The notes under the pieces were generated by a model. That model was not told the DNA's origin, did no database searches, and saw nothing but the letters and a program-made list of their open reading frames with translations. Shown here in pieces: positions 1 through 64,000 of a stretch of 64,000 bases of DNA. Position numbers and translations under genes: made by a program. How positions within the stretch are numbered: the first letter of the stretch is position 1; the number at the start of each line of letters is the position of its first letter. Source of the DNA: a virus (taxonomy: Duplodnaviria; Caudoviricetes); IMG/VR virus record IMGVR_UViG_3300027805_000006. One strand, given 5' to 3'.

Positions 1-318
1 CGGTTGAATTTTTTCTTCAAAGGTGCCAGGAAGGAAACCTAGATTTTCTCCGGCTTCGCACACTGGACGTGTAATGACTACTTTTGAAACTTGGTTGCTT
101 AGTAACTTTGAGACTGCTACCGACATTGCGATGAAGGACTTACCTGACCCAGCAGGACCTGCGCCAATTGTGAGAGTTGATTCTTCTAGCGACTCTTTAT
201 ACAGTCGCTGAGATTCATTTTTTGGAAGTGGATTGAATTTTATCCGAATTACTTTTGCACTTTCTTCATTAATTGGTTGAGGATAGCGCTGTTTTGCTAC
301 TGCTAATCGACGTCCCAT
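1..318 (-). CDS. phoH: PhoH-family ATPase (partial, runs off the left edge)
   Basis: Absent from the ORF track; translated by hand. AGGAGG RBS, then ATG at 318: MGRRLAVAKQRYPQPINEESAKVIRIKFNPLPKNESQRLYKESLEESTLTIGAGPAGSGKSFIAMSVAVSKLLSNQVSKVVITRPVCEAGENLGFLPGTFEEKIQP. Contains Walker A GPAGSGKS and the PhoH signature ITRP..EAGE.LGFLPG. Confidence 0.93.
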   Translation of the reverse strand, partial: MGRRLAVAKQRYPQPINEESAKVIRIKFNPLPKNESQRLYKESLEESTLTIGAGPAGSGKSFIAMSVAVSKLLSNQVSKVVITRPVCEAGENLGFLPGTFEEKIQP

Positions 319-351
319 TATTTCCTCCTACAGGAAGGGCCGTTTGGATAT

Positions 352-372
352 CCGGAGTTAAATAAACTCCGG
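352..372. other. Perfect 8-bp inverted repeat (possible terminator or RNA hairpin) upstream of phoH
   Basis: CCGGAGTT-AAATA-AACTCCGG. Confidence 0.5.
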
Positions 373-497
373 GGCTTCGACAAACAGAGGGGCTGATAAA
401 TTTGCAACGAGGCGAAATGACCATTTCTTGCTCGAACATGGTGTAGGATAAGCCCTTGCTTGTATTCATATCAGGCGTTTTAAACCCTGAAGTGAAA

Positions 498-857
498 TTA
501 GTCTTGACGTGCCAGAACGTACTTCATCCAGTCAACTGGACAAGGTCCTGCTCCCCAAGGCATTTCTTTTCCTGCTTGTAGGCAGTCCTTGAGAAACTGT
601 GCTAGTTTGACTGTCTCTTCTGGCGTCAATGATTTGATTGATTCAACGACCTCAACAGATGTTGCACCAATTGAACCTGGATTTCTAAGCCCTGGCACAG
701 TTGGCCTTACACCTTCATTGAAGTACTGTGATAGCCAACTAAGAACAAATGTTTGATAGTGATTTGTTACTTTTCCAGCCTTGATAATCTCATCTAGAGT
801 CAGGTCAACGAGTTGTTCAGAGTGACCTTCATTTGTGATTGAGCGATGTAGATTCAT
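498..857 (-). CDS. Hypothetical protein (119 aa)
   Basis: Clean ORF preceded by a TATAAATA late-type motif at 884-891. Confidence 0.75.
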   Translation of the reverse strand: MNLHRSITNEGHSEQLVDLTLDEIIKAGKVTNHYQTFVLSWLSQYFNEGVRPTVPGLRNPGSIGATSVEVVESIKSLTPEETVKLAQFLKDCLQAGKEMPWGAGPCPVDWMKYVLARQD

Positions 858-883
858 GATATGCTCTCAGGTTAGGATAAAAT

Positions 884-920
884 TATTTATAGAAACGTGG
901 TCATCTTTGCATCATAAATA
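884..920. promoter_or_regulatory. Back-to-back divergent T4-type late promoters
   Basis: TATAAATA on the minus strand (884-891) and CATAAATA on the plus strand (913-920), each 27-32 nt upstream of an ATG. Confidence 0.65.
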
Positions 921-951
921 AATTTATAGCGCATATCAATATGGGAGATAT

Positions 952-1176
952 ATGGCCGAAAACACAGATGGTGAGTACTTTACAGACGTTCCGAGAACTT
1001 CTATCCCTAATGCAGATACCTGGGATACCCTATCTGCAAATCAACTAATTGAAACAAAAAATACGCTGATGAGTCAATTATTTGCATTTCAGAATAGACC
1101 TGAGATTGCAAAAACATTGCAAAAAGGAATTGCGAGGCTTGATGCGCTTATTTCTTTGCGGTCAGTCGGGTCTTAA
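952..1176 (+). CDS. Hypothetical protein (74 aa)
   Basis: GGAG RBS and late motif upstream; overlaps the clpP 3' end convergently. Confidence 0.6.
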   Translation: MAENTDGEYFTDVPRTSIPNADTWDTLSANQLIETKNTLMSQLFAFQNRPEIAKTLQKGIARLDALISLRSVGS

Positions 1177-1768
1177 TAGGTAGTTGGACTTCAGCGAAAT
1201 CAACAACTCTATCAACTAGACCGAACTTTTTAAGTTCGATAGGTGTAAGGTACCTATCAGACGGTGAAAATAAAACGTCACGTATTTGACGCTCATTCAT
1301 TGCTGAGTGTCTAAGGAAGTGGCGAATAAAGCGTTGCTCCAGCATTTTATAAGAAGTTTGTGTGGCAAGTAGTTCGTGGTGCTTGCCGCTAAAATAACCA
1401 GCAAATTGATGTGCCATAACTTCTGTATTTTTAGTGATTGCACGATGGCCTTTTGCACCGCCGGAAAGTAGTAGCACCCCCATTGACATAATATTCCCAA
1501 CTCCAACCGTAGCAATTGGAATTCTAGAAGTATCCATCAAGTCAATGATAGCAAATCCTTCTGCACATTCACCACCCACTGTATTCAGAATAAGAGTGAG
1601 GTGAGAACGTTCTCTCTGCAGAATGTTTGATTTAAGAATAAAATCACACGCTGCATATGATTTCTCTTCATCAACTTCACCAAAAAATAAATGAACACCC
1701 AAAGCATCTAAACTAATGGTGTCGTATTGATTTCCTGATTGGTCTTGGTCTTCAGGTTTCTTCTGCAT
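1148..1768 (-). CDS. clpP: ClpP-like serine protease
   Basis: LILNTVGG, IMSMG (Ser), AHQF (His), SDRYL (Asp), FGLVD: complete catalytic triad pattern. Confidence 0.92.
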   Translation of the reverse strand: MQKKPEDQDQSGNQYDTISLDALGVHLFFGEVDEEKSYAACDFILKSNILQRERSHLTLILNTVGGECAEGFAIIDLMDTSRIPIATVGVGNIMSMGVLLLSGGAKGHRAITKNTEVMAHQFAGYFSGKHHELLATQTSYKMLEQRFIRHFLRHSAMNERQIRDVLFSPSDRYLTPIELKKFGLVDRVVDFAEVQLPIKTRLTAKK

Positions 1769-1837
1769 CTAATATCCCTCTGCGGGGTAACCTTACCGAT
1801 TTCTATTTACAGACAAAACAACCTCGTTTTGGGAGGG

Positions 1838-1860
1838 TGTATTTCATAATATGAAATACA
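1838..1860. terminator. 10-bp perfect hairpin after the chimeric ORF
   Basis: TGTATTTCAT-AAT-ATGAAATACA. Confidence 0.4.
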
Positions 1861-1862
1861 GG

Positions 1863-2267
1863 TCATTCAATGACTTCCAGCCCCCAATCAACTTCCAAGC
1901 AATTTTTTGAATACCACTCCATCCAGTCGATTTCCTGACCTCGGAAAGCCCTCATTATCTGTGAAAACAGAGGTGTTTTTGCGTATTTTTGAGCCATCTG
2001 CTTAACATCCATGTCAGCCGCGGTGCCCGAAATAATTGCAATAATAACCTGCTCACGAGCGTCTTCAATCACCTCGCTGATGGTGCGCTGAACTAATTCA
2101 ATCGGCTTAGTTGATTTTCCAACCATTACAAAAGCAGCCCTGAGGTCGTCAGCAGTTCCAGCAGCAACTGCGCGTGCAATGTCACCGAAGAAGAGGTGAA
2201 CGCCCAGTGAGTTGAGCGATATGTCGTCGTACGTCAGAGCTTCCTGATCCTGCGATCTACGGGTCAT
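1863..2267 (-). CDS. Chimeric ORF: ClpP N-terminus fused to an RNA-ligase C-terminus
   Basis: YDDISLNSLGVHLFFG matches clpP YDTISLDALGVHLFFG at 13/16. The remainder (DIAR..DDL...LFSQIMRAFRGQEIDWMEWYSK) aligns with the ligase C-terminus (DVAR..DDL...LFGLIMRAMDGKEINLREWYNK). Confidence 0.75.
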   Translation of the reverse strand: MTRRSQDQEALTYDDISLNSLGVHLFFGDIARAVAAGTADDLRAAFVMVGKSTKPIELVQRTISEVIEDAREQVIIAIISGTAADMDVKQMAQKYAKTPLFSQIMRAFRGQEIDWMEWYSKNCLEVDWGLEVIE

Positions 2268-2440
2268 CTGTGTCTCCAGCAGAGCTGAACGAGCTGAAGT
2301 ATTTAGCGAACCGGGCGAGGGGTGCTGAATTTTACCTGGTGAAATGCAGGTTAGAGGATCTCGACGACCTACGCGTGAAGGTGATAGTGTGATGAAGTAT
2401 GTGTCTTGAGTTCATAAATACACTTCAAATGGAGAACATA

Positions 2441-3301
2441 ATGAACTTTAAAACGTGGTATGAACAGCACCGCAGCAATCCCAACTGGGCAATTAACCTA
2501 AAAAAGCTTGATGAACCGCTATACAAAAAAGTTGCTTCATCCGTTGGCGATCGTTGGGCAGAGAAGGCCTATACCTTCATCAATCAGCTTTCTTCAAGAC
2601 CTGTATGCCGCTGCGGTGCAGAGAGACCGTGGTATGGTCGTAGCTATGCGCTGAGATGTAGTGTGCGGTGCTCAAATATTGAGACGGCTTCTTTTCGTGC
2701 GACAACTCTCAAGGCTAGAAGCGAAGAACAGAAAAAGAAAGTGGCCGCCAAGGCGCGTGCAACAAGCATTGAAAGATATGGCGAAGATTATGCAACTGCC
2801 CGGGCAAAAAAGCGATCAGCAAGCACTATCTCGCGTACTGAAAATGCTAGGAAGAAATCAATGCTTATTCGCTATGGAGTTTCAAATCCCGCGCAACTTG
2901 AAGAGGCACAGCAAAAGCGCAAATTAACCTACTCAAAGAGAACTGATGAACAGCGAGAGGCAACAAGACTAAAGAACTTTGCAACAAGATGCGCTAGAGG
3001 CATATCATTGCCTAATGATCATCCCTCAATCTTTAAGTCAAAGAAATCCTACACTCGTCGGGTGAGATACCTAACAAATGTTTCTGTGAAGCAGCATGGG
3101 CTTTTTTCAAGCAGATCACGAGAGCAACATGTAGATCACATCTTCTCTGTGCTAGATGGCTACAGGCATCATGTCTCACCAGAAGTATTAGCACATCCTG
3201 CAAACCTCAGGCTGCTGTGCGCAAGCAATAACAGCCGAAAAAACTCACGCTCAGATATCACCATCGATGAGCTGTTCGCCCGCATCGAGCACTGCAAGTG
3301 A
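2441..3301 (+). mobile_element. Freestanding HNH homing endonuclease
   Basis: C-terminal HVDHIFSV...HPANLRLLCASNNSRK; N-terminal Cys cluster (CRC..RCSVRC); repeated ERYG/IRYGVSNP motifs. Start placed at 2441 (GGAG RBS, CATAAATA at 2413-2420) rather than 2399. Confidence 0.88.
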
Positions 3302-4390
3302 AAACTTGTGCTCGAGAACGTGCTTGTTATACCACTCGCGCAAGTTAATCTCCTTACCGTCCATCGCTCGCATGATCAATCCAAACAGGCGATGACCTTT
3401 TGCTGCTAGTGCTGCCTCCTTCTTTGTTTTACCAACAAGCTTTGCGTGCTCTGCCTCTACTTCAGCTTGTAGCTCTGCCAAATCTGCAAGGACAATGTTA
3501 TTGATGCGTCGAACTGGCGTTGGATCCTTATCAACCAGTGCAAACTGGCCAATCAAGTCATCGATCTTATCATCAAGGGCCAAGCGTGCTACATCACGCT
3601 CACGTAGGAATACAATGGTCCTGTGCAGGTCGCAGTACCACTTCGTCTTCAACTTAACCATGTCGCCACTCTCAAACTGGATTACCCAGCCCTCAAAGTT
3701 CTGTGTAGTAAGTGCGGCGCTCTTTAGTTTCTCCCAGGAAACATTTCCACCCTCAAGAAAGTCAGACATGAAGTTCTTAACAAGCGGGAACGGGCAGCCA
3801 CGAGCAGAAAGTTCTGCCTCAGTGAGGTATCTTCCTGAATTATTCTCACGAATATGTAGTAGCGTAAGTTCATCTGAATTATATCGCAACACTATTGGAA
3901 AACGTGGAGAAGTTACCTCAAAGGTTGGAGTCAAGTTTTGATTGAGAATGTCTTGAATCCATTCCTTGCACCCTGGAGTAGATGCGATGGAATCGGCAAG
4001 TGTCGCTTCATTTGTATGAAATGACTTCTTTGTCTTGAACTTGAAACCTCCACCTACAAGTGGAACTGGTACCACCATAGAGCCGTCCCGCTTCTCCATG
4101 ATGCGCGTTACCTTAGACCAGTTAATGTTTTCAGGCAGAGTGCTTTCACGCTCGCCAACATTGAAGAACTTATGCAGGTGCCGAGAAACTATTTTTCCAT
4201 CTTTGCCAAAGGTAATACCTCGGCACTCACGCTCAATACTCTCATTCTCACCAGAAAATACATCATCGTCCTGCAGCATGTAGCAGATAACAGTTAGACC
4301 GAATTCTTCATCGGCTTTTACGCGTATCTGGGGGACGTGCTGAATAAACTTGGTGACATCTGAAATGTCACAAATAACTGGAAAAGGCAT
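3251..4390 (-). CDS. rnlA: T4 Rnl1-like RNA ligase
   Basis: Nucleotidyltransferase motifs EKRDGS (I), TFEVTS (III), EGWVI (IV), VKLKT (V); HKFFNVGE. Confidence 0.93.
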   Translation of the reverse strand: MPFPVICDISDVTKFIQHVPQIRVKADEEFGLTVICYMLQDDDVFSGENESIERECRGITFGKDGKIVSRHLHKFFNVGERESTLPENINWSKVTRIMEKRDGSMVVPVPLVGGGFKFKTKKSFHTNEATLADSIASTPGCKEWIQDILNQNLTPTFEVTSPRFPIVLRYNSDELTLLHIRENNSGRYLTEAELSARGCPFPLVKNFMSDFLEGGNVSWEKLKSAALTTQNFEGWVIQFESGDMVKLKTKWYCDLHRTIVFLRERDVARLALDDKIDDLIGQFALVDKDPTPVRRINNIVLADLAELQAEVEAEHAKLVGKTKKEAALAAKGHRLFGLIMRAMDGKEINLREWYNKHVLEHKFSLAVLDAGEQLIDGDI

Positions 4391-4396
4391 AGAGAT

Positions 4397-4549
4397 TTAT
4401 GCTAGAAAATGGAGTGCAATAGTTAGGGCGGCATTTGCTACAAATGAAACAGCCAACCAAATACGAAGTTTTTTGATTTGATCTGTCTGCTTAGCATCAA
4501 TTGCATCTACTTGTGACTTTGTAATTGATTCGCTGCTGTAACTTTTCAT
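4397..4549 (-). CDS. Small membrane protein (50 aa)
   Basis: Hand-translated MKSYSSESITKSQVDAIDAKQTDQIKKLRIWLAVSFVANAALTIALHFLA; fills the gap exactly; hydrophobic C-terminal helix. Confidence 0.65.
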   Translation of the reverse strand: MKSYSSESITKSQVDAIDAKQTDQIKKLRIWLAVSFVANAALTIALHFLA

Positions 4550-4556
4550 ATGCTTC

Positions 4557-5417
4557 TCACTCGTATATGATTTCACCCTTCACCAGTGTAGTTGGAAGTT
4601 CATGCTTTATCTCAACTACTGGTGCAACTTGTTTTTTCTTAGGAGACTTTTGAGGAAGTGCTTCCTCTTTCTTCTCAGCAATTTTAACAACATCCCCAAA
4701 CTTTAGTCCTATATTTGCAGGTTGAACCTCTGTTGGATCTGGTAAAGGAGTTTTAATTGGGGCAAATTTCTTCTTTGGTTCTTTTTCTGCTACGGTCTTA
4801 AGATTTTCAAGGACCTTCTTTGGCTTAGTATTGATTTCATCAACTATTGATTTTGTTTCTTTGGATTGTTCATTTGAAGGTGGAGCAGTATCTTCAAATG
4901 AGAACATAAATTTCTTTACAACCGGCTTTTCGGGAGATTTTGCAAGTGAAATGCTTGGTACTTCTTTTTCTACTGGCGGAACTACAGCAGACTTAATATC
5001 TGTAGGAGATAAAACCGATGTCATTGATGGAGCAGAAATAGTGTGCGCATCACTTGGCAGTTCAGGAGCAAATTGTACTACCTCAGGTGGTGGTTCAGCA
5101 GCAATAGCCTGATCTTCTGGTTCAACTGTTTGAACTGGCGCTGCCTCTTCCTGGCGTGCTACAGTAACCTTCTTAACTAACGGCGTAAAAAGTCTGTTGT
5201 TAAGAACAACTTCAACTTTTAGATCATAGTCGCCTGCAGGAAGAGATTCAGGAACTGCAACTTTTGCTGACCAGGTATCTGCACTCTTTGATGCGGTAAA
5301 TGAAAAATTTGATGTAAGTGGATAACCACCAAGAACGAGCCTTACCATAGGCTCAATTGATGTACCCATTACATTGACCTTGAAGGTTACGAGGTGTTCT
5401 TGTCCGGCTATTAACAT
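4557..5417 (-). CDS. Hypothetical protein with a beta-rich N-domain and a Pro/Lys/Glu-rich low-complexity tail
   Basis: 286-aa ORF in a tightly packed operon. Confidence 0.8.
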   Translation of the reverse strand: MLIAGQEHLVTFKVNVMGTSIEPMVRLVLGGYPLTSNFSFTASKSADTWSAKVAVPESLPAGDYDLKVEVVLNNRLFTPLVKKVTVARQEEAAPVQTVEPEDQAIAAEPPPEVVQFAPELPSDAHTISAPSMTSVLSPTDIKSAVVPPVEKEVPSISLAKSPEKPVVKKFMFSFEDTAPPSNEQSKETKSIVDEINTKPKKVLENLKTVAEKEPKKKFAPIKTPLPDPTEVQPANIGLKFGDVVKIAEKKEEALPQKSPKKKQVAPVVEIKHELPTTLVKGEIIYE

Positions 5418-5420
5418 AGT

Positions 5421-5849
5421 TTATATCTCAAATTCAGTAATATTTACGCTGATTTCTGGTTCTTCAAGTTTCCATGGAGGAACAATTTTTAGTTCTTCTG
5501 CAGAAACTTGTAGTTTTCCACCAGCGAGTCCAATTGCAAGATCAAATGCAGCGACGAAAGTGCTTTGCACCGCTGCTTCAAGTTGCTGTGTTCCAACTTC
5601 ACCAAGCAATTCTGCAGTTACAGTAATAAACGGCTGCTCAAACTGAAGTTGATGTGGTTCAAGATCATCGATTACGTGCTGAACCAGATCGGGACGAAGT
5701 TTGACGAACTGCTGACTTATCGATGAATTGTTTGTTCCGAGGAACTGCGTGTATTTGTCACGAATTAAGTTGTCAATAACAATTGCCCTGCGATTAGCGC
5801 AGAAGGCATTTATTGAAGACGTATTAATCGTGCAAAAATTTATACTCAC
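5421..5849 (-). CDS. Hypothetical protein, probably virion-associated
   Basis: 142-aa ORF; CTAAATA motif at 5873-5879. Confidence 0.75.
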   Translation of the reverse strand: MSINFCTINTSSINAFCANRRAIVIDNLIRDKYTQFLGTNNSSISQQFVKLRPDLVQHVIDDLEPHQLQFEQPFITVTAELLGEVGTQQLEAAVQSTFVAAFDLAIGLAGGKLQVSAEELKIVPPWKLEEPEISVNITEFEI

Positions 5850-5885
5850 ACTATTCCTTTAAATCTATTCCTTATTTAGGAAGAT

Positions 5886-6398
5886 TTAACCTGGAAATGT
5901 AGCTGGCCAGTTTGAAGAGAAGTCATAGTTTGTAGGATCAGCAGATGCCAGCATTGCTGCCTTATGCTGCTCAGCAGCAGTAAATGCCTGGATGTCGTGG
6001 GCTGCGATTGAATTAAAAATTTCAACCGCCAGGGCTGGTGTCATCTGGGTGAATGAATTGTCCATTGTCTTCCACATAATTCCTGATGGCATATTTGCAC
6101 CCATCATTACAAGACCCAACTGCTGAATTCTGGATGTTGAATCAGAATCAAACCACTTATTCACTGAAGCAATAAGCACACCACCACTTTGAACCTTTGA
6201 GCGCTTCTGCTTAATTTCCTGCCAGACGCGCTCCTTGGTCATATCAACACCAGCAGCATCCAGAGTTGCCTTATCAGGTAAGGTGCCTTCCTGAGCGCGC
6301 AGGTTGTCGTAGTTCTGTGGAGAACCTTCGCTGTACGCAGAAACTGCTTGAAACTTTTCTGCGATGATCTCTAGGTAGTTTGGAAGTTGTACGCTCAT
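5886..6398 (-). CDS. Tail fibre assembly-like protein (DUF4376-like)
   Basis: WQEIKQKR..GGV...WFDSD..SR...WKTMDNSF pattern; directly downstream of a fibre gene. Confidence 0.75.
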   Translation of the reverse strand: MSVQLPNYLEIIAEKFQAVSAYSEGSPQNYDNLRAQEGTLPDKATLDAAGVDMTKERVWQEIKQKRSKVQSGGVLIASVNKWFDSDSTSRIQQLGLVMMGANMPSGIMWKTMDNSFTQMTPALAVEIFNSIAAHDIQAFTAAEQHKAAMLASADPTNYDFSSNWPATFPG

Positions 6399-9300
6399 TA
6401 TCCGATCTCTGTAATTTCGTATGAAGAAACAAGTGTTCCACCTAGGTCATTTCCGGCGTTGGTAAGGTTAATGTACCACGTTCCACCGCCGCCACCAATA
6501 CCTGCTCGCATTGAATAGGTGACTGGTGCTGTTGTTGCTGGTGAATCGGAAACTGCCAGGCAGAGAGTTGTTGGGCGACCACCGCCTGTTGCGAAGAACA
6601 CCGCTGAACCAATGTTTAGAGTTCCTCTGAACAATGAACAGATAACAATTCTGTTTGAGGTGCTGACGTCAACGGTAAATGGCACAGTAAACTTAAATGT
6701 AGAAGCAACAGAAGATGGCGTAATCGTTCTTGACCAGATCTGCGTACCTTCAGTATCAAGCGGAGCAGTATTGTCCCAAGGAATTGCTGTATTACCAGAC
6801 GTACCAGGAATTGCGCCTGTGTAGATTGCAAGGTAGCCTGAGCCACCGGGAGAAGTTAGACCAATTTCATACCAACCACCATTTTGATAAACTTCAGTTG
6901 CACCAAGCGTGGTGTTGTAGCGAATTGTTCCATTTGTTGGCGTTGCTGGGCGCTCAGCAGATGATCCAGTCGAAAGAACCATACCAGCGGTTCCTGGGAA
7001 GATAGGATTGTCTGCAATTGAGATGACCGGATTACCTGCAACACCATTGCCATTAGTGATGGTAATCTGACTTGTTGTTCCGGTAATTGTTCTTCCAACA
7101 AAGGTATCTGGTGCAGTCTGTGTAAGAATACCGTTGGTGTTGTATGCTGCTAGCGCGGTGAGAGTGCTATCAATTGGCTGGAAGGCAGATGAACTTAGCC
7201 CGTCAAGTAAATCTGCATTCAAACCGGTAACTAACTGTCCTTGTGCATTTGTACCAAGGAGGAATGGTGCACTTGCAGAAGTTGGATTAAAAGTATGTAC
7301 TGCTGTAATTGTTCTGTTCTCAGTAGTATGAACATACTGCGGATGGTCATCATCTCCAAGACCAGAAAGTTCCCCGTGGTCAGACACACTTGTAAATGCT
7401 ACGTTTGAAACCTTTACAGAGCGATAATCATCAACGTTTACCAACCTTGCTTTTATGTCATTGGAGTATGTTGAACTCGTCTGGTAGATCAAGCGGTACA
7501 GCAGTTTAAATTCTGTTTCTGGGAACCCGGTGAAGTTAAGTGCTGCTACTGTATTATTATTTTTAGCATTGTCCAGCGTCGTATCCTGACGCTGACCCAT
7601 AAATGAAACAACAGGAACGCGAACATCATTTGTTGCAAATACCCAGGCAGCAACATAATTGCCCTCTGTCGCTTCTGTTACTGTCCAGTTGCCGCCATTT
7701 AGGTCATTAAAACCTGCCCTATTTGTTACCAATTCAACTGGGAAACTTGTCAAGTTTCCACTAACCCAAACGCCACCAGTTCCGCTCTTTCTGAGTATCT
7801 TGAGACTTACTGCTGGTGTAAGTACCTGCTCAAAAAAGTTTGTTGGCGTGGCGCTGTGGGTAATTGTTGACCTGATGTCTTCGTCGCTGATAATACCATT
7901 CGTGAGACTGAATGTGGCATCTGAGTTGCTGTTTCCAGTTCCAGTTTCCGTAAAGTTTCCAATATCAAACCCACCGAGAAGTTGTGTTCCAAATGCTCTG
8001 TGCAGGTAAGAGTGTGTAGCACCATCCATTGTGATGCCGTGACGCTCTTCAGCAAAAACTGTTGACTTGGAATTTATTGCATCCCAATAAACATATGAGG
8101 TATAAGCAAAATTTTGGAAATCTGGAACAGTTGCTTGTGTTAGCGTACCTGCAGCATCAAACTGAATAAAGTAGGCACCTGACGTATTTGGAAGTTGAAT
8201 GCTGTCAGATGTTGTCTTTACAACTCTAACACCTTTTACATAGTAAACATATGAACCGCTTACGGGAGCAATTGTAAAAGTACGTGTTGCATCATCAAAG
8301 CTAATTGTTGATTGCGTTCTATTGACGTGACCTGTTGGCTCAGCCTCTTCGCCCATAATGAGTGAACTCTTGAAGAACACCCACTGTGTGCCATCAAACA
8401 TTTCAAGGTTGTCAGTGTCTAGATTTACTCTTAGGTCGCCTTCAACAGGAGAACCAGGTCTCTCAGCAGAAGTTCCACCAGGTATCTTTACTGATTCGGT
8501 TCCAGGAAGAACTGGATTACTTGCAATTGCAATGGTAGGATTTCCACTAATTCCGTCAGCATTCGTTACTGAAATTTGGTCAGTCGTACCTAGTATTTCT
8601 CTAGTTGCCCAAGTGTCCGCCGCAGTTCTCACTGCAATACCTGTTCCAGACAGAGATTCAACTGCAGCAAGGTCCCCTGTTAAGGAGAATGTTGGATTGC
8701 CTGCAACGCCATTGGCATTTGTGATGCTGATTCCACCAGTGGGTGCAACAAGCTCTCGTAACTGCCAGGTGTTAGCACCTGTGCGTGCTGCTATACCACC
8801 GCTGGCTAGTGCTTCAAGCGCTGCCAAATCATCAGACAGCGTGAACGTTAAAGTTCCAGCAGAAGTGATTGGTGACCCTGAAATTGTGAAGCCTGCTGCA
8901 GGCGCTGTGGCTGCTACAGATGTTACTGTGCCAGATCCAGCAGGAGCAGCAGAGTTAATCCACTGTGTTCCGTCATACTGAAGCATTTGACCTGGCCCCG
9001 GAGAAACAATGCTTACATCGCCAAGGTCTGTTAAATCGTAATCGCCTTCTAGCGCTGTTACAGCACCTGTTCTTCCAAAAACTGAAGTAACAGGGAAATT
9101 AATATTTGCTTCAACTATATCAATAGTTGGATTACCAGCAACACCATCACCATTCGTGACTGAAATTTTGTTAGAGCCGCCAGTAATAGAGCGAGTTGTA
9201 GAAGTGCCTACACCTGTGATTGTGTAGATGCCTGTAGTTGTTGTATTTGCTAGCGCAGTTAGATCGCTATCAACTGGCTGAAAATCTGCTGCGTGCTGAC

Positions 9301-10834
9301 CATCAAGCAAATCAGCATTCAACCCAGTAACTAACTGTGTCTGAGCATTTGTTCCAAGCACAAATGGGGCAGCAGCTGCAGTAGGTGAGAATGAATGCTG
9401 AGCAGTGATAGTGCGCGGATTAGACGTGTGAACATATTGTGGATGGTCATCATCAGTTAATCCATCTAGTACGCCGTGGTCAACTATGTTAGGTGTTGAT
9501 ACCTGTATGATTGACAGCGTGCGATTGTCTTGAATGTCTCGAAGCGCTGCCTTTACACTATTTGAGAATGCATCTCTAACTTCAAAGATGAGACGATAGA
9601 GAGGTCTCATCTCCTTGAATGGCAAGTTTGATAGGTCAAGGGTATCCCACGTATTACCGCGCTGTGCCTGCTCGAGGCTGCTATCTTCTCTCTGACCAAG
9701 GATAAACATCACTGGTTCAGAAACATCATTTGTTGCAACTACCCAAGCTGCAACGTAGTTGTTATTCCCAGAATCAGGAGTTGTCCAGGTGCCACCAGTA
9801 TTCAAATTATATGTGGGGCGCGCGGTTCCAAACTTTAAAGGAAAGGAAGTTGCGGTATCTCTATACCATGCTCCACCAACGCCAGTGCGGTAGATAGCAG
9901 GAATTTTTGCTGGAATAGCAAGATCTTGTTCAAAATTTGCAGTAGGAGTGGCTGTTGCAACAACCTCGATCTTGATGTCCTCATCAAAGATAGTTCCACT
10001 GGTGACTGCGATTTGTGCATCAGCACCGGCGCTACCACCACCAACAAGTGTGAAGTCGGAAATTGTAAATCCACTGCCATATTGCGCACCACGGGTTATA
10101 TGCAAGTACTCGTGCGTCTGCCAGTCCATCGTGATGCCATGGCGTTCATCGCCAAACAGCGTTGCTTTTTGCTGCACAGAGTTCCAGTAGATAATTGCTA
10201 CAGGAACGTCATTTTCTAAGTTGAAAAAATTCGTACTGCTCTGCAAAGAGGCAGAGGAGTTATAGTAAATGAAGTAGAGATTAGTAGTATCTGGTATGAC
10301 TACACTCTCAGTAATTGTTTTTGTTATCTTTGCGCCCTTGTAATAGTACTCAAACTGAGTAGCAACGGGGGCAATTGAAAATGTGCGAGTTGCTGGAACA
10401 AATGAAATTTGACTTTCAGCGCGATCAATAAATCCTGTAGGTTCGCTGGTATCAAGTTGAACTGCAACTGTTTGGTCAGGTGCCCATTTAACTCCCTCAG
10501 GAGCAGTAGCATCTGCCATCAAAACATACCTGTCAGCACCTACAGCAAGCCTGACGTTGCCTGTTGCAGTTCTGACAATTAAATCACCTTTTGTTGTTGT
10601 GGGTGCAAGCCCATCAAATGTGACGTCAGACTGGCGCAGCACGAACTGCCACTCAGCATCTGCTGCGCCAGTCTTTACGTATAATGAACCATCGGTCCTG
10701 ATAAACAGGGAACCAATGGGAGCCGCTTCTCCTGGAGATGCAGAAGGATCTCCACTTCCCGTGAAAATACCCGTCTGCGTCTCGTCAAACGCCAGTCCGT
10801 CTTCAATTACGAATGCTGCGTTAATATCTGCCAC
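6398..10834 (-). CDS. Large tail fibre/virion protein (1478 aa) with an internal duplication
   Basis: Gly/Thr/Ser-rich; two copies of a TG...R..S.ISF..ATRTF.IAPV ... DHG.L.GL.DDDHPQYVHT module; GLNADLLDG motifs. Confidence 0.85.
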   Translation of the reverse strand: MADINAAFVIEDGLAFDETQTGIFTGSGDPSASPGEAAPIGSLFIRTDGSLYVKTGAADAEWQFVLRQSDVTFDGLAPTTTKGDLIVRTATGNVRLAVGADRYVLMADATAPEGVKWAPDQTVAVQLDTSEPTGFIDRAESQISFVPATRTFSIAPVATQFEYYYKGAKITKTITESVVIPDTTNLYFIYYNSSASLQSSTNFFNLENDVPVAIIYWNSVQQKATLFGDERHGITMDWQTHEYLHITRGAQYGSGFTISDFTLVGGGSAGADAQIAVTSGTIFDEDIKIEVVATATPTANFEQDLAIPAKIPAIYRTGVGGAWYRDTATSFPLKFGTARPTYNLNTGGTWTTPDSGNNNYVAAWVVATNDVSEPVMFILGQREDSSLEQAQRGNTWDTLDLSNLPFKEMRPLYRLIFEVRDAFSNSVKAALRDIQDNRTLSIIQVSTPNIVDHGVLDGLTDDDHPQYVHTSNPRTITAQHSFSPTAAAAPFVLGTNAQTQLVTGLNADLLDGQHAADFQPVDSDLTALANTTTTGIYTITGVGTSTTRSITGGSNKISVTNGDGVAGNPTIDIVEANINFPVTSVFGRTGAVTALEGDYDLTDLGDVSIVSPGPGQMLQYDGTQWINSAAPAGSGTVTSVAATAPAAGFTISGSPITSAGTLTFTLSDDLAALEALASGGIAARTGANTWQLRELVAPTGGISITNANGVAGNPTFSLTGDLAAVESLSGTGIAVRTAADTWATREILGTTDQISVTNADGISGNPTIAIASNPVLPGTESVKIPGGTSAERPGSPVEGDLRVNLDTDNLEMFDGTQWVFFKSSLIMGEEAEPTGHVNRTQSTISFDDATRTFTIAPVSGSYVYYVKGVRVVKTTSDSIQLPNTSGAYFIQFDAAGTLTQATVPDFQNFAYTSYVYWDAINSKSTVFAEERHGITMDGATHSYLHRAFGTQLLGGFDIGNFTETGTGNSNSDATFSLTNGIISDEDIRSTITHSATPTNFFEQVLTPAVSLKILRKSGTGGVWVSGNLTSFPVELVTNRAGFNDLNGGNWTVTEATEGNYVAAWVFATNDVRVPVVSFMGQRQDTTLDNAKNNNTVAALNFTGFPETEFKLLYRLIYQTSSTYSNDIKARLVNVDDYRSVKVSNVAFTSVSDHGELSGLGDDDHPQYVHTTENRTITAVHTFNPTSASAPFLLGTNAQGQLVTGLNADLLDGLSSSAFQPIDSTLTALAAYNTNGILTQTAPDTFVGRTITGTTSQITITNGNGVAGNPVISIADNPIFPGTAGMVLSTGSSAERPATPTNGTIRYNTTLGATEVYQNGGWYEIGLTSPGGSGYLAIYTGAIPGTSGNTAIPWDNTAPLDTEGTQIWSRTITPSSVASTFKFTVPFTVDVSTSNRIVICSLFRGTLNIGSAVFFATGGGRPTTLCLAVSDSPATTAPVTYSMRAGIGGGGGTWYINLTNAGNDLGGTLVSSYEITEIG

Positions 10835-10860
10835 TGCGGCTCCTCTTTAGTTGCTAAAAA

Positions 10861-11982
10861 TTACACGATTGCTGTTAAGCGCTTAGCCTTAACATCAACT
10901 GCAGAGGTTGATGTTACACGCAGGTTTAGAGTGTCTCCACCGGTAAGGGTGACAGAAACTGATAGACCTGTGATTGCGCCATTCAGACGTAGAACACCGA
11001 AGGTTGTATAGTCAGGTGATGTGCCGTTGTGTGTAGCAAATACCTTTCCAGCCCATACGCGTGTTGGTGTTCCAACTTCACGTACAAATACATCCCACTC
11101 AGTCACGACCGATGTTGAAGCATCAATTGTGGTAATGGTGGTTACGTTGGCAACATCAGTCTGCAGAGTTGTTTGAGCAAGAGCAGCGTCTAGGTCGCCG
11201 ATGGCGGTTACTAGGCTGTCGCCGTCTGTTACGAAGTTATTGGAAGCATAGTCAGGTGTTGAAGCACCTGCTGTCTTACCAATGAAGGTGTTGGCATAAC
11301 CGGCTTCGGCATCCAACTTACCAATTGCTACTGTGTGGCTGTCATTGTCGGTAACAATGTTCTCTGAGGAATAGTCTGGAAGAACTGCGCCTGCAGTTGG
11401 CTTACCAATGTAATCACGGATGTAGCCAATTTCAGCGTTGGCTGTACCTGTTGTGATTGTAATCCAAGCAGAACCATTGTACTGCCAGGTGCTATCAGCA
11501 GCCGTACCTTCTTGTACGAATACTGTATCACCATCGCTCTCATTGTTGATGTCTTCTGCGAAGGTACCTAGCGCTTGATCATAGACATAAACGTTAGGAC
11601 CATCACCACCGGAAATGCTTGCAAATAGAACGCGCTGACCATTTCCGATTGAAACACCATCTACCGTAACTGGGCTACCTGGGGTGCCAGTTGGGAGAGT
11701 GGTAGCAACCGTGTCAATAACGCGTACTGGCTCTCTCCAGGAAATACCTGTGGTGAGAACAGTTTGGACATAACTTTGTGTTGCCTGTAGGCTCCACTTA
11801 TCAATGCCAGAGCCAGCGGCTGTTTTTGTCCAAAACTCGCCATTTGCTTGGTTTGTGTAGTATGAACCAACACCAGCGGCATCGGTATCAGCTGTAGAGC
11901 CTGGTGCGCCAGTGCCGGAAAGGAACTGGACAGCATCATCGAGCTCTAGGCCTCGATAAATACGAAAGAAATCTTGTGACAT
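10861..11982 (-). CDS. Virion structural/fibre protein (373 aa)
   Basis: GISWREPVR...GQRVL fibre module; C-terminal H(N/D)GT domain shared with the 34096 gene. Confidence 0.8.
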   Translation of the reverse strand: MSQDFFRIYRGLELDDAVQFLSGTGAPGSTADTDAAGVGSYYTNQANGEFWTKTAAGSGIDKWSLQATQSYVQTVLTTGISWREPVRVIDTVATTLPTGTPGSPVTVDGVSIGNGQRVLFASISGGDGPNVYVYDQALGTFAEDINNESDGDTVFVQEGTAADSTWQYNGSAWITITTGTANAEIGYIRDYIGKPTAGAVLPDYSSENIVTDNDSHTVAIGKLDAEAGYANTFIGKTAGASTPDYASNNFVTDGDSLVTAIGDLDAALAQTTLQTDVANVTTITTIDASTSVVTEWDVFVREVGTPTRVWAGKVFATHNGTSPDYTTFGVLRLNGAITGLSVSVTLTGGDTLNLRVTSTSAVDVKAKRLTAIV

Positions 11983-12034
11983 TTTGCTGTCTCCTTAAGT
12001 TTATTGTTACATCACTTGACGTGACTTCATTTAT

Positions 12035-12709
12035 TTATGACAATAAATGTTGAATGCGAATAACGTCAACTGATGAAAAATTGACTGTGTCATTATTTGT
12101 TATTTGTAGAGACATGTCACTTGGCGAACCAATCACGGAAATTGCGAAATTGACAGCATCTCCAACACGAGCATATACGTTATAAGCAGGTGTTAAAGGC
12201 GCTGCTCTATGAACAGCCAAAACTTCTGCCATGGTTATTCTATTATCTGCAGTGCAGATAGTGATGATCCACTTGCAGGTTTTATTGCCGGCAGAAATTA
12301 GCATAGTGTTAACTAATGAACTGGAGCCTATGGCAATAGTTGCACCATTAGTTCCAACACCGAAGTTGCTGGGCGGCTTTACCATTGATTGCCGCAGTGT
12401 TTCAGCAGTCACGCGGTGGTCAACGAGCGTATCATTCCCGGAAGTTGCTCCCCAGGCTAAAGCCAAAGTTCCCTCCTGCGCTCGGTCAATGCTTGTGAAC
12501 GTATTTCCTGCTCGTGCATTTACACGGATGATTTCACGTGTAGTTGCAGATTGGTTTTCAAGTGTTACTAAAAAATACTCTCCGGGTGCTGATGGCAATG
12601 GGAATAAAGCCCCATAGCCAGGCATAACTGTAAGTGAAGTGTCTGTAGCAGAAATTGGTGCTGCAAGAAGCGCTACAGCATTATTAGCAAAAAGTTGCGT
12701 GTCTGCCAT
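12035..12709 (-). CDS. Virion structural protein (224 aa)
   Basis: FANNA.A.LAAPISATDTS...RAQEGT.A..W baseplate/fibre-attachment-like N-terminus. Confidence 0.7.
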   Translation of the reverse strand: MADTQLFANNAVALLAAPISATDTSLTVMPGYGALFPLPSAPGEYFLVTLENQSATTREIIRVNARAGNTFTSIDRAQEGTLALAWGATSGNDTLVDHRVTAETLRQSMVKPPSNFGVGTNGATIAIGSSSLVNTMLISAGNKTCKWIITICTADNRITMAEVLAVHRAAPLTPAYNVYARVGDAVNFAISVIGSPSDMSLQITNNDTVNFSSVDVIRIQHLLS

Positions 12710-12710
12710 T

Positions 12711-12917
12711 TCAACCCTTTACTCTTCCGCCATGCTTTTCAACAAGCTGCATGATAGCGGGCTTGCTTTTGTCACCTTGCTCCTTAAATTCTTGTTCAAA
12801 AATTGGAACAGCCTTTAAAGGCACAAGAACTTTCAGCGTTTCAATTCCATGCTTCAGTGTGTATGTTTGATATGGAACTTTTTTCTCAAGAGCCGCAACA
12901 TTGTTGAGGAGAGACAT
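12711..12917 (-). CDS. Hypothetical protein (68 aa)
   Basis: ORF abutting both neighbours. Confidence 0.7.
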   Translation of the reverse strand: MSLLNNVAALEKKVPYQTYTLKHGIETLKVLVPLKAVPIFEQEFKEQGDKSKPAIMQLVEKHGGRVKG

Positions 12918-12919
12918 TA

Positions 12920-13411
12920 TTAACTTCCTCTATAGTCTGAATAGTATGCTAGAAAGCGGTCCCTAGAAAACATGTCATTACCAATATCGCGCTCGATATC
13001 AACAATTTGTGTAAGACGAACTAACACCTTTTCCTCAGTATCCTTGACATCTCCAAGCACAAATAACCCTTTTGCGAGTTCATTTCGCTTGTGAAGTTTT
13101 AAACCTGTGACCTTCATGGCCTGCGTTCCCATCTTATCCTTGAAGGTAACTTCGTCTGAGACTTGAGGTAATTGTATCTTACGCTTTATTTCTCCAGCAG
13201 ACTTGAATATCTTTGAGCCAGGAATATAGTCCACAGTCTTTCCGTTTATTTTATTGATGTCGAAGAAATAAACGGCGTCAGATGGAACTCCCGCAGTGTG
13301 CTCAACATACACAGCAGGACCCCGGTCGCGATAATTTGTGAATGATAAAACAGTAAAGGACACTCCGTCCTTCGTCTCAATTTTATCACCTTTTACTGGA
13401 ACTACTAGCAC
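12920..13411 (-). CDS. Hypothetical protein (163 aa)
   Basis: ORF with GATAAATA motif at 13434-13441. Confidence 0.75.
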   Translation of the reverse strand: MLVVPVKGDKIETKDGVSFTVLSFTNYRDRGPAVYVEHTAGVPSDAVYFFDINKINGKTVDYIPGSKIFKSAGEIKRKIQLPQVSDEVTFKDKMGTQAMKVTGLKLHKRNELAKGLFVLGDVKDTEEKVLVRLTQIVDIERDIGNDMFSRDRFLAYYSDYRGS

Positions 13412-13464
13412 GATGTTTCCCCGGTTTTCATTATATTTATCCCAGTCTTAGGGCAATAGGGGAA

Positions 13465-13662
13465 TTACTGATTTTTTACATCAGTGTATTCATCATCCTC
13501 GTAGCCGTAGTCTTCAAGTTCGGCATTCCTGATTTCGCGAACATAGTTCTTGAAAGAAACCCGTGCCTTGCGGGCAACTGGGTCCAGGTTTTCATTTGTG
13601 CGCTTCTTCTTGGTGCCTACGCGGCGGTCTTGATGCTTATCGTAAATTTCAGAGTGCTTCAA
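13465..13662 (-). CDS. Small charged hypothetical protein (65 aa)
   Basis: GGAG RBS; basic N-terminal half and acidic tail. Confidence 0.65.
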   Translation of the reverse strand: MKHSEIYDKHQDRRVGTKKKRTNENLDPVARKARVSFKNYVREIRNAELEDYGYEDDEYTDVKNQ

Positions 13663-13680
13663 TCACAACTCCATTAGGTT

Positions 13681-14811
13681 TCAGGGGTTAAACTTAGTAA
13701 TGCGGAACTGCACCTGAAGTGGTGTATATCCGCCCGTGGTTGCTCGATATTCAATATCGTAATTTGCTTTTGTGCTCTCAAGTTTTATAGTTATCTGCTT
13801 TGTTTTTTCACTTGGATAACTAATTCTTGTAATCTTTAAATTATTCAATAATTCATCTTCTAGATACTCTTCAGTGATTTCCATGGCGGTAATGTCATCG
13901 CCTTTCTCACGAAGGTAAATGTAATTTGTGCCCCATAACTTCTTTAAAAGTTTCATGACGGTGCTATTAGGCTGTATTCTTTTGTCAACATCATCTACAC
14001 TTGGAGTTTCTACGGGTACTTTAGTTTGATGTGCCTTTAGACCATCTTCAATTCGCTTAACATCTAGACCAAACGGCAGCATGTATGTCTTATACTCCGG
14101 TGACTTTACATCTACCTTTAGGTCCTTTGACAGGGCTGCAGCAATTCCAATATTTGCAATTGTCTTGCCAAGCATATTCTTTACGGAAATATAGTGTTCT
14201 TCACCATCTTCGGTCTTAACAATAATGTCAGCAACAATCTTTCCTACATCTTCCATCTTTGTTTCAACAGACCTCTTAGTGCTTCCTGAACGCTTCTTTA
14301 CCTCAACAATATTTTCAGGAGAGAATTTTGGATCAATTCCTTCAAGGGCTGTAAATGCTTTTTCTGCAAGTTCATTATATTCTCCATCGATATAATCTTG
14401 CATTGCTTTTAACAGGTCACTCTCAAATTTCTCACCTTTGTTTACACCTTGACCAAGCATAAACTCATACTGACCATCAGCATATGTGAAGGTGATGCCG
14501 GAATATTTTCCAGAGTTTCCAGTATCTTGGTCATTTCTTACATTCTCAAACCCAAATTTCTTTCCTGACGGGCTCTTCATAATGGCAAAAAGTTGGTCCA
14601 ACATATCATCTGGGAGTTCTTCTCCCTGCCGAGGCTTCACGCGAATTTGGTAGTAGCCTGATGTATCGTAGTATTTTCCACGGTACTTTTCAATTTCATC
14701 TACTGGAAATTTGCTTTGCACGAAAGACAACAGAACGCCTGCCATTTTTATAACAGGGGCTGGGGCTTTTTCTTGTAGAATTTGTGCTAAAAACTGCTTA
14801 AATGAAATCAC
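13681..14811 (-). CDS. Putative head-packaged protein with a PD-(D/E)xK-like nuclease motif
   Basis: N-terminus MISFKQFLAQILQE; GEKFE...ADIIVK...HYISVK; TATAAATA at 14838-14845. Confidence 0.55.
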   Translation of the reverse strand: MISFKQFLAQILQEKAPAPVIKMAGVLLSFVQSKFPVDEIEKYRGKYYDTSGYYQIRVKPRQGEELPDDMLDQLFAIMKSPSGKKFGFENVRNDQDTGNSGKYSGITFTYADGQYEFMLGQGVNKGEKFESDLLKAMQDYIDGEYNELAEKAFTALEGIDPKFSPENIVEVKKRSGSTKRSVETKMEDVGKIVADIIVKTEDGEEHYISVKNMLGKTIANIGIAAALSKDLKVDVKSPEYKTYMLPFGLDVKRIEDGLKAHQTKVPVETPSVDDVDKRIQPNSTVMKLLKKLWGTNYIYLREKGDDITAMEITEEYLEDELLNNLKITRISYPSEKTKQITIKLESTKANYDIEYRATTGGYTPLQVQFRITKFNP

Positions 14812-14864
14812 GTTATATCACAGTAAAAATGTATTTTTATTTATAATCAGGAGTAGTTTAACCC

Positions 14865-16619
14865 TCAACCGGCTGTATTTTCTGGAAGAGCATTCTTTAT
14901 CTCATGTAGAAGTATAAGTGCCTTTGAGTTATGCGTAGCAACCGAAAGAACGTCACGAACTGCCTTCAGATTGGCTTCTTTTCCTGGTGCTTCAGGAATG
15001 CCAAATAACCTGAGAAAGCCACCTGGCAACTTATTAAGTATTTCCTGCTGGGTTGCTTGACCCCGGCGGTGGATATCAAATACTCTACCATTGTTCCAAA
15101 TTAATCCTGCCTTGGTAAGAGAGTTGGCAACCCCGCTGTATATGCTTCCAGTATATGATTGGGTGAAGCGCTTTCCGCTTTTGATGTATACCAAAAAATC
15201 ATCAATCTCTTTTAACACCAGATCATTGTCAAAAAGTGTTTCTACAGATGTTGCATCTAACTCTGCAACTGATACTCTACCAAAGCGATTGTGCGGAGGA
15301 TTTTTAAATACGTCTGATATTATTCGCTGCTCATTCATTACGCTCTTAAGTTTCTTAATTGCGGTAATGGCGCTAGAGTGTTCTGGACCAGCATCAACTC
15401 CCAATTTTTCTATGTCAAGCGGTTCGATGTGCTTTTTGTAGTAATTGGTAATGGCCAAAACAAGTTTCATAAGTTTTGGCTTGAGTTCAGGGTCAATTAG
15501 TTTTTGATATGTTTCGGGGGTTTCTTTAAGGGCATTCGCCCACCTGAAGTGCTCAGTTGAAAAGTGAATTGGCTCCAAAGGAATTTTTAAAATCTTCTTG
15601 AAGAATTCAAGTGATTCTCCGATCTCATCAAGTGTGTCCTTCGTTTCTTCGTCCCTTGCAATTGGATCAACTTCACCTTCTCTAGTGAACTTATGAACGA
15701 CGCGACAAAGTTTCTTTCCCTTTTTAAGAATAACCTTATTGATAAGATCGCTTTCTGGTTTAATCCACTCTGGCTGAGTCTTAGTGGCAACTGAAAAATC
15801 AAACAGTACATCATCAGGATCGGCAAGCGTTGAAATAACGAAGCCCATAATGTTTGGGCTTTCTACTTTATTATTCTTTTCAGACGAGGAATACCTGTAA
15901 CCTTTTGTTGCCGCCTTCACCGCCATCTCCAGGTTTTTTGTCCACATTGTAGGATTATCCCACTCAAGGTTTGCAACGCGAGTACCTTCGCGAATGCTCT
16001 TTAAGAACTTCACTCCTGTTCCCTGCGAAATGCTGGTAAATGATTTACCAACCTCGGTCATTGCGGCAACATCAAATAGAACACCGCGGTAAAGACGAAT
16101 TTTCTTATCTTCCTTGAAATTCAGTGATGAAAGTTCATCTATCGCCCCCAGCGTCAGGTTCACGTCACGGTTGTAGTTGCTGCGGGCGGCGGCTGTCTGC
16201 AGATCATCTAAAACTCCTCGCGTAATATGCTTAGAGGTAGATTGCGCAAGGTCAAAAAAGACGCTCGTAATGACTGCCTTTGCGGTTGCAAAGTAGTTCT
16301 CAATCTTAAACTTTTCTCCGGCACCATCAATCTTCTGGAACCAACTTTTAATGATAGAAGGAGTAACACTTCTTACGTTTTTCCACTGGAAGGAACTTAC
16401 CTTATTAACATCGGCGCGGCTCTTAACGTACTCCTGAACATTCCTATTGTTGAAGAAGTAAAAGTTAAGAGTTGTGACAAACTCCTCAGGATCTTTAATT
16501 TCAAATGGAGAAAAATCACGGTTGAAGAGCGACTTTATCCGAGGATCCTTCCTCATTTTATCCCGTAGTTCATCAACAGGAATATTCGCAGCTTCGCTAA
16601 GTTGTTGTAGTAGGTTCAT
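14865..16619 (-). CDS. Large hypothetical protein with a possible ADP-ribosyltransferase-like domain
   Basis: LYRG ... MWT ... GFVI...DPDDVLFDF ... KVIL; N-terminus MNLLQQLSE; CTAAATA at 16650-16656. Confidence 0.45.
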   Translation of the reverse strand: MNLLQQLSEAANIPVDELRDKMRKDPRIKSLFNRDFSPFEIKDPEEFVTTLNFYFFNNRNVQEYVKSRADVNKVSSFQWKNVRSVTPSIIKSWFQKIDGAGEKFKIENYFATAKAVITSVFFDLAQSTSKHITRGVLDDLQTAAARSNYNRDVNLTLGAIDELSSLNFKEDKKIRLYRGVLFDVAAMTEVGKSFTSISQGTGVKFLKSIREGTRVANLEWDNPTMWTKNLEMAVKAATKGYRYSSSEKNNKVESPNIMGFVISTLADPDDVLFDFSVATKTQPEWIKPESDLINKVILKKGKKLCRVVHKFTREGEVDPIARDEETKDTLDEIGESLEFFKKILKIPLEPIHFSTEHFRWANALKETPETYQKLIDPELKPKLMKLVLAITNYYKKHIEPLDIEKLGVDAGPEHSSAITAIKKLKSVMNEQRIISDVFKNPPHNRFGRVSVAELDATSVETLFDNDLVLKEIDDFLVYIKSGKRFTQSYTGSIYSGVANSLTKAGLIWNNGRVFDIHRRGQATQQEILNKLPGGFLRLFGIPEAPGKEANLKAVRDVLSVATHNSKALILLHEIKNALPENTAG

Positions 16620-16669
16620 TTTGCAGACGACGCAGGAAACTTTACTGAATATTTAGTAAAAACCAGTAG

Positions 16670-17146
16670 TTATTCCTTATAAACTGATGCTGAAATGCCG
16701 TCCAAGGCTGCCGTCCAGTTTTCAAGAAGGGCTACTTGCCTTTTATTTTCAGTAGAAATCTTCTTAAGAGAGTCTGAGAAGAAGAGCGCGTCGTGGAGCA
16801 GGTATTGATGAACTGGAGAGATAAAACTTACCATCGAAAGTGACCTCGAAAACGAAATAACGCTTTCAATAAGTTCATTAGTATTTTTTGAAGGTGGTAT
16901 TACCGCAAAAACTTCTAAAAGTGATGGGTTGTTTCTAATTACCTCAGCCCTTGCATCGGCAATCTGCTTCGCCACCGCCTTGTTGTACAGATCATCAGTG
17001 TGGCACCGTGAAAAGGAAAACCAAAGAGTTGTTCCATTTTCAATTTCTTCAAAGCGAAGGCAAAGTCCGCCACGTGGCTGCGTTACCAGTTCAGAGCGCT
17101 TGTATTTAAATAGTACTGGGCGAATGTACCTGTAAAATGGCAGCAT
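16670..17146 (-). CDS. Hypothetical protein (158 aa)
   Basis: Start moved to the ATG at 17146, just after the thyA stop, instead of 17233. Confidence 0.7.
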   Translation of the reverse strand: MLPFYRYIRPVLFKYKRSELVTQPRGGLCLRFEEIENGTTLWFSFSRCHTDDLYNKAVAKQIADARAEVIRNNPSLLEVFAVIPPSKNTNELIESVISFSRSLSMVSFISPVHQYLLHDALFFSDSLKKISTENKRQVALLENWTAALDGISASVYKE

Positions 17147-17147
17147 A

Positions 17148-18083
17148 TTATGCAGACATTTTAAAACTAATTGCAGGGTGAGGATCGTAGCCTTCAAGGA
17201 CGAAGTCTGCCATCTTGAAGGAATCGATATCACCTGAACTGTTGTTAATTACGAGGTTTGGTAAGGCACGAGGATTACGTTCTAACTGCTCCTCAACACC
17301 ATTAATATGGTCCTTATAGATGTGAACGTCTCCCATATTAATGATAAGTTCTGCAGGGGTATAGCCACATACACGTGCAAGCATATGTGTTAGAAGCGCG
17401 TACGACGCAATGTTAAATGGTAGCCCCAGCGCAGCATCTACAGAGCGTTGTGTCATCATACAACTTAGCATCTTGCCCTTTGAGACGTAGAACTGAGCAA
17501 ACATATGGCAAGGAGGAAGTGCCATTTGATCCAATTCTCCAACATTAAGGGCGCTAAGAATGATGCGCCGGTCAGTTGGGTTGTTCTTTAGTTTATTAAC
17601 CACAATGGAGAGTTGATCAACTTCTTCCTCAATAACTTTTGCACCATAGTACGCTGTGCCACCTTCTGGAAAGTGTAGAAAATCGTTATACCCGTCGACA
17701 GTATGCTTCTTCCATTTTCTCCATTGAACACCGTAAATGCGGCCAAGGTCTCCAGGAAATTTCGGCTTGTATAAAGACCCTGACGTCCCTTCTGCATTTG
17801 GTGACCAGATTGTCTTCTTGTTCTCATCGCGCGTGCCGTGCAAAATTTCTGCCAGCCGCCGCTCATCACCACTGCCCTCAATGAACCATAGAAGTTCAGA
17901 AAGAATAGACTTGAATGCCATCTTCTTTGTAGTGACTAAAGGGAAACCCTGAGTAAGGTCAATGTTCATTGAATGACCAAAACTAGAGAATGTACCTGTG
18001 CCAGTGCGGTCAGCCCTTTCCTCTCCTCTGTCTATGAGATGGTACAGAAGATCTAGATAATCTGCTTCAAAGGTATATGACAT
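17148..18083 (-). CDS. thyA: Thymidylate synthase (dUMP-specific)
   Basis: DRTGTGT, ALPPCH, QRSVD..GLPFNIASY (Asn specificity residue). Confidence 0.97.
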   Translation of the reverse strand: MSYTFEADYLDLLYHLIDRGEERADRTGTGTFSSFGHSMNIDLTQGFPLVTTKKMAFKSILSELLWFIEGSGDERRLAEILHGTRDENKKTIWSPNAEGTSGSLYKPKFPGDLGRIYGVQWRKWKKHTVDGYNDFLHFPEGGTAYYGAKVIEEEVDQLSIVVNKLKNNPTDRRIILSALNVGELDQMALPPCHMFAQFYVSKGKMLSCMMTQRSVDAALGLPFNIASYALLTHMLARVCGYTPAELIINMGDVHIYKDHINGVEEQLERNPRALPNLVINNSSGDIDSFKMADFVLEGYDPHPAISFKMSA

Positions 18084-18111
18084 TATTTTCTCCTATACTT
18101 TACTTATCATT

Positions 18112-19020
18112 CTAGGGCGAAGAATTATTCAGGTCGCTGCTGTCTTGTACTACCATTTCGTAAAGAGTTTTTACCTTTTTGGGGTCAAGGTTTTTTGCTG
18201 AAGTGAATACCGGTTCAATCTTAACGTACAGATCTCCACGCAGGCCAGGCTTCTTTAGGTCGTGTATCCAGTTGAAGTAGCCCTTGCCCTTTACCTTCAG
18301 GCGCTGGTTGATTGAAAATCCCGAAGGCACCCGCACCTGAAGTTTCTCGCTGTTAAAGTCAGACACAAGGATCCAAGCACCCAAAATAATGTCAAGTGCA
18401 TCGACCTGCATAGTGGTCTCAATATCGCCTGTCTCAATTACGACAACAGCTCGACCATTCATTGTCTCATGGTGCCAACCGCATTCAGATGCCGTTTTAA
18501 CCCTAAAGTCAGCATCGTGAATTCTTGTAATGATGTTTGCCGAAAGATTTTCAGTTACATCAATCTGTGTCCTATACCCGTCAGGAGTTCCTGGTGGTAC
18601 GTGTATGGTTTTTGAGCCGCCTTCAGGCAGTTGAACATCTATGGAAAAACCATCCGCTGCCTGCTTTAGTGTAACACCAGCCTGGAACTCCGTTACGTGC
18701 TTTACACCATGAAAGGGATTAAATCCTCCAAAGCCAGCCCTCCGCATCTGTTCAAACATCTGCTCAATGTCTGGCTGTCCTCGGAAATTTCCTTGCGACC
18801 CTTGTGGATCTCCGCCACGGTCAAAGATACTCCGCCTACGGACATCAGAAAGCGTTTCATACGCCTCTTTTATTTCTTTAAATTTTTCTTCTGCTTCCTT
18901 CTTTTCAGCTTCAGCAACCTTATCAGGGTGGTACTTGCTTGCTAGCCGCTTGTACGCCTTTTTTATTTCCTCATCGGTGGCATTTCGTGCCACACCAAGG
19001 ATTTCATAGTAATTTTTCAC
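18112..19020 (-). CDS. DnaJ/CbpA-like co-chaperone (J domain plus C-terminal domain, no Zn finger)
   Basis: NYYEILGV...YHPDK...[12 protein letters not shown]; C-terminal KGKG....GDLYV. Confidence 0.92.
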
Positions 19021-19028
19021 AGGGAGAC

Positions 19029-20405
19029 TTAAAAGGAAAGAGCCTTCAGTTCACGACGATACATCTCAACAGCAGTGTCTTTCATAATCTTATCCATCTC
19101 ATTCTTGAGGTCCTGTAGTTTCTTATTTAGTTCCTCAATTCTGTCACGTGTAAGAGACCAGATCTGCATTGAAAGAAGACGATCGTAATCATCAAACTTG
19201 TTCTCAAGAAGAATAGCGATAAGGTCCTTCTTTGAGGTATCACGAAAGACCTTCACGTTTGCGAGGTAGAAGCGGATGAAGCGGATAACCTCGCTTGCAT
19301 ACCGAATTTGCTCAGTAAGATCAGCGATGATGTGCTGCCGGCGCGCCTCCATCATTTGAACCCGCCACTTCACGAAGATGTCAATAATTTCTTCAGGGCT
19401 ACTGTAGCGCGTAAGAATGCCCTCAGTTGACCAGCACGTAATGTTCTCTGTATCCCTGCTTATTAGACCAAACTTCTTGTGAAGTTCTTCAGCATCCATT
19501 GCTGTAGTGCTACGAGGAACGCTGATGATGAACTCAAAGCCTTGTTCAGTTGAACGATCCTCATAGTCCTTGATGATCTCGGCGTCCTCAAGTTTATGCA
19601 GCCGCTCCTTGTATTGGTCAAGGTATGTTCCTACCGGAAGTTCAGTTATCTTGATGGTCGTGCTGTTTACAATCTCCATCTTGCCAGTAATTACCACCTG
19701 ACCAGTTTCAGAATTGCGCGAAACATCTCCAGAAAACCCGTTGAACCAAGGCGTAAGAGTACCAGGCTTTAGTTTCTTTCCAGCAAGAGCAGAAAGACAT
19801 GCATTGCGAACTTCATCAGGGTTGTAATTCATGATGAAGCAAGCATGACCAGTACCCGTGCCCTGAGCACCATTCACGAGCACCATCGGAAGAAGAGGAG
19901 CATAGGTCTTTGGTTCAATCTTTTCACCATCAACCTCGTGATGCTCGAGAATTGCATCATCAGCCTTAGGGAAAAGAGCACGAAACCAAGGAGACAACTT
20001 CGTTTCGATGTAGCGATGCGCAGCAGATTCAGCAGTAAGGCGGGAACCAAACTGACCTTCTGGGATGAAGAGGTTAAGGTTGTTAGAGCCTGCATAGTTG
20101 TTCGCCATTCCAACAATCGTTTGCGCCAGGCTTCCAGTGCCGTGGTGATAGTCAGTGGCTGCGGCTACCTGAGCAGCCAGGCGCTCAACTTGAATAAGAC
20201 CCGCATTTTCACCGCGGATAAGCGTGCCGTAGATTGCCTTCCGCTGAGATGGCTTTAGACCATCAGTTAGCATGGGAATAGATCGCACACCGTCATACAG
20301 CGAGAACTCCTTGAATGCAGTGTCGAAAAAGTGACGCATTGGAATGCGACGGGCGCTCAATTGATACTGATTTGGTGCGGTGCTCTTTTGTGCCATAGTT
20401 TTCAT
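19029..20405 (-). CDS. Type IIA topoisomerase medium subunit (T4 gp52 / GyrA-ParC-like)
   Basis: [26 protein letters not shown] (active-site Tyr), NGAQGTGTG. Confidence 0.96.
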
Positions 20406-20441
20406 GAATAGTTGGTGAATAGTTGGCTGAATGATATTATA

Positions 20442-22403
20442 TCACAAAGACTCAAGGATGTAATCCTCAAAGTTCTTTGCAGGAGTTTCTAGCCACTTCT
20501 TTCGGTCATTTGCACGTTCGGGATTAAATGCTAAGTCAACTGCCTGCTTGTCTTCCTCTCCCTCACATGTAATTTGGAAGAGGTATTGATCTAGATGTTC
20601 CATATATGGAATAAAGTCAGGAGTCTTCGTGGTACCCAAACCCTTGAAGAATCTATGTGACCAACCCTTCGTAGAAGCGCCTGGCCCATTTGCCCATTCC
20701 TTGAACTCGCGCTCTGTGAAGAATTCCAAAACGGTCTTGTCCTTCAGATATACCTTCACTGTAGGAGTACGGAGGATGTGGACGAAGCCCAGGCGGAAGA
20801 GCTCCGGCCAGAAGGTGTCGAACACGTTCATCAGCAGACCGGCGATGTGGGCACCGTCGACGTCAGCGTCGGTTGCGAAGGCGACCTTACCGAAGTTGAG
20901 CTCGGTGAGGGACTTGACTGGCTCGCCGATCTTCAGGCCGATGAGCGTCAGGATCTTCTGGATCTCGTTCGGCTCCGTCTTCTTGCCTTCCTTCTCGCGC
21001 TCCTTCTTCTTGTCGAGGCCGAGGACCCGACCGATGTCCTTCTCACGGACGTTGAGCGGCTTGCCCTTGAGCGGGAAGGTACCAATGTACGGGTTCTTGC
21101 CGCGAGCCGCGAAGAGGGACTTGGCAGCGGAGTCACCCTCGGCAAGGAAGAGAATGCACTTGTGCCGCTGGATGCGCTCTTGAGCATCTGCAAACTTATC
21201 AATGCGCCTGAAATTTACCTTGTCAGTTTCTTTATTGACCTTACGAAGATCGGCAAGGATTGCGGCTTGCTCCTTTGCTTGAACCCAATCAAGAATAGAC
21301 TTGATGATTTCGGTCTTTACAAGTTTGTTGATGAACTTGTCTGGAACTGTCCAAGATGTTTTCCATTCAGAAGAAGGAGAAATCATATTCTCCTTGGTCT
21401 GAGATGAGAAGCGCGGACGATTAATGCTCGCGCTAATATAGATCCGCATATGCCCACGAATATCACCGGGGGATACCTTAACCTTATGCCGCTTTTCGAT
21501 GTGGGCGCGCAGCGAATCCACAATCTGATTAATTGCGTAGGTAACGTGGGTGCCACCTTGAAAAGTCTCAACTGAATTTACGAAACTGATCTGCTCAAAA
21601 CCATCAGACTTCGTAATACCGACTTTCCAGTCGGGCGTTTCGTCATACACGTATTCGGGATCATACAGCGCGATGTAGTCATCAAAACCACGCGTCATGA
21701 TCCTATCGCCATTGATATAGAACTTAACGCTTGGGTTTGTAGCCGCAGCATCAACAACCTTCTTGACAATTCGAAGGCGATGATCTTCATCAAGCCCCTT
21801 TAACTTGAAGAACTCGTAGTCAGGAGTAAAGGTGATCTTTGTGAAATGCTTGTCGTGATCTCTTACCTTCGGTTCAGAGCGCTTGCGCATTCCTTCAGTA
21901 AATTCCTGCTTGAACAACTTCTTGCCATCGGCGCTCTCAATCTTGAAACTGGTTGAAAGCACGTTGGTCAGTGTAGAGCCTACACCGTTAGTGCCAATCA
22001 ACTGCTGATCTTCTTCATCATTGAAGTTTGAACCAGCACGGAGATTTGAAAACACGGTTTCGGCAACGTACCTGCCAGTTTGCGGGTGAATTTCTACTGG
22101 AATACCACGACCATTATCCAGAACTGAAATTGAACCATCATCAGAGAGTTCAACCCTGATGCTGTCCATTACATCAGAAGCCCGGCGGCTTTCATCAATG
22201 GCATTGTCAAGGATTTCAGAGAAGATCTTAATGAATGCTGGGATAGTTGTAATTTCCCGCTGCATCATCTTCTTTGAAGCGGTATCATAGACCCACTCAG
22301 TGGATGTCTGGAGGGAGGTTGAACCCGCGTACATACCAGTTCTTTTCCTGATGTGCTCAATTTCATCCAACACCTGGTACGTTTGTGCAATTTGCTTTGA
22401 CAT
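20442..22403 (-). CDS. Type IIA topoisomerase large subunit (fused T4 gp39+gp60 / GyrB-ParE-like)
   Basis: EILDNAIDE, DNGRGIP, GTNGVG, EGDSA, PLKGK, DADVDG, KGLGT. Confidence 0.97.
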   Translation of the reverse strand: MSKQIAQTYQVLDEIEHIRKRTGMYAGSTSLQTSTEWVYDTASKKMMQREITTIPAFIKIFSEILDNAIDESRRASDVMDSIRVELSDDGSISVLDNGRGIPVEIHPQTGRYVAETVFSNLRAGSNFNDEEDQQLIGTNGVGSTLTNVLSTSFKIESADGKKLFKQEFTEGMRKRSEPKVRDHDKHFTKITFTPDYEFFKLKGLDEDHRLRIVKKVVDAAATNPSVKFYINGDRIMTRGFDDYIALYDPEYVYDETPDWKVGITKSDGFEQISFVNSVETFQGGTHVTYAINQIVDSLRAHIEKRHKVKVSPGDIRGHMRIYISASINRPRFSSQTKENMISPSSEWKTSWTVPDKFINKLVKTEIIKSILDWVQAKEQAAILADLRKVNKETDKVNFRRIDKFADAQERIQRHKCILFLAEGDSAAKSLFAARGKNPYIGTFPLKGKPLNVREKDIGRVLGLDKKKEREKEGKKTEPNEIQKILTLIGLKIGEPVKSLTELNFGKVAFATDADVDGAHIAGLLMNVFDTFWPELFRLGFVHILRTPTVKVYLKDKTVLEFFTEREFKEWANGPGASTKGWSHRFFKGLGTTKTPDFIPYMEHLDQYLFQITCEGEEDKQAVDLAFNPERANDRKKWLETPAKNFEDYILESL

Positions 22404-22432
22404 AGTTGTTTCACTTCACTGAAGATAAAGTG

Positions 22433-22448
22433 ATTATATACTGTTTTT
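22433..22448 (-). promoter_or_regulatory. Early/middle-type promoter AAAAACAGTATATAAT
   Basis: TATAAT -10 with an upstream AAAAC element; the motif recurs at 25911, 30971 and 61000. Confidence 0.55.
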
Positions 22449-22470
22449 GACCAAAAAGAAATAAAATATT

Positions 22471-22499
22471 TTTCACCTGGTGGTTTTTACCAGGTGAAA
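22471..22499. terminator. 11-bp hairpin between the kinase and topoisomerase genes
   Basis: TTTCACCTGGT-GGTTTTT-ACCAGGTGAAA. Confidence 0.55.
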
Positions 22500-22520
22500 T
22501 GTAGCAGTTTCTAGCAATAA

Positions 22521-23228
22521 TCAACCCATTCCGGCTGCTACTCTGGTGTTTCTAAGAGCAATACCTTCTTCAACCATCTTAACTGCCTTGGGAAGATCAT
22601 CCCCGGGAACTACAAGATCCCAATTGAAAAGATTAATCCACCGGCGCTCATTACTAGTACAGCTTACTACCCTGCGCTGATGCTCAGTTGCTAGTTGGGA
22701 AAGAGTTCTCTTTGCAATTTCTGCACCTGTTTGAAAGAACTCATTGGTGTATTTTCCCGGTGATGGCTGCAACATATCAACAACATCCCAGGAATTTGCA
22801 ATGGTTCGATGGAGCAGGCGCTGAAGGCGCTGTTCTTCCACACAATGAACGTAGATCTTGAAAATATCCCAACCATTCTGGAAACACTTCTTCATATAGA
22901 TTTCCAAGCCATTGGGCTCAAGTACAACAACCGGAGGTGTATCTGCTTCCATCTTCTTTTTCATTTCTACGTGTGTTACACCATAACGCGTCTTATTGAA
23001 TTCTACAAGTTCAAAAAACAGACCATCGGCTTCTGCTTCCTTCGACTGTTGGTTGCTAATAAAGTTGTAATCAATACCTTCTTTTTCATCTCGCCTTGGG
23101 TGACGTGTGGTTGTACTGACGATCCTGCCAAATCCCTGCTTTGAAACAAGTTCATTCAGCAAGTAACTTTTACCGCTGCAGGTAGGGGCAGTAATGGCTA
23201 TAAGAGTTGGTTTATTGAACTTTAACAT
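22521..23228 (-). CDS. Guanylate-kinase-like NMP kinase
   Basis: APTCSGKS P-loop; VSTTTR.PR..E.EG.DY.FIS; YGVT. Confidence 0.85.
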   Translation of the reverse strand: MLKFNKPTLIAITAPTCSGKSYLLNELVSKQGFGRIVSTTTRHPRRDEKEGIDYNFISNQQSKEAEADGLFFELVEFNKTRYGVTHVEMKKKMEADTPPVVVLEPNGLEIYMKKCFQNGWDIFKIYVHCVEEQRLQRLLHRTIANSWDVVDMLQPSPGKYTNEFFQTGAEIAKRTLSQLATEHQRRVVSCTSNERRWINLFNWDLVVPGDDLPKAVKMVEEGIALRNTRVAAGMG

Positions 23229-23246
23229 ATTAATTATCCCTTCGGC

Positions 23247-24443
23247 TTATTGATTATGCTCTGCTAAAAATTTCCCAGCGGTGCGTAGTGATTGAATAAT
23301 GACTGCCCACATATCAAGATATTGAAATGTACCGCATCGCCCAATGAATGTCACTCCCCTTTTATTTTCTGCCATATCGACATATCGATTGTAGAGGGCA
23401 CGATGGGGACAGTCCTTTTCTGTTGTCTTTACGGGGTAGTACCGCTCCAAAGAGTTGTCACGGTAATCACAGGGCTCCTCTACAGTTAGAGTTGTCCAGT
23501 GGGGGTTATCTCCGTGCGACGGCAAGTTTTTCCATTCTGTAACTCGCGTATGAGGACCAGAATGGGTAAAATTTAAAACTGATGTGCTTAGCACCCGTGG
23601 TAGTGGTACAGAGTACGTGTTCATCTTAACCGATCGCCAAGGTAGTTCTCCTAAAGAACAATCGAAATACATATCAATTGGTTCAGAAGTAAAAATGTGC
23701 TTAAATTCCTCTTTTTTCTGCACTTCGTCTCTTGAGCAGTTTAACTGTACGCTAATGTTTTCGTGATCTAAAATACGACGGAACATTTCAGTGTAACCAT
23801 CTTTTGGCAGAAACTGGTACTTATCTTTTGGAAAATAGAGATAACTACGTGTTTCAACGTTTGTTGGAATCCTTGCCGCAACTGAGGCAGGCAGTTCTTC
23901 AAGTTCTAGCCCCCACATCTTCTTCGTGTAAGGCGCAAAAAAGAGATCACATAGTTCTTTTCCAACTGAGTTTTCAACGTGCTGACGGCTGTTGGTTACG
24001 GTTGGGTGGTGCTCAACCAACGTCTCAAGGAAGGCTGCATGCGAGCCCTTCTTGTAGTCGATCATAGCACCTTCTGCATCGTAGTCGATCTGGTCGTTGC
24101 GATCTGCCCAGACATCGAACTGATCAACGAAGACTTCCTCGATGGTATCGTGGTTGATGGGTAGAGGAACACACGTACCATTTGGCAGAAGAGCCTCAAC
24201 CTCGTGCTTGTACTCAACCCAATCAGTAAAGCGTGATGCCCATTTCTGCACATCGTCGTTGGACGTGTGCCATAGATGGGGGCCATACTTATGAACGCGG
24301 ATGCCGTGCTCATTCACGTAGTCATATGCATTTCCAGCGATATGGTCACGCTTGTCAATAACAAGCACCTTTTCACCAGCCTCAGCCAGTTCTCGTGCAA
24401 CAGTAGCACCCGCAAATCCAGCGCCGACAATTAAAATTCTCAT
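23247..24443 (-). CDS. glf: UDP-galactopyranose mutase
   Basis: IVGAGFAG FAD motif, DKRDHIAGNAYD, HKYGPH, FFAPYTKKMWG, RVTEWK, RYYP, GRCGTFQYLDM. Confidence 0.95.
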   Translation of the reverse strand: MRILIVGAGFAGATVARELAEAGEKVLVIDKRDHIAGNAYDYVNEHGIRVHKYGPHLWHTSNDDVQKWASRFTDWVEYKHEVEALLPNGTCVPLPINHDTIEEVFVDQFDVWADRNDQIDYDAEGAMIDYKKGSHAAFLETLVEHHPTVTNSRQHVENSVGKELCDLFFAPYTKKMWGLELEELPASVAARIPTNVETRSYLYFPKDKYQFLPKDGYTEMFRRILDHENISVQLNCSRDEVQKKEEFKHIFTSEPIDMYFDCSLGELPWRSVKMNTYSVPLPRVLSTSVLNFTHSGPHTRVTEWKNLPSHGDNPHWTTLTVEEPCDYRDNSLERYYPVKTTEKDCPHRALYNRYVDMAENKRGVTFIGRCGTFQYLDMWAVIIQSLRTAGKFLAEHNQ

Positions 24444-24467
24444 TTGAATTATCCTTAGTTACAAGAT

Positions 24468-24704
24468 TTAAATATCCTCTACAGCATACTCAATTTCTTC
24501 GGATGAAACTGGAGACTTTAGAATTACGCTTAGAACGGTGTGAATTGACTTTGCTACCGCCAGCTCGCCTTGGTCCTCGCGAAACTGCCGCAGAACATCT
24601 AGGTTGTACGTAATAAGCGGAACATCAGGCTTATCGTGCAGGAAGAAGGAAAGAACTTCCTGTCCGTCTTGATTAGAAACCTGCTTAAAAAATCGATAGT
24701 TCAT
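24468..24704 (-). CDS. Hypothetical protein (78 aa)
   Basis: ATGA-coupled to the glycosyltransferase gene. Confidence 0.7.
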   Translation of the reverse strand: MNYRFFKQVSNQDGQEVLSFFLHDKPDVPLITYNLDVLRQFREDQGELAVAKSIHTVLSVILKSPVSSEEIEYAVEDI

Positions 24705-25867
24705 TTTTGAGCCTCCAGTACTGCTTTGATTTCTTGCTGCTGAACGTTCTTGTCCAGCGGGTGAATTGAATAGATTGCCTGCTTTTGTGCATCAGCAATG
24801 TGTGAGAGTTCGCTGTCACTAGCGTGAATAAGGTCAGTCGCCTTTAGATCAATCAGAGGGAAGTCTTTGCCATAATAAACTTCAAGTTCTTTCTTCTCTC
24901 CGATAAGAATACAGTTTGCATCTGCAGTTTGCTGGGGACGTGAACGCCACCACCCGCTGCCAGCGTGTTCATAGCCGGGCATCAGACACGCCCAGTCACG
25001 GTAAAACACCTCGCACATCTGGTCTTCGGTAAGCCGCTTCTGTGTTTCTGCCTTTGAGCCATACAGATCAACTGGCCAGGAACCAATTGTACCTTCCTCA
25101 TCATTCTTAGGATTGCCAGTATATCCCTGCTTCTTTAGCCACTTCTGCGTCTTTGATTGGACCAAACTTGCAAAGTTGAATCGACGCTCCTTCTTTGGTG
25201 CAGGCCCAGCAGTATATGATAGAAGTGATGGCGTAAAGGTTGAGTCTTCTACTCCTTCGTGAAGGAAATCACCTGGCTTGCGGTTGCGGTGATACGGGTT
25301 AGGGTTGAAGGTGTAGATGCGGTCACGCGGGTATTTTACCGCATCAAAGAGCAGGTGCGGACCATAATTCTCAGGATCGTTCAAGTGTGTAGTGTCAAAA
25401 GCACATACCAACATCCGATTCTTTCGAGTGATGATAGTATTAATTGCCTGAAGATAGATCTCCTTGTGCTTAGTGACTTCCTCGATTGTGGTCTTGTTCA
25501 CACCTAATATAAAGTCACAGGACAGTTCTTCCCATTTTTGGCACTTTTCGAGTCCTTTGAACAAATCGGGTGCTTGCCAATCGTCAACCCCAAGAATGCA
25601 ATCAGGACGCTGGCTGATTGCCCACAGTCCTTTAAATGTATGTGTTGCAACCAGTTGGCGAGGACCGGCAATATAAACAATTACTTCATCATATGAGGAG
25701 AGATCTTCACCGATTTCAACCTCACGCTGCTCAACCTGATGCCCCATATCTACAAGCGCATTAAATAGACTGTAATGCGCAGGCACCACCTTTAAATTCA
25801 TTTTGAGATAGTGCTTACGCACACTCTGTGATTTATTCATACCGGTGATCAAGATTTTCTTCTTCAT
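24701..25867 (-). CDS. GT-B glycosyltransferase resembling T4 beta-glucosyltransferase; probable DNA glycosyltransferase
   Basis: KILITGMN..KVVP...LFNALVDMG..V...DLSSYDEVIV parallels the recalled T4 BGT N-terminus (KIAIINMG..KTVP...LFKVISEMG..V...DVNDYDRLIV). VDDW falls at the catalytic Asp position; ACLMPG...WRSR..T parallels AALIIG...TLR.WE. Confidence 0.6.
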   Translation of the reverse strand: MKKKILITGMNKSQSVRKHYLKMNLKVVPAHYSLFNALVDMGHQVEQREVEIGEDLSSYDEVIVYIAGPRQLVATHTFKGLWAISQRPDCILGVDDWQAPDLFKGLEKCQKWEELSCDFILGVNKTTIEEVTKHKEIYLQAINTIITRKNRMLVCAFDTTHLNDPENYGPHLLFDAVKYPRDRIYTFNPNPYHRNRKPGDFLHEGVEDSTFTPSLLSYTAGPAPKKERRFNFASLVQSKTQKWLKKQGYTGNPKNDEEGTIGSWPVDLYGSKAETQKRLTEDQMCEVFYRDWACLMPGYEHAGSGWWRSRPQQTADANCILIGEKKELEVYYGKDFPLIDLKATDLIHASDSELSHIADAQKQAIYSIHPLDKNVQQQEIKAVLEAQK

Positions 25868-25910
25868 TTTATTCCTTTAAAGTAAGGGCCCCACACCTAT
25901 ATACCTAGGT

Positions 25911-25924
25911 ATTATACACGTTTT
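25911..25924 (-). promoter_or_regulatory. Early/middle-type promoter AAAACGTGTATAAT
   Basis: Extended -10 TGTATAAT upstream of the GT-glf-kinase operon. Confidence 0.55.
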
Positions 25925-25987
25925 AAAAATTAATACAGAATTTTTTAAAGGTCGAAAAAATGCTCACCCGCCTTGGCTGAAGCATTC

Positions 25988-26206
25988 TTAAAACCTCATC
26001 ACTTCATCTACTACAAGTTTATCTGCCTCTAAGAGTGCAATCTTTTCACTGAGTTCTTCTGGACTTCTGACATATAGAAACTTGTTTGATGCTAGCGTCT
26101 TTTTTGGGTCAGCAGAGCAGTAGATAAATGTCACGTATCCTTGCTGCTTTGCTGTGATGAAATCTTCCTGTAGTGTCTCAGCAGTACTGAGAGATGTAAC
26201 CTTCAC
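25988..26206 (-). pseudogene. Probable C-terminal remnant of a BGT-like glucosyltransferase
   Basis: VTFI...DPKK....FLYVRSPEELSEKIALLEAD resembles the recalled T4 BGT tail VMLI...DTKH....FYVNNRAELIDRVNELKHSD; only 72 aa. Confidence 0.4.
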
Positions 26207-26778
26207 GATAGAGCCTCACTCAAGATGACATCCTTGGGCTTGAACCCGCCCAGGGCCGGGTCAGTAACACTAATGATGCGCTTATCACGAATAATGGAGC
26301 GATTAAATGCAGCAACAAATCGATTTTGCTCTTCCATTCGGTCGTCTTCGCCGCCAAGACTTTCGCCATCATCTACAAAGTGCCGAGATACTGAAAAATC
26401 CTCAGTGAGCAGGATTAGGCGAATATCAGCAGAGTCTAGGTGGTGATTTTTTTCAAAGTCAAACACGTAATCACCGCTATAGGCCCTATACATTGGTGAA
26501 TATACTGCCTCACCTAGGTGCCAGCGGTCAAAGATAATTCTGGCACCACTCTTTGCCATGATCATGGAATTCCTAAAACTTTCCTGTTGGTAGTGATATG
26601 ACTGCAGGCTTGTATTTGGAACTCCAGTAATAGGAGAAGAATGTGCATAGGCATTTAACTTCTTTGGCTTACTAAAGTGAATAACTTCGTAATAACCAAG
26701 GGTATTCAAAATACCCTCAATAAGAGAACTTTTTCCAAGGCGGTCGAGGCCTTCAATCGCAAATACGTGCTTCATCAT
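26203..26778 (-). CDS. Thymidylate-kinase-like dNMP kinase
   Basis: IEGLDRLGKSS P-loop; IFDRWHLGEAVYSPMYR. Confidence 0.85.
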   Translation of the reverse strand: MMKHVFAIEGLDRLGKSSLIEGILNTLGYYEVIHFSKPKKLNAYAHSSPITGVPNTSLQSYHYQQESFRNSMIMAKSGARIIFDRWHLGEAVYSPMYRAYSGDYVFDFEKNHHLDSADIRLILLTEDFSVSRHFVDDGESLGGEDDRMEEQNRFVAAFNRSIIRDKRIISVTDPALGGFKPKDVILSEALS

Positions 26779-27083
26779 ACCTCCAACGTTAGGTCATATT
26801 GACCAGTTTTTGTGTTTAAAACTACACCAGTATCGTCCTCAATGGTGGCATTCAAATCCACATTTGCATTGCTGTCATCTAAGAAGTCACTTCCGAAATC
26901 ATTTTCGATTATGTTGATTAGTTCGAATGCTGCCGTGGAATAAACTGAATTACCCCCTAAGCGAACACTACACACTAATGCAGTGATAAGTTCAAGTTGA
27001 TTTACATTGATTTGAAGTATGATGGAGCCATTCCCAATTACTGGTGCATCATCATCTTCGCTGTATCTTGATGAGATAATCAT
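26775..27083 (-). CDS. Hypothetical acidic protein (102 aa)
   Basis: ATGA-coupled at both ends. Confidence 0.7.
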   Translation of the reverse strand: MIISSRYSEDDDAPVIGNGSIILQINVNQLELITALVCSVRLGGNSVYSTAAFELINIIENDFGSDFLDDSNANVDLNATIEDDTGVVLNTKTGQYDLTLEV

Positions 27084-28204
27084 ATAAATCCAATTCCATT
27101 AGTTTTCTTTTGGTGAAGTTGCGTATTGAAAAGTTCTGCAAGCGTAAATTCGTTTCCATCTGGAAGTTCCTTATCTACGCCAGCTTCTTCATACACCTTC
27201 TTAGATTCATCGCGGGTAAGTGCCCTAAACTGCAGAACGTCAAAGCAACGTCCTTCACGTAGAAGAGCGCTGTCAATGTCCCTGATGTTTGGTAGGTTGG
27301 TTGAGAAGACTAGTTTCTTGTCAGCGGCAGACACAAGACCGTCTGATACATTGAGGAACTTATGCATCATTGAATTGCCATCTTGACGTGCAGAGAGAAA
27401 GGCATCTGCATCTTCCATCACAAGGAAGCTACAATCATCCTCAATAAACCCGGCAAAGAAGTCATCAGTGTTGAGAACCTTTTCATCATAGGCAACCTTA
27501 GCATCTCCGCCGGCTCGATGAATTAAATTCTTAATGAATGTTGTTTTGCCAGTGCCTGGCTGACCAATAAGAATTAAAACGTTTGCACTTGAATTTAGGA
27601 AATCTTCAATATACTCATTTAGCCCCTTGTTTAACCAAGGATAGGCGCTCTTTAACGCAGGGCGGTAGTTCAGCGGGACGGAAGTGCTATCACCACGTGC
27701 ATTATACACCCACTCGATCAGGTTCTCAGCACGCTTAAACTTATTATCAAAGTACTTTTCCCATTCTGAGCAAAAGGCTACACTTCCAACAAGATTTACA
27801 TCAATCTTTCCTTTTGCAGAATTCACAGTAAGAAGCCCATCATCATACTGCACAACAACCTTTGTGCTGTGGAAGAAGGTAAATGCCTCAAACTTCATAT
27901 CCACAACCCACTTGTTGAGCCTAAACTCAACAGGTGTAATCCAAGTGCAAGAAACATCTAGCGTCTGCACCTTGGATAAGAAACGGTTGCGCAGAAAATC
28001 TGCAAATACCCAGTCCTCTGAGCCATATACTCCCAGGACTACTTCTGGGCGAGCGATTTCTTGTTTGAACATATGAACATCCTCAAATATATTATGTGTA
28101 TGATGGTTTAGTTTTCGGCGCCGCATTTGTTTTACACTCCGTTTAATTGTACTTCTTCTTTTCCTAGAAAGTTTTGATATAAGCGAATTAATTGAATCAC
28201 TCAT
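27080..28204 (-). CDS. AAA+ ATPase
   Basis: GQPGTGKTT (Walker A), LVMEDAD (Walker B), FSTN, ALLREGRCFD (Arg finger). Confidence 0.88.
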   Translation of the reverse strand: MSDSINSLISKLSRKRRSTIKRSVKQMRRRKLNHHTHNIFEDVHMFKQEIARPEVVLGVYGSEDWVFADFLRNRFLSKVQTLDVSCTWITPVEFRLNKWVVDMKFEAFTFFHSTKVVVQYDDGLLTVNSAKGKIDVNLVGSVAFCSEWEKYFDNKFKRAENLIEWVYNARGDSTSVPLNYRPALKSAYPWLNKGLNEYIEDFLNSSANVLILIGQPGTGKTTFIKNLIHRAGGDAKVAYDEKVLNTDDFFAGFIEDDCSFLVMEDADAFLSARQDGNSMMHKFLNVSDGLVSAADKKLVFSTNLPNIRDIDSALLREGRCFDVLQFRALTRDESKKVYEEAGVDKELPDGNEFTLAELFNTQLHQKKTNGIGFI

Positions 28205-28213
28205 TTGGGCACC

Positions 28214-29965
28214 TTATAATGTCATTTCTTTTAGTGATGACTTAAAAAGAGTTTGAAATTCATTTGACCACTCATTTGTTTTTGCTGTCCATACTCTCTG
28301 AACCGCACTATCTAGAATGTACGTAGTTGCCCAATCCTCCTGACTTCTGACCGACCGACCTGCACCTTGTACGACCTTCATCAGTGCCTGCAGTTGGTAG
28401 ATATCTGGAAAGTTATCTAAAATTGTTTGAATTCTTTTGTCACCAAGAGATGCATAAGGCATTTTAACTAAAACTTGAAACCTGCTCAAATCTCCTGGCA
28501 GGTCGATGCCTTCAAAACCAGAAGGAGTAACCAACACTGCTGGACCTTTAGAGTGCTGCTTGAAGTCTGCTAGAATAGTTGCTAACTTTTCTCCACGTAC
28601 GTGCTCAAATATCTTGAAGTTTCCTTTTTCTTTTCTAAGTGAAGCGCAGACTGTTTCAGTCACTACGAAACTTGGGGTTAGGATAATTCCTCTTTCTTCT
28701 TTCTCAGTGTGGTGCTTTACAATCTCTGTCACAGTCCTGCTGAGTTTAGTGACAGTTTCAGTTTCCTGCATGCTTCGATAGTTAAGAGACTGTGGCTTGT
28801 AGAAGATAACCTTCTTGTTTTCGGGTAGAAACTGGGGGTCAAGACGGATATGCTTCGTCTTGCCTGGAAGTGTCATTGTGCGTTTTGCAAACTGCTCGCT
28901 GATAGTAGCAGACATTAACAGATTATGTTCAGCGTTATCAAGCACTTCAAACATATCTCCAATGAAGATGGGCTTTACGTGTATTTCATTTTCACTTTGA
29001 CGTGCAGAAGGATCTTTCTTCTTGTACTCAAACACGTGAGGGTACTGAAAGGTAAAGAGGTCATCAATCTTGCAGCCAAAATTATAGTACTTCTTTGCAA
29101 GTTTCTGCAGTTTTAGGTACTTAGATGCATTGCGAATATTTCTATCTGCATTTGACTTAGCTGTTTCACTAATAAGGTTATAAACCTCAAGCAGCTGCTT
29201 TAACCAAGTTGAGTAATTTTGCTCAGTGATTTGCCCTTTTATGAGTGCATCGCGCATCACCTTTAAGTCCCTGAAGATGTCGGTATTACCAAGCGAAAGA
29301 TTATCATTTACCTCATCGGCACATTGCGCCAACCGCTTCTCAGAAATATAGATGGCATTGTGGTCAGTAAAAAGGTCATTCAGCAGGTGTGCCTCGTCAA
29401 ACACAGCAACGGTGCGCCGGGGTAGAGGTGCCTGCGCGTACATCCTATCAATAAAGTAGAAGGCATAGTTCGTAATCAAATGACGAGAAGTTGCCTTTAG
29501 GGCACGTGCCTTTGCATACTCGCATGAATTGCAGTAGGTATCAATAAAGTTCTGCATTCCATTTTTTCTAAAGAGTGTGATTGCACAATTTTCGGCAGTT
29601 TGTGGCTCGTCGTCGGTGCTTAGAGCGCTGCACTCATAGTTTGCTGCACCTTTCAGGAGAAGAAAGGTATTGTCACCTGCCTTCTCAGCAAAGGTCTGAT
29701 GGTACTGGTCAAGCAGAACATTTGTTGCAGAGAGCAAAAATGATGCATTCTCCCTCGTTGCTGGATTTTTGATGCTGTGAATAACTTCAGCAGCAACCGT
29801 TCCAATAATTGACTTTCCAGTTCCCGTTGGTGCCGATAGCACCACGTTCTTTGCCTCTTCTTCTAGGAAGGCTTCACAAATTCTAGATACGTGATTTACC
29901 TGATTATCCCTCGGTGTAAATCCAAATTTACTAAATGCTTCTTCAATTTGCTTCTGATATGACAT
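28214..29965 (-). CDS. DinG/YoaA-like SF2 helicase
   Basis: APTGTGKS, Fe-S Cys cluster (YEC..ENC..CNSC), FDEAH, EGIDLPG, QGAGRSVRS.EDW. Confidence 0.92.
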   Translation of the reverse strand: MSYQKQIEEAFSKFGFTPRDNQVNHVSRICEAFLEEEAKNVVLSAPTGTGKSIIGTVAAEVIHSIKNPATRENASFLLSATNVLLDQYHQTFAEKAGDNTFLLLKGAANYECSALSTDDEPQTAENCAITLFRKNGMQNFIDTYCNSCEYAKARALKATSRHLITNYAFYFIDRMYAQAPLPRRTVAVFDEAHLLNDLFTDHNAIYISEKRLAQCADEVNDNLSLGNTDIFRDLKVMRDALIKGQITEQNYSTWLKQLLEVYNLISETAKSNADRNIRNASKYLKLQKLAKKYYNFGCKIDDLFTFQYPHVFEYKKKDPSARQSENEIHVKPIFIGDMFEVLDNAEHNLLMSATISEQFAKRTMTLPGKTKHIRLDPQFLPENKKVIFYKPQSLNYRSMQETETVTKLSRTVTEIVKHHTEKEERGIILTPSFVVTETVCASLRKEKGNFKIFEHVRGEKLATILADFKQHSKGPAVLVTPSGFEGIDLPGDLSRFQVLVKMPYASLGDKRIQTILDNFPDIYQLQALMKVVQGAGRSVRSQEDWATTYILDSAVQRVWTAKTNEWSNEFQTLFKSSLKEMTL

Positions 29966-30942
29966 TAATTCTTCCTTGGTAGAAAGATCTTTGCACTCTC
30001 TTCTTCATCGCCACCAAAAAAAGCCTTTACCAAAGATTTCCAATATGGTGAAAGATTGTGAAAATCATTGATGCTTTCAAAATTAAATTTTTCTGGATAA
30101 CCACAGTCTCGCCAGCCGCTCTCAATATTTGCGAGCGTTGCTGCGATTGTCTCATCAAACTTATCCATCTCAATCATAGAAACTTCAGAGGTGCTTTCAT
30201 CAGCAATTACCTTATCTGCCATTTCATAGTGCCGTGAATAGAGATGCATCGAGCCGGCGTTATGGAAGTAATAGCCAAGTTGAAGGTCTGGGTATACCTC
30301 CCTAAGTTGTAGCATCATACATTCTTGCAGCATAGTAAATTGGAAAACATCATTCGTAAAACCCAAAATTACGTCATTGCTGCGCATATTGACAATTAGA
30401 TGTAGTTTATCTTCTCGAATAAACCACTGCAGCGTCAGTGTGCAGGCTACATCCTTATTTCCAGCGTGGCGGTCAGTAGGCAGATGAATGTTCATAACTG
30501 CCTGGCGGCTATCTTTATCAGCAGTTAGGATGTTAATAGTTTGGTGCCATTGATTAATCTTGTTTTCGCCGAAGTAGAGAGCCGGTAGAATTGAATGACC
30601 AAACATACGGTGACCGTAGTTTGAATTCACGGTGCCAGCAGGATAGTTGTCTTGATTTCCAGAGTTGATGATACCTTCCCAAAATTTTGCATATGGCACA
30701 ATTCCATCCACCGTATTTTTACCAGTAAGATACCAAATAAACTCACCTAGCAGATACTTTACATTTGTCTTTCTTGCAGGAAAAGTAACTACTCGATTTC
30801 GAGGGTCAGTAAGGGTAATATTGTAGTTGAGCAACTCGCGGGTTTCTGAACCGCGCGGGTTAGAAACCATGCCATTTTCTCTCAGGTTGAAAAGGCACGC
30901 CCGGAAATCACTGTTGAGGCGGAAGGATGGTGTATTTTCCAT
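29965..30942 (-). CDS. dCMP hydroxymethylase/hydroxylase-type thymidylate synthase homolog
   Basis: SRQAV, DVACT (catalytic Cys), MRSND..GFTND with Asp at the specificity position as in T4 gp42, H.AGSMHLY. Confidence 0.85.
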   Translation of the reverse strand: MENTPSFRLNSDFRACLFNLRENGMVSNPRGSETRELLNYNITLTDPRNRVVTFPARKTNVKYLLGEFIWYLTGKNTVDGIVPYAKFWEGIINSGNQDNYPAGTVNSNYGHRMFGHSILPALYFGENKINQWHQTINILTADKDSRQAVMNIHLPTDRHAGNKDVACTLTLQWFIREDKLHLIVNMRSNDVILGFTNDVFQFTMLQECMMLQLREVYPDLQLGYYFHNAGSMHLYSRHYEMADKVIADESTSEVSMIEMDKFDETIAATLANIESGWRDCGYPEKFNFESINDFHNLSPYWKSLVKAFFGGDEEESAKIFLPRKN

Positions 30943-30970
30943 TTGTATTTCTCCTTATAAGGATAAGTAA

Positions 30971-30987
30971 ATTATACACTGGTTTTT
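30971..30987 (-). promoter_or_regulatory. Early/middle-type promoter AAAAACCAGTGTATAAT
   Basis: Same motif as at 22433, 25911 and 61000; followed by an AAGGAG RBS. Confidence 0.6.
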
Positions 30988-31018
30988 AGTATATTTGACC
31001 TACTTTTACAGGAAGAAT

Positions 31019-31049
31019 AAAAAGTAGGGAACCATATTGGTTCCCTACT
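31019..31049 (-). terminator. Intrinsic terminator
   Basis: Perfect 11-bp stem AGTAGGGAACC/GGTTCCCTACT with a 5-nt loop; T-run follows on the minus strand. Confidence 0.7.
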
Positions 31050-31120
31050 AAACGGGTCTAAAGAGACAGACACCGTGCAACTGAAATTTCATTTTATACT
31101 CAAAAAGATGGGGTAACCAC

Positions 31121-31128
31121 CATAAATA
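31121..31128 (+). promoter_or_regulatory. Late promoter CATAAATA
   Basis: 33 nt upstream of the tail fibre ATG. Confidence 0.6.
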
Positions 31129-31161
31129 GGTTAAGCACAACCTGATAACAGGATAATTGAT

Positions 31162-32694
31162 ATGTCCACTAAAAATCTATTCGGTTCCATTATAAACTAC
31201 GGTGATACCCTCCCATCTTCGACGACAACTCCAGATGGAGCCATGTTCTTCAAGACTGGAACCGCGCCAGGATTTTACATCTTCTCCTACAGAGATGTTT
31301 CTGCTGATCCCGGAAATCAACTAGCATCGGGCTGGCAACTTCTAATATCTTCTGGTAGTGGTCTTGATGCAAATACGCTTGATGGTTTAGATAGCACTGC
31401 CTTTCAACTAGTTGACCCTACTCTTAATGCATTGGCTGCATTTAATTCAAATGGGCTTTTGGTTCAAACAGCCGCCGATACCTTCACAAGTAGGTCAATT
31501 GCCGCTAGTGGCACAGGTCTGTCAGTATTAAATTCCAATGGAGTTTCTGGAAATCCTGAAGTTGTTTTGAACATCGATACTGCTATGGGTGGATTTACTG
31601 GCCCATTATCAGTGTCTAAAGGTGGTACCGGAAGCACATCTGTTGCAATACAGGGTGGAGTTGTTTATGGTGTAAATGGAACGCAACTTGGTTCTTCTGC
31701 TGCTGGCTCAGCATCGAGTGGTTCTGGAACAAGTCAGGTATGGCAAGTTCTTTCTTCAAATGGATCGTCTGCACCAACGTGGTTAAATGCTACTAGTCTA
31801 AATGTATCATACGCTGCCAATGCCAATTATGCAACTACAGCAGGCAGCGCAACTACAGCAGGCAGCGCAACTACTGCGGGTTCGGCAAATTATGCAACTA
31901 CAGCAGGCAGCGCAACTACTGCAGGCAGCGCAACTACAGCAGGCAGCGCAAATTATGCAACTACAGCAGGCAGCGCAACTACAGCAGACAGCGCAACTAC
32001 TGCAGGCAGCGCAACTACTGCAGGCAGCGCAACTACTGCGGGTTCTCTTAACCCAGGTGCTCAGATTAATGGAATAGCCTTTACAGGTGCATCAGATATA
32101 ACAATTACTGCTAATACGCCAAATTCAGTCACATTTAACAATGGTGGCGCTGGCGATGCATCTGCTACAACGTTTAATGGAAGTACTGCACGCACAATTT
32201 CATACAATACATTAGGAGCGGCGCCCACAGCAAATCCTACTTTTACTGGTGTAGTACAGTTTGCTGATGGGACAGTAGGTGCACCATCTATTGCCTTCAC
32301 AAATGAACCATCTCTGGGTCTTTACAGATCAACGACAAATTCAATTGGCATTACTGGAAATGTTCTTGTTGACAACGATATTGTTGCAACCGGAAATATT
32401 ACTGCATTCTCAGATAGGCGCCTAAAGGAAAATATTTCCACAATTGAAAATGCGCTTTCAAAAGTTTCACAACTTACAGGCGTTACCTATACTCGTAAGG
32501 GCACAACTCAAGTCGGCGTTGGTCTAATTGCTCAGGACGTTGAGAAAGCGATGCCCCAGGCAGTTGTGACAAATGAAGAAGGCTACCTATCAGTTGCGTA
32601 TGGAAACTTAGTAGGTCTTCTAGTAGAAGCCATCAAAGAGCAGCAAGTACAGATTGCCGCGCTTCAGAGAAGGATTGACCAACTAACTGAATAA
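31162..32694 (+). CDS. Tail fibre with C-terminal S74 intramolecular chaperone
   Basis: TAFSDRRLKENI...L.GVTY...GLIAQDVEK.MPQAV...VAYGNLVGLLVEAIKE. Confidence 0.9.
   Translation: MSTKNLFGSIINYGDTLPSSTTTPDGAMFFKTGTAPGFYIFSYRDVSADPGNQLASGWQLLISSGSGLDANTLDGLDSTAFQLVDPTLNALAAFNSNGLLVQTAADTFTSRSIAASGTGLSVLNSNGVSGNPEVVLNIDTAMGGFTGPLSVSKGGTGSTSVAIQGGVVYGVNGTQLGSSAAGSASSGSGTSQVWQVLSSNGSSAPTWLNATSLNVSYAANANYATTAGSATTAGSATTAGSANYATTAGSATTAGSATTAGSANYATTAGSATTADSATTAGSATTAGSATTAGSLNPGAQINGIAFTGASDITITANTPNSVTFNNGGAGDASATTFNGSTARTISYNTLGAAPTANPTFTGVVQFADGTVGAPSIAFTNEPSLGLYRSTTNSIGITGNVLVDNDIVATGNITAFSDRRLKENISTIENALSKVSQLTGVTYTRKGTTQVGVGLIAQDVEKAMPQAVVTNEEGYLSVAYGNLVGLLVEAIKEQQVQIAALQRRIDQLTE
31816..32043 (+). 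repeat. In-frame tandem repeat, 18-nt unit (ATTAGS) with 9-nt ANY inserts
   Basis: About 11 copies of GCAACTAC(A/T)GCAGGCAGC. Confidence 0.95.
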
Positions 32695-32697
32695 CAG

Positions 32698-33591
32698 TTA
32701 GGCAAACTTCTTAATCTCTGGCGGGATAGGGAGGTCGTTTTTCTTTAGGTCCTCTATCGCATCTTTGAAGATTACAGCGTGGTCTGGCTTCTTCATAATC
32801 TGTGACACTACCTGCTCAGCAGAAAGAAGGTCCTTTGCCTTTACACCTTTTCCAAACATAAATGCGGCAGCTTCATCAGGCTTTAGAATTGGGTCAGCAT
32901 CTTTTGAAAATGCCTGCTTTATTCCTAGTTTCTTGAGTTCGGCTTCTACCTGCTCAGGAGTTGCTGGCTTTAAACCCAATCTTCCCTTTCCGTCCTTTCG
33001 CATTGGTGCAACGCGATATAGACGTTCAAGTCCTGCATCCATCTTGAAGCCACGCCGAACTCGAATAAGTTCCTCGCCAGTCTTTTCATCCTTGATTGCG
33101 ATGTCTTTTCCTTGCTCAAAGATATGCTTCATCAAATTCACAAGAAGAAAGTTTCTGACAACTCCCTTGTATTGGCTGTCTAGTGCTGAATGATACCCAA
33201 ACTTTGCCCATTCTATAGAAGGCACAAACATTAAATCGACCTGCACGCGCTTTTCACCAACCGTCTTTACTGGAAAAGAAAACACGTTTCCACCAGTCAT
33301 CTTTGGCTTATCAACTCCCGTGGCTACCTTCATCTTTTCTACTAAGACATCTCTATCATATGCACCATCTTCTATGGCTAAATCGACATCTCCGCTGTCC
33401 TTTCTCTTTCCCTTCAGAGTATGCTCAGTGGAGCCAAGCAGGCTCTGCTCAAGAGTAGAGTACGGAATTCCAATTGTTTTTTCAACAAACTGCAGAGCCA
33501 GTTTTACGTCCTGCTGATTTGCGCGGCTTGTTTCAAAACTGGCGGTGGCTGCGCCACCCTCAAGAAGAAACTGTTTGAATGTTACAGTCAT
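32698..33591 (-). CDS. Pol-beta-superfamily nucleotidyltransferase with a putative capsid-targeting N-terminus
   Basis: MTVTFKQFLLEGG; LLGST...SGDVDLAI (GS plus DxD); VQVDLMF (third Asp). Confidence 0.75.
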   Translation of the reverse strand: MTVTFKQFLLEGGAATASFETSRANQQDVKLALQFVEKTIGIPYSTLEQSLLGSTEHTLKGKRKDSGDVDLAIEDGAYDRDVLVEKMKVATGVDKPKMTGGNVFSFPVKTVGEKRVQVDLMFVPSIEWAKFGYHSALDSQYKGVVRNFLLVNLMKHIFEQGKDIAIKDEKTGEELIRVRRGFKMDAGLERLYRVAPMRKDGKGRLGLKPATPEQVEAELKKLGIKQAFSKDADPILKPDEAAAFMFGKGVKAKDLLSAEQVVSQIMKKPDHAVIFKDAIEDLKKNDLPIPPEIKKFA

Positions 33592-33896
33592 GGCATTCCT
33601 ATAAGTTCTCTTGTATCCAACTTGTACTTTTTGCGGATGTCAGCAGACAGTTCATCTACCGCAAAATCAGAATATGCCATTCCTGGGTGCCAATTTTTTC
33701 GTAGCGGTTCCCACTTTTTGAAGAAGAGTTCCATCGTATCTCTGTCCATAACAGCCCAATCTACCTCATCCTTGAATAGTCGCATCACTTCTTTTGCCTG
33801 GTCCTTGGTTGCACCAAGTTCCTTCATAAAGGCAAGCAAAAATGGTAGTTCTTCTAAACTGCTTTCCATAAACTGCTTAAAGGTAATTTTGCTCAT
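33588..33896 (-). CDS. Hypothetical protein with FKQF.E N-terminus
   Basis: MSKITFKQFMESS; ATGA-coupled to the NTase gene. Confidence 0.7.
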   Translation of the reverse strand: MSKITFKQFMESSLEELPFLLAFMKELGATKDQAKEVMRLFKDEVDWAVMDRDTMELFFKKWEPLRKNWHPGMAYSDFAVDELSADIRKKYKLDTRELIGMP

Positions 33897-34024
33897 TAGT
33901 CTTTTTCTTTCTCACGGCGACCGATGTTTGCTTTACGAAGCTCTGTTGACAGTTGTCCGAGCATCCAACGTTCTGAATTGCGCGTAAAACCCGTAGCAAC
34001 TGCATTTGGCATCTTCTCTGTCAT
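33896..34024 (-). CDS. Small hypothetical protein (42 aa)
   Basis: Hand-translated MTEKMPNAVATGFTRNSERWMLGQLSTELRKANIGRREKEKD; TAATG overlap with the next gene; CATAAATA at 34036-34043. Confidence 0.5.
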   Translation of the reverse strand: MTEKMPNAVATGFTRNSERWMLGQLSTELRKANIGRREKEKD

Positions 34025-34035
34025 TTCATCAACTA

Positions 34036-34069
34036 TATTTATGTCACCAGACTTCTAATTAAATAAATA
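34036..34069. promoter_or_regulatory. Divergent late promoters
   Basis: CATAAATA (minus, 34036-34043) and TAAATAAATA (plus, 34060-34069). Confidence 0.6.
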
Positions 34070-34095
34070 CTATCTAAGATTGTTGGAGAAAATCC

Positions 34096-36573
34096 TTGAA
34101 ATTTCACGGTATTACCCTAGAACAAGGAAGCGCCATCTCAAATATGACGCTTGATTCTGGGAATAGTTTCCCAGCACTGCCAGATGAAGGTGAATTGTTT
34201 TTTCGTTCTGATGCAGACCAGACAGTAAAGGGTCTCTATCTTTATATTGCCGGCAGTTGGCTAAAAATTGCCAATCCTTATGCCGTCACTATTCCAAAGG
34301 GAGAAACTCTACCTGTCGCTGGCATAGAAGGTGATCTTTTCTATCTAAACTCAAACACTGCAACAGAAGGACTTTATCTTTTTAAAGATAGCGGTTGGGT
34401 TAATATCACATCTGGATCTGCGCCGTCATTCATCGTCACCGGTGATGTAAGTGGTACTATAGATGGTGGTACAGATGCACTTACACTTGCAACAGTTAAT
34501 TCAAATGTGGGTTCATTTGGATCTACTACCCAGGCTGGAACATTCACTGTAAATGCAAAGGGTCTTATAACTGCGGCAGGAAGTACTACGATAACGCCTG
34601 CTTGGTCATCTATAACCAGTAAACCAACTACATTATCTGGTTTTGGAATTACAGACGCACAGCCACAAGATGCAGATCTGACGTCAATTGCTGGTTTAGC
34701 AGGAACATCTGGCTTCCTAAAGAAAACTGCTGCTGATACCTGGTCACTTGATACAAACACCTATCTAACTGCAAACCAAACAATTACGGTTTCTGGAGAT
34801 GCAACAGGTTCTGGTACTACGGCAATTGCTCTTACACTAGCAAGTAGTGGAGTAACGGCAGATACCTATAGATCAGTAACTGTTGATGTGAAGGGACGGG
34901 TAACAGCAGGAACAAACCCAACAACGTTATCAGGATATGGGATTACTGACGCGCAGCCACTAGATGCAGATCTGACGTCAATTGCTGGTTTGGTAGGCAC
35001 CTCCGGCTTCCTAAAGAAAACTGCCGCTGATACCTGGTTACTTGATACAAACACCTATCTAACTGCAAACCAAACAATTACGCTGTCAGGTGATATTACT
35101 GGAAGTGGTACTACTGCAATAACGGCAACCCTGGCAAATAGCGGAGTAACGGCTGGTACATACAGGTCAGTAACTGTTGATGTGAAGGGACGGGTAACAG
35201 CAGGAACAAACCCAACAACTCTTGCTGGTTATGGAATTACCGATGCTGTAGCCAAGGCTGGTGATTTAATGACTGGTGCTCTTGGAATTATAGCGGGAAG
35301 TGCGGCGGCGCCTGGGCTCTACTTTAGTGGTGATGTTAATACGGGATTATTTTCACCTACAGCAGAAACAGTGGCAATTACCACAAATAGTGCAGAAATT
35401 GCCAGATTTACAACAAGTGCGCTATTAGTAGGTCTAACATCAACAGTTACCGGTACTTCAGCAGGCACAGCAAAGATTCAGGCAACAGGTGTATCAAATT
35501 ACCTCGCGCACTATGCTGCTGACAGTGCTAATCCAGCAATTTTCACATTTGCGAAGGCAAGGTCTGGGGGTGTTGCGGTAGATACTGCAAATGGTGGAAT
35601 TGGTGAAATAAGATTTGACGCGTGGGACGGTTCTGCCTGGATAAGATCTGCGATGATTGCAGGTGCTGTTGATGGCACTGTTTCAACTGGAAATATTCCA
35701 TCGCTCATTAGATTTGCCACAATGCCTGCGGGAGGAACGCTCACTGAACGCTTTAGAATTGCAAGCACAGGTGCCTGGGGCGTAAATGGTGCTAGTTATG
35801 GAAGTTCTGGTCAGGTACTAACATCTAATGGTTCAACTTCTTCACCAACTTGGCAAACACCTGTCGCAGGAACAGTAACATCAGTTGCGGCTACAGCACC
35901 AGCAGCCGGATTTACTATTTCAGGCTCCCCAATTACTTCAAGTGGCACACTTACTTTTGCATTAGCAAATGACCTTTCGGGTGTTGAAAGTTTGTCAGGT
36001 ACAGGGCTTGCAGCACGTACAGCAGTAGATACCTGGACAACACGGTCAATTACTGTATCAGGCACAGGGTTATCAATAACTGATGGAAATGCTGTAGCCG
36101 GCAACCCAACAATTACAAGTAATGCAACAAGTGCAAACACTGTATCTACTATCGTTGCACGTGATGCTTCAGGAAACTTCTCTGCTGGCACAATTACTGC
36201 AGCGCTCAGTGGAAATGCGACAACTGCTACAAGCATTTCAGACGCTCCGCAACTTTCGCAGGCAACAACGGTAACTGCTGTAAATGGTTTAACTCAGACA
36301 GCAGTATCTACTGTTGCAACTTCTGCTGCAAGAACTATAAAGTACCTTGCACAAATTCACGATACAACGAACAGTCACTATCACGCCGTGGAAATTTTGG
36401 TTATCCACAACGGCACGACTGTTTGGAAAACAGAATATGCTGAAGTAGTCTCAAACGCTACTTTAGGAACTTTTGATGCTGACATTTCAGGCGCAAATGT
36501 TAGGCTATTATTCACTGCAACTGCTACAACAAACAAAAATGTGACAGTATATCGCACAGTAATCACTCCTTAA
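34096..36573 (+). CDS. Tail fibre/proximal fibre-like virion protein (825 aa)
   Basis: GGAG RBS and TTG start; 98-codon internal repeat; C-terminal IKYLAQI...EILVIHNGT...TEYA...LGTF domain. Confidence 0.85.
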   Translation: MKFHGITLEQGSAISNMTLDSGNSFPALPDEGELFFRSDADQTVKGLYLYIAGSWLKIANPYAVTIPKGETLPVAGIEGDLFYLNSNTATEGLYLFKDSGWVNITSGSAPSFIVTGDVSGTIDGGTDALTLATVNSNVGSFGSTTQAGTFTVNAKGLITAAGSTTITPAWSSITSKPTTLSGFGITDAQPQDADLTSIAGLAGTSGFLKKTAADTWSLDTNTYLTANQTITVSGDATGSGTTAIALTLASSGVTADTYRSVTVDVKGRVTAGTNPTTLSGYGITDAQPLDADLTSIAGLVGTSGFLKKTAADTWLLDTNTYLTANQTITLSGDITGSGTTAITATLANSGVTAGTYRSVTVDVKGRVTAGTNPTTLAGYGITDAVAKAGDLMTGALGIIAGSAAAPGLYFSGDVNTGLFSPTAETVAITTNSAEIARFTTSALLVGLTSTVTGTSAGTAKIQATGVSNYLAHYAADSANPAIFTFAKARSGGVAVDTANGGIGEIRFDAWDGSAWIRSAMIAGAVDGTVSTGNIPSLIRFATMPAGGTLTERFRIASTGAWGVNGASYGSSGQVLTSNGSTSSPTWQTPVAGTVTSVAATAPAAGFTISGSPITSSGTLTFALANDLSGVESLSGTGLAARTAVDTWTTRSITVSGTGLSITDGNAVAGNPTITSNATSANTVSTIVARDASGNFSAGTITAALSGNATTATSISDAPQLSQATTVTAVNGLTQTAVSTVATSAARTIKYLAQIHDTTNSHYHAVEILVIHNGTTVWKTEYAEVVSNATLGTFDADISGANVRLLFTATATTNKNVTVYRTVITP

Positions 36574-37240
36574 TATAAAGCCAATCTGACGGAAAGGGAA
36601 GTCAATTATGGCAGTCAATCGTAAGTTTGTCGTCAAGCACGGCTTAGATGCAAACGCAATATCAATAGATAATCTTGGCGCATTAGGCTCAACGTTTGGT
36701 TTAGCCGGTGGTCATACATTAACACTTAGTACTACTAACACAACTTCTGTTACACTGCCAACTTCTGGGACACTAGCAACAACTGCTGATCTTGGTGGGT
36801 ATCAACCACTTGATGCTGACCTAACGTCAATTGCAGGTCTTGCCGGAACGTCAGGATTTCTAAAGAAAACGGCAGCAAATTCCTGGTCTCTTGATACAAA
36901 TACATATCTCACAGGCAATCAGACAATAACTTTTTCTGGCGATGCAACAGGTTCTGGCACTACAGCAGTTGCACTTACGTTAGCCAACAGCGGTGTGACT
37001 GCTAGTACATACAAATCGGTGACGGTTGATGTGAAGGGACGGGTAACGGCAGGAACAAACCCAACAACTCTTGCTGGTTATGGAATTTCCGATGCACAGC
37101 CACTAGATGCAGACCTTACAGCGATTGCTGGTCTTGCAGGCACATCTGGATTTCTAAAGAAAACGGCAGCAGATGCCTGGGTGCTTGACACAAACACATA
37201 TCTAACTGCAAACCAAAGCATCACTATTTCGGGTGATGTA
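34651..37240 (+). repeat. 294-nt (98-codon) module present twice in the 34096 gene and twice in the 36608 gene
   Basis: GATGC(A/T)GA(T/C)CT anchors at 34669, 34963, 36812 and 37106; spacing 294 within each gene. Confidence 0.9.
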
Positions 37241-40200
37241 AGTGGAACAGGAACTACCGCCATAACGACAACACTGGCAAATAGCGGAGTATCTGCTGCT
37301 TCATATGGTTCTGCTTCTCAGGTTGCAACATTCACCGTAGATGCAAAGGGCAGGCTAACAACTGCTGCTAGTACCTCTATTGCAATTACAACTTCACAAG
37401 TAACCTCTGGAACATTTGCAGATGCACGAATTGCTGCTTCAAATGTAACTCAGCACCAAGCGTCACTTTCAATTGCAGAAACGCAGATCACAGATGGAAC
37501 ACTTCTTGCACGATTAGGTTCAAATGAAACTGTGACAGGAACTTGGTCATTCAGTAATCCAGTTTCTGGTGCTACACCTACAACAGACAGTCACTTAGCA
37601 ACCAAGCAGTATGTAGATAATCTATCAACTGGCTTGGATATGAAGCAGTCAGTTCGTGCTGCTACTACTGGTCCAATTACACTCAGCGGAACACAGACTA
37701 TCGATGGAGTTGCAGTTGTTGCTGGTGATAGAGTACTTGTAAAGGACCAAGGCACTGCTTCTCAGAATGGTATTTATGTTGTTGCTGCAGGCGCTTGGTC
37801 ACGTTCAACTGATACAGATGGAAATCCAGCAGCAGAGGTAACTTCTGGGCTTTATACATTTGTTACTGAAGGCACAGTAAATGCAGACACTGGCTGGGTT
37901 CTTGCAACAAATGACCCAATAACGCTGAACACAACTGGCCTAACATTTGTTCAATTCACTGGTCTTGGTCAAATAACTGCAGGCGACGGTCTAACAAAAA
38001 CTGGATCTACTCTAAATGTTGTAACGGCATCTGCAGCAAGAATTGTTGTCAATCCTGACAGCATTGATCTTGCAACTGCTGGAACTGCTGGAACATATCG
38101 TTCAGTAACAACAGATGCATATGGGCGTGTGACTGCTGGTACTAACCCAACAACTCTATCCGGTTATGCAATTTCTGATGCCCAGCCTCTCGATGCTGAC
38201 TTAACAGCACTTGCTGCTCTATCTGGCACAGGCTTTGCTGTAAGAACTGCTGCAAATACTTGGGCACAAAGAGATATTGCAGTTTCGGGTAACGGTCTTT
38301 CTATCACGAATGGCACAGGCATTTCTGGAAATCCAACAGTTACCAGCAATGCAACGAACGCAAACACCGCATCAACTATTGTTTTTAGAGATGCTTCTGG
38401 CAATTTTTCTGCTGGTACGATCACCGCGTCTTTAAGTGGTAATGCTACAACAGCAACAACGGCAACTGTAGCAAACTCAATTTCTGTTCCTGATACAAGA
38501 AACGTCACAACAACCCCAGAAACAATAAATCAAAGTGTTGTTTTTGATTTTAAGGCAAACACCAGCAATGCGCTGTCTGATGGTGGAACATACCACGGGC
38601 TAATGACATTTAGACAGTGGGGTAGCACTACTGACTGGTCTGGAGGTAGAAGTCACCAGTTAGGATTTACTGACAATGATAATGTGTGGCATCGAAGTGG
38701 CACTTCAACTACCTGGGGAACTTGGTATAAACTATGGCACTCTGGAAATGATGGAAGTGGTAGTGGTCTTGATGCTGACCTACTTGATGGGCTTGAACTT
38801 CATACTGGAAGAAATAATGAAGTCAATAAAGTTGTAAGAACAGATGCAAGCGGTTATCTCCAAACAGGTTGGATTAACACCACCAGCGGTGATAATGGCA
38901 CAACAGCAATTGACCGTGTTTATGCCTCAAGTGATGGCTACATTAGGTACTATACTCCAACAAACTTTAGAACTGTTCTAGATGTTCCAACGCGCACGGG
39001 CGGAAGTGCTTCTGGTACTTGGTCAATCAGTGTTACTGGGAATGCAGGCACAGCAACAACTCTGCAAACAGCAAGAACCATTAATGGCATTTCATTCAAT
39101 GGTTCCGCAGATGTTGTAGTACCTTCAGACTGGCTGCACAGCGGAAGAGACTTTCCACTTGGCACTTTAGTTCAAACAACAATTGACTATTCTGTAACAA
39201 ATGGCGATCCTTGGGTTCTTGAGATCCGTGGTAACGCGTATGGTTCAATTGTACCATTTGAAATTCAGTACCAGGGGTACATCTACTCAGATACGATCAT
39301 AAATCACGGTGGATATTCAGTCGGTACCACGCTAACAGGACTAGTTGTCTTCAACTATGGTGGAAAACTGTGCTTCTGGTGGCCAAATCAGTCATACTGG
39401 CACGGGTACAATGTTCGTGTTTATACGACATACAGCGGGTATAAACCAAATACTGTTACGACCATAACGAATGAAGCGAAGCCTGTAAGCATAACAAAGG
39501 AAGTTGCTCTTTCATCTGGAATTAGACAGGTACTGCGCTCTGACAACTACAACTCGTATGCACCTACTCTAACTGGTACAGGCGCATCAGGAACGTGGGG
39601 CATCAGTATTTCTGGAAATGCTGCGACTGCAACAACGTTACAGACAGCAAGAACCATCAATGGAACATCATTCAACGGTTCAGCCAATATTACGATTACG
39701 GCAAATACACCCAACTCGCTGACCTTCAATAATGGTGGTGCTGGTGGTGCATCTGGATCTACCTTCAACGGTGGCTCAGCACTTACCGTTTCCTACAATA
39801 CAGTCGGTGCTCCATCTACAACAGGCACTAATGCATCTGGTACGTGGGGAATTAACATTACTGGAAATGCTGCGACAGCATCTGCATCTTCTACATCAAA
39901 CACTATGCGTGTTGCAGATGGAACAGGATGGTTAGGTGCTGGTTCAAGCATTTCTACATCTGGCGGTAGAGCAGTTGATCTTGCGCCAAATACATTTTCA
40001 AATGGCATATTCTTTGAATTTAAAAACAGCGGCTCTTTTTCAGGTCTCGGAAACTATGCTGGTCTAATCACGATAGCGCCTTGGTTAGGAACTACTGCAT
40101 CGACTGGAGATCCAAACTATCAACTTATATTTTCGCCTGCTGCTGTTAATAGTACCTCTGCACCCACAGTTCGAGTTCGTGCTGGTATTGATACTGCCTG

Positions 40201-42973
40201 GGGTTCTTGGTCAACTCTACTTCATAGTTCAAACTACAACTCATATGCACCCACTCTAACTGGTGGAGGTGCTTCAGGTACGTGGGGTATCAACATTACT
40301 GGTGATGCAGGCACTGTAGATGGCTTTAGTGCACAAATAGCGCAGGCTGCGGGTACAATCCCAGTGCGTGATGGTTCTGGATATACCTACTTCAACTACA
40401 TTAACTCAAATACTGGTAATGCTGAAAATCCAACAGTTAGCCAGGTAATTGTCACAAATGGTTCAGACGGCTTCTATAGAAAAGCGTCAATTGCCCATCT
40501 TACATCATCACTGTCTGGAACTGCCTCAAGTTTAACGGCTGGTGCTGTTACAGGCATAACTAATGGCACATACACTGGCGACTTAAATGCGCTCACAACA
40601 TCAGGTTTTTACCGTATTAACAATGGGCAGGCAAATTCTCCAAGTGATTATGCTCAGGTACTGGTAATTCACGGTTCCTCTGATACAATCACACAAATTG
40701 CTGGAGCATATTCAACTGGTACGCTTTTAACACGGTCTGGAAATCCATCAAACGTTGGTGGCGGTGGAGCGTGGTCTGCATGGCGAACTGTTCTCGCTGA
40801 CCATAACTACAATACATATGCACCTACTCTAACCGGTACAGGTGCTTCTGGTACCTGGTCAATCAACGTAACTGGTAATGCAGGTACAGCAACAACGTTG
40901 CAAACTGCACGCACAATAAATGGTGTTTCATTTAACGGTTCTGCCAATATTACGATTACCGCAAATACACCAAGTTCGTTGACCTTCAATAATGGTGGAT
41001 CTGGTGGCGCATCTGGATCTACCTTCAACGGAGGCTCAGCCCTTACTGTTTCATATAACACAGTCGGTGCTCCATCTACAACTGGCACGAATGCATCTGG
41101 TACTTGGGGCATCAATATTACTGGTGATGCAGGCACAGTAGATGGGTTCTCAGCATCGCAATCGATAACCGCGAACCACATTGTCGTTCGCGATGTAAAC
41201 GGGTATATCTTCGGTAACTACATCAATATGACCGATGAAGGTACGTCTGGTACAGCAGGTACGATCACTGGCATCATTGCAAAGCGTGGCGACAACTACT
41301 ATCGGAACACAAACGCTGCTTCAGTTGCAGCGTTCATCTCTGGACAAAACTTTAACACTACAGGAAATGCTGCGACAGCAACTAATGCAACGAATGCAAC
41401 GAATGCAACGAATGCAACGAATGCAACTGTCGGGCTAGCAACAAGCCGCTCAGGGAACTGGAATACTGACTTCTCTGCAACTACTTCAAATACACAGAAC
41501 TGGGGTGAAACGAGTAGTGGTGGACCATCGGGTTCATGGTACTTCCAAGAGAATATGCGTCACTCAAACAGCTCTAACGTTTGGGGTCGTCAAAACGCTT
41601 GGGGCTGGGAAGATAACGCAAACGAACTGTACTCTCGGAATGTCTCGGGTGGCACGTGGAGTAGTTGGGTTCGGTTCTTGAACTCTGCGAACTACAACTC
41701 ATATGCACCCACTCTAACAGGAACTGGTGCTTCTGGTACATGGGGTATCAGCATTACAGGTAGGGCATATCCACGCCGCTCTGATGGTGGTGATCTAAAC
41801 TTCTTCTGGAGTGGTCAGAGCGGACAACCAACTTGGCTGTGGGGTGGTACAGATGGTACTAATATGTACGTCTATAACCCATCAAACTTTAGTGTAAATT
41901 ATGCAACATCGGCAGGGTCAGTTGGCAGCAGCATTACCTTCAACAACGGTGGAGGTGGAGGTGGATCAGGTTCTACCTACAACGGTGGCTCAGCACTTAC
42001 CGTTTCCTACAATACAGTTGGTGCACCATCTACAACTGGCACGAATGCATCTGGTACTTGGGGCATCAATATTACTGGAAATGCTGCTACTTCAAGCAAT
42101 ACTTCTAGCATCTCAAGCGCTGTAGGTGGCGGATATACCTGGACAGGGCTTCAGCAGTTTAGAAGTAGTGCTGCAGTAGGAACTGCAGGGAGGTCAGGTG
42201 CATTTGAAGCGTTTACGCCAGGTAATGCAAGTGATGCTGCAACTATGTCATTCCACCGTGCTGGTTATTACGCCATAAATATGGGTCTTGACAGCGATAA
42301 CGTATTCAGGCTAGGTGGTTGGTCTGATGGTGGTAGTACCTACCGCCTTGCTGTCTCTTCTACTACTCTATCAGCACACAGATACGGTGGATTGTCAGTT
42401 TCTGGATCTTCCTACGGATCAATAAGAGTCGATGGTACTACAAACAGTTACGCGGGCACCTACTACGCAGATGCTTCCGGTTCTGTTGGTGGTATGTTTG
42501 ATACCTCCGGAAACGGTGGTGACTATGATTCTACAACTGGGTGGCACTTCTACTGGAACCGTAGTACTACCTGTCTAGGTATCGGAGGTTCATCTACTGC
42601 TTCTGGTTATAAGGCGTACATCAATGGAGCCCTGTATGCAACTGGGGATATTACTGCTTTCTCTGATCAAAGAATTAAGACAGATATTTCTGTAATTCCA
42701 AATGCCCTTGAAAAAGTCGAAGCTCTGCGTGGTGTTACCTATACAAGAACTGACAATGGTGATCTAGAAAGTGGAAAGCGATCCACTGGTGTTATTGCTC
42801 AGGAGGTGGAAAAGGTGCTTCCAGAAGCCGTCGTTCGGGATAAGGAAGACCCAGAAAATGGAATAATGGGTGTAAATTATGGAAATATGGTAGGTCTTCT
42901 CATTGAAGCCGTAAAGGAACTAAGCGCTAAGGTAAAGCACCTGGAGCAAAAATTAGAGAAATATGAGGGCTAA
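36608..42973 (+). CDS. Long tail fibre (2121 aa) with S74 chaperone
   Basis: Repeated NYNSYAPTLTG.GASGTW and TLQTARTING modules; TAFSDQRIK...YGNMVGLLIEAVKE C-terminus. Confidence 0.92.
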   Translation: MAVNRKFVVKHGLDANAISIDNLGALGSTFGLAGGHTLTLSTTNTTSVTLPTSGTLATTADLGGYQPLDADLTSIAGLAGTSGFLKKTAANSWSLDTNTYLTGNQTITFSGDATGSGTTAVALTLANSGVTASTYKSVTVDVKGRVTAGTNPTTLAGYGISDAQPLDADLTAIAGLAGTSGFLKKTAADAWVLDTNTYLTANQSITISGDVSGTGTTAITTTLANSGVSAASYGSASQVATFTVDAKGRLTTAASTSIAITTSQVTSGTFADARIAASNVTQHQASLSIAETQITDGTLLARLGSNETVTGTWSFSNPVSGATPTTDSHLATKQYVDNLSTGLDMKQSVRAATTGPITLSGTQTIDGVAVVAGDRVLVKDQGTASQNGIYVVAAGAWSRSTDTDGNPAAEVTSGLYTFVTEGTVNADTGWVLATNDPITLNTTGLTFVQFTGLGQITAGDGLTKTGSTLNVVTASAARIVVNPDSIDLATAGTAGTYRSVTTDAYGRVTAGTNPTTLSGYAISDAQPLDADLTALAALSGTGFAVRTAANTWAQRDIAVSGNGLSITNGTGISGNPTVTSNATNANTASTIVFRDASGNFSAGTITASLSGNATTATTATVANSISVPDTRNVTTTPETINQSVVFDFKANTSNALSDGGTYHGLMTFRQWGSTTDWSGGRSHQLGFTDNDNVWHRSGTSTTWGTWYKLWHSGNDGSGSGLDADLLDGLELHTGRNNEVNKVVRTDASGYLQTGWINTTSGDNGTTAIDRVYASSDGYIRYYTPTNFRTVLDVPTRTGGSASGTWSISVTGNAGTATTLQTARTINGISFNGSADVVVPSDWLHSGRDFPLGTLVQTTIDYSVTNGDPWVLEIRGNAYGSIVPFEIQYQGYIYSDTIINHGGYSVGTTLTGLVVFNYGGKLCFWWPNQSYWHGYNVRVYTTYSGYKPNTVTTITNEAKPVSITKEVALSSGIRQVLRSDNYNSYAPTLTGTGASGTWGISISGNAATATTLQTARTINGTSFNGSANITITANTPNSLTFNNGGAGGASGSTFNGGSALTVSYNTVGAPSTTGTNASGTWGINITGNAATASASSTSNTMRVADGTGWLGAGSSISTSGGRAVDLAPNTFSNGIFFEFKNSGSFSGLGNYAGLITIAPWLGTTASTGDPNYQLIFSPAAVNSTSAPTVRVRAGIDTAWGSWSTLLHSSNYNSYAPTLTGGGASGTWGINITGDAGTVDGFSAQIAQAAGTIPVRDGSGYTYFNYINSNTGNAENPTVSQVIVTNGSDGFYRKASIAHLTSSLSGTASSLTAGAVTGITNGTYTGDLNALTTSGFYRINNGQANSPSDYAQVLVIHGSSDTITQIAGAYSTGTLLTRSGNPSNVGGGGAWSAWRTVLADHNYNTYAPTLTGTGASGTWSINVTGNAGTATTLQTARTINGVSFNGSANITITANTPSSLTFNNGGSGGASGSTFNGGSALTVSYNTVGAPSTTGTNASGTWGINITGDAGTVDGFSASQSITANHIVVRDVNGYIFGNYINMTDEGTSGTAGTITGIIAKRGDNYYRNTNAASVAAFISGQNFNTTGNAATATNATNATNATNATNATVGLATSRSGNWNTDFSATTSNTQNWGETSSGGPSGSWYFQENMRHSNSSNVWGRQNAWGWEDNANELYSRNVSGGTWSSWVRFLNSANYNSYAPTLTGTGASGTWGISITGRAYPRRSDGGDLNFFWSGQSGQPTWLWGGTDGTNMYVYNPSNFSVNYATSAGSVGSSITFNNGGGGGGSGSTYNGGSALTVSYNTVGAPSTTGTNASGTWGINITGNAATSSNTSSISSAVGGGYTWTGLQQFRSSAAVGTAGRSGAFEAFTPGNASDAATMSFHRAGYYAINMGLDSDNVFRLGGWSDGGSTYRLAVSSTTLSAHRYGGLSVSGSSYGSIRVDGTTNSYAGTYYADASGSVGGMFDTSGNGGDYDSTTGWHFYWNRSTTCLGIGGSSTASGYKAYINGALYATGDITAFSDQRIKTDISVIPNALEKVEALRGVTYTRTDNGDLESGKRSTGVIAQEVEKVLPEAVVRDKEDPENGIMGVNYGNMVGLLIEAVKELSAKVKHLEQKLEKYEG

Positions 42974-43022
42974 ACAATAGGGCGCTTGAATAAATACATA
43001 TGTCACTCTTTAGAGACCTACT

Positions 43023-46000
43023 ATGCTAATTGATCGTCCACAGATAACTGAAACGTCATTCATTGAGAATGCTGTTGTTGCAAGCGGTGCAACAAATCCA
43101 GCAAACCCAGATATAGGTGAATTATTTTATAACACTACAGATCAGAAACTAATGGTCTATAGCGGTACTAGTTGGGTTGAAGCAGGCTCAACTGGAATTG
43201 CAGCACACGAGGCAAACGCGGCACTTCACCTGACATCTTCTCAAAATACGCTGCTAGATAATTTAACAGCATCTGCTGCTGAGTTAAATTATATGGTTGG
43301 GGTAACCAGCAGCGTTCAAACTCAAATTGATACAACAAACATAAATTTAGCCAATGAAGTAACGCGCGCAACTACTGCTGAAAATAGTCTTCAACTTCAG
43401 ATTACAAATAATGGAAGCAGTTTTACAACACATATTGGAGATGCATCTCTTCACCTGACATCTTCTCAAAATACGCTGCTAGATAATTTAACAGCATCTG
43501 CTACTGAGTTAAATTATATGGTTGGTGTAACCAGCAGCGTTCAAACTCAGATCAATTCAGCAAATACAAATCTAACAAACCACGCTGGCGATGCTTCTCT
43601 TCACCTAACATCTGGGCAAAACACCCTCTTAGATGGAATTACCGTAAGTTCTGGAGAAGTAAATCAACTTGCAGGAATTTCACAGACAACAACCATTCAA
43701 AATCAACTAAATGCTCGCCTGAAGTTGGATGGTACTACCACAATGACAGGCAACCTTGCAATGGGGTCAAACCGGATTACCGGGCTTGGTGCTCCAGTGG
43801 ATGCTACTGATGCGGTCAATAAGGACTATGTCGATAACACCGTACAAGGTCTATCTTGGAAACAAGCAGTTGTTGTTGCAACTGTTGCCGATATAACACT
43901 AAGTGGGCTACAGACAATTGAAGGAGTTACTCTTGCAACAAATGACCGTGTTCTAGTAAAGGGTCAAACTAATCTATCAGAAAACGGAATTTGGCTTGCA
44001 TCATCTGGGGCATGGACAAGGGCAAGTGATGCAAATACTTCTGCTGAACTTGATGGTGCTGCAGTATTTGTGCAAAGAGGCGCTACTGTTGCAGATAGCG
44101 CTTGGGTGCAGGTAAATGAGATTGCAACTCTTGGAATTAGTTCAATTGTGTGGTCAAGGTTTGCTGCTTCAGGTGGTCTAAATGCAGGAAACGGTATTGA
44201 TGTTACTGGTGCAGTCATATCAGTAAAAAATGGAAATGGACTAGCATTCTCTGGGTCAAGCCTTGTTGTCAATACAACTTCTGACTTGACATTTAGCGGT
44301 ACGCAATTAGCACTTCCAAATACTGGTGTTACTGCTGGAACATACGGTTCATCAACAAGTATACCATCATTTACTGTAGATGCAAAAGGACGAATTACAA
44401 GTGCATCTACAACATCTGCAGTTGGTACATTCCAAGCCGCAGATGCTGACCTAGATGCGCTGGCTGCACTTTCAACAACTGGCATCATTGTTAAAACGGG
44501 GGCTGGTACAGCAGCAACACGCACTCTTGAGGTTGATACAAACACTGGTCTGTCTATACTTTATGCAGATGGAACTGCAGGAAATCCAAAGATTGCAACA
44601 AATGCCACGTCAAGTAACGTGTCAAGTACTATTGTTGCAAGAGATGCAGCAGGCAATTTTTCTGCAGGAACAATTACTGCAAGTTTATCTGGAACTGCAA
44701 CTAATGCAACATATGCAACATCGGCTGGAAGTGCAGCAACTGCAACGGATGCAACTAATGCATCATACGCAACAACGGCTGGAACTGCAACTAATGCAAC
44801 ATATGCAACATCGGCTGGAAGTGCAGCAACTGCAACGGATGCAACTAATGCAGCAAATGTTCCATGGACTGGAGTATCAGGTAAGCCAACAACGATTGCT
44901 GGATATGGCTTAACAGACGCGGCGTCAATTTCACTGATGAATTCATCAGATTATCTTAACTTACCACCACTTGCCGGTGTATTGCGCGATAATAATGTAC
45001 CACTGTACTCAGATTTTAAATTCTCACAGGGCAGTTGGAATACATCAACTTTCACGTGGGTAGATAGCGAAGGTAAACAAGTTAAGTACTACAGTACTAC
45101 ATCGCCGCTCAGTTACAGCAACATGTTCCGTGCATATAGGTATTCTGATTCTGATTCTTGGATATTTGACAATGAACCTGTGACAGTTGGATTTGCACTA
45201 GGCACGGAAAAAGTAGGTCGCATTCTGAACATGGGCACAAACTATGCTGTTGTTCAGTTGTTTACTGTTGCACTACCAGAAGCATTAACTCGAACTGTGA
45301 TTGTAACAACCGGCGGCTCATCTGATTCTGCGGACTGGACAATACTTGCTGATGTATCATCTATTAACTCATCTCGCAACAGAGCCAATTATCTAGTAGT
45401 ACCAACTGCATCTGGCACACGCATCCTAGTTGTTTATACTGTATCTGAAGATGTTTATCTTACAGTGTATGATACGTCATTGAATGTTCTTAGAACACAG
45501 TTGCTTTACGAAGCACTTGTGATGATGAATACAACAGATACACTAGGCCAAGGTCGAGTTGCTCCAGCAGCAAATGCTGTTAGTCTGTTTAATTATTCTG
45601 GTGCAGGGTGTACATATCCAAGTACATGGGATCCGTTCAATCAAAAATTCCATATGCACTGCTCATCATATTACGTATGGACTAGTGCAACAGGTACAGC
45701 GAATGGTCAGGGCTTTGGGGTATCTATATCATGGTCAATTCCAAAAACTTGGATTGAATCTGGAGTTGGAACACCAACAAATTTAATACCAATTAAATCA
45801 GGATCATACAGATATAATCTTTTACCAGATAGCACGTGGGGCACGCAGACCGGCGGTATGTCAAATTCTTGGACTGGCGGTCAAAACGTTTCACTTATAA
45901 CCGATGAATATTCTGGTCAGATAATTGCTACATCAAAGGGGTCATTTGACTCATCAAGCACTGGGTCAACGTACAGATTAGTTTCAAATTTTGCATACCA

Positions 46001-48752
46001 AACATTTGATACAAGTCTGCTATCTCCTCAGATTGTTTCATCACATTCGCTTCAGATACCAGACGGTTCTGCCTGGTCAAAGTTGCTGTATTCATACTGG
46101 GGTCAAGTTATTGGCAACCAGATTCTAATGCTTTCACAATCAACGCGCTATGGTTCACGATTTGTTTTAGCGCAGTTTAGCACTACAGAATTCAAGTCTG
46201 CAGCAATAACCAATGATACGCTCAAGCTTGATAGCCCATCTGCTGTTCTTGACCCACAAAATGCTGTTGGTGTTCCAGCATCTGTTGCAGCAAACTGGGC
46301 TCCTGGAAACTTTGGCGTAACTGTTGCCAGCGGAGTTCCAACCTATTATCACTGCGCGCCTGGCCAGACAGTTTATACGATTACTGCATCAGGAGTTTCG
46401 CGTCTTTATACGTCTGCTGGTATTTCAATGCCAGCAATTCCTTCTACTATTTCAGGAATTTCAGGAATTGTTAATCAAAACGTAATTTCCTGGAACTTAA
46501 GCGTTGGTGCTCCTATATTTTGGGCAGTAGTTCGTTCTTCTACTGGTCAAGCATACGTTGCAAAGTGCACTTCAGGCTCTTGGACAATTCCTGGCGCAAA
46601 TATAGCACAGGCTGAAATAGATGCTGGTAAAAGTAATCGAGGCGATACGTCAAACTCGATATATTTTGATACCGGTGGGTCTGCACTGTTAACACAAAAC
46701 GGGCGTTTTATGTTTGGTGGTGCCGTACCTTTTACCGGTGGCACTTATTGGATCTATACTAGCTACAACGTAAATACGAATGTCAGCACTTCAGGTGTTC
46801 CAAGCAGCGCGTTCGCTAATATAGCAACAGCACCAGCAACGTATAAGTCTGCTGGTGGTTATCCAGGCGGAACATTTGGATATAGCACTACTTTGGGATA
46901 TTATTGGTATCTTGCAACTGGTGTTTATGATGCTGCATATTTCTGCTCTTCTCGTGATATTCGTACTGGGGCGTCAGTTACTGAAGATGAATGGGCAACA
47001 GCATCATCTACGCGTTTCCAGACATATATTACAACTGAGTCAGCGACTGGACTGGTAGCGTATATTTCTTCATATCCTCTTTTCATTGGTGGATATTATT
47101 GTGTTACACCCACGCAATCTATTGCACTTACTGCTTCAGCAGTAAATTACGTGTATGCAACAAAGGATAGCGCAGATAGATCAACCGTTCTTATATCTGC
47201 TTCAACAACGCTATTACCATCATCATTCTCTCGTGTGCTATTGGCAACAATTACGACTAATGCAACAAACATTACATCACAGATCACATATCCAATAATT
47301 CAAAAGGATGCTGTCGAAGATTTATCCAACGTATCTATATCTGGAAAAGCAATTGGTGATGCACTAACTTGGAACGGTACTACTTGGACTAATTCTGTAG
47401 TTAGTTCTTTAGTATCTGGAACACCCAATAATACTCCCAATACCATAGTTTCAAGAGATGGGACAGGCAACTTTAGCGCAGGGACTATCACTGCAAATCT
47501 AACTGGCACAGCTTCAAATGCAACTGGCTTAAGTGGAATCACTTCTGCACTGGGGCAACCAGTGCAGCCTGCAACAATAAGTTCTATTTTGGGTCAAGAC
47601 ACTAACGGTTCGCTATATCGATATAACCTCACTGCCCTGGGTGCATTTGGAATTCTAACAACTTCCAACTACAACTCATATGCACCTACTCTAACTGGCA
47701 CTGGTGCTTCAGGCACCTGGTCAATCAACGTAACAGGTAATGCAGACACAGCAACAACGTTGCAAACAGCAAGAACCATAAATGGTACATCATTCAATGG
47801 TTCCGCCAATATTACAATTACTGCTAATACGCCAAATTCAGTCACATTTAACAATGGTGGCGCTGGCGATACATCTGGATCTACTTTCAATGGCAGTGTT
47901 GCTAGAACTATTTCATACAATACATTAGGCGCCCCATCAACAACTGGCACTAACGCATCTGGTACCTGGGGCATCAGCATTCTGGGAAGCGCTGCTACGC
48001 TAACTACGTCAAGATTTATTAATGGTACATTATTTAACGGGGGTGCAAGCATCAATTTCTTTGATGCTTTTGATTCAGGGGTGGCATCACCTAGTCCAAC
48101 ATCACTTACCGCAAATACTATCAGGGGGTTTGATGCTTACAGCAGCACAGATTTCCCAGGAGCCTACTATACGGGTCTTACAATTAATGGTGCAGCAGGA
48201 GTACGTTCTGCGCAACTTGCCTTCAACTGGAATTCAGAAGAGGCTGCACCAACACTAGTATATTTTAGAACAAATGATGATACCAGCGACGCACCTACCT
48301 GGAGTGCGTGGAGAAGAATTCTTGTAGATGGTACTACAGCAACATTTGCAAATGGTTCTTTAGCCGCACCGTCAATTGCATTTGCCGATGAAACAACTCT
48401 TGGCTTCTATCGCACAACTGGAACAATCAACGCAACTGGCAACTTCATTGCAACTGGAAACGTTGGCGCTTTCTCTGATGAACGTATTAAGAAGAACATT
48501 CAACCAATTGAGAGCGCACTTTCAAAGGTTCAGCAGATCAATGGTGTAAGTTTCGAGCGTGTTGATGATACATCAGGAAAGAGATATGTTGGTGTAATTG
48601 CTCAGCAGGTCGAAAGAGTTCTTCCTGAGGTAGTTGAACAAAACAATGATGGAATGAAGTCAGTTGCCTACGGAAATATGGTTGGTCTTCTTGTTGAAGC
48701 AATTAAGGAACTCAAGGCTGAAATTGAGGAACTGAAGAAGAATAGGGGTTAA
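43023..48752 (+). CDS. Long tail fibre (1909 aa) with a large central domain and S74 chaperone
   Basis: DAVNKDYVD, GLSWKQAV fibre modules; GAFSDERIK...YGNMVGLLVEAIKE. Confidence 0.92.
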   Translation: MLIDRPQITETSFIENAVVASGATNPANPDIGELFYNTTDQKLMVYSGTSWVEAGSTGIAAHEANAALHLTSSQNTLLDNLTASAAELNYMVGVTSSVQTQIDTTNINLANEVTRATTAENSLQLQITNNGSSFTTHIGDASLHLTSSQNTLLDNLTASATELNYMVGVTSSVQTQINSANTNLTNHAGDASLHLTSGQNTLLDGITVSSGEVNQLAGISQTTTIQNQLNARLKLDGTTTMTGNLAMGSNRITGLGAPVDATDAVNKDYVDNTVQGLSWKQAVVVATVADITLSGLQTIEGVTLATNDRVLVKGQTNLSENGIWLASSGAWTRASDANTSAELDGAAVFVQRGATVADSAWVQVNEIATLGISSIVWSRFAASGGLNAGNGIDVTGAVISVKNGNGLAFSGSSLVVNTTSDLTFSGTQLALPNTGVTAGTYGSSTSIPSFTVDAKGRITSASTTSAVGTFQAADADLDALAALSTTGIIVKTGAGTAATRTLEVDTNTGLSILYADGTAGNPKIATNATSSNVSSTIVARDAAGNFSAGTITASLSGTATNATYATSAGSAATATDATNASYATTAGTATNATYATSAGSAATATDATNAANVPWTGVSGKPTTIAGYGLTDAASISLMNSSDYLNLPPLAGVLRDNNVPLYSDFKFSQGSWNTSTFTWVDSEGKQVKYYSTTSPLSYSNMFRAYRYSDSDSWIFDNEPVTVGFALGTEKVGRILNMGTNYAVVQLFTVALPEALTRTVIVTTGGSSDSADWTILADVSSINSSRNRANYLVVPTASGTRILVVYTVSEDVYLTVYDTSLNVLRTQLLYEALVMMNTTDTLGQGRVAPAANAVSLFNYSGAGCTYPSTWDPFNQKFHMHCSSYYVWTSATGTANGQGFGVSISWSIPKTWIESGVGTPTNLIPIKSGSYRYNLLPDSTWGTQTGGMSNSWTGGQNVSLITDEYSGQIIATSKGSFDSSSTGSTYRLVSNFAYQTFDTSLLSPQIVSSHSLQIPDGSAWSKLLYSYWGQVIGNQILMLSQSTRYGSRFVLAQFSTTEFKSAAITNDTLKLDSPSAVLDPQNAVGVPASVAANWAPGNFGVTVASGVPTYYHCAPGQTVYTITASGVSRLYTSAGISMPAIPSTISGISGIVNQNVISWNLSVGAPIFWAVVRSSTGQAYVAKCTSGSWTIPGANIAQAEIDAGKSNRGDTSNSIYFDTGGSALLTQNGRFMFGGAVPFTGGTYWIYTSYNVNTNVSTSGVPSSAFANIATAPATYKSAGGYPGGTFGYSTTLGYYWYLATGVYDAAYFCSSRDIRTGASVTEDEWATASSTRFQTYITTESATGLVAYISSYPLFIGGYYCVTPTQSIALTASAVNYVYATKDSADRSTVLISASTTLLPSSFSRVLLATITTNATNITSQITYPIIQKDAVEDLSNVSISGKAIGDALTWNGTTWTNSVVSSLVSGTPNNTPNTIVSRDGTGNFSAGTITANLTGTASNATGLSGITSALGQPVQPATISSILGQDTNGSLYRYNLTALGAFGILTTSNYNSYAPTLTGTGASGTWSINVTGNADTATTLQTARTINGTSFNGSANITITANTPNSVTFNNGGAGDTSGSTFNGSVARTISYNTLGAPSTTGTNASGTWGISILGSAATLTTSRFINGTLFNGGASINFFDAFDSGVASPSPTSLTANTIRGFDAYSSTDFPGAYYTGLTINGAAGVRSAQLAFNWNSEEAAPTLVYFRTNDDTSDAPTWSAWRRILVDGTTATFANGSLAAPSIAFADETTLGFYRTTGTINATGNFIATGNVGAFSDERIKKNIQPIESALSKVQQINGVSFERVDDTSGKRYVGVIAQQVERVLPEVVEQNNDGMKSVAYGNMVGLLVEAIKELKAEIEELKKNRG

Positions 48753-48757
48753 GCACT

Positions 48758-49729
48758 ATGCCTGTTCCTTCAGGTCCGCTAAGTCTTGGTAATATTCAGA
48801 CAGAGTACGGTGGCTCAAATCCGGCGTCGTTGTCTGAGTACTACAGAGGTGCTTCATCCAGTTCTACGGTACCAAATCAAACATCTGCTGGGACTTATGG
48901 TACAATTCCCACGTCTGGTGCAATTTCAATGGGTACTTTTAGGAGCAAGGGCAAGTTCGTATTTAATGCCACAATTTCCACAAACACAACTGACTATAAT
49001 ATTTCAAGTGCTGCAACCTCAGCGGGTTGGGATGGCAGTGAAACACTTATTGCTTCAGTAACAATCAATGCTGGCGTATATGTTTATGCCACAACGACTT
49101 CTGCATATGCATTAGATACTGGAAGCAGTTTTCCAGGTGGTCACTATATTGCAATTACAAACAATGGGTTAATAGTTGGAAGGGGCGGGGCTGGCGGAAC
49201 AGGTGGTGGTTCCAATGCGTCATCTGCACTTGCCGCTGTTGCTGGAAGTGCTGGTGGTCCTGCGCTAAGAGCACAGGTTGCTGTCGAAGTTACCAACAAT
49301 GGCACCATTGGTGGTGGAGGTGGTGGTGGTGGAGGTGGTGCATCTGTATGGTTGGCAGATGGTGACAAGTCAGGCACTACTACATACAGCGCCTCTGGTG
49401 GAGGGGGCGGGGGAGGGCGTGCAAATGGCACGGCAGGTGTCAGAGGAACAGCGGCGGGTACTGATATTATAGCAAATAATGGTGCTAATGGAACTGCTGG
49501 TGCTCTTACAACCGTTGGGGCTGGTGGTGCAGGCTCAACGGGCTTTGGATGGGCAGGAGGGAATGGTGGTGCTGGTGGTGCTCTAGGCACTGCAGGCTCT
49601 TCTGGTCTTGCATCGACTGGTGGAACAAGCGGTGGTGTGGGGGCTGGAGGTGGTGGAGGTGCTGCAGTTGTTGGAAATGCAAATATTACGTGGGTGGTAA
49701 CTGGCACTAGGCTGGGCGCCCTTACATAA
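48758..49729 (+). CDS. gp38-like glycine-rich tail fibre adhesin 1
   Basis: GRGGAGG, VTNNGTIGGGGGGGG and GGGGGGG motifs as in T2/S16 gp38; SGPLSLGNIQTEYGGSNP N-terminus. Confidence 0.8.
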   Translation: MPVPSGPLSLGNIQTEYGGSNPASLSEYYRGASSSSTVPNQTSAGTYGTIPTSGAISMGTFRSKGKFVFNATISTNTTDYNISSAATSAGWDGSETLIASVTINAGVYVYATTTSAYALDTGSSFPGGHYIAITNNGLIVGRGGAGGTGGGSNASSALAAVAGSAGGPALRAQVAVEVTNNGTIGGGGGGGGGGASVWLADGDKSGTTTYSASGGGGGGGRANGTAGVRGTAAGTDIIANNGANGTAGALTTVGAGGAGSTGFGWAGGNGGAGGALGTAGSSGLASTGGTSGGVGAGGGGGAAVVGNANITWVVTGTRLGALT

Positions 49730-49768
49730 TATTCAGATAAATATTACACTTCCAGAATAAAGTCAAAA

Positions 49769-51541
49769 ATGACCTTACCAACCTCAGGACCTATAACATT
49801 ATTAGATATTCAAACTGAGTTTGGTGGCTCTAATCCTATCTACCTCAATGAATACTACCGTGGTGGCACCTATGTTCCTGCAGGCACATCTGCAGGAACT
49901 GGTTCATTTCAAGACGCGCCTTTGACATACGCTGCTCCTGCACAAATTGCAGCCAGCAGTACCATTCAAATGTCTATGTTCAGGGGAACAAGTGCAGTAG
50001 TGCCATTTGTATTGAACGTTGTTGTATCTACAAATACCACCAATTTCACAATGAGAAACCGAGCCATATCTGCTGGCTGGGACCAGACAAGCCCGCTCAT
50101 TATGACGGTCACCATAAATGCTGGGGTTACGGTAGGTGCATCTGACACAATAAATTCAGCATTTAGAACAAAATTACTTGGCAACCCTGCTTTTCCTGTA
50201 GGCTCTAGCCTTACGCTAATAAACAACGGCACGATTGCTGGAGCGGGTGGTATTGGTGGAGGTGGCGCTGTAGTAGCGTCTGAGGCATCTGTAGGAACAG
50301 GAATATCAGGCAACAGTGGTGGAAGAGCCCTGCAGGCACTAGACCCCCTCTTTGTTACCAATAATGGGACTATTGGTGGTGGTGGTGGAGGAGGTGGAGG
50401 TGGTGGCGCTCTTGTAGTAATTACAGATGGGAAACTTGGCATAAGCGCTGGCTACGGTGGTGGTGGCGGTGGTGGCGGTCAAGCAGTTTTGTTGATTGCT
50501 AATAATTTTGGTCCTGGTGGAACCGTTGCCGGCTGTGATTCGAACACACCAGGTGATGCAGGCACTAATGGAACAGTATCTACTGCTGGTTTAGGTGGCG
50601 CTGGTGCAACTGCTGGTGGAAGCAAAACTGCTGGATCTGGAGGTGCGGGTGGTACTCTTGGCCAGCCTGGCCAGCCGGGCAGATCAGTAACTGGTGGTTC
50701 TTTGGGCGGAGCAGGTGGTGCTGCTGGACCAGCAATTGAAGGAAATGCAAATATTACTTGGGGCAACTTTGGAACAATTCTAGGTTCTGGCTGGACATCT
50801 CCATATTCTCTTTCAGCCAACGTAAATCCGGTGAATGAAGGGTCAAGCGTAACTATATCATTGATTGGAACTGGAATTAGTGGCACAAATGTTCCATACA
50901 CAATTACTGGGGTGTCCTCAGCAGATATCAGCGGGGCTGCACTGTCAGGAAATTTTGTAGTAGGAACAACACCAACTCAGGTCATTACTCTTGCTGCAGA
51001 TGGTATAACAGAAGGAACTGAAACAATGACAGTTGCACTAACTCCTCCATCCGGACAGACTTCTTCACCATTAGTGGCAGTAACTGTAAATGATACATCA
51101 TTTGGGGCTGGACAGGTATTACCTAGCGCGTCAAGCACTTGGCAAATTGAAAATACTACAGTTTATCCAGCAACTGCACAGACAAATATTCATTTTAGAT
51201 CTTATGGCGATACTGAATATCCAAACGGAGGAGTTTTATCTGGAAGCAATTGGTTCACCGTTACTACTCCAGGAATAGGATCATCTTACTGGATTAGATT
51301 TACCGTAAATTCTGGCACTGTACCGCAGGGTTCTCCAGTAAATACTTGGATATCACTGAGTATAGCGCCAAGTTGGTACATCCAGTCTACTATGACGATA
51401 GCACAGAATAACGGTGGAATGACTTTAACAAAACAAACAGAATTTACTATAGACATAGCATCAAATTCAACAGGAACAAATATAGTAGCAACTCACACTG
51501 GTAATACCTTCTATGCAGAACAGGTATCGTCGTTGCTATAA
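49769..51541 (+). CDS. gp38-like glycine-rich adhesin 2 with additional C-terminal beta domains
   Basis: Same N-terminal and polyglycine motifs; GATAAATA at 49736-49743. Confidence 0.8.
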   Translation: MTLPTSGPITLLDIQTEFGGSNPIYLNEYYRGGTYVPAGTSAGTGSFQDAPLTYAAPAQIAASSTIQMSMFRGTSAVVPFVLNVVVSTNTTNFTMRNRAISAGWDQTSPLIMTVTINAGVTVGASDTINSAFRTKLLGNPAFPVGSSLTLINNGTIAGAGGIGGGGAVVASEASVGTGISGNSGGRALQALDPLFVTNNGTIGGGGGGGGGGGALVVITDGKLGISAGYGGGGGGGGQAVLLIANNFGPGGTVAGCDSNTPGDAGTNGTVSTAGLGGAGATAGGSKTAGSGGAGGTLGQPGQPGRSVTGGSLGGAGGAAGPAIEGNANITWGNFGTILGSGWTSPYSLSANVNPVNEGSSVTISLIGTGISGTNVPYTITGVSSADISGAALSGNFVVGTTPTQVITLAADGITEGTETMTVALTPPSGQTSSPLVAVTVNDTSFGAGQVLPSASSTWQIENTTVYPATAQTNIHFRSYGDTEYPNGGVLSGSNWFTVTTPGIGSSYWIRFTVNSGTVPQGSPVNTWISLSIAPSWYIQSTMTIAQNNGGMTLTKQTEFTIDIASNSTGTNIVATHTGNTFYAEQVSSLL

Positions 51542-51555
51542 TTAGGAGATTTTAA

Positions 51556-53034
51556 ATGACACTACCTTCATCAGGTCCTATTTCATTTCTAGATATTCAG
51601 AATGAATTTGGCGGGTCTAATCCAATTGGATTAGATGAATACTACCGGGGTGGGTCATATGTTCCTGTAGGTACTGCCGCAGGAACCGGGTCATCGCAAA
51701 CTGCACCCCTAACTCCTGTTGCTCCAGTTCAAATTACCACTGGCGGTACTATCCAACTCTCAATGTTCCGTGGAACTACAGCAATAGTTCCATTCGTTCT
51801 AAACGTTGTCATATCTTCACTTACTGAAGACTTCAATATGAGAAGTTATGCTCTTGCAAATGGATGGGATGGAACCTCTCCACTTAATATGAGCGTAACC
51901 ATCAACACCGGAGTTACAGTATCATCTTCATCAACTTCTACTCCAGCATTCACAACTAAAACTGCAGGAGATCCTACATTCCCAGTTGGTTCAAGTTTGA
52001 CGCTGTTGAATAATGGAATAATTGCTGGTCGTGGTGGTGCTGGTGGTGTAGGTGCTAATGTAGTCAATGTGACAACTTTGACTAACGGTGGTGCTGGTGG
52101 TGTAGGTGGACCTGCACTTGAAGCGCTTGATGCAATTTCAATTACACTTAATGGAGTAATTGGTGGTGGCGGGGGTGGTGGAGGTGGTGGAGGTGCTGCA
52201 ATTTATTCCACTGGCGGAAAAGATTCTGTAGATTCTGGTCTATCTGGAGGCGGTGGTGGTGGTGGACGTTCTATACTTTCTGGTGGAAATGGTGGAGCGC
52301 CTGGAACTGTTAATACTTCAACTGGCTCTGGTATTGAAAATGCAATTATTGGAGGCATAGGTGCAAGTGGAACAGTAACTGCCCCTGGATCAGGGGGAGT
52401 TGGTCCTTCTTCAGCAGGTTCTGGTACTACATCAGCAGGTTCTGGTGGATTAGGTGGTGACTTAGGACAACCTGGCGCTGCAGGAAGAACGTTAACTGGA
52501 TCTGTAGGTGGTGCAGGTGGTGCTGCTGGAGCAGCAGTTATTGGAAACTCAAATATTACTTGGGCCTTTGGCAGTTCTGCAGGAATTTATGGCTCTGGCG
52601 GACCTACAGTGGTGGTACCAAGCGGATCAGGAACTTGGCAGGCTTGGAACTTTGCTAGCGGCTTTTCAGCTACAACTGTTTCTTCTATTATAACATTCTA
52701 TCCAGGTGGTACAGTTCTACCACTTTTAAGTTGGTACAATAGTGCTCCTAATTACTGGGTTACACCGACAGGAGCAGGTGTTGGAAATGACTATTGGATA
52801 AAATTTACCTTTATTTCTCTGGATAATGGTGGTGCTACTATTTTAGGAGACGCTTTGAATACATGGATGCCGCTTGATATATCACGATCTATCGGTGTTC
52901 AAGTATCTGGCTCTGATAATGATGCAACTCTTACTGTAACAGTTCAATTTGCAACTGATTCTGCTGGAACAAATATCGTTGCCACACACACTGGTGTTAC
53001 AACAAATGCAATAATCTTCCCAGCAGGCGCTTGA
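51556..53034 (+). CDS. gp38-like glycine-rich adhesin 3
   Basis: Paralogous to 49769..51541 (SGPI..LDIQ.EFGGSNPI.L.EYYRGG). Confidence 0.8.
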   Translation: MTLPSSGPISFLDIQNEFGGSNPIGLDEYYRGGSYVPVGTAAGTGSSQTAPLTPVAPVQITTGGTIQLSMFRGTTAIVPFVLNVVISSLTEDFNMRSYALANGWDGTSPLNMSVTINTGVTVSSSSTSTPAFTTKTAGDPTFPVGSSLTLLNNGIIAGRGGAGGVGANVVNVTTLTNGGAGGVGGPALEALDAISITLNGVIGGGGGGGGGGGAAIYSTGGKDSVDSGLSGGGGGGGRSILSGGNGGAPGTVNTSTGSGIENAIIGGIGASGTVTAPGSGGVGPSSAGSGTTSAGSGGLGGDLGQPGAAGRTLTGSVGGAGGAAGAAVIGNSNITWAFGSSAGIYGSGGPTVVVPSGSGTWQAWNFASGFSATTVSSIITFYPGGTVLPLLSWYNSAPNYWVTPTGAGVGNDYWIKFTFISLDNGGATILGDALNTWMPLDISRSIGVQVSGSDNDATLTVTVQFATDSAGTNIVATHTGVTTNAIIFPAGA

Positions 53035-53063
53035 TTTTTATCTTAAAGGCAGACACCAGCGAA

Positions 53064-53071
53064 TATAAATA
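53064..53071 (+). promoter_or_regulatory. Late promoter TATAAATA
   Basis: Exact T4 late consensus 27 nt upstream of an ATG with a GGAG RBS. Confidence 0.65.
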
Positions 53072-53098
53072 AAATCAATCATATGATGGAGATCTAAA

Positions 53099-53449
53099 AT
53101 GAAGCAATTTGAATGGAAAATTAATCACGTTGAACAAGCGCAGGGAACAATGCTTGTTGAATACACCTACAACGGATCTTCAATGGTCTATAACCTACCA
53201 GTGCCTCCTGCCGACCAGGACATTGCAGAATGGGTCAAGATGTACGCTCCTGTGTCAGAGTGGGAAAGATCTGAAGCGCAGTTGGCTGCAGTTGAAGTTG
53301 GAATGACAGGCTCGCACGTTATTATTTCTCCTACTGCAGGTGTTGCTCCAGCAAGCGAGGTACCTTCTCTTTCAGGTAGCCTGAATGAGGAATACATTCG
53401 CGCCGTTGTTTATTCAGTTCTTGAGGAAATGCGGGAAGCACAGGTGTGA
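53099..53449 (+). CDS. Hypothetical protein (116 aa)
   Basis: GGAG RBS; coupled to the next ORF. Confidence 0.75.
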   Translation: MKQFEWKINHVEQAQGTMLVEYTYNGSSMVYNLPVPPADQDIAEWVKMYAPVSEWERSEAQLAAVEVGMTGSHVIISPTAGVAPASEVPSLSGSLNEEYIRAVVYSVLEEMREAQV

Positions 53450-54003
53450 AAGAGACCTTGCACAATGCAAGGCGCCTTGATGAAACCAGAGTAAAGCGAG
53501 CATTTGGCTGGGTAGTTACCTTTCGGGATTTTCCTGAAGGCTCCTGGCAGGTAGTAGGCGGCGATAAGATGATGACAGAAGCACTTACCCTTTTTACTAA
53601 AGGGCGTGCTGAATTTTATCTTGACGGCGAAAGGCGCGGAGATAGAGTACCTGGAATCCTTTCCTCTGAGCATGATCTAGTTGGGCTAAACGGAGAATTC
53701 ACACTTAAATACGTTGAGCCTACTACACGTGTTTGCATTTTTTCTGGATTTGCTGGAAACAAAAATCAACTTCCAAATGTGTCAAAAATAGTTCTCCATA
53801 AAGAGCAACAGCAAAATGCTAGTGCGGGGTTTAAAGCACTGGTATGTTTAGGCGAAGTAAAGGTAAATGACAAGATTTTTACAGAGGAAAAAACGTTTTC
53901 AGTTGTATCAAACTCTGCTACTATAGAAGCCCTCTCAGAGCAAGTAATTTTATTGGATTTTTCAAATGCTACAGCGCCATCTAGACAAACTATTCAATCA
54001 TAG
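53446..54003 (+). CDS. Hypothetical protein (185 aa)
   Basis: GTGA overlap with the previous gene. Confidence 0.7.
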   Translation: MKETLHNARRLDETRVKRAFGWVVTFRDFPEGSWQVVGGDKMMTEALTLFTKGRAEFYLDGERRGDRVPGILSSEHDLVGLNGEFTLKYVEPTTRVCIFSGFAGNKNQLPNVSKIVLHKEQQQNASAGFKALVCLGEVKVNDKIFTEEKTFSVVSNSATIEALSEQVILLDFSNATAPSRQTIQS

Positions 54004-54703
54004 GCTGATTTATACGCCACTCGCGTCATATGCTGGGTTGGGAGCAGTAGGCATAGGGGCATATGGTCTAATTTTCTTAGGTGTTTCTCCACTTTGGCTT
54101 TTAGCAACTTTAGTCTTTACATTCGTTATTCTAATGGGTGTAACTGTAGGAATGCATCGCCTATTTTGTCACATGTCATTTAGGACCAATCATTTTTGGG
54201 AATATTTGTTGGCATACGTAGGAACATTGGCTATGTATGGCTCAACTGTACAGTGGTGTGCTATGCACACTTCTCACCATCGATACGCTGATACTGAAAA
54301 AGACCCACACTATACGGGTTGGAGGTATCTTTTCTGGAAGAAAAATAGAAAGACAGAATTCAACAAAAAAGTTCTAGTCAGACTTTATAGACAACCGCTG
54401 CATCGATTTCTTCACCGGTACTATACATTGGTGATCGCTTTAACGTGTCTTTTTCTCTTTATTATTTCACCTTGGGCATTGGTATTTTGCTATCTCATTC
54501 CACTTTTTTGGCTTCACTTCGTTGGTTCATTTCACCAGGTATTTGCGCATGGAAGCAAAGGACCAAGAAACCTTCCGATAATGGAAGCATTGATGTTTAC
54601 TGGTGGTGAGTGGCTTCATAGACAACATCATGACAGCCCAAAATCTATTCGATTTGGGTCTTTAGATGCTGGATTTTTCTTTATAAGACTTATTTCTGTT
54701 TAG
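53966..54703 (+). CDS. Membrane fatty-acid (delta-9-type) desaturase
   Basis: His boxes HRLFCH, HTSHH...DPH and GGEWLHRQHH; hydrophobic segments. Confidence 0.88.
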   Translation: MLQRHLDKLFNHRLIYTPLASYAGLGAVGIGAYGLIFLGVSPLWLLATLVFTFVILMGVTVGMHRLFCHMSFRTNHFWEYLLAYVGTLAMYGSTVQWCAMHTSHHRYADTEKDPHYTGWRYLFWKKNRKTEFNKKVLVRLYRQPLHRFLHRYYTLVIALTCLFLFIISPWALVFCYLIPLFWLHFVGSFHQVFAHGSKGPRNLPIMEALMFTGGEWLHRQHHDSPKSIRFGSLDAGFFFIRLISV

Positions 54704-56184
54704 CACTCTAACTGGACTTCATACCCCCAGAGATAATCTACGTAATCGGTTACAATATCCGCATCAAGTAAATTGAGGTCTCTATCCATATATTGTTCAT
54801 ACTTTAGATGAAGCGTGCGGTCACCTTCAAGGTCGGCACCCACCACCTTTATTTGAGGAACATAGTTAATTCTCTCCATAGTACGAGCCAAGGCAATTCG
54901 AATATTTTTATATCCAATTTCATCATGAATTTCTGTAACTAGTGCATAGTCTTCTTCTTCCTCATCTTCATCAGGAGGAGGATCAACCCTAATGCTAAAC
55001 AGCTTCAAGTCACGAATAACTTTAGGTGATAGATATTGCTGAATAAAACTGTCATCTCGATGCTCAAATACTGCTTCCTTTACCACATCTTGCCATCGCC
55101 TACCAATAAGATGAGGCATCCACTCTTTATCTTCATCAGTTGGGTTTTCACAGATGCGCTTTACGTCCTGCAGGATGGCAAAGCCAAGTGCGTAAGGATT
55201 GATACCACTGTAGTGACGTGAATTATAACTTGGCTGATAAATTACACCTGAGTGAAAATCAAGGAACGCCATGAAGGCATCTGGTGATAGAATCCCCTTT
55301 TCTTCCAAGCGCGTCATAATGTAGTAGTGGCAGAATGAGGCATACCCTTCATTCAGGTTCTTTGTCTGCGCCTGTGGGTAAAAATACTGGTTTACCTTGT
55401 AGACAATTCTTAAAATTTCACGCTTCCACTGTTCTAAAGAAGGAGACTTCTTCATAATGAAGTACAGAAGATTTTCCTCTTCCTCCATTTTATCTTCATC
55501 TTCCCTATCAAGCTCAGGGTCGATGGAACTTGTGCGCTTAAGAATAATGTCTAGTTCTTGCTGCCGCTTCTCTTCACGTTCCATTAGCACCTTAAGCCTA
55601 GCCTCTTCACTTAACTTTGGGCGATGCTTGCGCTTAAACTTATCGATGCCGTGAGGTGCCAGTGCGTGTGCTGCATCTAGCACCATTTCAACTTCATCTT
55701 CACCATAACGTTGCTCGCATTGGCGAATATAGTCACGCGCAAAAATCATGTAGTCAATAATTGAACCAGCATTTGTCCATTGTTTGAAGGTCTCGTTATT
55801 ACGAAAAACTGCATTATGCCCAAACGCGGCGTGCGCAATCACCATTGTCTGCTGCAGCATGCTGTTTTCTTCCATAAGATAAGAGATGCAGGGGTCAGAG
55901 TTAATTACAATTTCATATGCTAAACCCATTCGTCCTGTCTGATATGCCTTTTCATTTTTTAGAAATTCTTTTCCAAATGACCAGTGATTATAGTTAATTG
56001 GAAGACCAATAGAAGCATATGCATCCAGCATTTGCTCCGCACTTATGATTTCAATAGCATTAGGATATAAAAGACCTTTTAATTCTAATTCTTCATGCGC
56101 AATTTTTTCGCATTCCATGTAAATTTGCTCAATTAGCGCAGGTGACCAGTCAGTACGGGATGTGATGTAAAGTGGTGTGCTCAT
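54700..56184 (-). CDS. spoVR: SpoVR/YcgB family protein
   Basis: GLPINYNHWSFGK, GLAYEIVINSDPC, IAHAAFGHN.VF.NN, MNEG-like LNEGYASF. Confidence 0.95.
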   Translation of the reverse strand: MSTPLYITSRTDWSPALIEQIYMECEKIAHEELELKGLLYPNAIEIISAEQMLDAYASIGLPINYNHWSFGKEFLKNEKAYQTGRMGLAYEIVINSDPCISYLMEENSMLQQTMVIAHAAFGHNAVFRNNETFKQWTNAGSIIDYMIFARDYIRQCEQRYGEDEVEMVLDAAHALAPHGIDKFKRKHRPKLSEEARLKVLMEREEKRQQELDIILKRTSSIDPELDREDEDKMEEEENLLYFIMKKSPSLEQWKREILRIVYKVNQYFYPQAQTKNLNEGYASFCHYYIMTRLEEKGILSPDAFMAFLDFHSGVIYQPSYNSRHYSGINPYALGFAILQDVKRICENPTDEDKEWMPHLIGRRWQDVVKEAVFEHRDDSFIQQYLSPKVIRDLKLFSIRVDPPPDEDEEEEDYALVTEIHDEIGYKNIRIALARTMERINYVPQIKVVGADLEGDRTLHLKYEQYMDRDLNLLDADIVTDYVDYLWGYEVQLEC

Positions 56185-56297
56185 GACTTCCTTTGAATTG
56201 ATGGGAATAGACCTACCCCAACTGCTTCTCTAACCTCTTGTTGCCAGTGAAAATCGATTTTATCAAAAAAGGCTTCTGCTAGATAAGTGACATTCAT
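56181..56297 (-). CDS. Small translationally coupled ORF (38 aa)
   Basis: MNVTYLAEAFFDKIDFHWQQEVREAVGVGLFPSIQRKS; ATGA overlap with both the yeaH stop and the spoVR start. Confidence 0.5.
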   Translation of the reverse strand: MNVTYLAEAFFDKIDFHWQQEVREAVGVGLFPSIQRKS

Positions 56298-57658
56298 GCT
56301 GATGCCTTTGGCTTCTTTGCATATATTGAACGGAAGGCGCTAAAGACTGCGCTATCTTCTCCGATCTTGATAGCATGCATCTTTGGATTTGTACGCGAAA
56401 TTGACGTCATTACATTCCAAAGTGAAACTCCAGAGGCGTAGTTAAAGGTACCAGCAATAGACATACCTACCTGTACATAGACAGCATGACGCAGTTTAGC
56501 AATCAGCCCGTTCTCTTCAAGTTCTGCAATTACCTGTGGATTATCAGAGTCCCAGTTATCGCCATCTCCCGCATATGAAAGATAGATATTTGTTTGCTGA
56601 ATATCATATCGTGTCTTAATGATATCGTGCGCAAGTTTAAATGCTGGGGAAACAATGGTACCACCGCTCTTTCGTGTAGTAAAGAAATCCTCTTCAGTCA
56701 TCTCCTCCGCACCATCAGTGTGAGCGATAAAGATAAGATCGGTGTTTGGATATTTCCTCTTGATGAAGGCATACTGCAGTGAAAAGAATTTTCTGGCAAC
56801 TCGCTTCTTATTCTCATCCATAGAGCCGCTAATGTCCATCACCATCACAAGAACCGCGTCAGCCTGCTTTACCTGAATACGCTCGCTCTTTTTGTAGCGA
56901 AGATCAACTTTTTCAAAGAATGGAATAATTGAAATTTTTGACTTTAGTTCTTCAATGCGCTGGATAACATCTTTTCGACGTGCTTCGTAACTTGCGCTTA
57001 TCGGATTTCCAGAAAGAAATTCTTCAATTTTTTCTAGTTCTTTTTCAAGTGCAGCAAGTTCTTCACGGCTTTCGGCGGCGACGGCACGTCGCCGCCCAAT
57101 TGAATTTCTAAATGAGCGAATTACACTAAGTTGAGCAGCATTGCCTTCCTTCTGAAAACCTGCAGGCTTCCATACTGCTTCAGGCAGGTCCTTTTCATTT
57201 GTTTCAAGAAGATCAGGTAGTTCGCAGTCTTCAAAGAAAACATCAAAGAATTCTGAGCGACTAATATTGACAATAAAATCATCTTCGCCATCTTCGCCAG
57301 GTCCGGAACCATTTCCTCTGCCACCTCTGCCACCACCACTTCGGTCAATAATAAACTTATCACCTCTTTCCCAACGGTCATTTCCAATGAGTATGCTTTC
57401 GTAGTTTCCAGTTGATGAATCGTAGCGGAAGGTAGGCTCATGAAGTGCGTCCTTCGCAATCTTCACCGGATTGATAAACGACTTAGAGGAAGATTGACCT
57501 CCAGCCGCCTTTACTCCTCCAGCATCGATATCTACTGGCTTTGATTGACGAATACTATCTTTAATCCGTGCCAGTAATTTAGAACGATTATTAAGTGACT
57601 TGCCTCTGCTAGTTTTGCGTCTATCAACGAAAATGAAAGTCGTTGACGGTAAAGTCAT
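56294..57658 (-). CDS. yeaH: YeaH/YhbH (DUF444) vWA-like protein
   Basis: IDRR...K..NR..L; DLRYK; VMDISGSM (MIDAS); FIAHT; SGGT..S; GDGDNW. Confidence 0.94.
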   Translation of the reverse strand: MTLPSTTFIFVDRRKTSRGKSLNNRSKLLARIKDSIRQSKPVDIDAGGVKAAGGQSSSKSFINPVKIAKDALHEPTFRYDSSTGNYESILIGNDRWERGDKFIIDRSGGGRGGRGNGSGPGEDGEDDFIVNISRSEFFDVFFEDCELPDLLETNEKDLPEAVWKPAGFQKEGNAAQLSVIRSFRNSIGRRRAVAAESREELAALEKELEKIEEFLSGNPISASYEARRKDVIQRIEELKSKISIIPFFEKVDLRYKKSERIQVKQADAVLVMVMDISGSMDENKKRVARKFFSLQYAFIKRKYPNTDLIFIAHTDGAEEMTEEDFFTTRKSGGTIVSPAFKLAHDIIKTRYDIQQTNIYLSYAGDGDNWDSDNPQVIAELEENGLIAKLRHAVYVQVGMSIAGTFNYASGVSLWNVMTSISRTNPKMHAIKIGEDSAVFSAFRSIYAKKPKASA

Positions 57659-57659
57659 A

Positions 57660-57863
57660 TTAGCCCCTTAGAAATAGAAGCGTATAGAAAATGCCAGTAG
57701 CGCAAAACCAAGTGTATCCTACTGACCAAATGGCAAGTGAATTTCCAAACATAAAAGGAATCCAACCAAAAGTTGCCAATAGAAAAGCATATGCCTTGCC
57801 TCTGTTGCTCAGACCATCTAGCCAAGAATAAAACTTGCTTGTGATATTAGATAAAATCTTCAT
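57660..57863 (-). CDS. Small membrane protein (67 aa)
   Basis: Two hydrophobic segments; GGAG RBS. Confidence 0.65.
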   Translation of the reverse strand: MKILSNITSKFYSWLDGLSNRGKAYAFLLATFGWIPFMFGNSLAIWSVGYTWFCATGIFYTLLFLRG

Positions 57864-57884
57864 ATTCAGTCCTCCAGAATGTTA

Positions 57885-59843
57885 CTAGGCCGCCTTCCTA
57901 TTGTTAGTAAACCAAGCAACTAGAATCTTTGTCTGATTTTCAGTATACCCCTTTTCAAGCATTCGCTCAACGAAACCGCGGTGTTTTTCTTCTGTGTCCT
58001 TGTCCTGCTTAGGTCCAAATGCAATGACTGGCATAATCTGCTCAGTGGCGCTAAACATGCGCTTTTCAATTACGGTCTTGATTTTTTCGTATTGGTCCCA
58101 AGATGGTGACTTGCCTTCGTTCTTTGCCTTGTAGCGCAGAACGTAATGAACGATTTCATTGCGGAAGTCCTTGGCATTTACAATACCAGCCGCCTTTTCA
58201 ATCTCTTCCAACTTCTTATTGAGATTTTCACGGTCAAGTAAAGTATGGGTCTCAGGGTCACGACATTGTTCGTCAGCCAACCAAGCCTCGGCGAACAAAA
58301 CATAGCGTTCAAACATATTCTGACCAAATGAGCGATAACTTTCAAGGTAGGCTGTGCGCAGTTCCTTTTCAAGGAACTCAAAGTAGCGTGGCTGGAGGTG
58401 TGACTTGATGAAGTCAAGGTACTCATCAGTCGTTTCCTTTGGAAGATTTTCCTTCTTCACGCTCTCCTCAAGCACGTACATTAGATCAATAGGGTTTGCC
58501 TGCTGTTCCTCTGGGCGTAGGTCATAGGTTGCAGAAAGAACCTTGAAGGCGAAGCGGGTAGACATTCCCTTCATTCCCTCGTCATTCCCAGCGGCATCGC
58601 GATACTCTTCGTATGGCTTTGCATTGGGCATGGTGTCCTTTACGTTATCACCGTTATAAACGCGAAGTTTGGCGTAGATGGTACTGTTTTCTGGCTTCTT
58701 TAGGCGGGTAAGAATGCTCCACTGTGCCAGCATCTTAAGTGTTCCAGGTGCACATGGTGCAGTTGCGAGAGAACTTACCTTAAGCATCTTTTCGTAGATA
58801 AGAATTTCTTCAATAGTTCGCAAGCAGTATGGTACATCGACAATGTAAACCCGGTCAAGGAATGCTTCGTTAGTTTTGTTGTTGCGGAAATTGAACCACT
58901 CGCTTTCATTTGAGTGAGCCATAATAATTCCGGTATAAGGCATAGAAGGAATGGCTTCAGTGCCGTTATAGTTGTGTTCCTGTGTAGCCATTAGCAATGG
59001 GTTGAGCGTCTTGATATTTGCCTTAAACATTTCAGCAAAATCCATCAAACCCTGATTAGTGCGGTTGAGACCACCACTGTATGAATACGCGTATGGGTGA
59101 TTCTGAGGAAATTTTTCCAATTTACGAATATCAATCTTTCCAACTAGAACTGAAACGTCCTGGTTGTTTTCATCGCCTGGCTCAACCTTCATCACGCCGA
59201 TTTGGCTGTCCTTATTTGGATAAACCTTAATTACCTTAAAGCGGGTAATATCACCGTCAAATTCCTTCAATTTTTCCTGAGCCCACCCACTCATTACCGT
59301 ATTAAGGTAGCGCTGTGGAATTCCATATTCCTTCTCAAGCATTTCTCCGTGCTCAAACTGGTTGAATAGCCCTAGAGGGCTATCAAGAACAGGAGACATC
59401 CGCTTTTCTACATCATTTTCTTGTGCATCATAAAGAACATAGATTGGAAACTTCTGCATCAAAGCCTTTAGGCGCTCTGCAAGAGATGACTTACCACCAC
59501 CTACTGGTCCCTTTAGATACAGAATTTGCTTGCTCTCTTCTAGTCCTGCTGCACTATTTCGGAAGTATGCTGCAATTCGCTCAATTGCATCTTCTGCTCC
59601 GTAAAAATCAGCAAATGAACGATATAGACGAATTTTCTTGTTTGAGTGAATTCTTGAAAGACGAGCGTCTTCACTCGTATCAATAATTTCAGGCTGGCCG
59701 ATTGCAGCAACCATTCTCTCTGCTGCAGTTGCATAGGTCATTTTATCCTGCTTACACCTGTCTAGAAACTGTTCCAGCGAAATAATTTCTGGCTGGGCAA
59801 ATTTACTAGCAAATGAGGCGGAAAGAGATGAGAGAGCAGTCAT
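57885..59843 (-). CDS. prkA: PrkA/YeaG AAA+ serine kinase-family protein
   Basis: GPVGGGKSS, PGDENNQDVS.LVG, YSYSGGL, FAEMFK, NESEW, AFLDR, GMSTRF. Confidence 0.96.
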   Translation of the reverse strand: MTALSSLSASFASKFAQPEIISLEQFLDRCKQDKMTYATAAERMVAAIGQPEIIDTSEDARLSRIHSNKKIRLYRSFADFYGAEDAIERIAAYFRNSAAGLEESKQILYLKGPVGGGKSSLAERLKALMQKFPIYVLYDAQENDVEKRMSPVLDSPLGLFNQFEHGEMLEKEYGIPQRYLNTVMSGWAQEKLKEFDGDITRFKVIKVYPNKDSQIGVMKVEPGDENNQDVSVLVGKIDIRKLEKFPQNHPYAYSYSGGLNRTNQGLMDFAEMFKANIKTLNPLLMATQEHNYNGTEAIPSMPYTGIIMAHSNESEWFNFRNNKTNEAFLDRVYIVDVPYCLRTIEEILIYEKMLKVSSLATAPCAPGTLKMLAQWSILTRLKKPENSTIYAKLRVYNGDNVKDTMPNAKPYEEYRDAAGNDEGMKGMSTRFAFKVLSATYDLRPEEQQANPIDLMYVLEESVKKENLPKETTDEYLDFIKSHLQPRYFEFLEKELRTAYLESYRSFGQNMFERYVLFAEAWLADEQCRDPETHTLLDRENLNKKLEEIEKAAGIVNAKDFRNEIVHYVLRYKAKNEGKSPSWDQYEKIKTVIEKRMFSATEQIMPVIAFGPKQDKDTEEKHRGFVERMLEKGYTENQTKILVAWFTNNRKAA

Positions 59844-59921
59844 TTAAATCCCTTCTGAAATATAGATATGTTTAAAGTATTTACGGCTATTTTGGTGTAT
59901 TTTTTACAATTTTGCAAAAAA

Positions 59922-60281
59922 TTACAGGTGAATCAATTGTCCTTCAATGGAAGCAGAAGGCTCGACCGCAAGTGATTTATAAAATATTTTATCTGCTTTG
60001 AGAACACTTTGCTTCTTGATAATTAGGTTGCCCTCAACTCTAATTTCCTTTGCAGAAATACTTCCAGAAATAGTAAGGTCATCACTCATAACAATATCAA
60101 TGCACGTAACGCTGCCATTTACAAGGAGGTGTGTTTTGCCGGTTTTATCTTCAGCCGTTTTGATATGACCGCCAGAAAATAAACCATCAATCACGCACAC
60201 GCCATTTAAGTTTAGGTTACCAGAAAATTCAGTGCCTTTGCCAATAATGGTATCAAATCCTTGTGCCCCAAATAAACTCAT
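59922..60281 (-). CDS. Bactofilin (polymer-forming cytoskeletal protein, CcmA-like)
   Basis: TIIGKGTEFSGNL..NG...IDG..SG...G.V...I.....ISGSI.A....V.G.L.I.....L.A..I.YKSL.VE.SA.IEG beta-helix pattern. Confidence 0.82.
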   Translation of the reverse strand: MSLFGAQGFDTIIGKGTEFSGNLNLNGVCVIDGLFSGGHIKTAEDKTGKTHLLVNGSVTCIDIVMSDDLTISGSISAKEIRVEGNLIIKKQSVLKADKIFYKSLAVEPSASIEGQLIHL

Positions 60282-60487
60282 TTTGCACCCTTCTTATTTG
60301 AAGTGACTGATTTAATCGCATATTCAAATATTGGAAACATACGACCTGTAAAAAATGCTAAAATGACACCAAAAAATACACCGATGAAATTGTCAGCAAA
60401 TTCAGCAACTAACATAATTATGGGAAAAATAAAAAGCAGGCGGTGTGGGAAAAAAAGGATGACTTTATCCAGATTATTATTTTTCAT
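60278..60487 (-). CDS. Small membrane protein (69 aa)
   Basis: Two hydrophobic helices; ATGA-coupled to the bactofilin gene. Confidence 0.65.
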   Translation of the reverse strand: MKNNNLDKVILFFPHRLLFIFPIIMLVAEFADNFIGVFFGVILAFFTGRMFPIFEYAIKSVTSNKKGAK

Positions 60488-60512
60488 TTACTGCTATCCT
60501 TAAAAATTTATT

Positions 60513-60737
60513 TTATCTATCAAATTTTGTCAGGAACAGTTGCCCGACAATCATTTCGCATGCAGACAGTTTCCCATCACGTAGATATTCTTTCACAACT
60601 CCTGCAACTATTTCATCTACAGCCTCAGTTGCAATTTCAGGGTTAATGTTAATTCCGCCTAGGCAGAAATCACAATGTTGAAGAGCGTCTAGGATATGCT
60701 GCCTAAACTCTGGCAAGTTTGATGGTAAAGGCATCAT
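60513..60737 (-). CDS. Hypothetical protein (74 aa)
   Basis: ATGA-coupled ORF. Confidence 0.65.
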   Translation of the reverse strand: MMPLPSNLPEFRQHILDALQHCDFCLGGININPEIATEAVDEIVAGVVKEYLRDGKLSACEMIVGQLFLTKFDR

Positions 60738-60973
60738 TTGTATTTCAACTCCTCATCTACAGAGCGTAAAACGTCAATCATCTGCCCCGCATTTTCAAAA
60801 GTTTCGCCTGGGGTAAGACCAAAAAAGTGCTGAGCACAGTAGGCTAAGATGTTGCCTAAATTACCTTCCCCAGTGCGCTCAAACTCATTGAGCATTGAGG
60901 GAAGTTGCTCACGATATGGCTCCATTTCTGGAATTGAGCCAATCAGGTCGTAATTAAGTTTGATAGTTGCCAT
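60734..60973 (-). CDS. Hypothetical protein (79 aa)
   Basis: ORF downstream of the promoter motif at 61000-61015. Confidence 0.7.
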   Translation of the reverse strand: MATIKLNYDLIGSIPEMEPYREQLPSMLNEFERTGEGNLGNILAYCAQHFFGLTPGETFENAGQMIDVLRSVDEELKYK

Positions 60974-60999
60974 ACGCTTTAAAGGTTGTTCGTATGACT

Positions 61000-61015
61000 A
61001 TTATACCACAGTTTT
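61000..61015 (-). promoter_or_regulatory. Early/middle-type promoter AAAACTGTGGTATAAT
   Basis: Recurrent AAAAC...TATAAT motif. Confidence 0.55.
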
Positions 61016-61054
61016 GGCAGTTTGTTATTACTTTTTTGTAACCTTGTAACAAGG

Positions 61055-61594
61055 TTATTTGGTGATCTTCCTAAGGGTGATGTATGTTGTCTCTACATCA
61101 CCATCCCATTGCGTAGAATGGGTTTCTACGTCCCAAAGAATTTCTTGCTTTCTTTGAGAGATTATAAATCTTTTCCACTCGTAGATATTTGTCTTGATTT
61201 TAACCTCAGCCTCACTTGATGAGGCTATAAGTGTCATATGAATTTCATCTACTAGATTTTTTTCTAGTGCTTCATCATAGACAGATGCTCCGCCCGCCAC
61301 CCAAATATGTTTCTGCTTTTTCCCAACATATTTTTCAAGAACGTCAATTGAGGAAACATACTTGACGCTTTTATGCAAAACCGGAGTTTTTGATAAGACG
61401 ATATTCTTGCGATTTGGAAGACCATTTGGTCGCTTAAGGCTCCTAAATGTAGTATTTCCCATAAGAACCGTGTCACCTATGGTGAGAGCCCTAAATCTCA
61501 TTAGATCATTTTTCAGGTTTGGATATGCTAACCTACCATCAGACCAACCAATGGTACCTACACCATCTACTGCTAGAATGAGTTTTACGGCCAT
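61055..61594 (-). CDS. folA: Dihydrofolate reductase
   Basis: LILAVD..GTIG..., DL.RF..LT.G..V.MG..TF.SL, LPNRKNIVLS, WVAGGASVY. Confidence 0.93.
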   Translation of the reverse strand: MAVKLILAVDGVGTIGWSDGRLAYPNLKNDLMRFRALTIGDTVLMGNTTFRSLKRPNGLPNRKNIVLSKTPVLHKSVKYVSSIDVLEKYVGKKQKHIWVAGGASVYDEALEKNLVDEIHMTLIASSSEAEVKIKTNIYEWKRFIISQRKQEILWDVETHSTQWDGDVETTYITLRKITK

Positions 61595-63210
61595 TAGAAC
61601 TTCTTGCCAAACTGGGAGATAATCTGTGGCGCAGCGCTGTCAAATCCAGCAATGTCCAACTGTAGAGGATCATTTGGGTCAGAGACCGAAACATCTGTCA
61701 CAGACGTGGCAATAATAACTTGACGTGTCTTGGGTGTGTCCATCTTGCGGCGATACTGCTTGAGCGCATCTGTTGCGTGGATTTGACCTGCCCACGTTTC
61801 ATTGTCGGTGATGCTCACGAAGGTATCCACCTTCATGCGATTTTCAAGCGCGTGGGTTGCTGGTAGAGAAAGATCGGTGCCGCCCCAGTTAAACTTCTGC
61901 ATCTTCTTCAACACGGCATCTAGGCGCATGTTGGGGCTAATGTGCAATTCTGACATTTTGGTGTTGAAGCCACCAATCCAGTAGTTAGAATGATTTTTTA
62001 CCACAGCAAGAGCCATCACAGCCGCTACTTCAGCCGCTGAAAGATTAGGAGAGCCATTTACTTTTACGCCAAACATTGAGGCAGAGCAATCAACGCCTAG
62101 GAGATAGGCTTCATCGCTCTTCTCACCCTGCTCAAAGGCCGCATAAAATGCATCGTCGAGCGCATCAACAATTCGCTGATTTGGCTTCCACTTTGCCTTG
62201 CTCTTTTCACCTTGACCGGCTGAATACTGCCTAATCGCTTGAAGGAGCGTCAGTGGATGCACGCGCTGGTCACGAAGCGCATGTGTATTTGACAGTTTGC
62301 TGATTATCAAGTTGGAGCCTTCAGACAGTGGCGTCAGCACCCCATGAGAGGTCAGAATACCCAACTTGCGAATTACGGCAGTGAGACCCATATTGACAAG
62401 TAGCGCTGAGAGCACGTCCTTATCTGTCATCCACTTAGTGGGCACCATTTCCCAAGTAATATCCTTGTTGTCTGAAATGATGCGAAGCACTTCCTCACGC
62501 GAAGAGGAGGTCTTCAGTGTCTCAAAGTCCTGAACGAGTTTTGGCAGCGCTTCGAGATTTGACTTCTTTCCAACTGCATATCCAAGTAAAGCCTCCTGCT
62601 CGGGAGATGTTGGCTTGGTATGTGAAAGACGTAGCACGTCTCGGTGTGCCCACCCGTTTCGTGACTTGTACTTTAGCAGTTGAACAGCAAGGCGTTGAAT
62701 GTCCTTGTCGTTATACCACTTAGCAATGCCCCTCTTTGCTGCAGCATTCCACTTGCCAAGAGCGTCAAGAATGGAGACAAACAGGAATAGCCAAGTGCCG
62801 GTGCGTGCAACCTTTGGGAGGGCATCATAGGCGGCTTCAATTGTCGCCGCGTTTCCATAAACCGCGGCTAGCGCGATGGCAACAACTGAGGTGTCGTTCT
62901 TGGGAGACCTGCCAGTAAGAGAATACTCCAGCGCATGGCGCACTACTCGCACACCATCTTCGGCAATGCACGCCTTGATGGTATCAAAGCCCTGCTTAGT
63001 AATATCCTGCTGCGATGCATAGTAGGATGATTGCTCGCTGCCAATCAGGAGGAAGCGGTCAAGGACGCTCCACTTATCCAACTTGAAGGCAAAACCCCCA
63101 GCGTTGTTAAGTTTCATTTCACTCTCGCGGCCAGGGATGGGCTCAGCCTGCGTGGGGAGAGTGCTTGAAGGAGATGATGAGCGGGCGTATTGCGAGTAGA
63201 TGCTTGACAT
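61594..63210 (-). CDS. rsr: TROVE-domain Ro60/Rsr-like RNA-binding protein with a vWA domain
   Basis: NNAGGFAF....W..LDRFL..GSE; GW.HRD.LRLSH; LLGVDCSASM; TDNETW; DIAGFDS; AAGGAG RBS. Confidence 0.93.
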   Translation of the reverse strand: MSSIYSQYARSSSPSSTLPTQAEPIPGRESEMKLNNAGGFAFKLDKWSVLDRFLLIGSEQSSYYASQQDITKQGFDTIKACIAEDGVRVVRHALEYSLTGRSPKNDTSVVAIALAAVYGNAATIEAAYDALPKVARTGTWLFLFVSILDALGKWNAAAKRGIAKWYNDKDIQRLAVQLLKYKSRNGWAHRDVLRLSHTKPTSPEQEALLGYAVGKKSNLEALPKLVQDFETLKTSSSREEVLRIISDNKDITWEMVPTKWMTDKDVLSALLVNMGLTAVIRKLGILTSHGVLTPLSEGSNLIISKLSNTHALRDQRVHPLTLLQAIRQYSAGQGEKSKAKWKPNQRIVDALDDAFYAAFEQGEKSDEAYLLGVDCSASMFGVKVNGSPNLSAAEVAAVMALAVVKNHSNYWIGGFNTKMSELHISPNMRLDAVLKKMQKFNWGGTDLSLPATHALENRMKVDTFVSITDNETWAGQIHATDALKQYRRKMDTPKTRQVIIATSVTDVSVSDPNDPLQLDIAGFDSAAPQIISQFGKKF

Positions 63211-63231
63211 ACAATCTCCTTTTTAAAACTA

Positions 63232-63690
63232 TCAAAACGACAAAAACTAAGTTGGAAGTTCAGTGAATAAAACAATAAGTCCTAATCACCTACACCCATT
63301 TATTTCGTAATAGGTAACTCACGGATATTACGTTATCCGACCGTCCATTTAATTCTCAGTTAAATGAAAAACCTATCCATTTTTTGGATAATGGCATCCT
63401 CTAATTTCCAGACTTATCTTTCAACTCGCGTGGATTGATTAGAATTTCTATCACCATCATCGTTATGATAACCAACTTTAACGGTCGTTTTGAAATAACT
63501 AGTAATCTGAAACAAAACAGGTATGGGTGTAAGGAATTAGCCAGTCCTTAACTTCTGCTTTCAGACTGCTATGCAGTCAGGCTATCCATTATATGATAAC
63601 CATATCCTCACGGTTTCAGATGTTTTCAACTTTGATGAAGCAATTCTACTATAGAAACAAACTACTGTAAAACTGTTTATTCAGGTTGAA
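63232..63690 (-). ncRNA. Candidate large structured non-coding RNA or leader upstream of Ro60/TROVE
   Basis: No ORF of 60 aa or more in ~480 nt. Terminal helix 63259-71/63676-90, long-range helices 63282-99/63523-40, 63505-13/63613-21 and 63338-44/63481-87, plus at least four local hairpins. G-U wobbles favour the minus strand. Confidence 0.6.
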
Positions 63691-63693
63691 GTT

Positions 63694-64000
63694 TTATTCT
63701 TTCTTCTTAGTTAATCTAGCAAGAAGGGCAGCCTTGAATTTTGGTGCCTGCACCTTGTAAATTCCGTCAAAGGCTCTCGTGTAGTTTGACACAAGCCTAT
63801 CAACCGGAGAAAGGTCTGCTCGCGTTTTTGCAGTTGCTGGCTCTGCTGACTTTAATCTTCCGGTGTATGGTGCCTTTCCCCCAGTGCTGTAGGAAGTGAT
63901 GCTTGTAATTCTTCCACTCAGTAAAACACGGCGCCATACTGCTTGACCCTGCTCATCTCCAAGTAGAGAGCCTTTCTTGCCCGTAAAGAGAAATGTGCCA
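63694..64000 (-). CDS. Hypothetical protein (partial, 5' end outside the window)
   Basis: Open frame of 101 codons ending ...KFKAALLARLTKKKE* at 63694; not in the ORF track. Confidence 0.7.
   Translation of the reverse strand, partial: GTFLFTGKKGSLLGDEQGQAVWRRVLLSGRITSITSYSTGGKAPYTGRLKSAEPATAKTRADLSPVDRLVSNYTRAFDGIYKVQAPKFKAALLARLTKKKE

Follow-up and report, generated by a model that had tools for sequence, protein, structure and literature searches.

A predicted galactofuranosyl-5-hydroxymethylcytosine pathway with its own UDP-galactopyranose mutase in an uncultured jumbo T4-like phage

The window (the whole stretch of DNA that was analysed, 64,000 nt) carries on its minus strand two gene units that include a thymidylate synthase (TS) homolog, two P-loop kinases, a GT-B glycosyltransferase (GT) and a UDP-galactopyranose mutase (Glf). 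All genes named in an earlier, sequence-only reading of this DNA were confirmed in place on that strand. The features are:

29965..30942, minus strand: TS homolog, predicted dCMP 5-hydroxymethylase; 325 aa (Pfam Thymidylat_synt, 1e-22)
28214..29965, minus strand: DinG/Rad3-like helicase within the TS-homolog operon (Pfam Helicase_C_2, 2e-22; ResIII)
27080..28204, minus strand: AAA ATPase (Pfam AAA, 2e-09; phrog_14322)
26775..27083, minus strand: 102-aa ORF overlapping each neighbour by 4 nt; no family match in Pfam or PHROG
26203..26778, minus strand: thymidylate-kinase-family P-loop kinase, candidate 5hmdCMP/dTMP kinase (phrog_761, 2.8e-12)
25988..26206, minus strand: 72-aa ORF; no family match in Pfam or PHROG, homologs in the related loci L028, L031 and L033
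25911..25916, minus strand: TATAAT -10-like box, read from the sequence, in the 120-nt gap 5' of the GT gene
24701..25867, minus strand: GT-B glycosyltransferase, predicted 5hmC-DNA galactofuranosyltransferase (phrog_14998, a family of unknown function; AF2 model)
24468..24704, minus strand: 78-aa ORF with a 4-nt overlap with the GT stop; no family match
23247..24443, minus strand: Glf (Pfam GLF, 1e-51)
22521..23228, minus strand: guanylate-kinase-like P-loop kinase (Pfam Guanylate_kin, 4.5e-17)
22471..22499, minus strand: terminator-like hairpin at the end of the GT-Glf-guanylate kinase unit (11-pair stem, 5 GC pairs)
17148..18083, minus strand: canonical thymidylate synthase, thyA (phrog_160, 8.6e-106; L143, C146, D169 and N177 canonical)
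61055..61594, minus strand: DHFR (Pfam DHFR_1, 3.4e-26)

The first unit is tightly packed and runs from the TS homolog through the helicase and the AAA ATPase to the thymidylate-kinase-like gene. The second follows the TATAAT box (25916-25911) and runs from the GT through the 78-aa ORF and an intact Glf gene to the guanylate-kinase-like gene. The sequence-only reading had described this second unit (22521-25867) as a GT resembling T4 beta-glucosyltransferase (BGT), a small ORF, glf and a GMP-kinase-like gene, and had noted nearby a dTMP-kinase-like gene and a second TS homolog with a GFTND motif (LGFTND in the alignment), in addition to a normal thyA and DHFR; all of these were recovered. As for its single promoter at 25911, the TATAAT box is there in the 120-nt gap; its -35 is weak, which is why it is missing from a consensus promoter scan. 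The box is a plausible, putative promoter of the GT-Glf-guanylate kinase unit.

Several of these genes keep their places in related phages. In the jumbo-phage relatives L026-L033, the helicase is kept between TS and GT, and the guanylate-kinase-like gene lies 1.4-2.4 kb downstream of the GT; the AAA ATPase is kept in L028, L029, L031 and L033. The 78-aa ORF has a homolog in L031 only (43%), and L018 has an ORF of similar size in this position. A Megablast search of GenBank phages with the region gave no match; the sequence is also found on a 152-kb ENA contig.

The residues of the TS homolog were read from an alignment with E. coli ThyA, T4 gp42 and RB69 gp48. Its catalytic Cys (DVAC T) aligns with ThyA C146, N177 is replaced by Asp in LGFTND, in the same column as T4 gp42 D179, and at the L143 position, three residues N-terminal to that Cys, there is an Asp, which gp42 has too. 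Asp in place of N177 goes with cytosine rather than uracil as the substrate, and an acidic side chain in the L143 position lets water in, which gives a hydroxymethyl and not a methyl product. The best PDB relatives are the CMP hydroxymethylase MilA (3.6e-31) and T4 dCMP hydroxymethylase (1.4e-16); true thymidylate synthases rank below these two. The protein has a C-terminal extension of ~70 aa and belongs to a divergent clade that carries such an extension. From these residues and relatives it is predicted to be a T4 gp42-type dCMP hydroxymethylase. It also keeps D169 (RSND), whereas RB69 gp48 and RL38J1 gp216 have N169 (RSQN). The D169N change is diagnostic of the 5-hydroxy-dCMP synthases RB69 gp48, DLP3 gp80 and RL38J1 gp216, a predictor that rests on one paper (PMC13326640). 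Among 66 TS homologs linked to the GT in IMG/VR loci, 64 show the D/D/D signature, all but one or two keep D169 and none has N169. Because D169 is kept both here and in nearly all linked homologs, the base is predicted to be 5hmC and not 5-hydroxycytosine (5hoC).

The thymidylate-kinase-like protein itself scores 18.5 bits against Pfam PF02223 (cut-off 27), and many relatives at 58-70% identity carry this domain; the gene is kept 5' of the GT in relatives. It was also considered as a homolog of RB69 gp45 and rejected as such, since the likeness is confined to the P-loop. The guanylate-kinase-like protein matches Guanylate_kin (PF00625) with 62.8 bits (cut-off 25.2) over profile positions 3-135 of 182, followed by a C-terminal extension of ~90 aa unrelated to the profile, and PDB guanylate kinases match it at 5e-11.

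The AF2 model of the GT (pLDDT 95.2) has a GT-B fold. T4 BGT tops the Foldseek list against the PDB (1qkj, 3.4e-7) and comes first by VIA-align (Z 17.3, 291 residues, rmsd 3.5), followed by T4 AGT (Z 16.3), with other GT-B enzymes within ~1 Z of BGT. On the model, both structure searches thus name T4 BGT as the closest fold, by a small margin, in agreement with the BGT-like label of the sequence-only reading, which had named Foldseek as the check. At the sequence level no Pfam family was matched at E<=0.01, hence no Pfam T4 beta-GT (GT63) profile, and the usable hhalign alignment between the GT family and BGT is local, joining the N-terminus to BGT residues 1-81 with a probability of 54%. A nearly invariant D96 follows the strand 91-94, as D100 of BGT, its catalytic Asp at the end of the fourth N-domain strand, follows IYYLFT, the two being compared by strand position only. 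The family comprises 563 proteins in 90% clusters and 435 representatives at 50% identity.

The mutase assignment of gene 23247..24443 is well supported by its sequence. Glf scores 175.9 bits against Pfam GLF (PF03275; cut-off 26.3) and matches NAD_binding_8 (1.9e-18), with the GxGxxG motif of the N-terminal FAD-binding Rossmann fold present as GAGFAG. All of its closest PDB relatives belong to the UDP-galactopyranose mutases (3hdq, 3.8e-73). The alignment with E. coli Glf shows no change, in E. coli numbering, at H56, Y151, W156, R170, Y181, N268, R278, E298, Y311, R340, Y346 or D348; among these, Arg170/278/340, Tyr151/181/311/346, Trp156 and Asp348 are substrate-binding and catalytic residues of the mutase structures. 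The protein thus shares family, full active-site set and FAD-binding motif with the bacterial enzymes (E. coli K-12; D. radiodurans, 3HDQ). Those cellular enzymes feed O-antigen or cell-wall galactan, whereas this one is phage-encoded beside a DNA-type GT, where it is predicted to supply UDP-galactofuranose.

Linkage was counted in 80 IMG/VR loci with GT homologs, found from the closer GT homolog set. Of the 74 loci with sufficient DNA 3' of the GT, 64 have Glf there in the same orientation, in most cases overlapping or no more than 25 nt away, and a gp42-type TS lies upstream of the GT on the same strand in 57/62; since the loci are related, these counts are not independent events. The co-occurrence of glf with a dCMP-type TS, put forward as a check by the sequence-only reading, is found across these loci. 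In L020, TS-GT-Glf stands beside genes 44/62/regA/43/uvsX/41, and Glf-less relatives have the order 42-x-GT-uvsX, which is the T4 42/beta-gt/uvsX slot. On a quick IQ-TREE phylogeny of the GT, Glf linkage requires one change (0/500 shuffles as low), the Glf-less GTs forming one derived clade. Phage C48C1 has a Tet_JBP dioxygenase directly 5' of GT-Glf and no TS gene, and L052-type loci read ThyX-GalE-GT-Glf, an order that suggests a donor route from UDP-Glc through UDP-Galp to UDP-Galf. Among ten long proteins with this GT domain, which are distant homologs, nine have it fused to a C5-cytosine DNA methylase. The cultured Aeromonas phage 25 (160-kb phage class) has gene 42, alc and denA together with the same GT-Glf pair, and the two-gene cassette is also present in the cultured Aeromonas phages phiAS4 and Aes012 and in cultured Erwinia phages such as FBB1. 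The gene 42/uvsX synteny, the TET/JBP neighbours and the methylase fusions together suggest, by context, that the GT may act on 5hmC in duplex DNA.

Taking the alignments and the modelled GT together, we consider it probable that the locus encodes a pre-replicative cytosine hypermodification in an uncultured jumbo T4-like phage, with galactofuranosyl-5hmC as the product. The TS homolog would turn dCMP into 5hmdCMP, as its residues and relatives suggest. The thymidylate-kinase-like and/or guanylate-kinase-like enzyme, with host NDP kinase, would then give the triphosphate for incorporation into DNA, by analogy with T4 gp1. Glf would convert host UDP-galactopyranose to UDP-galactofuranose, and the BGT-like GT-B enzyme would join the galactofuranosyl residue to 5hmC in duplex DNA through the oxygen of the hydroxymethyl group. 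A beta linkage would be expected if the enzyme has kept the inverting mechanism of BGT, with D96 as base. By extension from T-even biology, such a base would be expected to block restriction and CRISPR nucleases, and might evade defences tuned to glucosyl-5hmC. The sequence-only reading had sketched the same flow, from the mutase to a furanose donor to a DNA GT working on cytosine modified by way of the TS homolog. On comparative and modelled grounds this scheme is supported by the active-site signature, the fold, the synteny in ~80 loci, the TET/JBP and GalE variants and the methylase fusions. No homolog of the dCTPase (T4 gp56), gp1, GalE, dCMP deaminase, TET or MazG-like proteins was found in 78 kb of the >330-kb genome.

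The GT might instead add a pyranose from the host pool (UDP-Glc or UDP-Galp) to 5hmC, Glf serving another client such as a second-step sugar or virion or host-envelope glycans. T4 BGT, the closest fold, does use UDP-Glc, and a Glf-less clade exists within the same GT family. We nevertheless judge this unlikely: the 64/74 loci with Glf just 3' of the GT come from very divergent phages, Aeromonas phage 25 included, and often have overlapping stop and start codons, the GalE-GT-Glf order fits a dedicated donor line, and the Glf-less clade is a derived one. Since a dedicated donor-making Glf adjoins the GT, the sugar is predicted to be galactofuranose and not glucopyranose.

Less likely again is a different furanose, for example arabinofuranose or N-acetylgalactofuranose, from a sugar whose ring a mutase of the Glf type can contract. 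UDP-GalNAc is a substrate of some bacterial mutases of the Glf family, and the PDB relatives include 4mo2; RB69 and DLP3 are known to carry arabinofuranosyl cytosines (PMC13326640). The arabinose route of those phages, however, uses other enzymes, without Glf, and no pentose-donor genes were found in the window. Galactose is likelier than arabinose, the other sugar named in the sequence-only reading, because a bona fide UDP-glucose 4-epimerase (GalE) homolog directly precedes GT-Glf in some relatives.

That the GT has a target other than DNA, be it LPS or teichoic acid of the host, a protein of the virion or a small molecule, and that Glf is an auxiliary metabolic gene, appears very improbable. 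Many GT-B enzymes of nearly equal Z-score act on lipids or small molecules, and phage Glf was treated as a host-supporting gene in an earlier paper (PMC6630229). Against this, the genes are located in a replication/nucleotide module, the GT is linked to a gp42-type TS or TET/JBP, and its relatives occupy the beta-gt slot or are fused to C5 DNA methylases. Least probable of all is a 5hoC base of the kind made by RB69, DLP3 and RL38J1, in which an ether bond would join the sugar straight to C5. The sequence-only reading had allowed 5hoC beside 5hmC; we rejected it. The sole published proposal of a Glf-linked DNA pathway does concern 5hoC (PMC13326640), and the TS homolog, with its C-terminal extension, sits in a divergent clade. 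Yet this protein and nearly all linked homologs keep D169, none of them shows the diagnostic D169N, and the TET/JBP partner in C48C1 makes hydroxymethyl and not hydroxy bases.

The predicted galactofuranosyl-5hmC pathway resembles the 5hmC glucosylation of T-even phages (T4 gp42, gp1, gp56, alpha-GT, beta-GT) in the gp42-type signature, in a GT-B enzyme whose best structural match is T4 BGT and whose relatives lie in the 42/beta-gt/uvsX slot, in the phage nucleotide kinases nearby and in its presumed anti-restriction role. It differs in that the GT is only ~13% identical to BGT and lacks a Pfam BGT match, a donor-making Glf is encoded beside it, the TS homolog carries a C-terminal extension and has MilA, not gp42, as its nearer relative, and thymidylate-kinase-like and guanylate-kinase-like enzymes take the place of a recognisable gp1, with no dCTPase found in the 78 kb.

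For Rhizobium phage RL38J1 (Pootjesviridae), glycosylated 5hoC made with Glf-derived UDP-Galf has already been proposed (Lee et al., NAR 2026, PMC13326640). Common to the two systems are a TS homolog, a nucleotide kinase, a GT-B enzyme and a phage Glf as proposed UDP-galactofuranose supplier, the Glf proteins being ~34% identical. In RL38J1, however, the TS homolog has N169 as a 5hoC synthase, where D169 stands here; Glf lies far from the GT (gp84 and gp215), where the two are adjacent here; and the linkage would be a direct C5 ether, where it is predicted to pass through the hydroxymethyl here. No homolog of the window GT was found anywhere in the RL38J1 genome, gp215 included. This weakens the claim of a new pathway in the sequence-only reading: Glf-fed DNA glycosylation as such had been proposed before, and the predicted galactofuranosyl-5hmC cassette is a variant and not a new kind of pathway.

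The GTs associated with 5mYOX/TET and ThyS in phages are also T4 BGT-like GT-B enzymes acting on 5hmC, many of them near ThyS and some with a donor-making sugar epimerase as partner; their products carry hexose, HexNAc or heptose (Burke et al. 2021, PMC8256090; Pyle et al., bioRxiv 10.1101/2023.12.21.572611). The TET/JBP-GT-Glf order of C48C1 and the C5 methylase fusions of distant GT homologs recall these systems. A text search of the Pyle et al. preprint found mention of neither a mutase nor a furanose. Our literature search likewise gave no chemical report of furanosyl-5hmC and no paper tying Glf to DNA modification in Aeromonas phages.

With slightly less assurance than for the pathway itself, we favour the view that galactofuranosyl-5hmC occurs in nature as a DNA base not described before, and that its source is a conserved GT-Glf cassette, widespread among T4-like and jumbo phages from the environment and shared by cultured phages of Aeromonas and Erwinia. 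The sugars on its cytosines determine which restriction, CRISPR and type IV systems a phage can evade, and also which DNA tools can be used on its genome. If the prediction is true, galactofuranosyl-5hmC would extend the short list of natural hypermodifications of DNA and be the first case of 5hmC carrying a furanose. Defences specific for glucosyl-5hmC would find in it a separate target or be blind to it, and enzymatic 5hmC labelling would gain a new donor/transferase pair. Given the size of the GT family, many T4-like phages of fresh and marine waters could have the modification, and the presence of the cassette in the cultured Aeromonas and Erwinia phages makes the prediction directly testable.

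The modification genes are arranged in two tight operons on the minus strand, and every gene named in the sequence-only reading was found there. Operon A runs from the thymidylate synthase (TS) homolog through a DinG-like helicase, an AAA ATPase, a 102-aa ORF and a thymidylate-kinase-like (TMK-like) gene to a 72-aa ORF, with genes that overlap or nearly abut. It is separated by a 120-nt gap from operon B, which comprises the glycosyltransferase (GT), a 78-aa ORF that shares 4 nt with the GT gene, the UDP-galactopyranose mutase gene (Glf) and a guanylate-kinase-like (GK-like) gene. The promoter previously placed at 25911 matches a TATAAT box in this gap, for which promoter activity is plausible.

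Features of the two operons and related genes of the window
29965-30942, minus: TS homolog, operon A
26203-26778, minus: TMK-like gene, operon A
25916-25911, minus: TATAAT box, in the 120-nt gap between the operons
24701-25867, minus: GT, 388 aa, without Pfam match
23247-24443, minus: Glf
22521-23228, minus: GK-like gene
22499-22471, minus: terminator-like hairpin, end of operon B
19029-22403: topoisomerase II subunits
17148-18083: canonical thyA
61055-61594: DHFR

The TS homolog was aligned with E. coli ThyA, the window ThyA, gp42 of T4 and of Aeromonas phage 25, and RB69 gp48. The catalytic Cys is kept, Asp occupies the L143 position, D169 is kept and N177 is replaced by Asp (E. coli numbering), which is the residue set of T4 gp42. 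The D169N substitution carried by 5-hydroxy-dCMP synthases (Lee et al., PMC13326640) is present in RB69 gp48 and RL38J1 gp216 and absent from the window protein. Its closest solved structures are MilA CMP hydroxymethylase (3.6e-31) and T4 dCMP hydroxymethylase (1.4e-16), both ranking above true thymidylate synthases. The predicted product is 5hmdCMP; of the two bases initially considered, 5-hydroxymethylcytosine (5hmC) is thus retained on the gp42 pattern, while 5-hydroxycytosine is disfavored by the missing D169N.

Glf is an intact UDP-galactopyranose mutase, as first proposed: the protein matched the Pfam GLF family (1e-51) and PDB 3hdq (3.8e-73), and neither its FAD motif nor its active-site residues vary in the alignment. 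The GT was modeled with AlphaFold2 from a 78-sequence alignment (pLDDT 95.2). T4 beta-glucosyltransferase (BGT) entries ranked first among Foldseek PDB matches (3.4e-7), and an exhaustive VIA-align search placed T4 BGT first (Z 17.3) and the T4 alpha-GT second (Z 16.3), but the margin is small, other GT-B enzymes scoring within about 1 Z. In a profile alignment, GT residues 3-81 pair at low confidence with BGT 1-81. The nearly invariant Asp96 follows strand 91-94, as the catalytic D100 of BGT follows its own strand. Taken alone, these results show a GT-B enzyme nearest to phage DNA glucosyltransferases, and no more.

The argument for a putatively DNA-directed GT is carried by comparative genomics. 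The GT family is large, and its members adjoin Glf in the GenBank Aeromonas T4-like phages 25, Aes012, Aes508, phiAS4 and others, as well as in Erwinia phage FBB1 and phage C48C1. Besides GT-Glf, Aeromonas phage 25 encodes alc, denA and a gene 42 with the D169/D177 signature. Among 80 IMG/VR loci with GT homologs, Glf lies downstream on the same strand in 64 of the 74 having sufficient downstream DNA, mostly overlapping or at most 25 nt away; in 57/62 a same-strand TS homolog is located upstream, at a distance of 0.4-6.6 kb, and the linked TS homologs carry Asp/Asp/Asp at 143/169/177 in 64/66 and N169 in 0/66, all of these being counts over related loci and not independent events. In one locus (L020), TS-GT-Glf sits next to genes 44, 62, regA, 43, uvsX and 41. 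Glf was lost in a single GT clade, arranged 42-x-GT-uvsX, the position that beta-gt has in T4.

Other loci combine the GT with different partners. In C48C1 (OQ984149; L001:7580-11027), a Tet_JBP dioxygenase (PF12851, 3.3e-17) is immediately upstream of GT-Glf, and this phage lacks any TS-family gene. Tet_JBP dioxygenases provide the second established way for phage DNA to acquire 5-hydroxymethylpyrimidines, and the arrangement looks like a post-replicative form of the GT-Glf sugar cassette. Among ten long proteins with a domain of this GT family, nine are fused to a C5-cytosine DNA methylase (P0165, P0168, P0175, P0177, P0179, P0182, P0185, P0187 and P0201); two fusions additionally contain a UDG-superfamily domain, and in two the methylase harbors an intein with a LAGLIDADG endonuclease. 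TS of two clades, TET/JBP and methylase fusions are different partners that converge on C5-hydroxymethylated DNA cytosine as the GT acceptor. A further type (L052:6093-10636) encodes in order a 336-aa unknown protein, ThyX, UDP-glucose 4-epimerase, GT, Glf and ribonucleotide reductase, with no gp42-type TS nearby. Read in this order, the genes trace how the donor UDP-galactofuranose is made from UDP-glucose. Since the epimerase sits in these GT-Glf loci, galactose is favored over arabinose, the other sugar suggested at the outset. At a GT-Glf pair without a nearby TS gene, an IS605 OrfB/TnpB gene (Cas12f-like TNB domain) was seen about 3.7 kb upstream (L074:5076-6311).

The GK-like protein is a genuine member of the guanylate kinase family, extended at its C-terminus by an additional region, and the TMK-like protein, judged via its relatives, belongs to the thymidylate kinase family. 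By analogy, these kinases may phosphorylate 5hmdCMP; the 78-kb contig shows no homolog of T4 gp1, and the RB69, DLP3 and RL38J1 clusters likewise hold 'nucleotide kinase' genes. Searches of the same contig revealed neither a dCTPase nor a dCMP deaminase nor GalE. In a 358-kb relative (L018:13899-14303), a PRA-PH/MazG-like pyrophosphohydrolase gene, a candidate dCTPase, directly follows the GK-like gene; the window showed no equivalent of it.

Together, synteny, TS residues and the GT model support the core of the sequence-only reading, a mutase-fed furanose placed onto modified cytosine in DNA, and narrow it to galactofuranosyl-5hmC, which we consider the probable modification. The scheme is the one by which T-even phages glucosylate 5hmC, but the sugar differs. 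The pathway is new only in part, as Glf-fed DNA glycosylation was already put forward, on computational grounds, for Rhizobium phage RL38J1 and further Pootjesviridae, with 5-hydroxycytosine as base and galactose as first sugar (PMC13326640). In contrast to RL38J1, the base predicted here is hydroxymethylated, the GT family has no homolog in that phage, and GT and Glf are tightly coupled. A metagenome mining study describes ThyS- and TET-linked GT-B enzymes with epimerase partners, and mentions neither mutase nor furanose (Pyle et al., bioRxiv 10.1101/2023.12.21.572611). An earlier genome paper interpreted a phage Glf as a host-supporting gene (PMC6630229), and no chemical report of furanosyl-5hmC was found in the literature. 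The prediction can be tested in cultured Aeromonas and Erwinia phages.

The window is a portion of a 78,389-bp virus contig (L021), to which gene searches extended; the same phage sequence occurs on a 152-kb ENA contig, and GenBank phages gave no near DNA match. T4-type genes lie on both sides of the modification genes, and long-tail-fibre proteins are encoded in the surroundings. Two giant ORFs (2121 and 1909 aa, 36608-48752) precede three successive paralogous tail-fibre-like genes (phrog_10745/phrog_11439, 48758-53034). ClpP-like protease, T4-type RNA ligase and PhoH homologs are found at window 1148-4390 and L021:13414-14172. A DnaJ-type chaperone (J domain and DnaJ_C, 18112-19020) lies between the thyA and topoisomerase genes, and a Ro60/TROVE protein with a vWA domain (61594-63210) adjoins DHFR. 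PrkA kinase (PF08298/PF06798) and a DUF444 protein, beside a conserved 494-aa protein (phrog_35217), form a phage-borne trio of bacterial stress type (54700-59843). About 10 kb ahead of the window, the same contig encodes a protein homologous to Tad3, an inhibitor of Thoeris (PF25185, 4.3e-35; L021:3108-3653).

What the first reader, a model, noticed from the sequence alone, without database searches (positions are those of the whole stretch)
63232..63690. About 460-nt highly structured, pseudoknotted RNA directly upstream of Ro60/TROVE: candidate new phage Y-like or ornate ncRNA
Seen: the ORF-free gap folds on the minus strand. Its two ends pair in a bulged helix (UUCA-acc-UGAAUAAA with UUUAUUCA-c-UGAA; 63676-90/63259-71). 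A ~16-bp helix (63523-40/63282-99, with G-U pairs that work only on the minus strand) crosses a perfect 9-bp helix (63613-21/63505-13). Also present: a 7-bp helix 63481-87/63338-44; hairpins at 63564-78, 63374-90, 63346-66 and 63322-39; direct repeats TGGTTATCATA (63464-74, 63592-602) and AATGGATAG (63373-81, 63582-90). Known: Ro60/Rsr binds Y RNAs through a terminal bulged stem, Y RNA genes usually lie next to rsr, and known Y RNAs are much shorter. Inference: a new, larger Ro-partner RNA or an array of processed units.
Basis: partly seen in the sequence, partly recalled or inferred. Interest (0 to 1): 0.8.

Follow-up and report, generated by a model that had tools for sequence, protein, structure and literature searches.

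The report
Tandem giant Y-like RNAs before phage Ro60
The gene-free stretch in front of a jumbo phage's Ro60 gene encodes a conserved folded RNA made of two Y-RNA-like units, one of them about three times the usual size, so it is probably a new, enlarged kind of Ro60 partner RNA.

Summary
The feature is real. Window 63232-63689 (minus strand) is a conserved non-coding RNA locus found directly 5' of rsr/Ro60 in 46 of 53 distinct phage loci whose Ro60 is at least 50% identical, mostly from 330-370 kb jumbo phages. It has a conserved sigma-70-type promoter and then two modules built on one frame: outer stem, C-CG, inner stem, UUAUC, apical domain, CCGnn, U-run, outer stem. Module 1 is Y-RNA-sized (63506-63620). 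Module 2 is about 260-290 nt (63232-63493) and carries an ornate apical domain.

All main helices covary strongly, including in sequence-anchored counts that were not fitted to any structure. A model built only from module 1 finds the same frame next to very distant phage Ro60 genes, always on the Ro60 strand. One of these is in a cultured Streptomyces phage, where the frame carries the published GNCGAANG Rsr motif. A freshwater metatranscriptome holds module 2 as a closed 268-nt assembly cycle.

No Rfam family matches. Ro60 binding is inferred, not shown. Its terminal helix and its 16-bp "pseudoknot" helix are not conserved.

The scan had already noted this same stretch from an overlapping window (e1-5321120).

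The parts
63682..63689 (-). Conserved TCAACCTG box upstream of the promoter; role unknown
   Evidence: Near-invariant in the family profile. It is kept in the window although the upstream ORF here is unrelated to that of the relatives. Its spacing to the -35 box varies by about 8-19 nt (my reading of the sequences).
63643..63671 (-). Sigma-70-type promoter: -35 TTTACA (63666-71), 17-nt spacer, -10 TAGAAT (63643-48). Transcription start inferred near 63636.
   Evidence: 10 of 12 consensus matches. TAnAAT and T(T/G)TACA sit at the same place in relatives.
63506..63620 (-). Module 1, a Y-RNA-sized unit. Outer stem P2 63613-20/63506-13; frame CCG..GGUUAUC 63595-63613; inner stem P3a 63600-04/63522-26; apical hairpins 63564-78 and 63531-49.
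   Evidence: P2 has 205/205 cells paired. P3a has 136/155 cells paired against 111.4 +/- 3.6 with permuted partners. Short versions align and fold without a structure-aware aligner, and 11 of 14 pairs are compensated. Coordinates.
63494..63505 (-). Linker between the modules. The RNA-library species begins inside it, at 63498.
63232..63493 (-). Module 2, the enlarged unit. Terminal stem 63484-93/63232-41; frame CCG..GGUUAUC 63467-84; inner stem P3 63472-79/63248-55.
   Evidence: Terminal stem has 249/304 cells paired against 131.9 +/- 9.5 permuted. P3 has 187/195 against 169.6 +/- 2.2, and the five sequences with A instead of G at pair 1 all have U instead of C on the partner strand. Both stems are also in the single-sequence minimum-energy fold.
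63372..63444 (-). Middle sub-domain of module 2. P5 63438-44/63399-405; P6; GAAA-capped hairpin P7 63412-29; helix PK2 63390-94/63377-81; then GAUAGG 63372-77.
   Evidence: Model R2 and its counts: 90% of cells paired, 69 double changes against 20.8 in shuffles, score 0.489 against 0.205, slid controls at most 0.11. The alignment is fitted to the model.
63287..63366 (-). 3' sub-domain of module 2: hairpins P9 63346-66, P10 63322-39, P11 63293-316, and the invariant GUAGG at 63289-93.
   Evidence: RNAalifold on a plain MAFFT alignment finds compensatory changes in 13 of 15 pairs. Model R1 counts: 93.8% paired, 138 double changes against 38.1, score 0.803 against 0.213.
63231..63498 (-). 268-nt species seen in a freshwater metatranscriptome: module 2 with about 5 nt 5' overhang and 1 nt 3' overhang
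   Evidence: A 298-nt contig, 100% identical, covers 63231-63498 and then repeats 63231-63260, which is k-1 = 30 letters. This is a closed cycle in the assembly graph.
61594..63221 (-). Ribosome-binding site AAGGAG (63216-21) and rsr/Ro60 gene (61594-63210, 538 aa)
   Evidence: Pfam TROVE at 7e-25 and vWA_Ro60 at 3e-48. Only 21 nt separate the terminal stem from the start codon.

Best explanation
The stretch is a non-coding RNA gene, or operon leader, that makes two Y-RNA-like RNAs for the phage's own Ro60.

A host-type sigma-70 promoter starts a transcript near 63636. It runs through module 1, about 115 nt here, and module 2, about 262 nt here, and with no terminator in between it probably continues into rsr.

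Each module is closed by a stem formed from its own 5' and 3' ends. Inside that stem lies a conserved asymmetric internal loop, with C-CG(A/G)A on the 5' side and a U-run before GUY on the 3' side. Then come an inner stem and an apical part that starts with UUAUC.

This stem-loop-stem frame is the likely Ro60 docking site. It is the counterpart of the GNCGAANG / GGUCCGA region of known Y RNAs. The modules are probably cut out of the precursor as stable RNAs.

The roughly 200-nt ornate apical domain of module 2 has at least eight helices and loops rich in YCGAA. It would be the effector side: it could hold further Ro60 copies, or tether Ro60 to a nuclease or another partner during infection.

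Shown here: conservation, covariation, the promoter motif, homology of the two modules, linkage of the frame to Ro60 genes, and presence in an RNA library. Inferred: Ro60 binding, processing and the tethering role.
For: (1) Family. Iterated nhmmer from the gap finds 65 hits (47 unique), all on the rsr strand just 5' of rsr. The RNA is present in 46 of 53 unique loci with Ro60 at least 50% identical, in 1 of 12 at 44-50%, and in 0 of 62 below that. The median distance to rsr is 70 nt. There is one copy per complete genome.
(2) Structure. Covariation supports P2, P3, P3a and the terminal stem in counts anchored on sequence motifs and not fitted to pairing. It also supports P5-P7, PK2 and P9-P11.
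(3) The two modules share one frame, as the logos show.
(4) Model R3, built only from short module 1 sequences, gives 79 matches in 100 mostly distant Ro60 loci, all on the Ro60 strand. Of those aligned, 95.5% of cells are paired, with 226 double changes against 70 in shuffles.
(5) R3 hits a 72-nt RNA 5' of the Ro-like gene of the cultured Streptomyces phage Enygma (39.7 bits). It carries GCCGAAUG at the frame position, which is the published GNCGAAN0-1G Rsr motif (PMC4201824).
(6) Precedent. In Thermus phage phiLo, two CGAA-bearing Yrl RNAs lie upstream of Ro60 and bind it in vitro (PMC12135203).
(7) CGAA is enriched: 148 observed against 98 +/- 9 expected, and 56 on the other strand. It sits in the P9, P10 and P11 loops.
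(8) The RNA-rsr pair stays together although the upstream gene in the window is unrelated to that of the relatives.
(9) An RNA library holds module 2 exactly, bounded within 1-5 nt of the covariation-defined terminal stem.
Against: No binding data exist. The window's own modules deviate from the motif: CCGUGAGG and CCGUUAAAG, with a single CGAA in the whole RNA. Seven of 53 close Ro60 loci lack a detectable RNA, and four complete relatives with Ro60 about 50-58% identical give no R1 match anywhere, so this Ro60 clade can exist without module 2. The compact frame also occurs away from rsr, inside phage tRNA arrays, so it is not exclusive to Ro60 loci. No tRNA-like domain was found. Expression evidence is one run of assembled contigs, which cannot prove RNA ends. 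E-values from the short-calibrated models are rough.
Confidence: 0.62

Rival explanations
1. The structure acts only in cis, as a long 5' leader of the rsr mRNA. It would control the mRNA's stability or translation, for example through feedback binding by Ro60 or a ligand- or temperature-sensing fold, and no separate RNA would be made.
For: No terminator-like site and no second promoter lie between the RNA and rsr. The terminal stem ends 10 nt before the ribosome-binding site. The median gap to rsr in relatives is 70 nt.
Against: In L018 a GIY-YIG homing endonuclease gene sits between the RNA and rsr, a separation of 768 nt, and in five other loci the gap is about 300-515 nt, yet the RNA is conserved. 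The same frame is also found 3' of rsr in about a dozen loci and in tRNA arrays. The RNA-library cycle closes on module 2 alone. Known Y RNAs are also processed from rsr operon transcripts, so co-transcription does not argue against a trans-acting RNA.
Confidence: 0.15
2. The RNA is a stable structured phage RNA whose function does not involve Ro60. It might act in tRNA-cluster transcript processing, or as a decoy for host nucleases or tRNA-targeting defences. It would lie beside rsr only because RNA-metabolism genes cluster.
For: Compact R3 modules sit 3-10 nt from tRNA genes on the tRNA strand, in tRNA arrays roughly 40-60 kb from rsr, in two complete genomes. tRNA genes also flank many distant Ro60 genes. 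Some Ro60-bearing relatives lack module 2.
Against: There are 79 matches in 644 kb of Ro60 flanks, all on the Ro60 strand, against about 3 matches per 360 kb genome-wide. The frame carries the published Rsr recognition motif in phage Enygma. The large two-module RNA was found only at rsr.
Confidence: 0.15
3. The stretch is not an RNA gene. It would be a DNA-level element such as an origin or protein-binding array, or it would encode small peptides.
For: Both strands fold better than shuffles. Short direct repeats are present.
Against: Compensatory base changes include G-U pairs that work on one strand only, and all family hits share one orientation. There is no conserved ORF: the longest on the minus strand is 33 aa. 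ORFs of 70-100 aa inside the gap turn up only in some relatives. The stretch is present in an RNA library.
Confidence: 0.03

Closest known systems
Bacterial and phage Y RNAs YrlA and YrlB (Chen et al. 2014, PMC4201824)
   Same: They are encoded beside rsr on the same strand. A stem is formed by the 5' and 3' ends. A conserved purine-rich CG(A/G)A motif lies on the 5' strand of that stem; in phage Enygma the frame reads GCCGAAUG, which is GNCGAAN0-1G. Often there are two RNAs in tandem. Module 1 falls in the 80-130 nt size class.
   Different: No tRNA-like T/D domain was detected. Module 2 is 240-360 nt with its own multi-helix apical domain. The apical part starts with an invariant GGUUAUC box. 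No hit to any Rfam model. The window's own copies lack an exact GNCGAA.
Yrl1 and Yrl2 of Thermus phage phiLo (PMC12135203)
   Same: These are two Y-like RNAs in the non-coding region directly upstream of a phage Ro60 gene. They carry CGAA motifs in a stem/bulge/stem layout. They bind the phage Ro60 and form higher-order complexes, including with host PNPase in vitro.
   Different: The phiLo RNAs were defined from one genome by motif and single-sequence folding. The present family is defined by covariation over about 47 sequences. It has a shared promoter, a specific frame, and a module about three times larger. Sequence relatedness to Yrl1 and Yrl2 was not tested here.
Metazoan Y RNAs
   Same: A terminal 5'/3' stem contains a conserved distorted helix. 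The paper quotes GGUCCGA pairing with 3' residues as a bulged helix. The phage frame reads RAC-C-GA on the 5' strand opposite UUU-GUY on the 3' strand. An apical loop region is thought to bind effectors.
   Different: No detectable homology: Rfam Y_RNA does not match even at E up to 10. Different size, different polymerase and different genomic context. The helix resemblance is a reading of motifs, not a test.
Ornate large RNAs of phages and bacteria: ROOL and GOLLD (10.1101/2024.12.08.627333)
   Same: They are large, multi-helix, phage-associated non-coding RNAs that often lie near tRNA genes. Function is unknown.
   Different: No Rfam match to ROOL or GOLLD. The present RNA is modular, Y-like, and tied to Ro60.

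Membership tests
Y RNA in the broad sense (Ro60 partner RNA) | Binds Ro60/Rsr | not testable with these tools
   The complex predictor takes proteins and small ligands only. This needs RIP, CLIP or EMSA.
Y RNA in the broad sense (Ro60 partner RNA) | Encoded next to the Ro60 gene | tested here: met
   Directly 5' of rsr on the same strand in 46 of 53 close loci, with a median gap of 70 nt. The module 1 frame is found beside distant Ro60 genes, 79 of 79 matches on the Ro60 strand.
Y RNA in the broad sense (Ro60 partner RNA) | Long stem formed by the 5' and 3' ends, interrupted by a conserved loop or bulge | tested here: met
   P2 plus P3a in module 1, and the terminal stem plus P3 in module 2. 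All covary. The internal-loop letters are conserved.
Y RNA in the broad sense (Ro60 partner RNA) | Size 80-130 nt | tested here: inconclusive
   Module 1 has a median of 87.5 nt (32-139), which fits. Module 2 has a median of 287.5 nt (241-357), which does not.
Bacterial YrlA | GNCGAAN0-1G motif near the 5' end | tested here: inconclusive
   The motif is exact in the Enygma match. In the frame of module 1, (A/G)ACCGA occurs in 25 of 36 sequences and CCGAA in 9 of 36. The window has CCGUGAGG and CCGUUAAAG.
Bacterial YrlA | tRNA-like domain with T and D arms | tested here: not met
   No tRNA or tRNA-like match in the window by ARAGORN or by Rfam at E up to 10, and none in six relatives. It is therefore not filed as YrlA.
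Rfam families, including Y_RNA, ROOL, GOLLD, tRNA and group I introns | Score at or above the family's gathering threshold | tested here: not met
   No match in the window. Only chance-level hits at E up to 10. Only tRNA genes in 15 loci. Nothing in six relatives.

The most novel reading that the evidence does not exclude
Module 2 is cut out of the precursor and its paired ends are joined, giving a covalently closed 268-nt circular Y-like RNA. The ligase could be a phage Rnl2-type RNA ligase or a host one. The ornate domain would then serve as a nuclease-resistant, multivalent platform for Ro60 in jumbo-phage infection.
Probability: 0.15. Interest if true: 0.85.

Novelty: new variant of a known kind. 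Interest (0 to 1): 0.66.

Why it matters
Y RNAs are thought to set what Ro60 does by tethering it to effectors. All characterised ones are about 80-130 nt, and the bacterial ones mimic tRNA.

This work points to a covariation-supported family, found in dozens of jumbo phages, in which a Y-like frame carries a roughly 200-nt structured domain of unknown partner. It also yields a compact Y-like frame that marks Ro60 loci across very divergent phages and recurs in phage tRNA arrays.

Together these give concrete, testable RNAs for asking what phage Ro60 proteins do during infection, which is still open. They also offer a well-defined large RNA-protein target for structural work.

Tried and rejected
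- Rfam at gathering and permissive thresholds on the window and relatives gave nothing but tRNAs elsewhere. The weak U3 and drum hits are at chance level.
- A DNA pattern scan of viral contigs, GGTTATC..AGTTGAAAG, returned 114 or more mostly chance loci. Only two known contigs were true by model R1, so it says nothing about copies without rsr.
- MAFFT plus RNAalifold on the whole element or on diverse sets mostly failed through misalignment. Anchored counts and small models were used instead.
- A hairpin AACCG/CGGUU inside box A1 has no compensation where GG becomes GA. It was dropped in favour of P3a.
- Pairing of UC in UUAUC with GA in the 3' GAA is broken in all 7 sequences with UUACC or UUAAC.
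- Pairing of UUAUC in box A2 with GAUAG holds in close relatives, with one compensated case (L055), but fails in many distant ones. It is left as tentative.
- Pseudoknot stem PK1 has a mean best score of 3.70 against 3.37 +/- 0.16 in shuffled loops, which is only weak support.
- The upstream ORFs have no Pfam family.
- RtcB is absent from five records.
- Run X1 has no contigs on module 1 or on the upstream ORF. Absence of cover is not evidence.
- The marginal R1 hit in L011 (E 0.0036) was not followed.
- R3 does not detect module 1 in the window or in L139, where the apical insert is long.

Full report
**Context.** The window is part of a 78-kb IMG/VR contig, estimated to be 19% of a jumbo phage genome. 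ORF 61594-63210 on the minus strand is a Ro60/Rsr protein, with Pfam TROVE at 7e-25 and vWA_Ro60 at 3e-48. The next ORF upstream on the same strand ends at 63694. That leaves a 483-nt gap whose longest minus-strand ORF is 33 aa. The gap folds better than dinucleotide shuffles on both strands, with z -3.65 on the minus strand and -4.94 on the plus strand. Folding energy alone therefore does not pick a strand. No Rfam family reaches threshold, permissive hits are at chance level, and there is no tRNA.

**A conserved family tied to rsr.** Ro60 relatives at 55-67% identity are common in metagenomes, many on contigs of 100-370 kb. I fetched 160 Ro60 loci from viral and metagenome contigs.
- nhmmer started from the gap and iterated finds 65 hits, 47 of them unique. 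All lie on the Ro60 strand immediately 5' of rsr.
- Mean pairwise identity among 30 full-length members is 48%, and GC ranges from 32% to 53%.
- The RNA is detected in 46 of 53 unique loci with Ro60 at least 50% identical, in 1 of 12 at 44-50%, and in 0 of 62 below that. The median distance to rsr is 70 nt.
- Complete 330-370 kb genomes carry one copy, at rsr. Four complete relatives with Ro60 near 50-58% identity show no match to the 3' sub-domain model.
- The window's upstream ORF is unrelated to the roughly 190-aa membrane protein upstream in relatives, yet the RNA-rsr pair is intact.
- In L018 a GIY-YIG homing endonuclease gene lies between the RNA and rsr, a separation of 768 nt. In five other loci the separation is about 300-515 nt.

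**Promoter and ends.** A sigma-70-type promoter is present: -35 TTTACA at 63666-71, a 17-nt spacer, and -10 TAGAAT at 63643-48, matching 10 of 12 consensus positions. Relatives have TAnAAT and T(T/G)TACA at the same place. No terminator-like site was found. The conserved UUUUGU near the 3' end is not a terminator tail. Its GU(C/U) starts the 3' strand of a terminal stem, as described below. A near-invariant TCAACCTG box (63682-89) lies upstream of the -35 box at variable spacing and remains unexplained.

**Architecture: two homologous modules.** Both modules follow one frame. An outer stem ends in C. Then comes CG, often with a small hairpin, then an inner stem ending in GG, then UUAUC and an apical domain. 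The 3' side mirrors this: the inner stem's CCGnn, about six letters, a U-run, and the outer stem starting GUY (logos; consensus).

To avoid fitting the data, I extracted strands without gaps, positioned only by the invariant sequence anchors.
- Module 1 outer stem P2: 205 of 205 cells paired in 41 sequences. One position shows AU 32 and GC 9, and the next positions show up to six pair types.
- Module 1 inner stem P3a: 136 of 155 cells paired, against 111.4 +/- 3.6 when partners are permuted among sequences.
- Module 2 terminal stem, 10 bp, 63484-93/63232-41: 249 of 304 cells paired against 131.9 +/- 9.5 (maximum 164), with four to six pair types at most positions.
- Module 2 inner stem P3, 63472-79/63248-55, with strands 220-300 nt apart: 187 of 195 against 169.6 +/- 2.2. 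The five sequences with A instead of G at pair 1 all have U instead of C on the partner strand.

Median sizes are 87.5 nt for module 1, 287.5 nt for module 2, about 31 nt for the leader and 33 nt for the linker.

**The apical domain of module 2.**
- A plain MAFFT alignment of 18 sequences folds into three hairpins, P9, P10 and P11, with compensatory changes in 13 of 15 pairs.
- Model R1 built from that alignment aligns 29 distinct sequences: 93.8% of cells paired, 138 double changes against 38.1 in shuffles, covariation score 0.803 against 0.213, slid controls 0.03-0.12.
- Model R2 covers the middle part, P5, P6, the GAAA-capped P7, and helix PK2: 90% paired, 69 double changes against 20.8, score 0.489 against 0.205.
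- Both of these alignments are fitted to their models, so they lean towards the structure.
- A second stem that would make PK2 an H-type pseudoknot is seen in many sequences, but it beats shuffled loops only weakly, 3.70 against 3.37 +/- 0.16.
- The loops of P9, P10 and P11 and the 3' tail carry YCGAA-type motifs. CGAA is enriched, 148 observed against 98 +/- 9 expected and 56 on the opposite strand. The sequences are related, so this mostly reflects conserved positions.

**Link to Ro60 and to known Y RNAs.** Short versions of module 1 align well without structural help and fold into an outer stem of 5 bp and an inner stem of 9 bp, with 11 of 14 pairs compensated. Model R3, built only from these, was run on 100 loci. 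Most hold Ro60 genes at most about 50% identical to the window's and had shown no match to the large RNA.
- It gave 79 matches at E up to 0.1, all on the Ro60 strand. They are often two to four in tandem, mostly within 1 kb upstream, and about a dozen lie just downstream of rsr.
- The 52 distinct matches at E up to 0.001 are 95.5% paired, with 226 double changes against 70.4 in shuffles and a score of 0.810 against 0.221.
- In the cultured Streptomyces phage Enygma, R3 hits a 72-nt RNA (39.7 bits) 5' of the annotated Ro-like gene and on its strand. At the frame position it reads GCCGAAUG.
- That is the GNCGAAN0-1G motif that Chen et al. place near the 5' end of bacterial Y RNAs. They relate it to the GGUCCGA contacted by Xenopus Ro60 (PMC4201824).
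- In Thermus phage phiLo, two CGAA-bearing Yrl RNAs lie upstream of Ro60 and bind it in vitro (PMC12135203).

The frame is thus best read as the Ro60-recognition part of a Y-like RNA. Three caveats apply. The window's own frames read CCGUGAGG and CCGUUAAAG. No tRNA-like domain is present. The compact frame also occurs in tRNA arrays away from rsr.

**Expression.** One freshwater metatranscriptome (X1) holds three contigs 100% identical to the window.
- Two are in rsr, at word depths 4.2 and 3.4.
- The third is a 298-nt record at depth 18.4. It covers 63231-63498 and then repeats 63231-63260.
- The 30-letter terminal repeat equals k-1 for a 31-mer assembly graph, which I take to be Logan's word size from my own knowledge, not from a tool result. 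The graph therefore closed on itself, and some reads must join 63498 to 63231.
- In RNA sense, this species starts 5 nt before the terminal stem of module 2 and ends 1 nt after it. That agrees with a boundary defined independently by covariation.
- It may be a circular RNA, a head-to-tail reverse-transcription artefact on an abundant linear 268-nt RNA, or a tandem duplication in a variant genome.
- Contigs cannot prove ends or levels, and this is one run only.
- Complete relatives encode no RtcB but two or three Rnl2-type RNA ligases. That makes joining possible but is not evidence for it.

- Confirmed: the ORF-free gap, minus-strand folding, the 9-bp helix (P2), hairpins 63346-66 and 63322-39 (P9 and P10), and both direct repeats, which are the A1/A2 boxes and the GGAUAG motifs.
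- Not supported: the 5' arm of the terminal helix 63676-90/63259-71 is upstream of the promoter.
- Not supported: the 16-bp helix is striking in the window but absent in relatives.
- Not supported: the 7-bp helix competes with the covarying terminal stem.
- Not supported: hairpin 63374-90 is in a different register from the conserved helix.

**Verdict.** This is a real, conserved, structured RNA locus. It is best explained as a tandem pair of Y-like RNAs for the phage Ro60, one of them greatly enlarged. That makes it a new variant of a known kind. Ro60 binding, processing, any circular form, and the partner of the ornate domain all remain to be tested.

Noticed in passing
L301 (G002:C1) 1390-1460, 1557-1637, 1991-2059; L302 (G003:C1) about 1216-1328 and 9816-9880: Compact Y-like modules (R3 matches) lie inside the phage tRNA gene arrays, on the tRNA strand. 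Those in G002 and the second one in G003 sit only 3-10 nt from tRNA genes. tRNA processing could release them, or they may act together with tRNAs.
   Followed up: partly
window 63231-63498: A metatranscriptome contig closes on itself: its last 30 letters repeat its first 30. This implies reads that join 63498 to 63231. It could be a circular RNA, a template-switching artefact or a tandem duplication.
   Followed up: partly
window 63682-63689: A near-invariant TCAACCTG box lies upstream of the RNA promoter at variable spacing. It is kept even though the upstream gene differs in the window, and a second UCAACC copy sits in the inter-module linker of close relatives. Its function is unknown.
   Followed up: partly
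window 63523-63540 with 63282-63299: A 17-of-18-bp complementarity unique to this phage (z -4.3) would compete with the conserved hairpin P11. It may be an alternative fold or chance.
   Followed up: yes
L018:2301-3044: A GIY-YIG/NUMOD3 homing endonuclease gene is inserted between the RNA and rsr. An HNH endonuclease ORF lies further upstream in L016 (1239-1826).
   Followed up: partly
G001-G004, for example G002:C1:311404-311859: Complete relatives have no RtcB but two or three Rnl2-type RNA ligase genes, one of them 14-21 kb from the rsr locus.
   Followed up: no
L001:1984-2607 (window 63694 onward, minus strand): The 207-aa ORF upstream of the RNA in this phage has no Pfam family. It is not homologous to the roughly 190-aa N-terminally hydrophobic protein that occupies this position in relatives.
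   Followed up: partly
L019, L107, L050, L053, L054: Some Ro60 genes of the same clade have only 120-310 nt of upstream gap, with at most one GGTTATC box. These look like reduced or lost versions of the RNA.
   Followed up: partly
L006:399-528: A 130-nt Rfam tRNA match lies just upstream of two R3 modules (528-599 and 602-667) and of a distant rsr gene. It may be a tRNA-like Y RNA arrangement.
   Followed up: no
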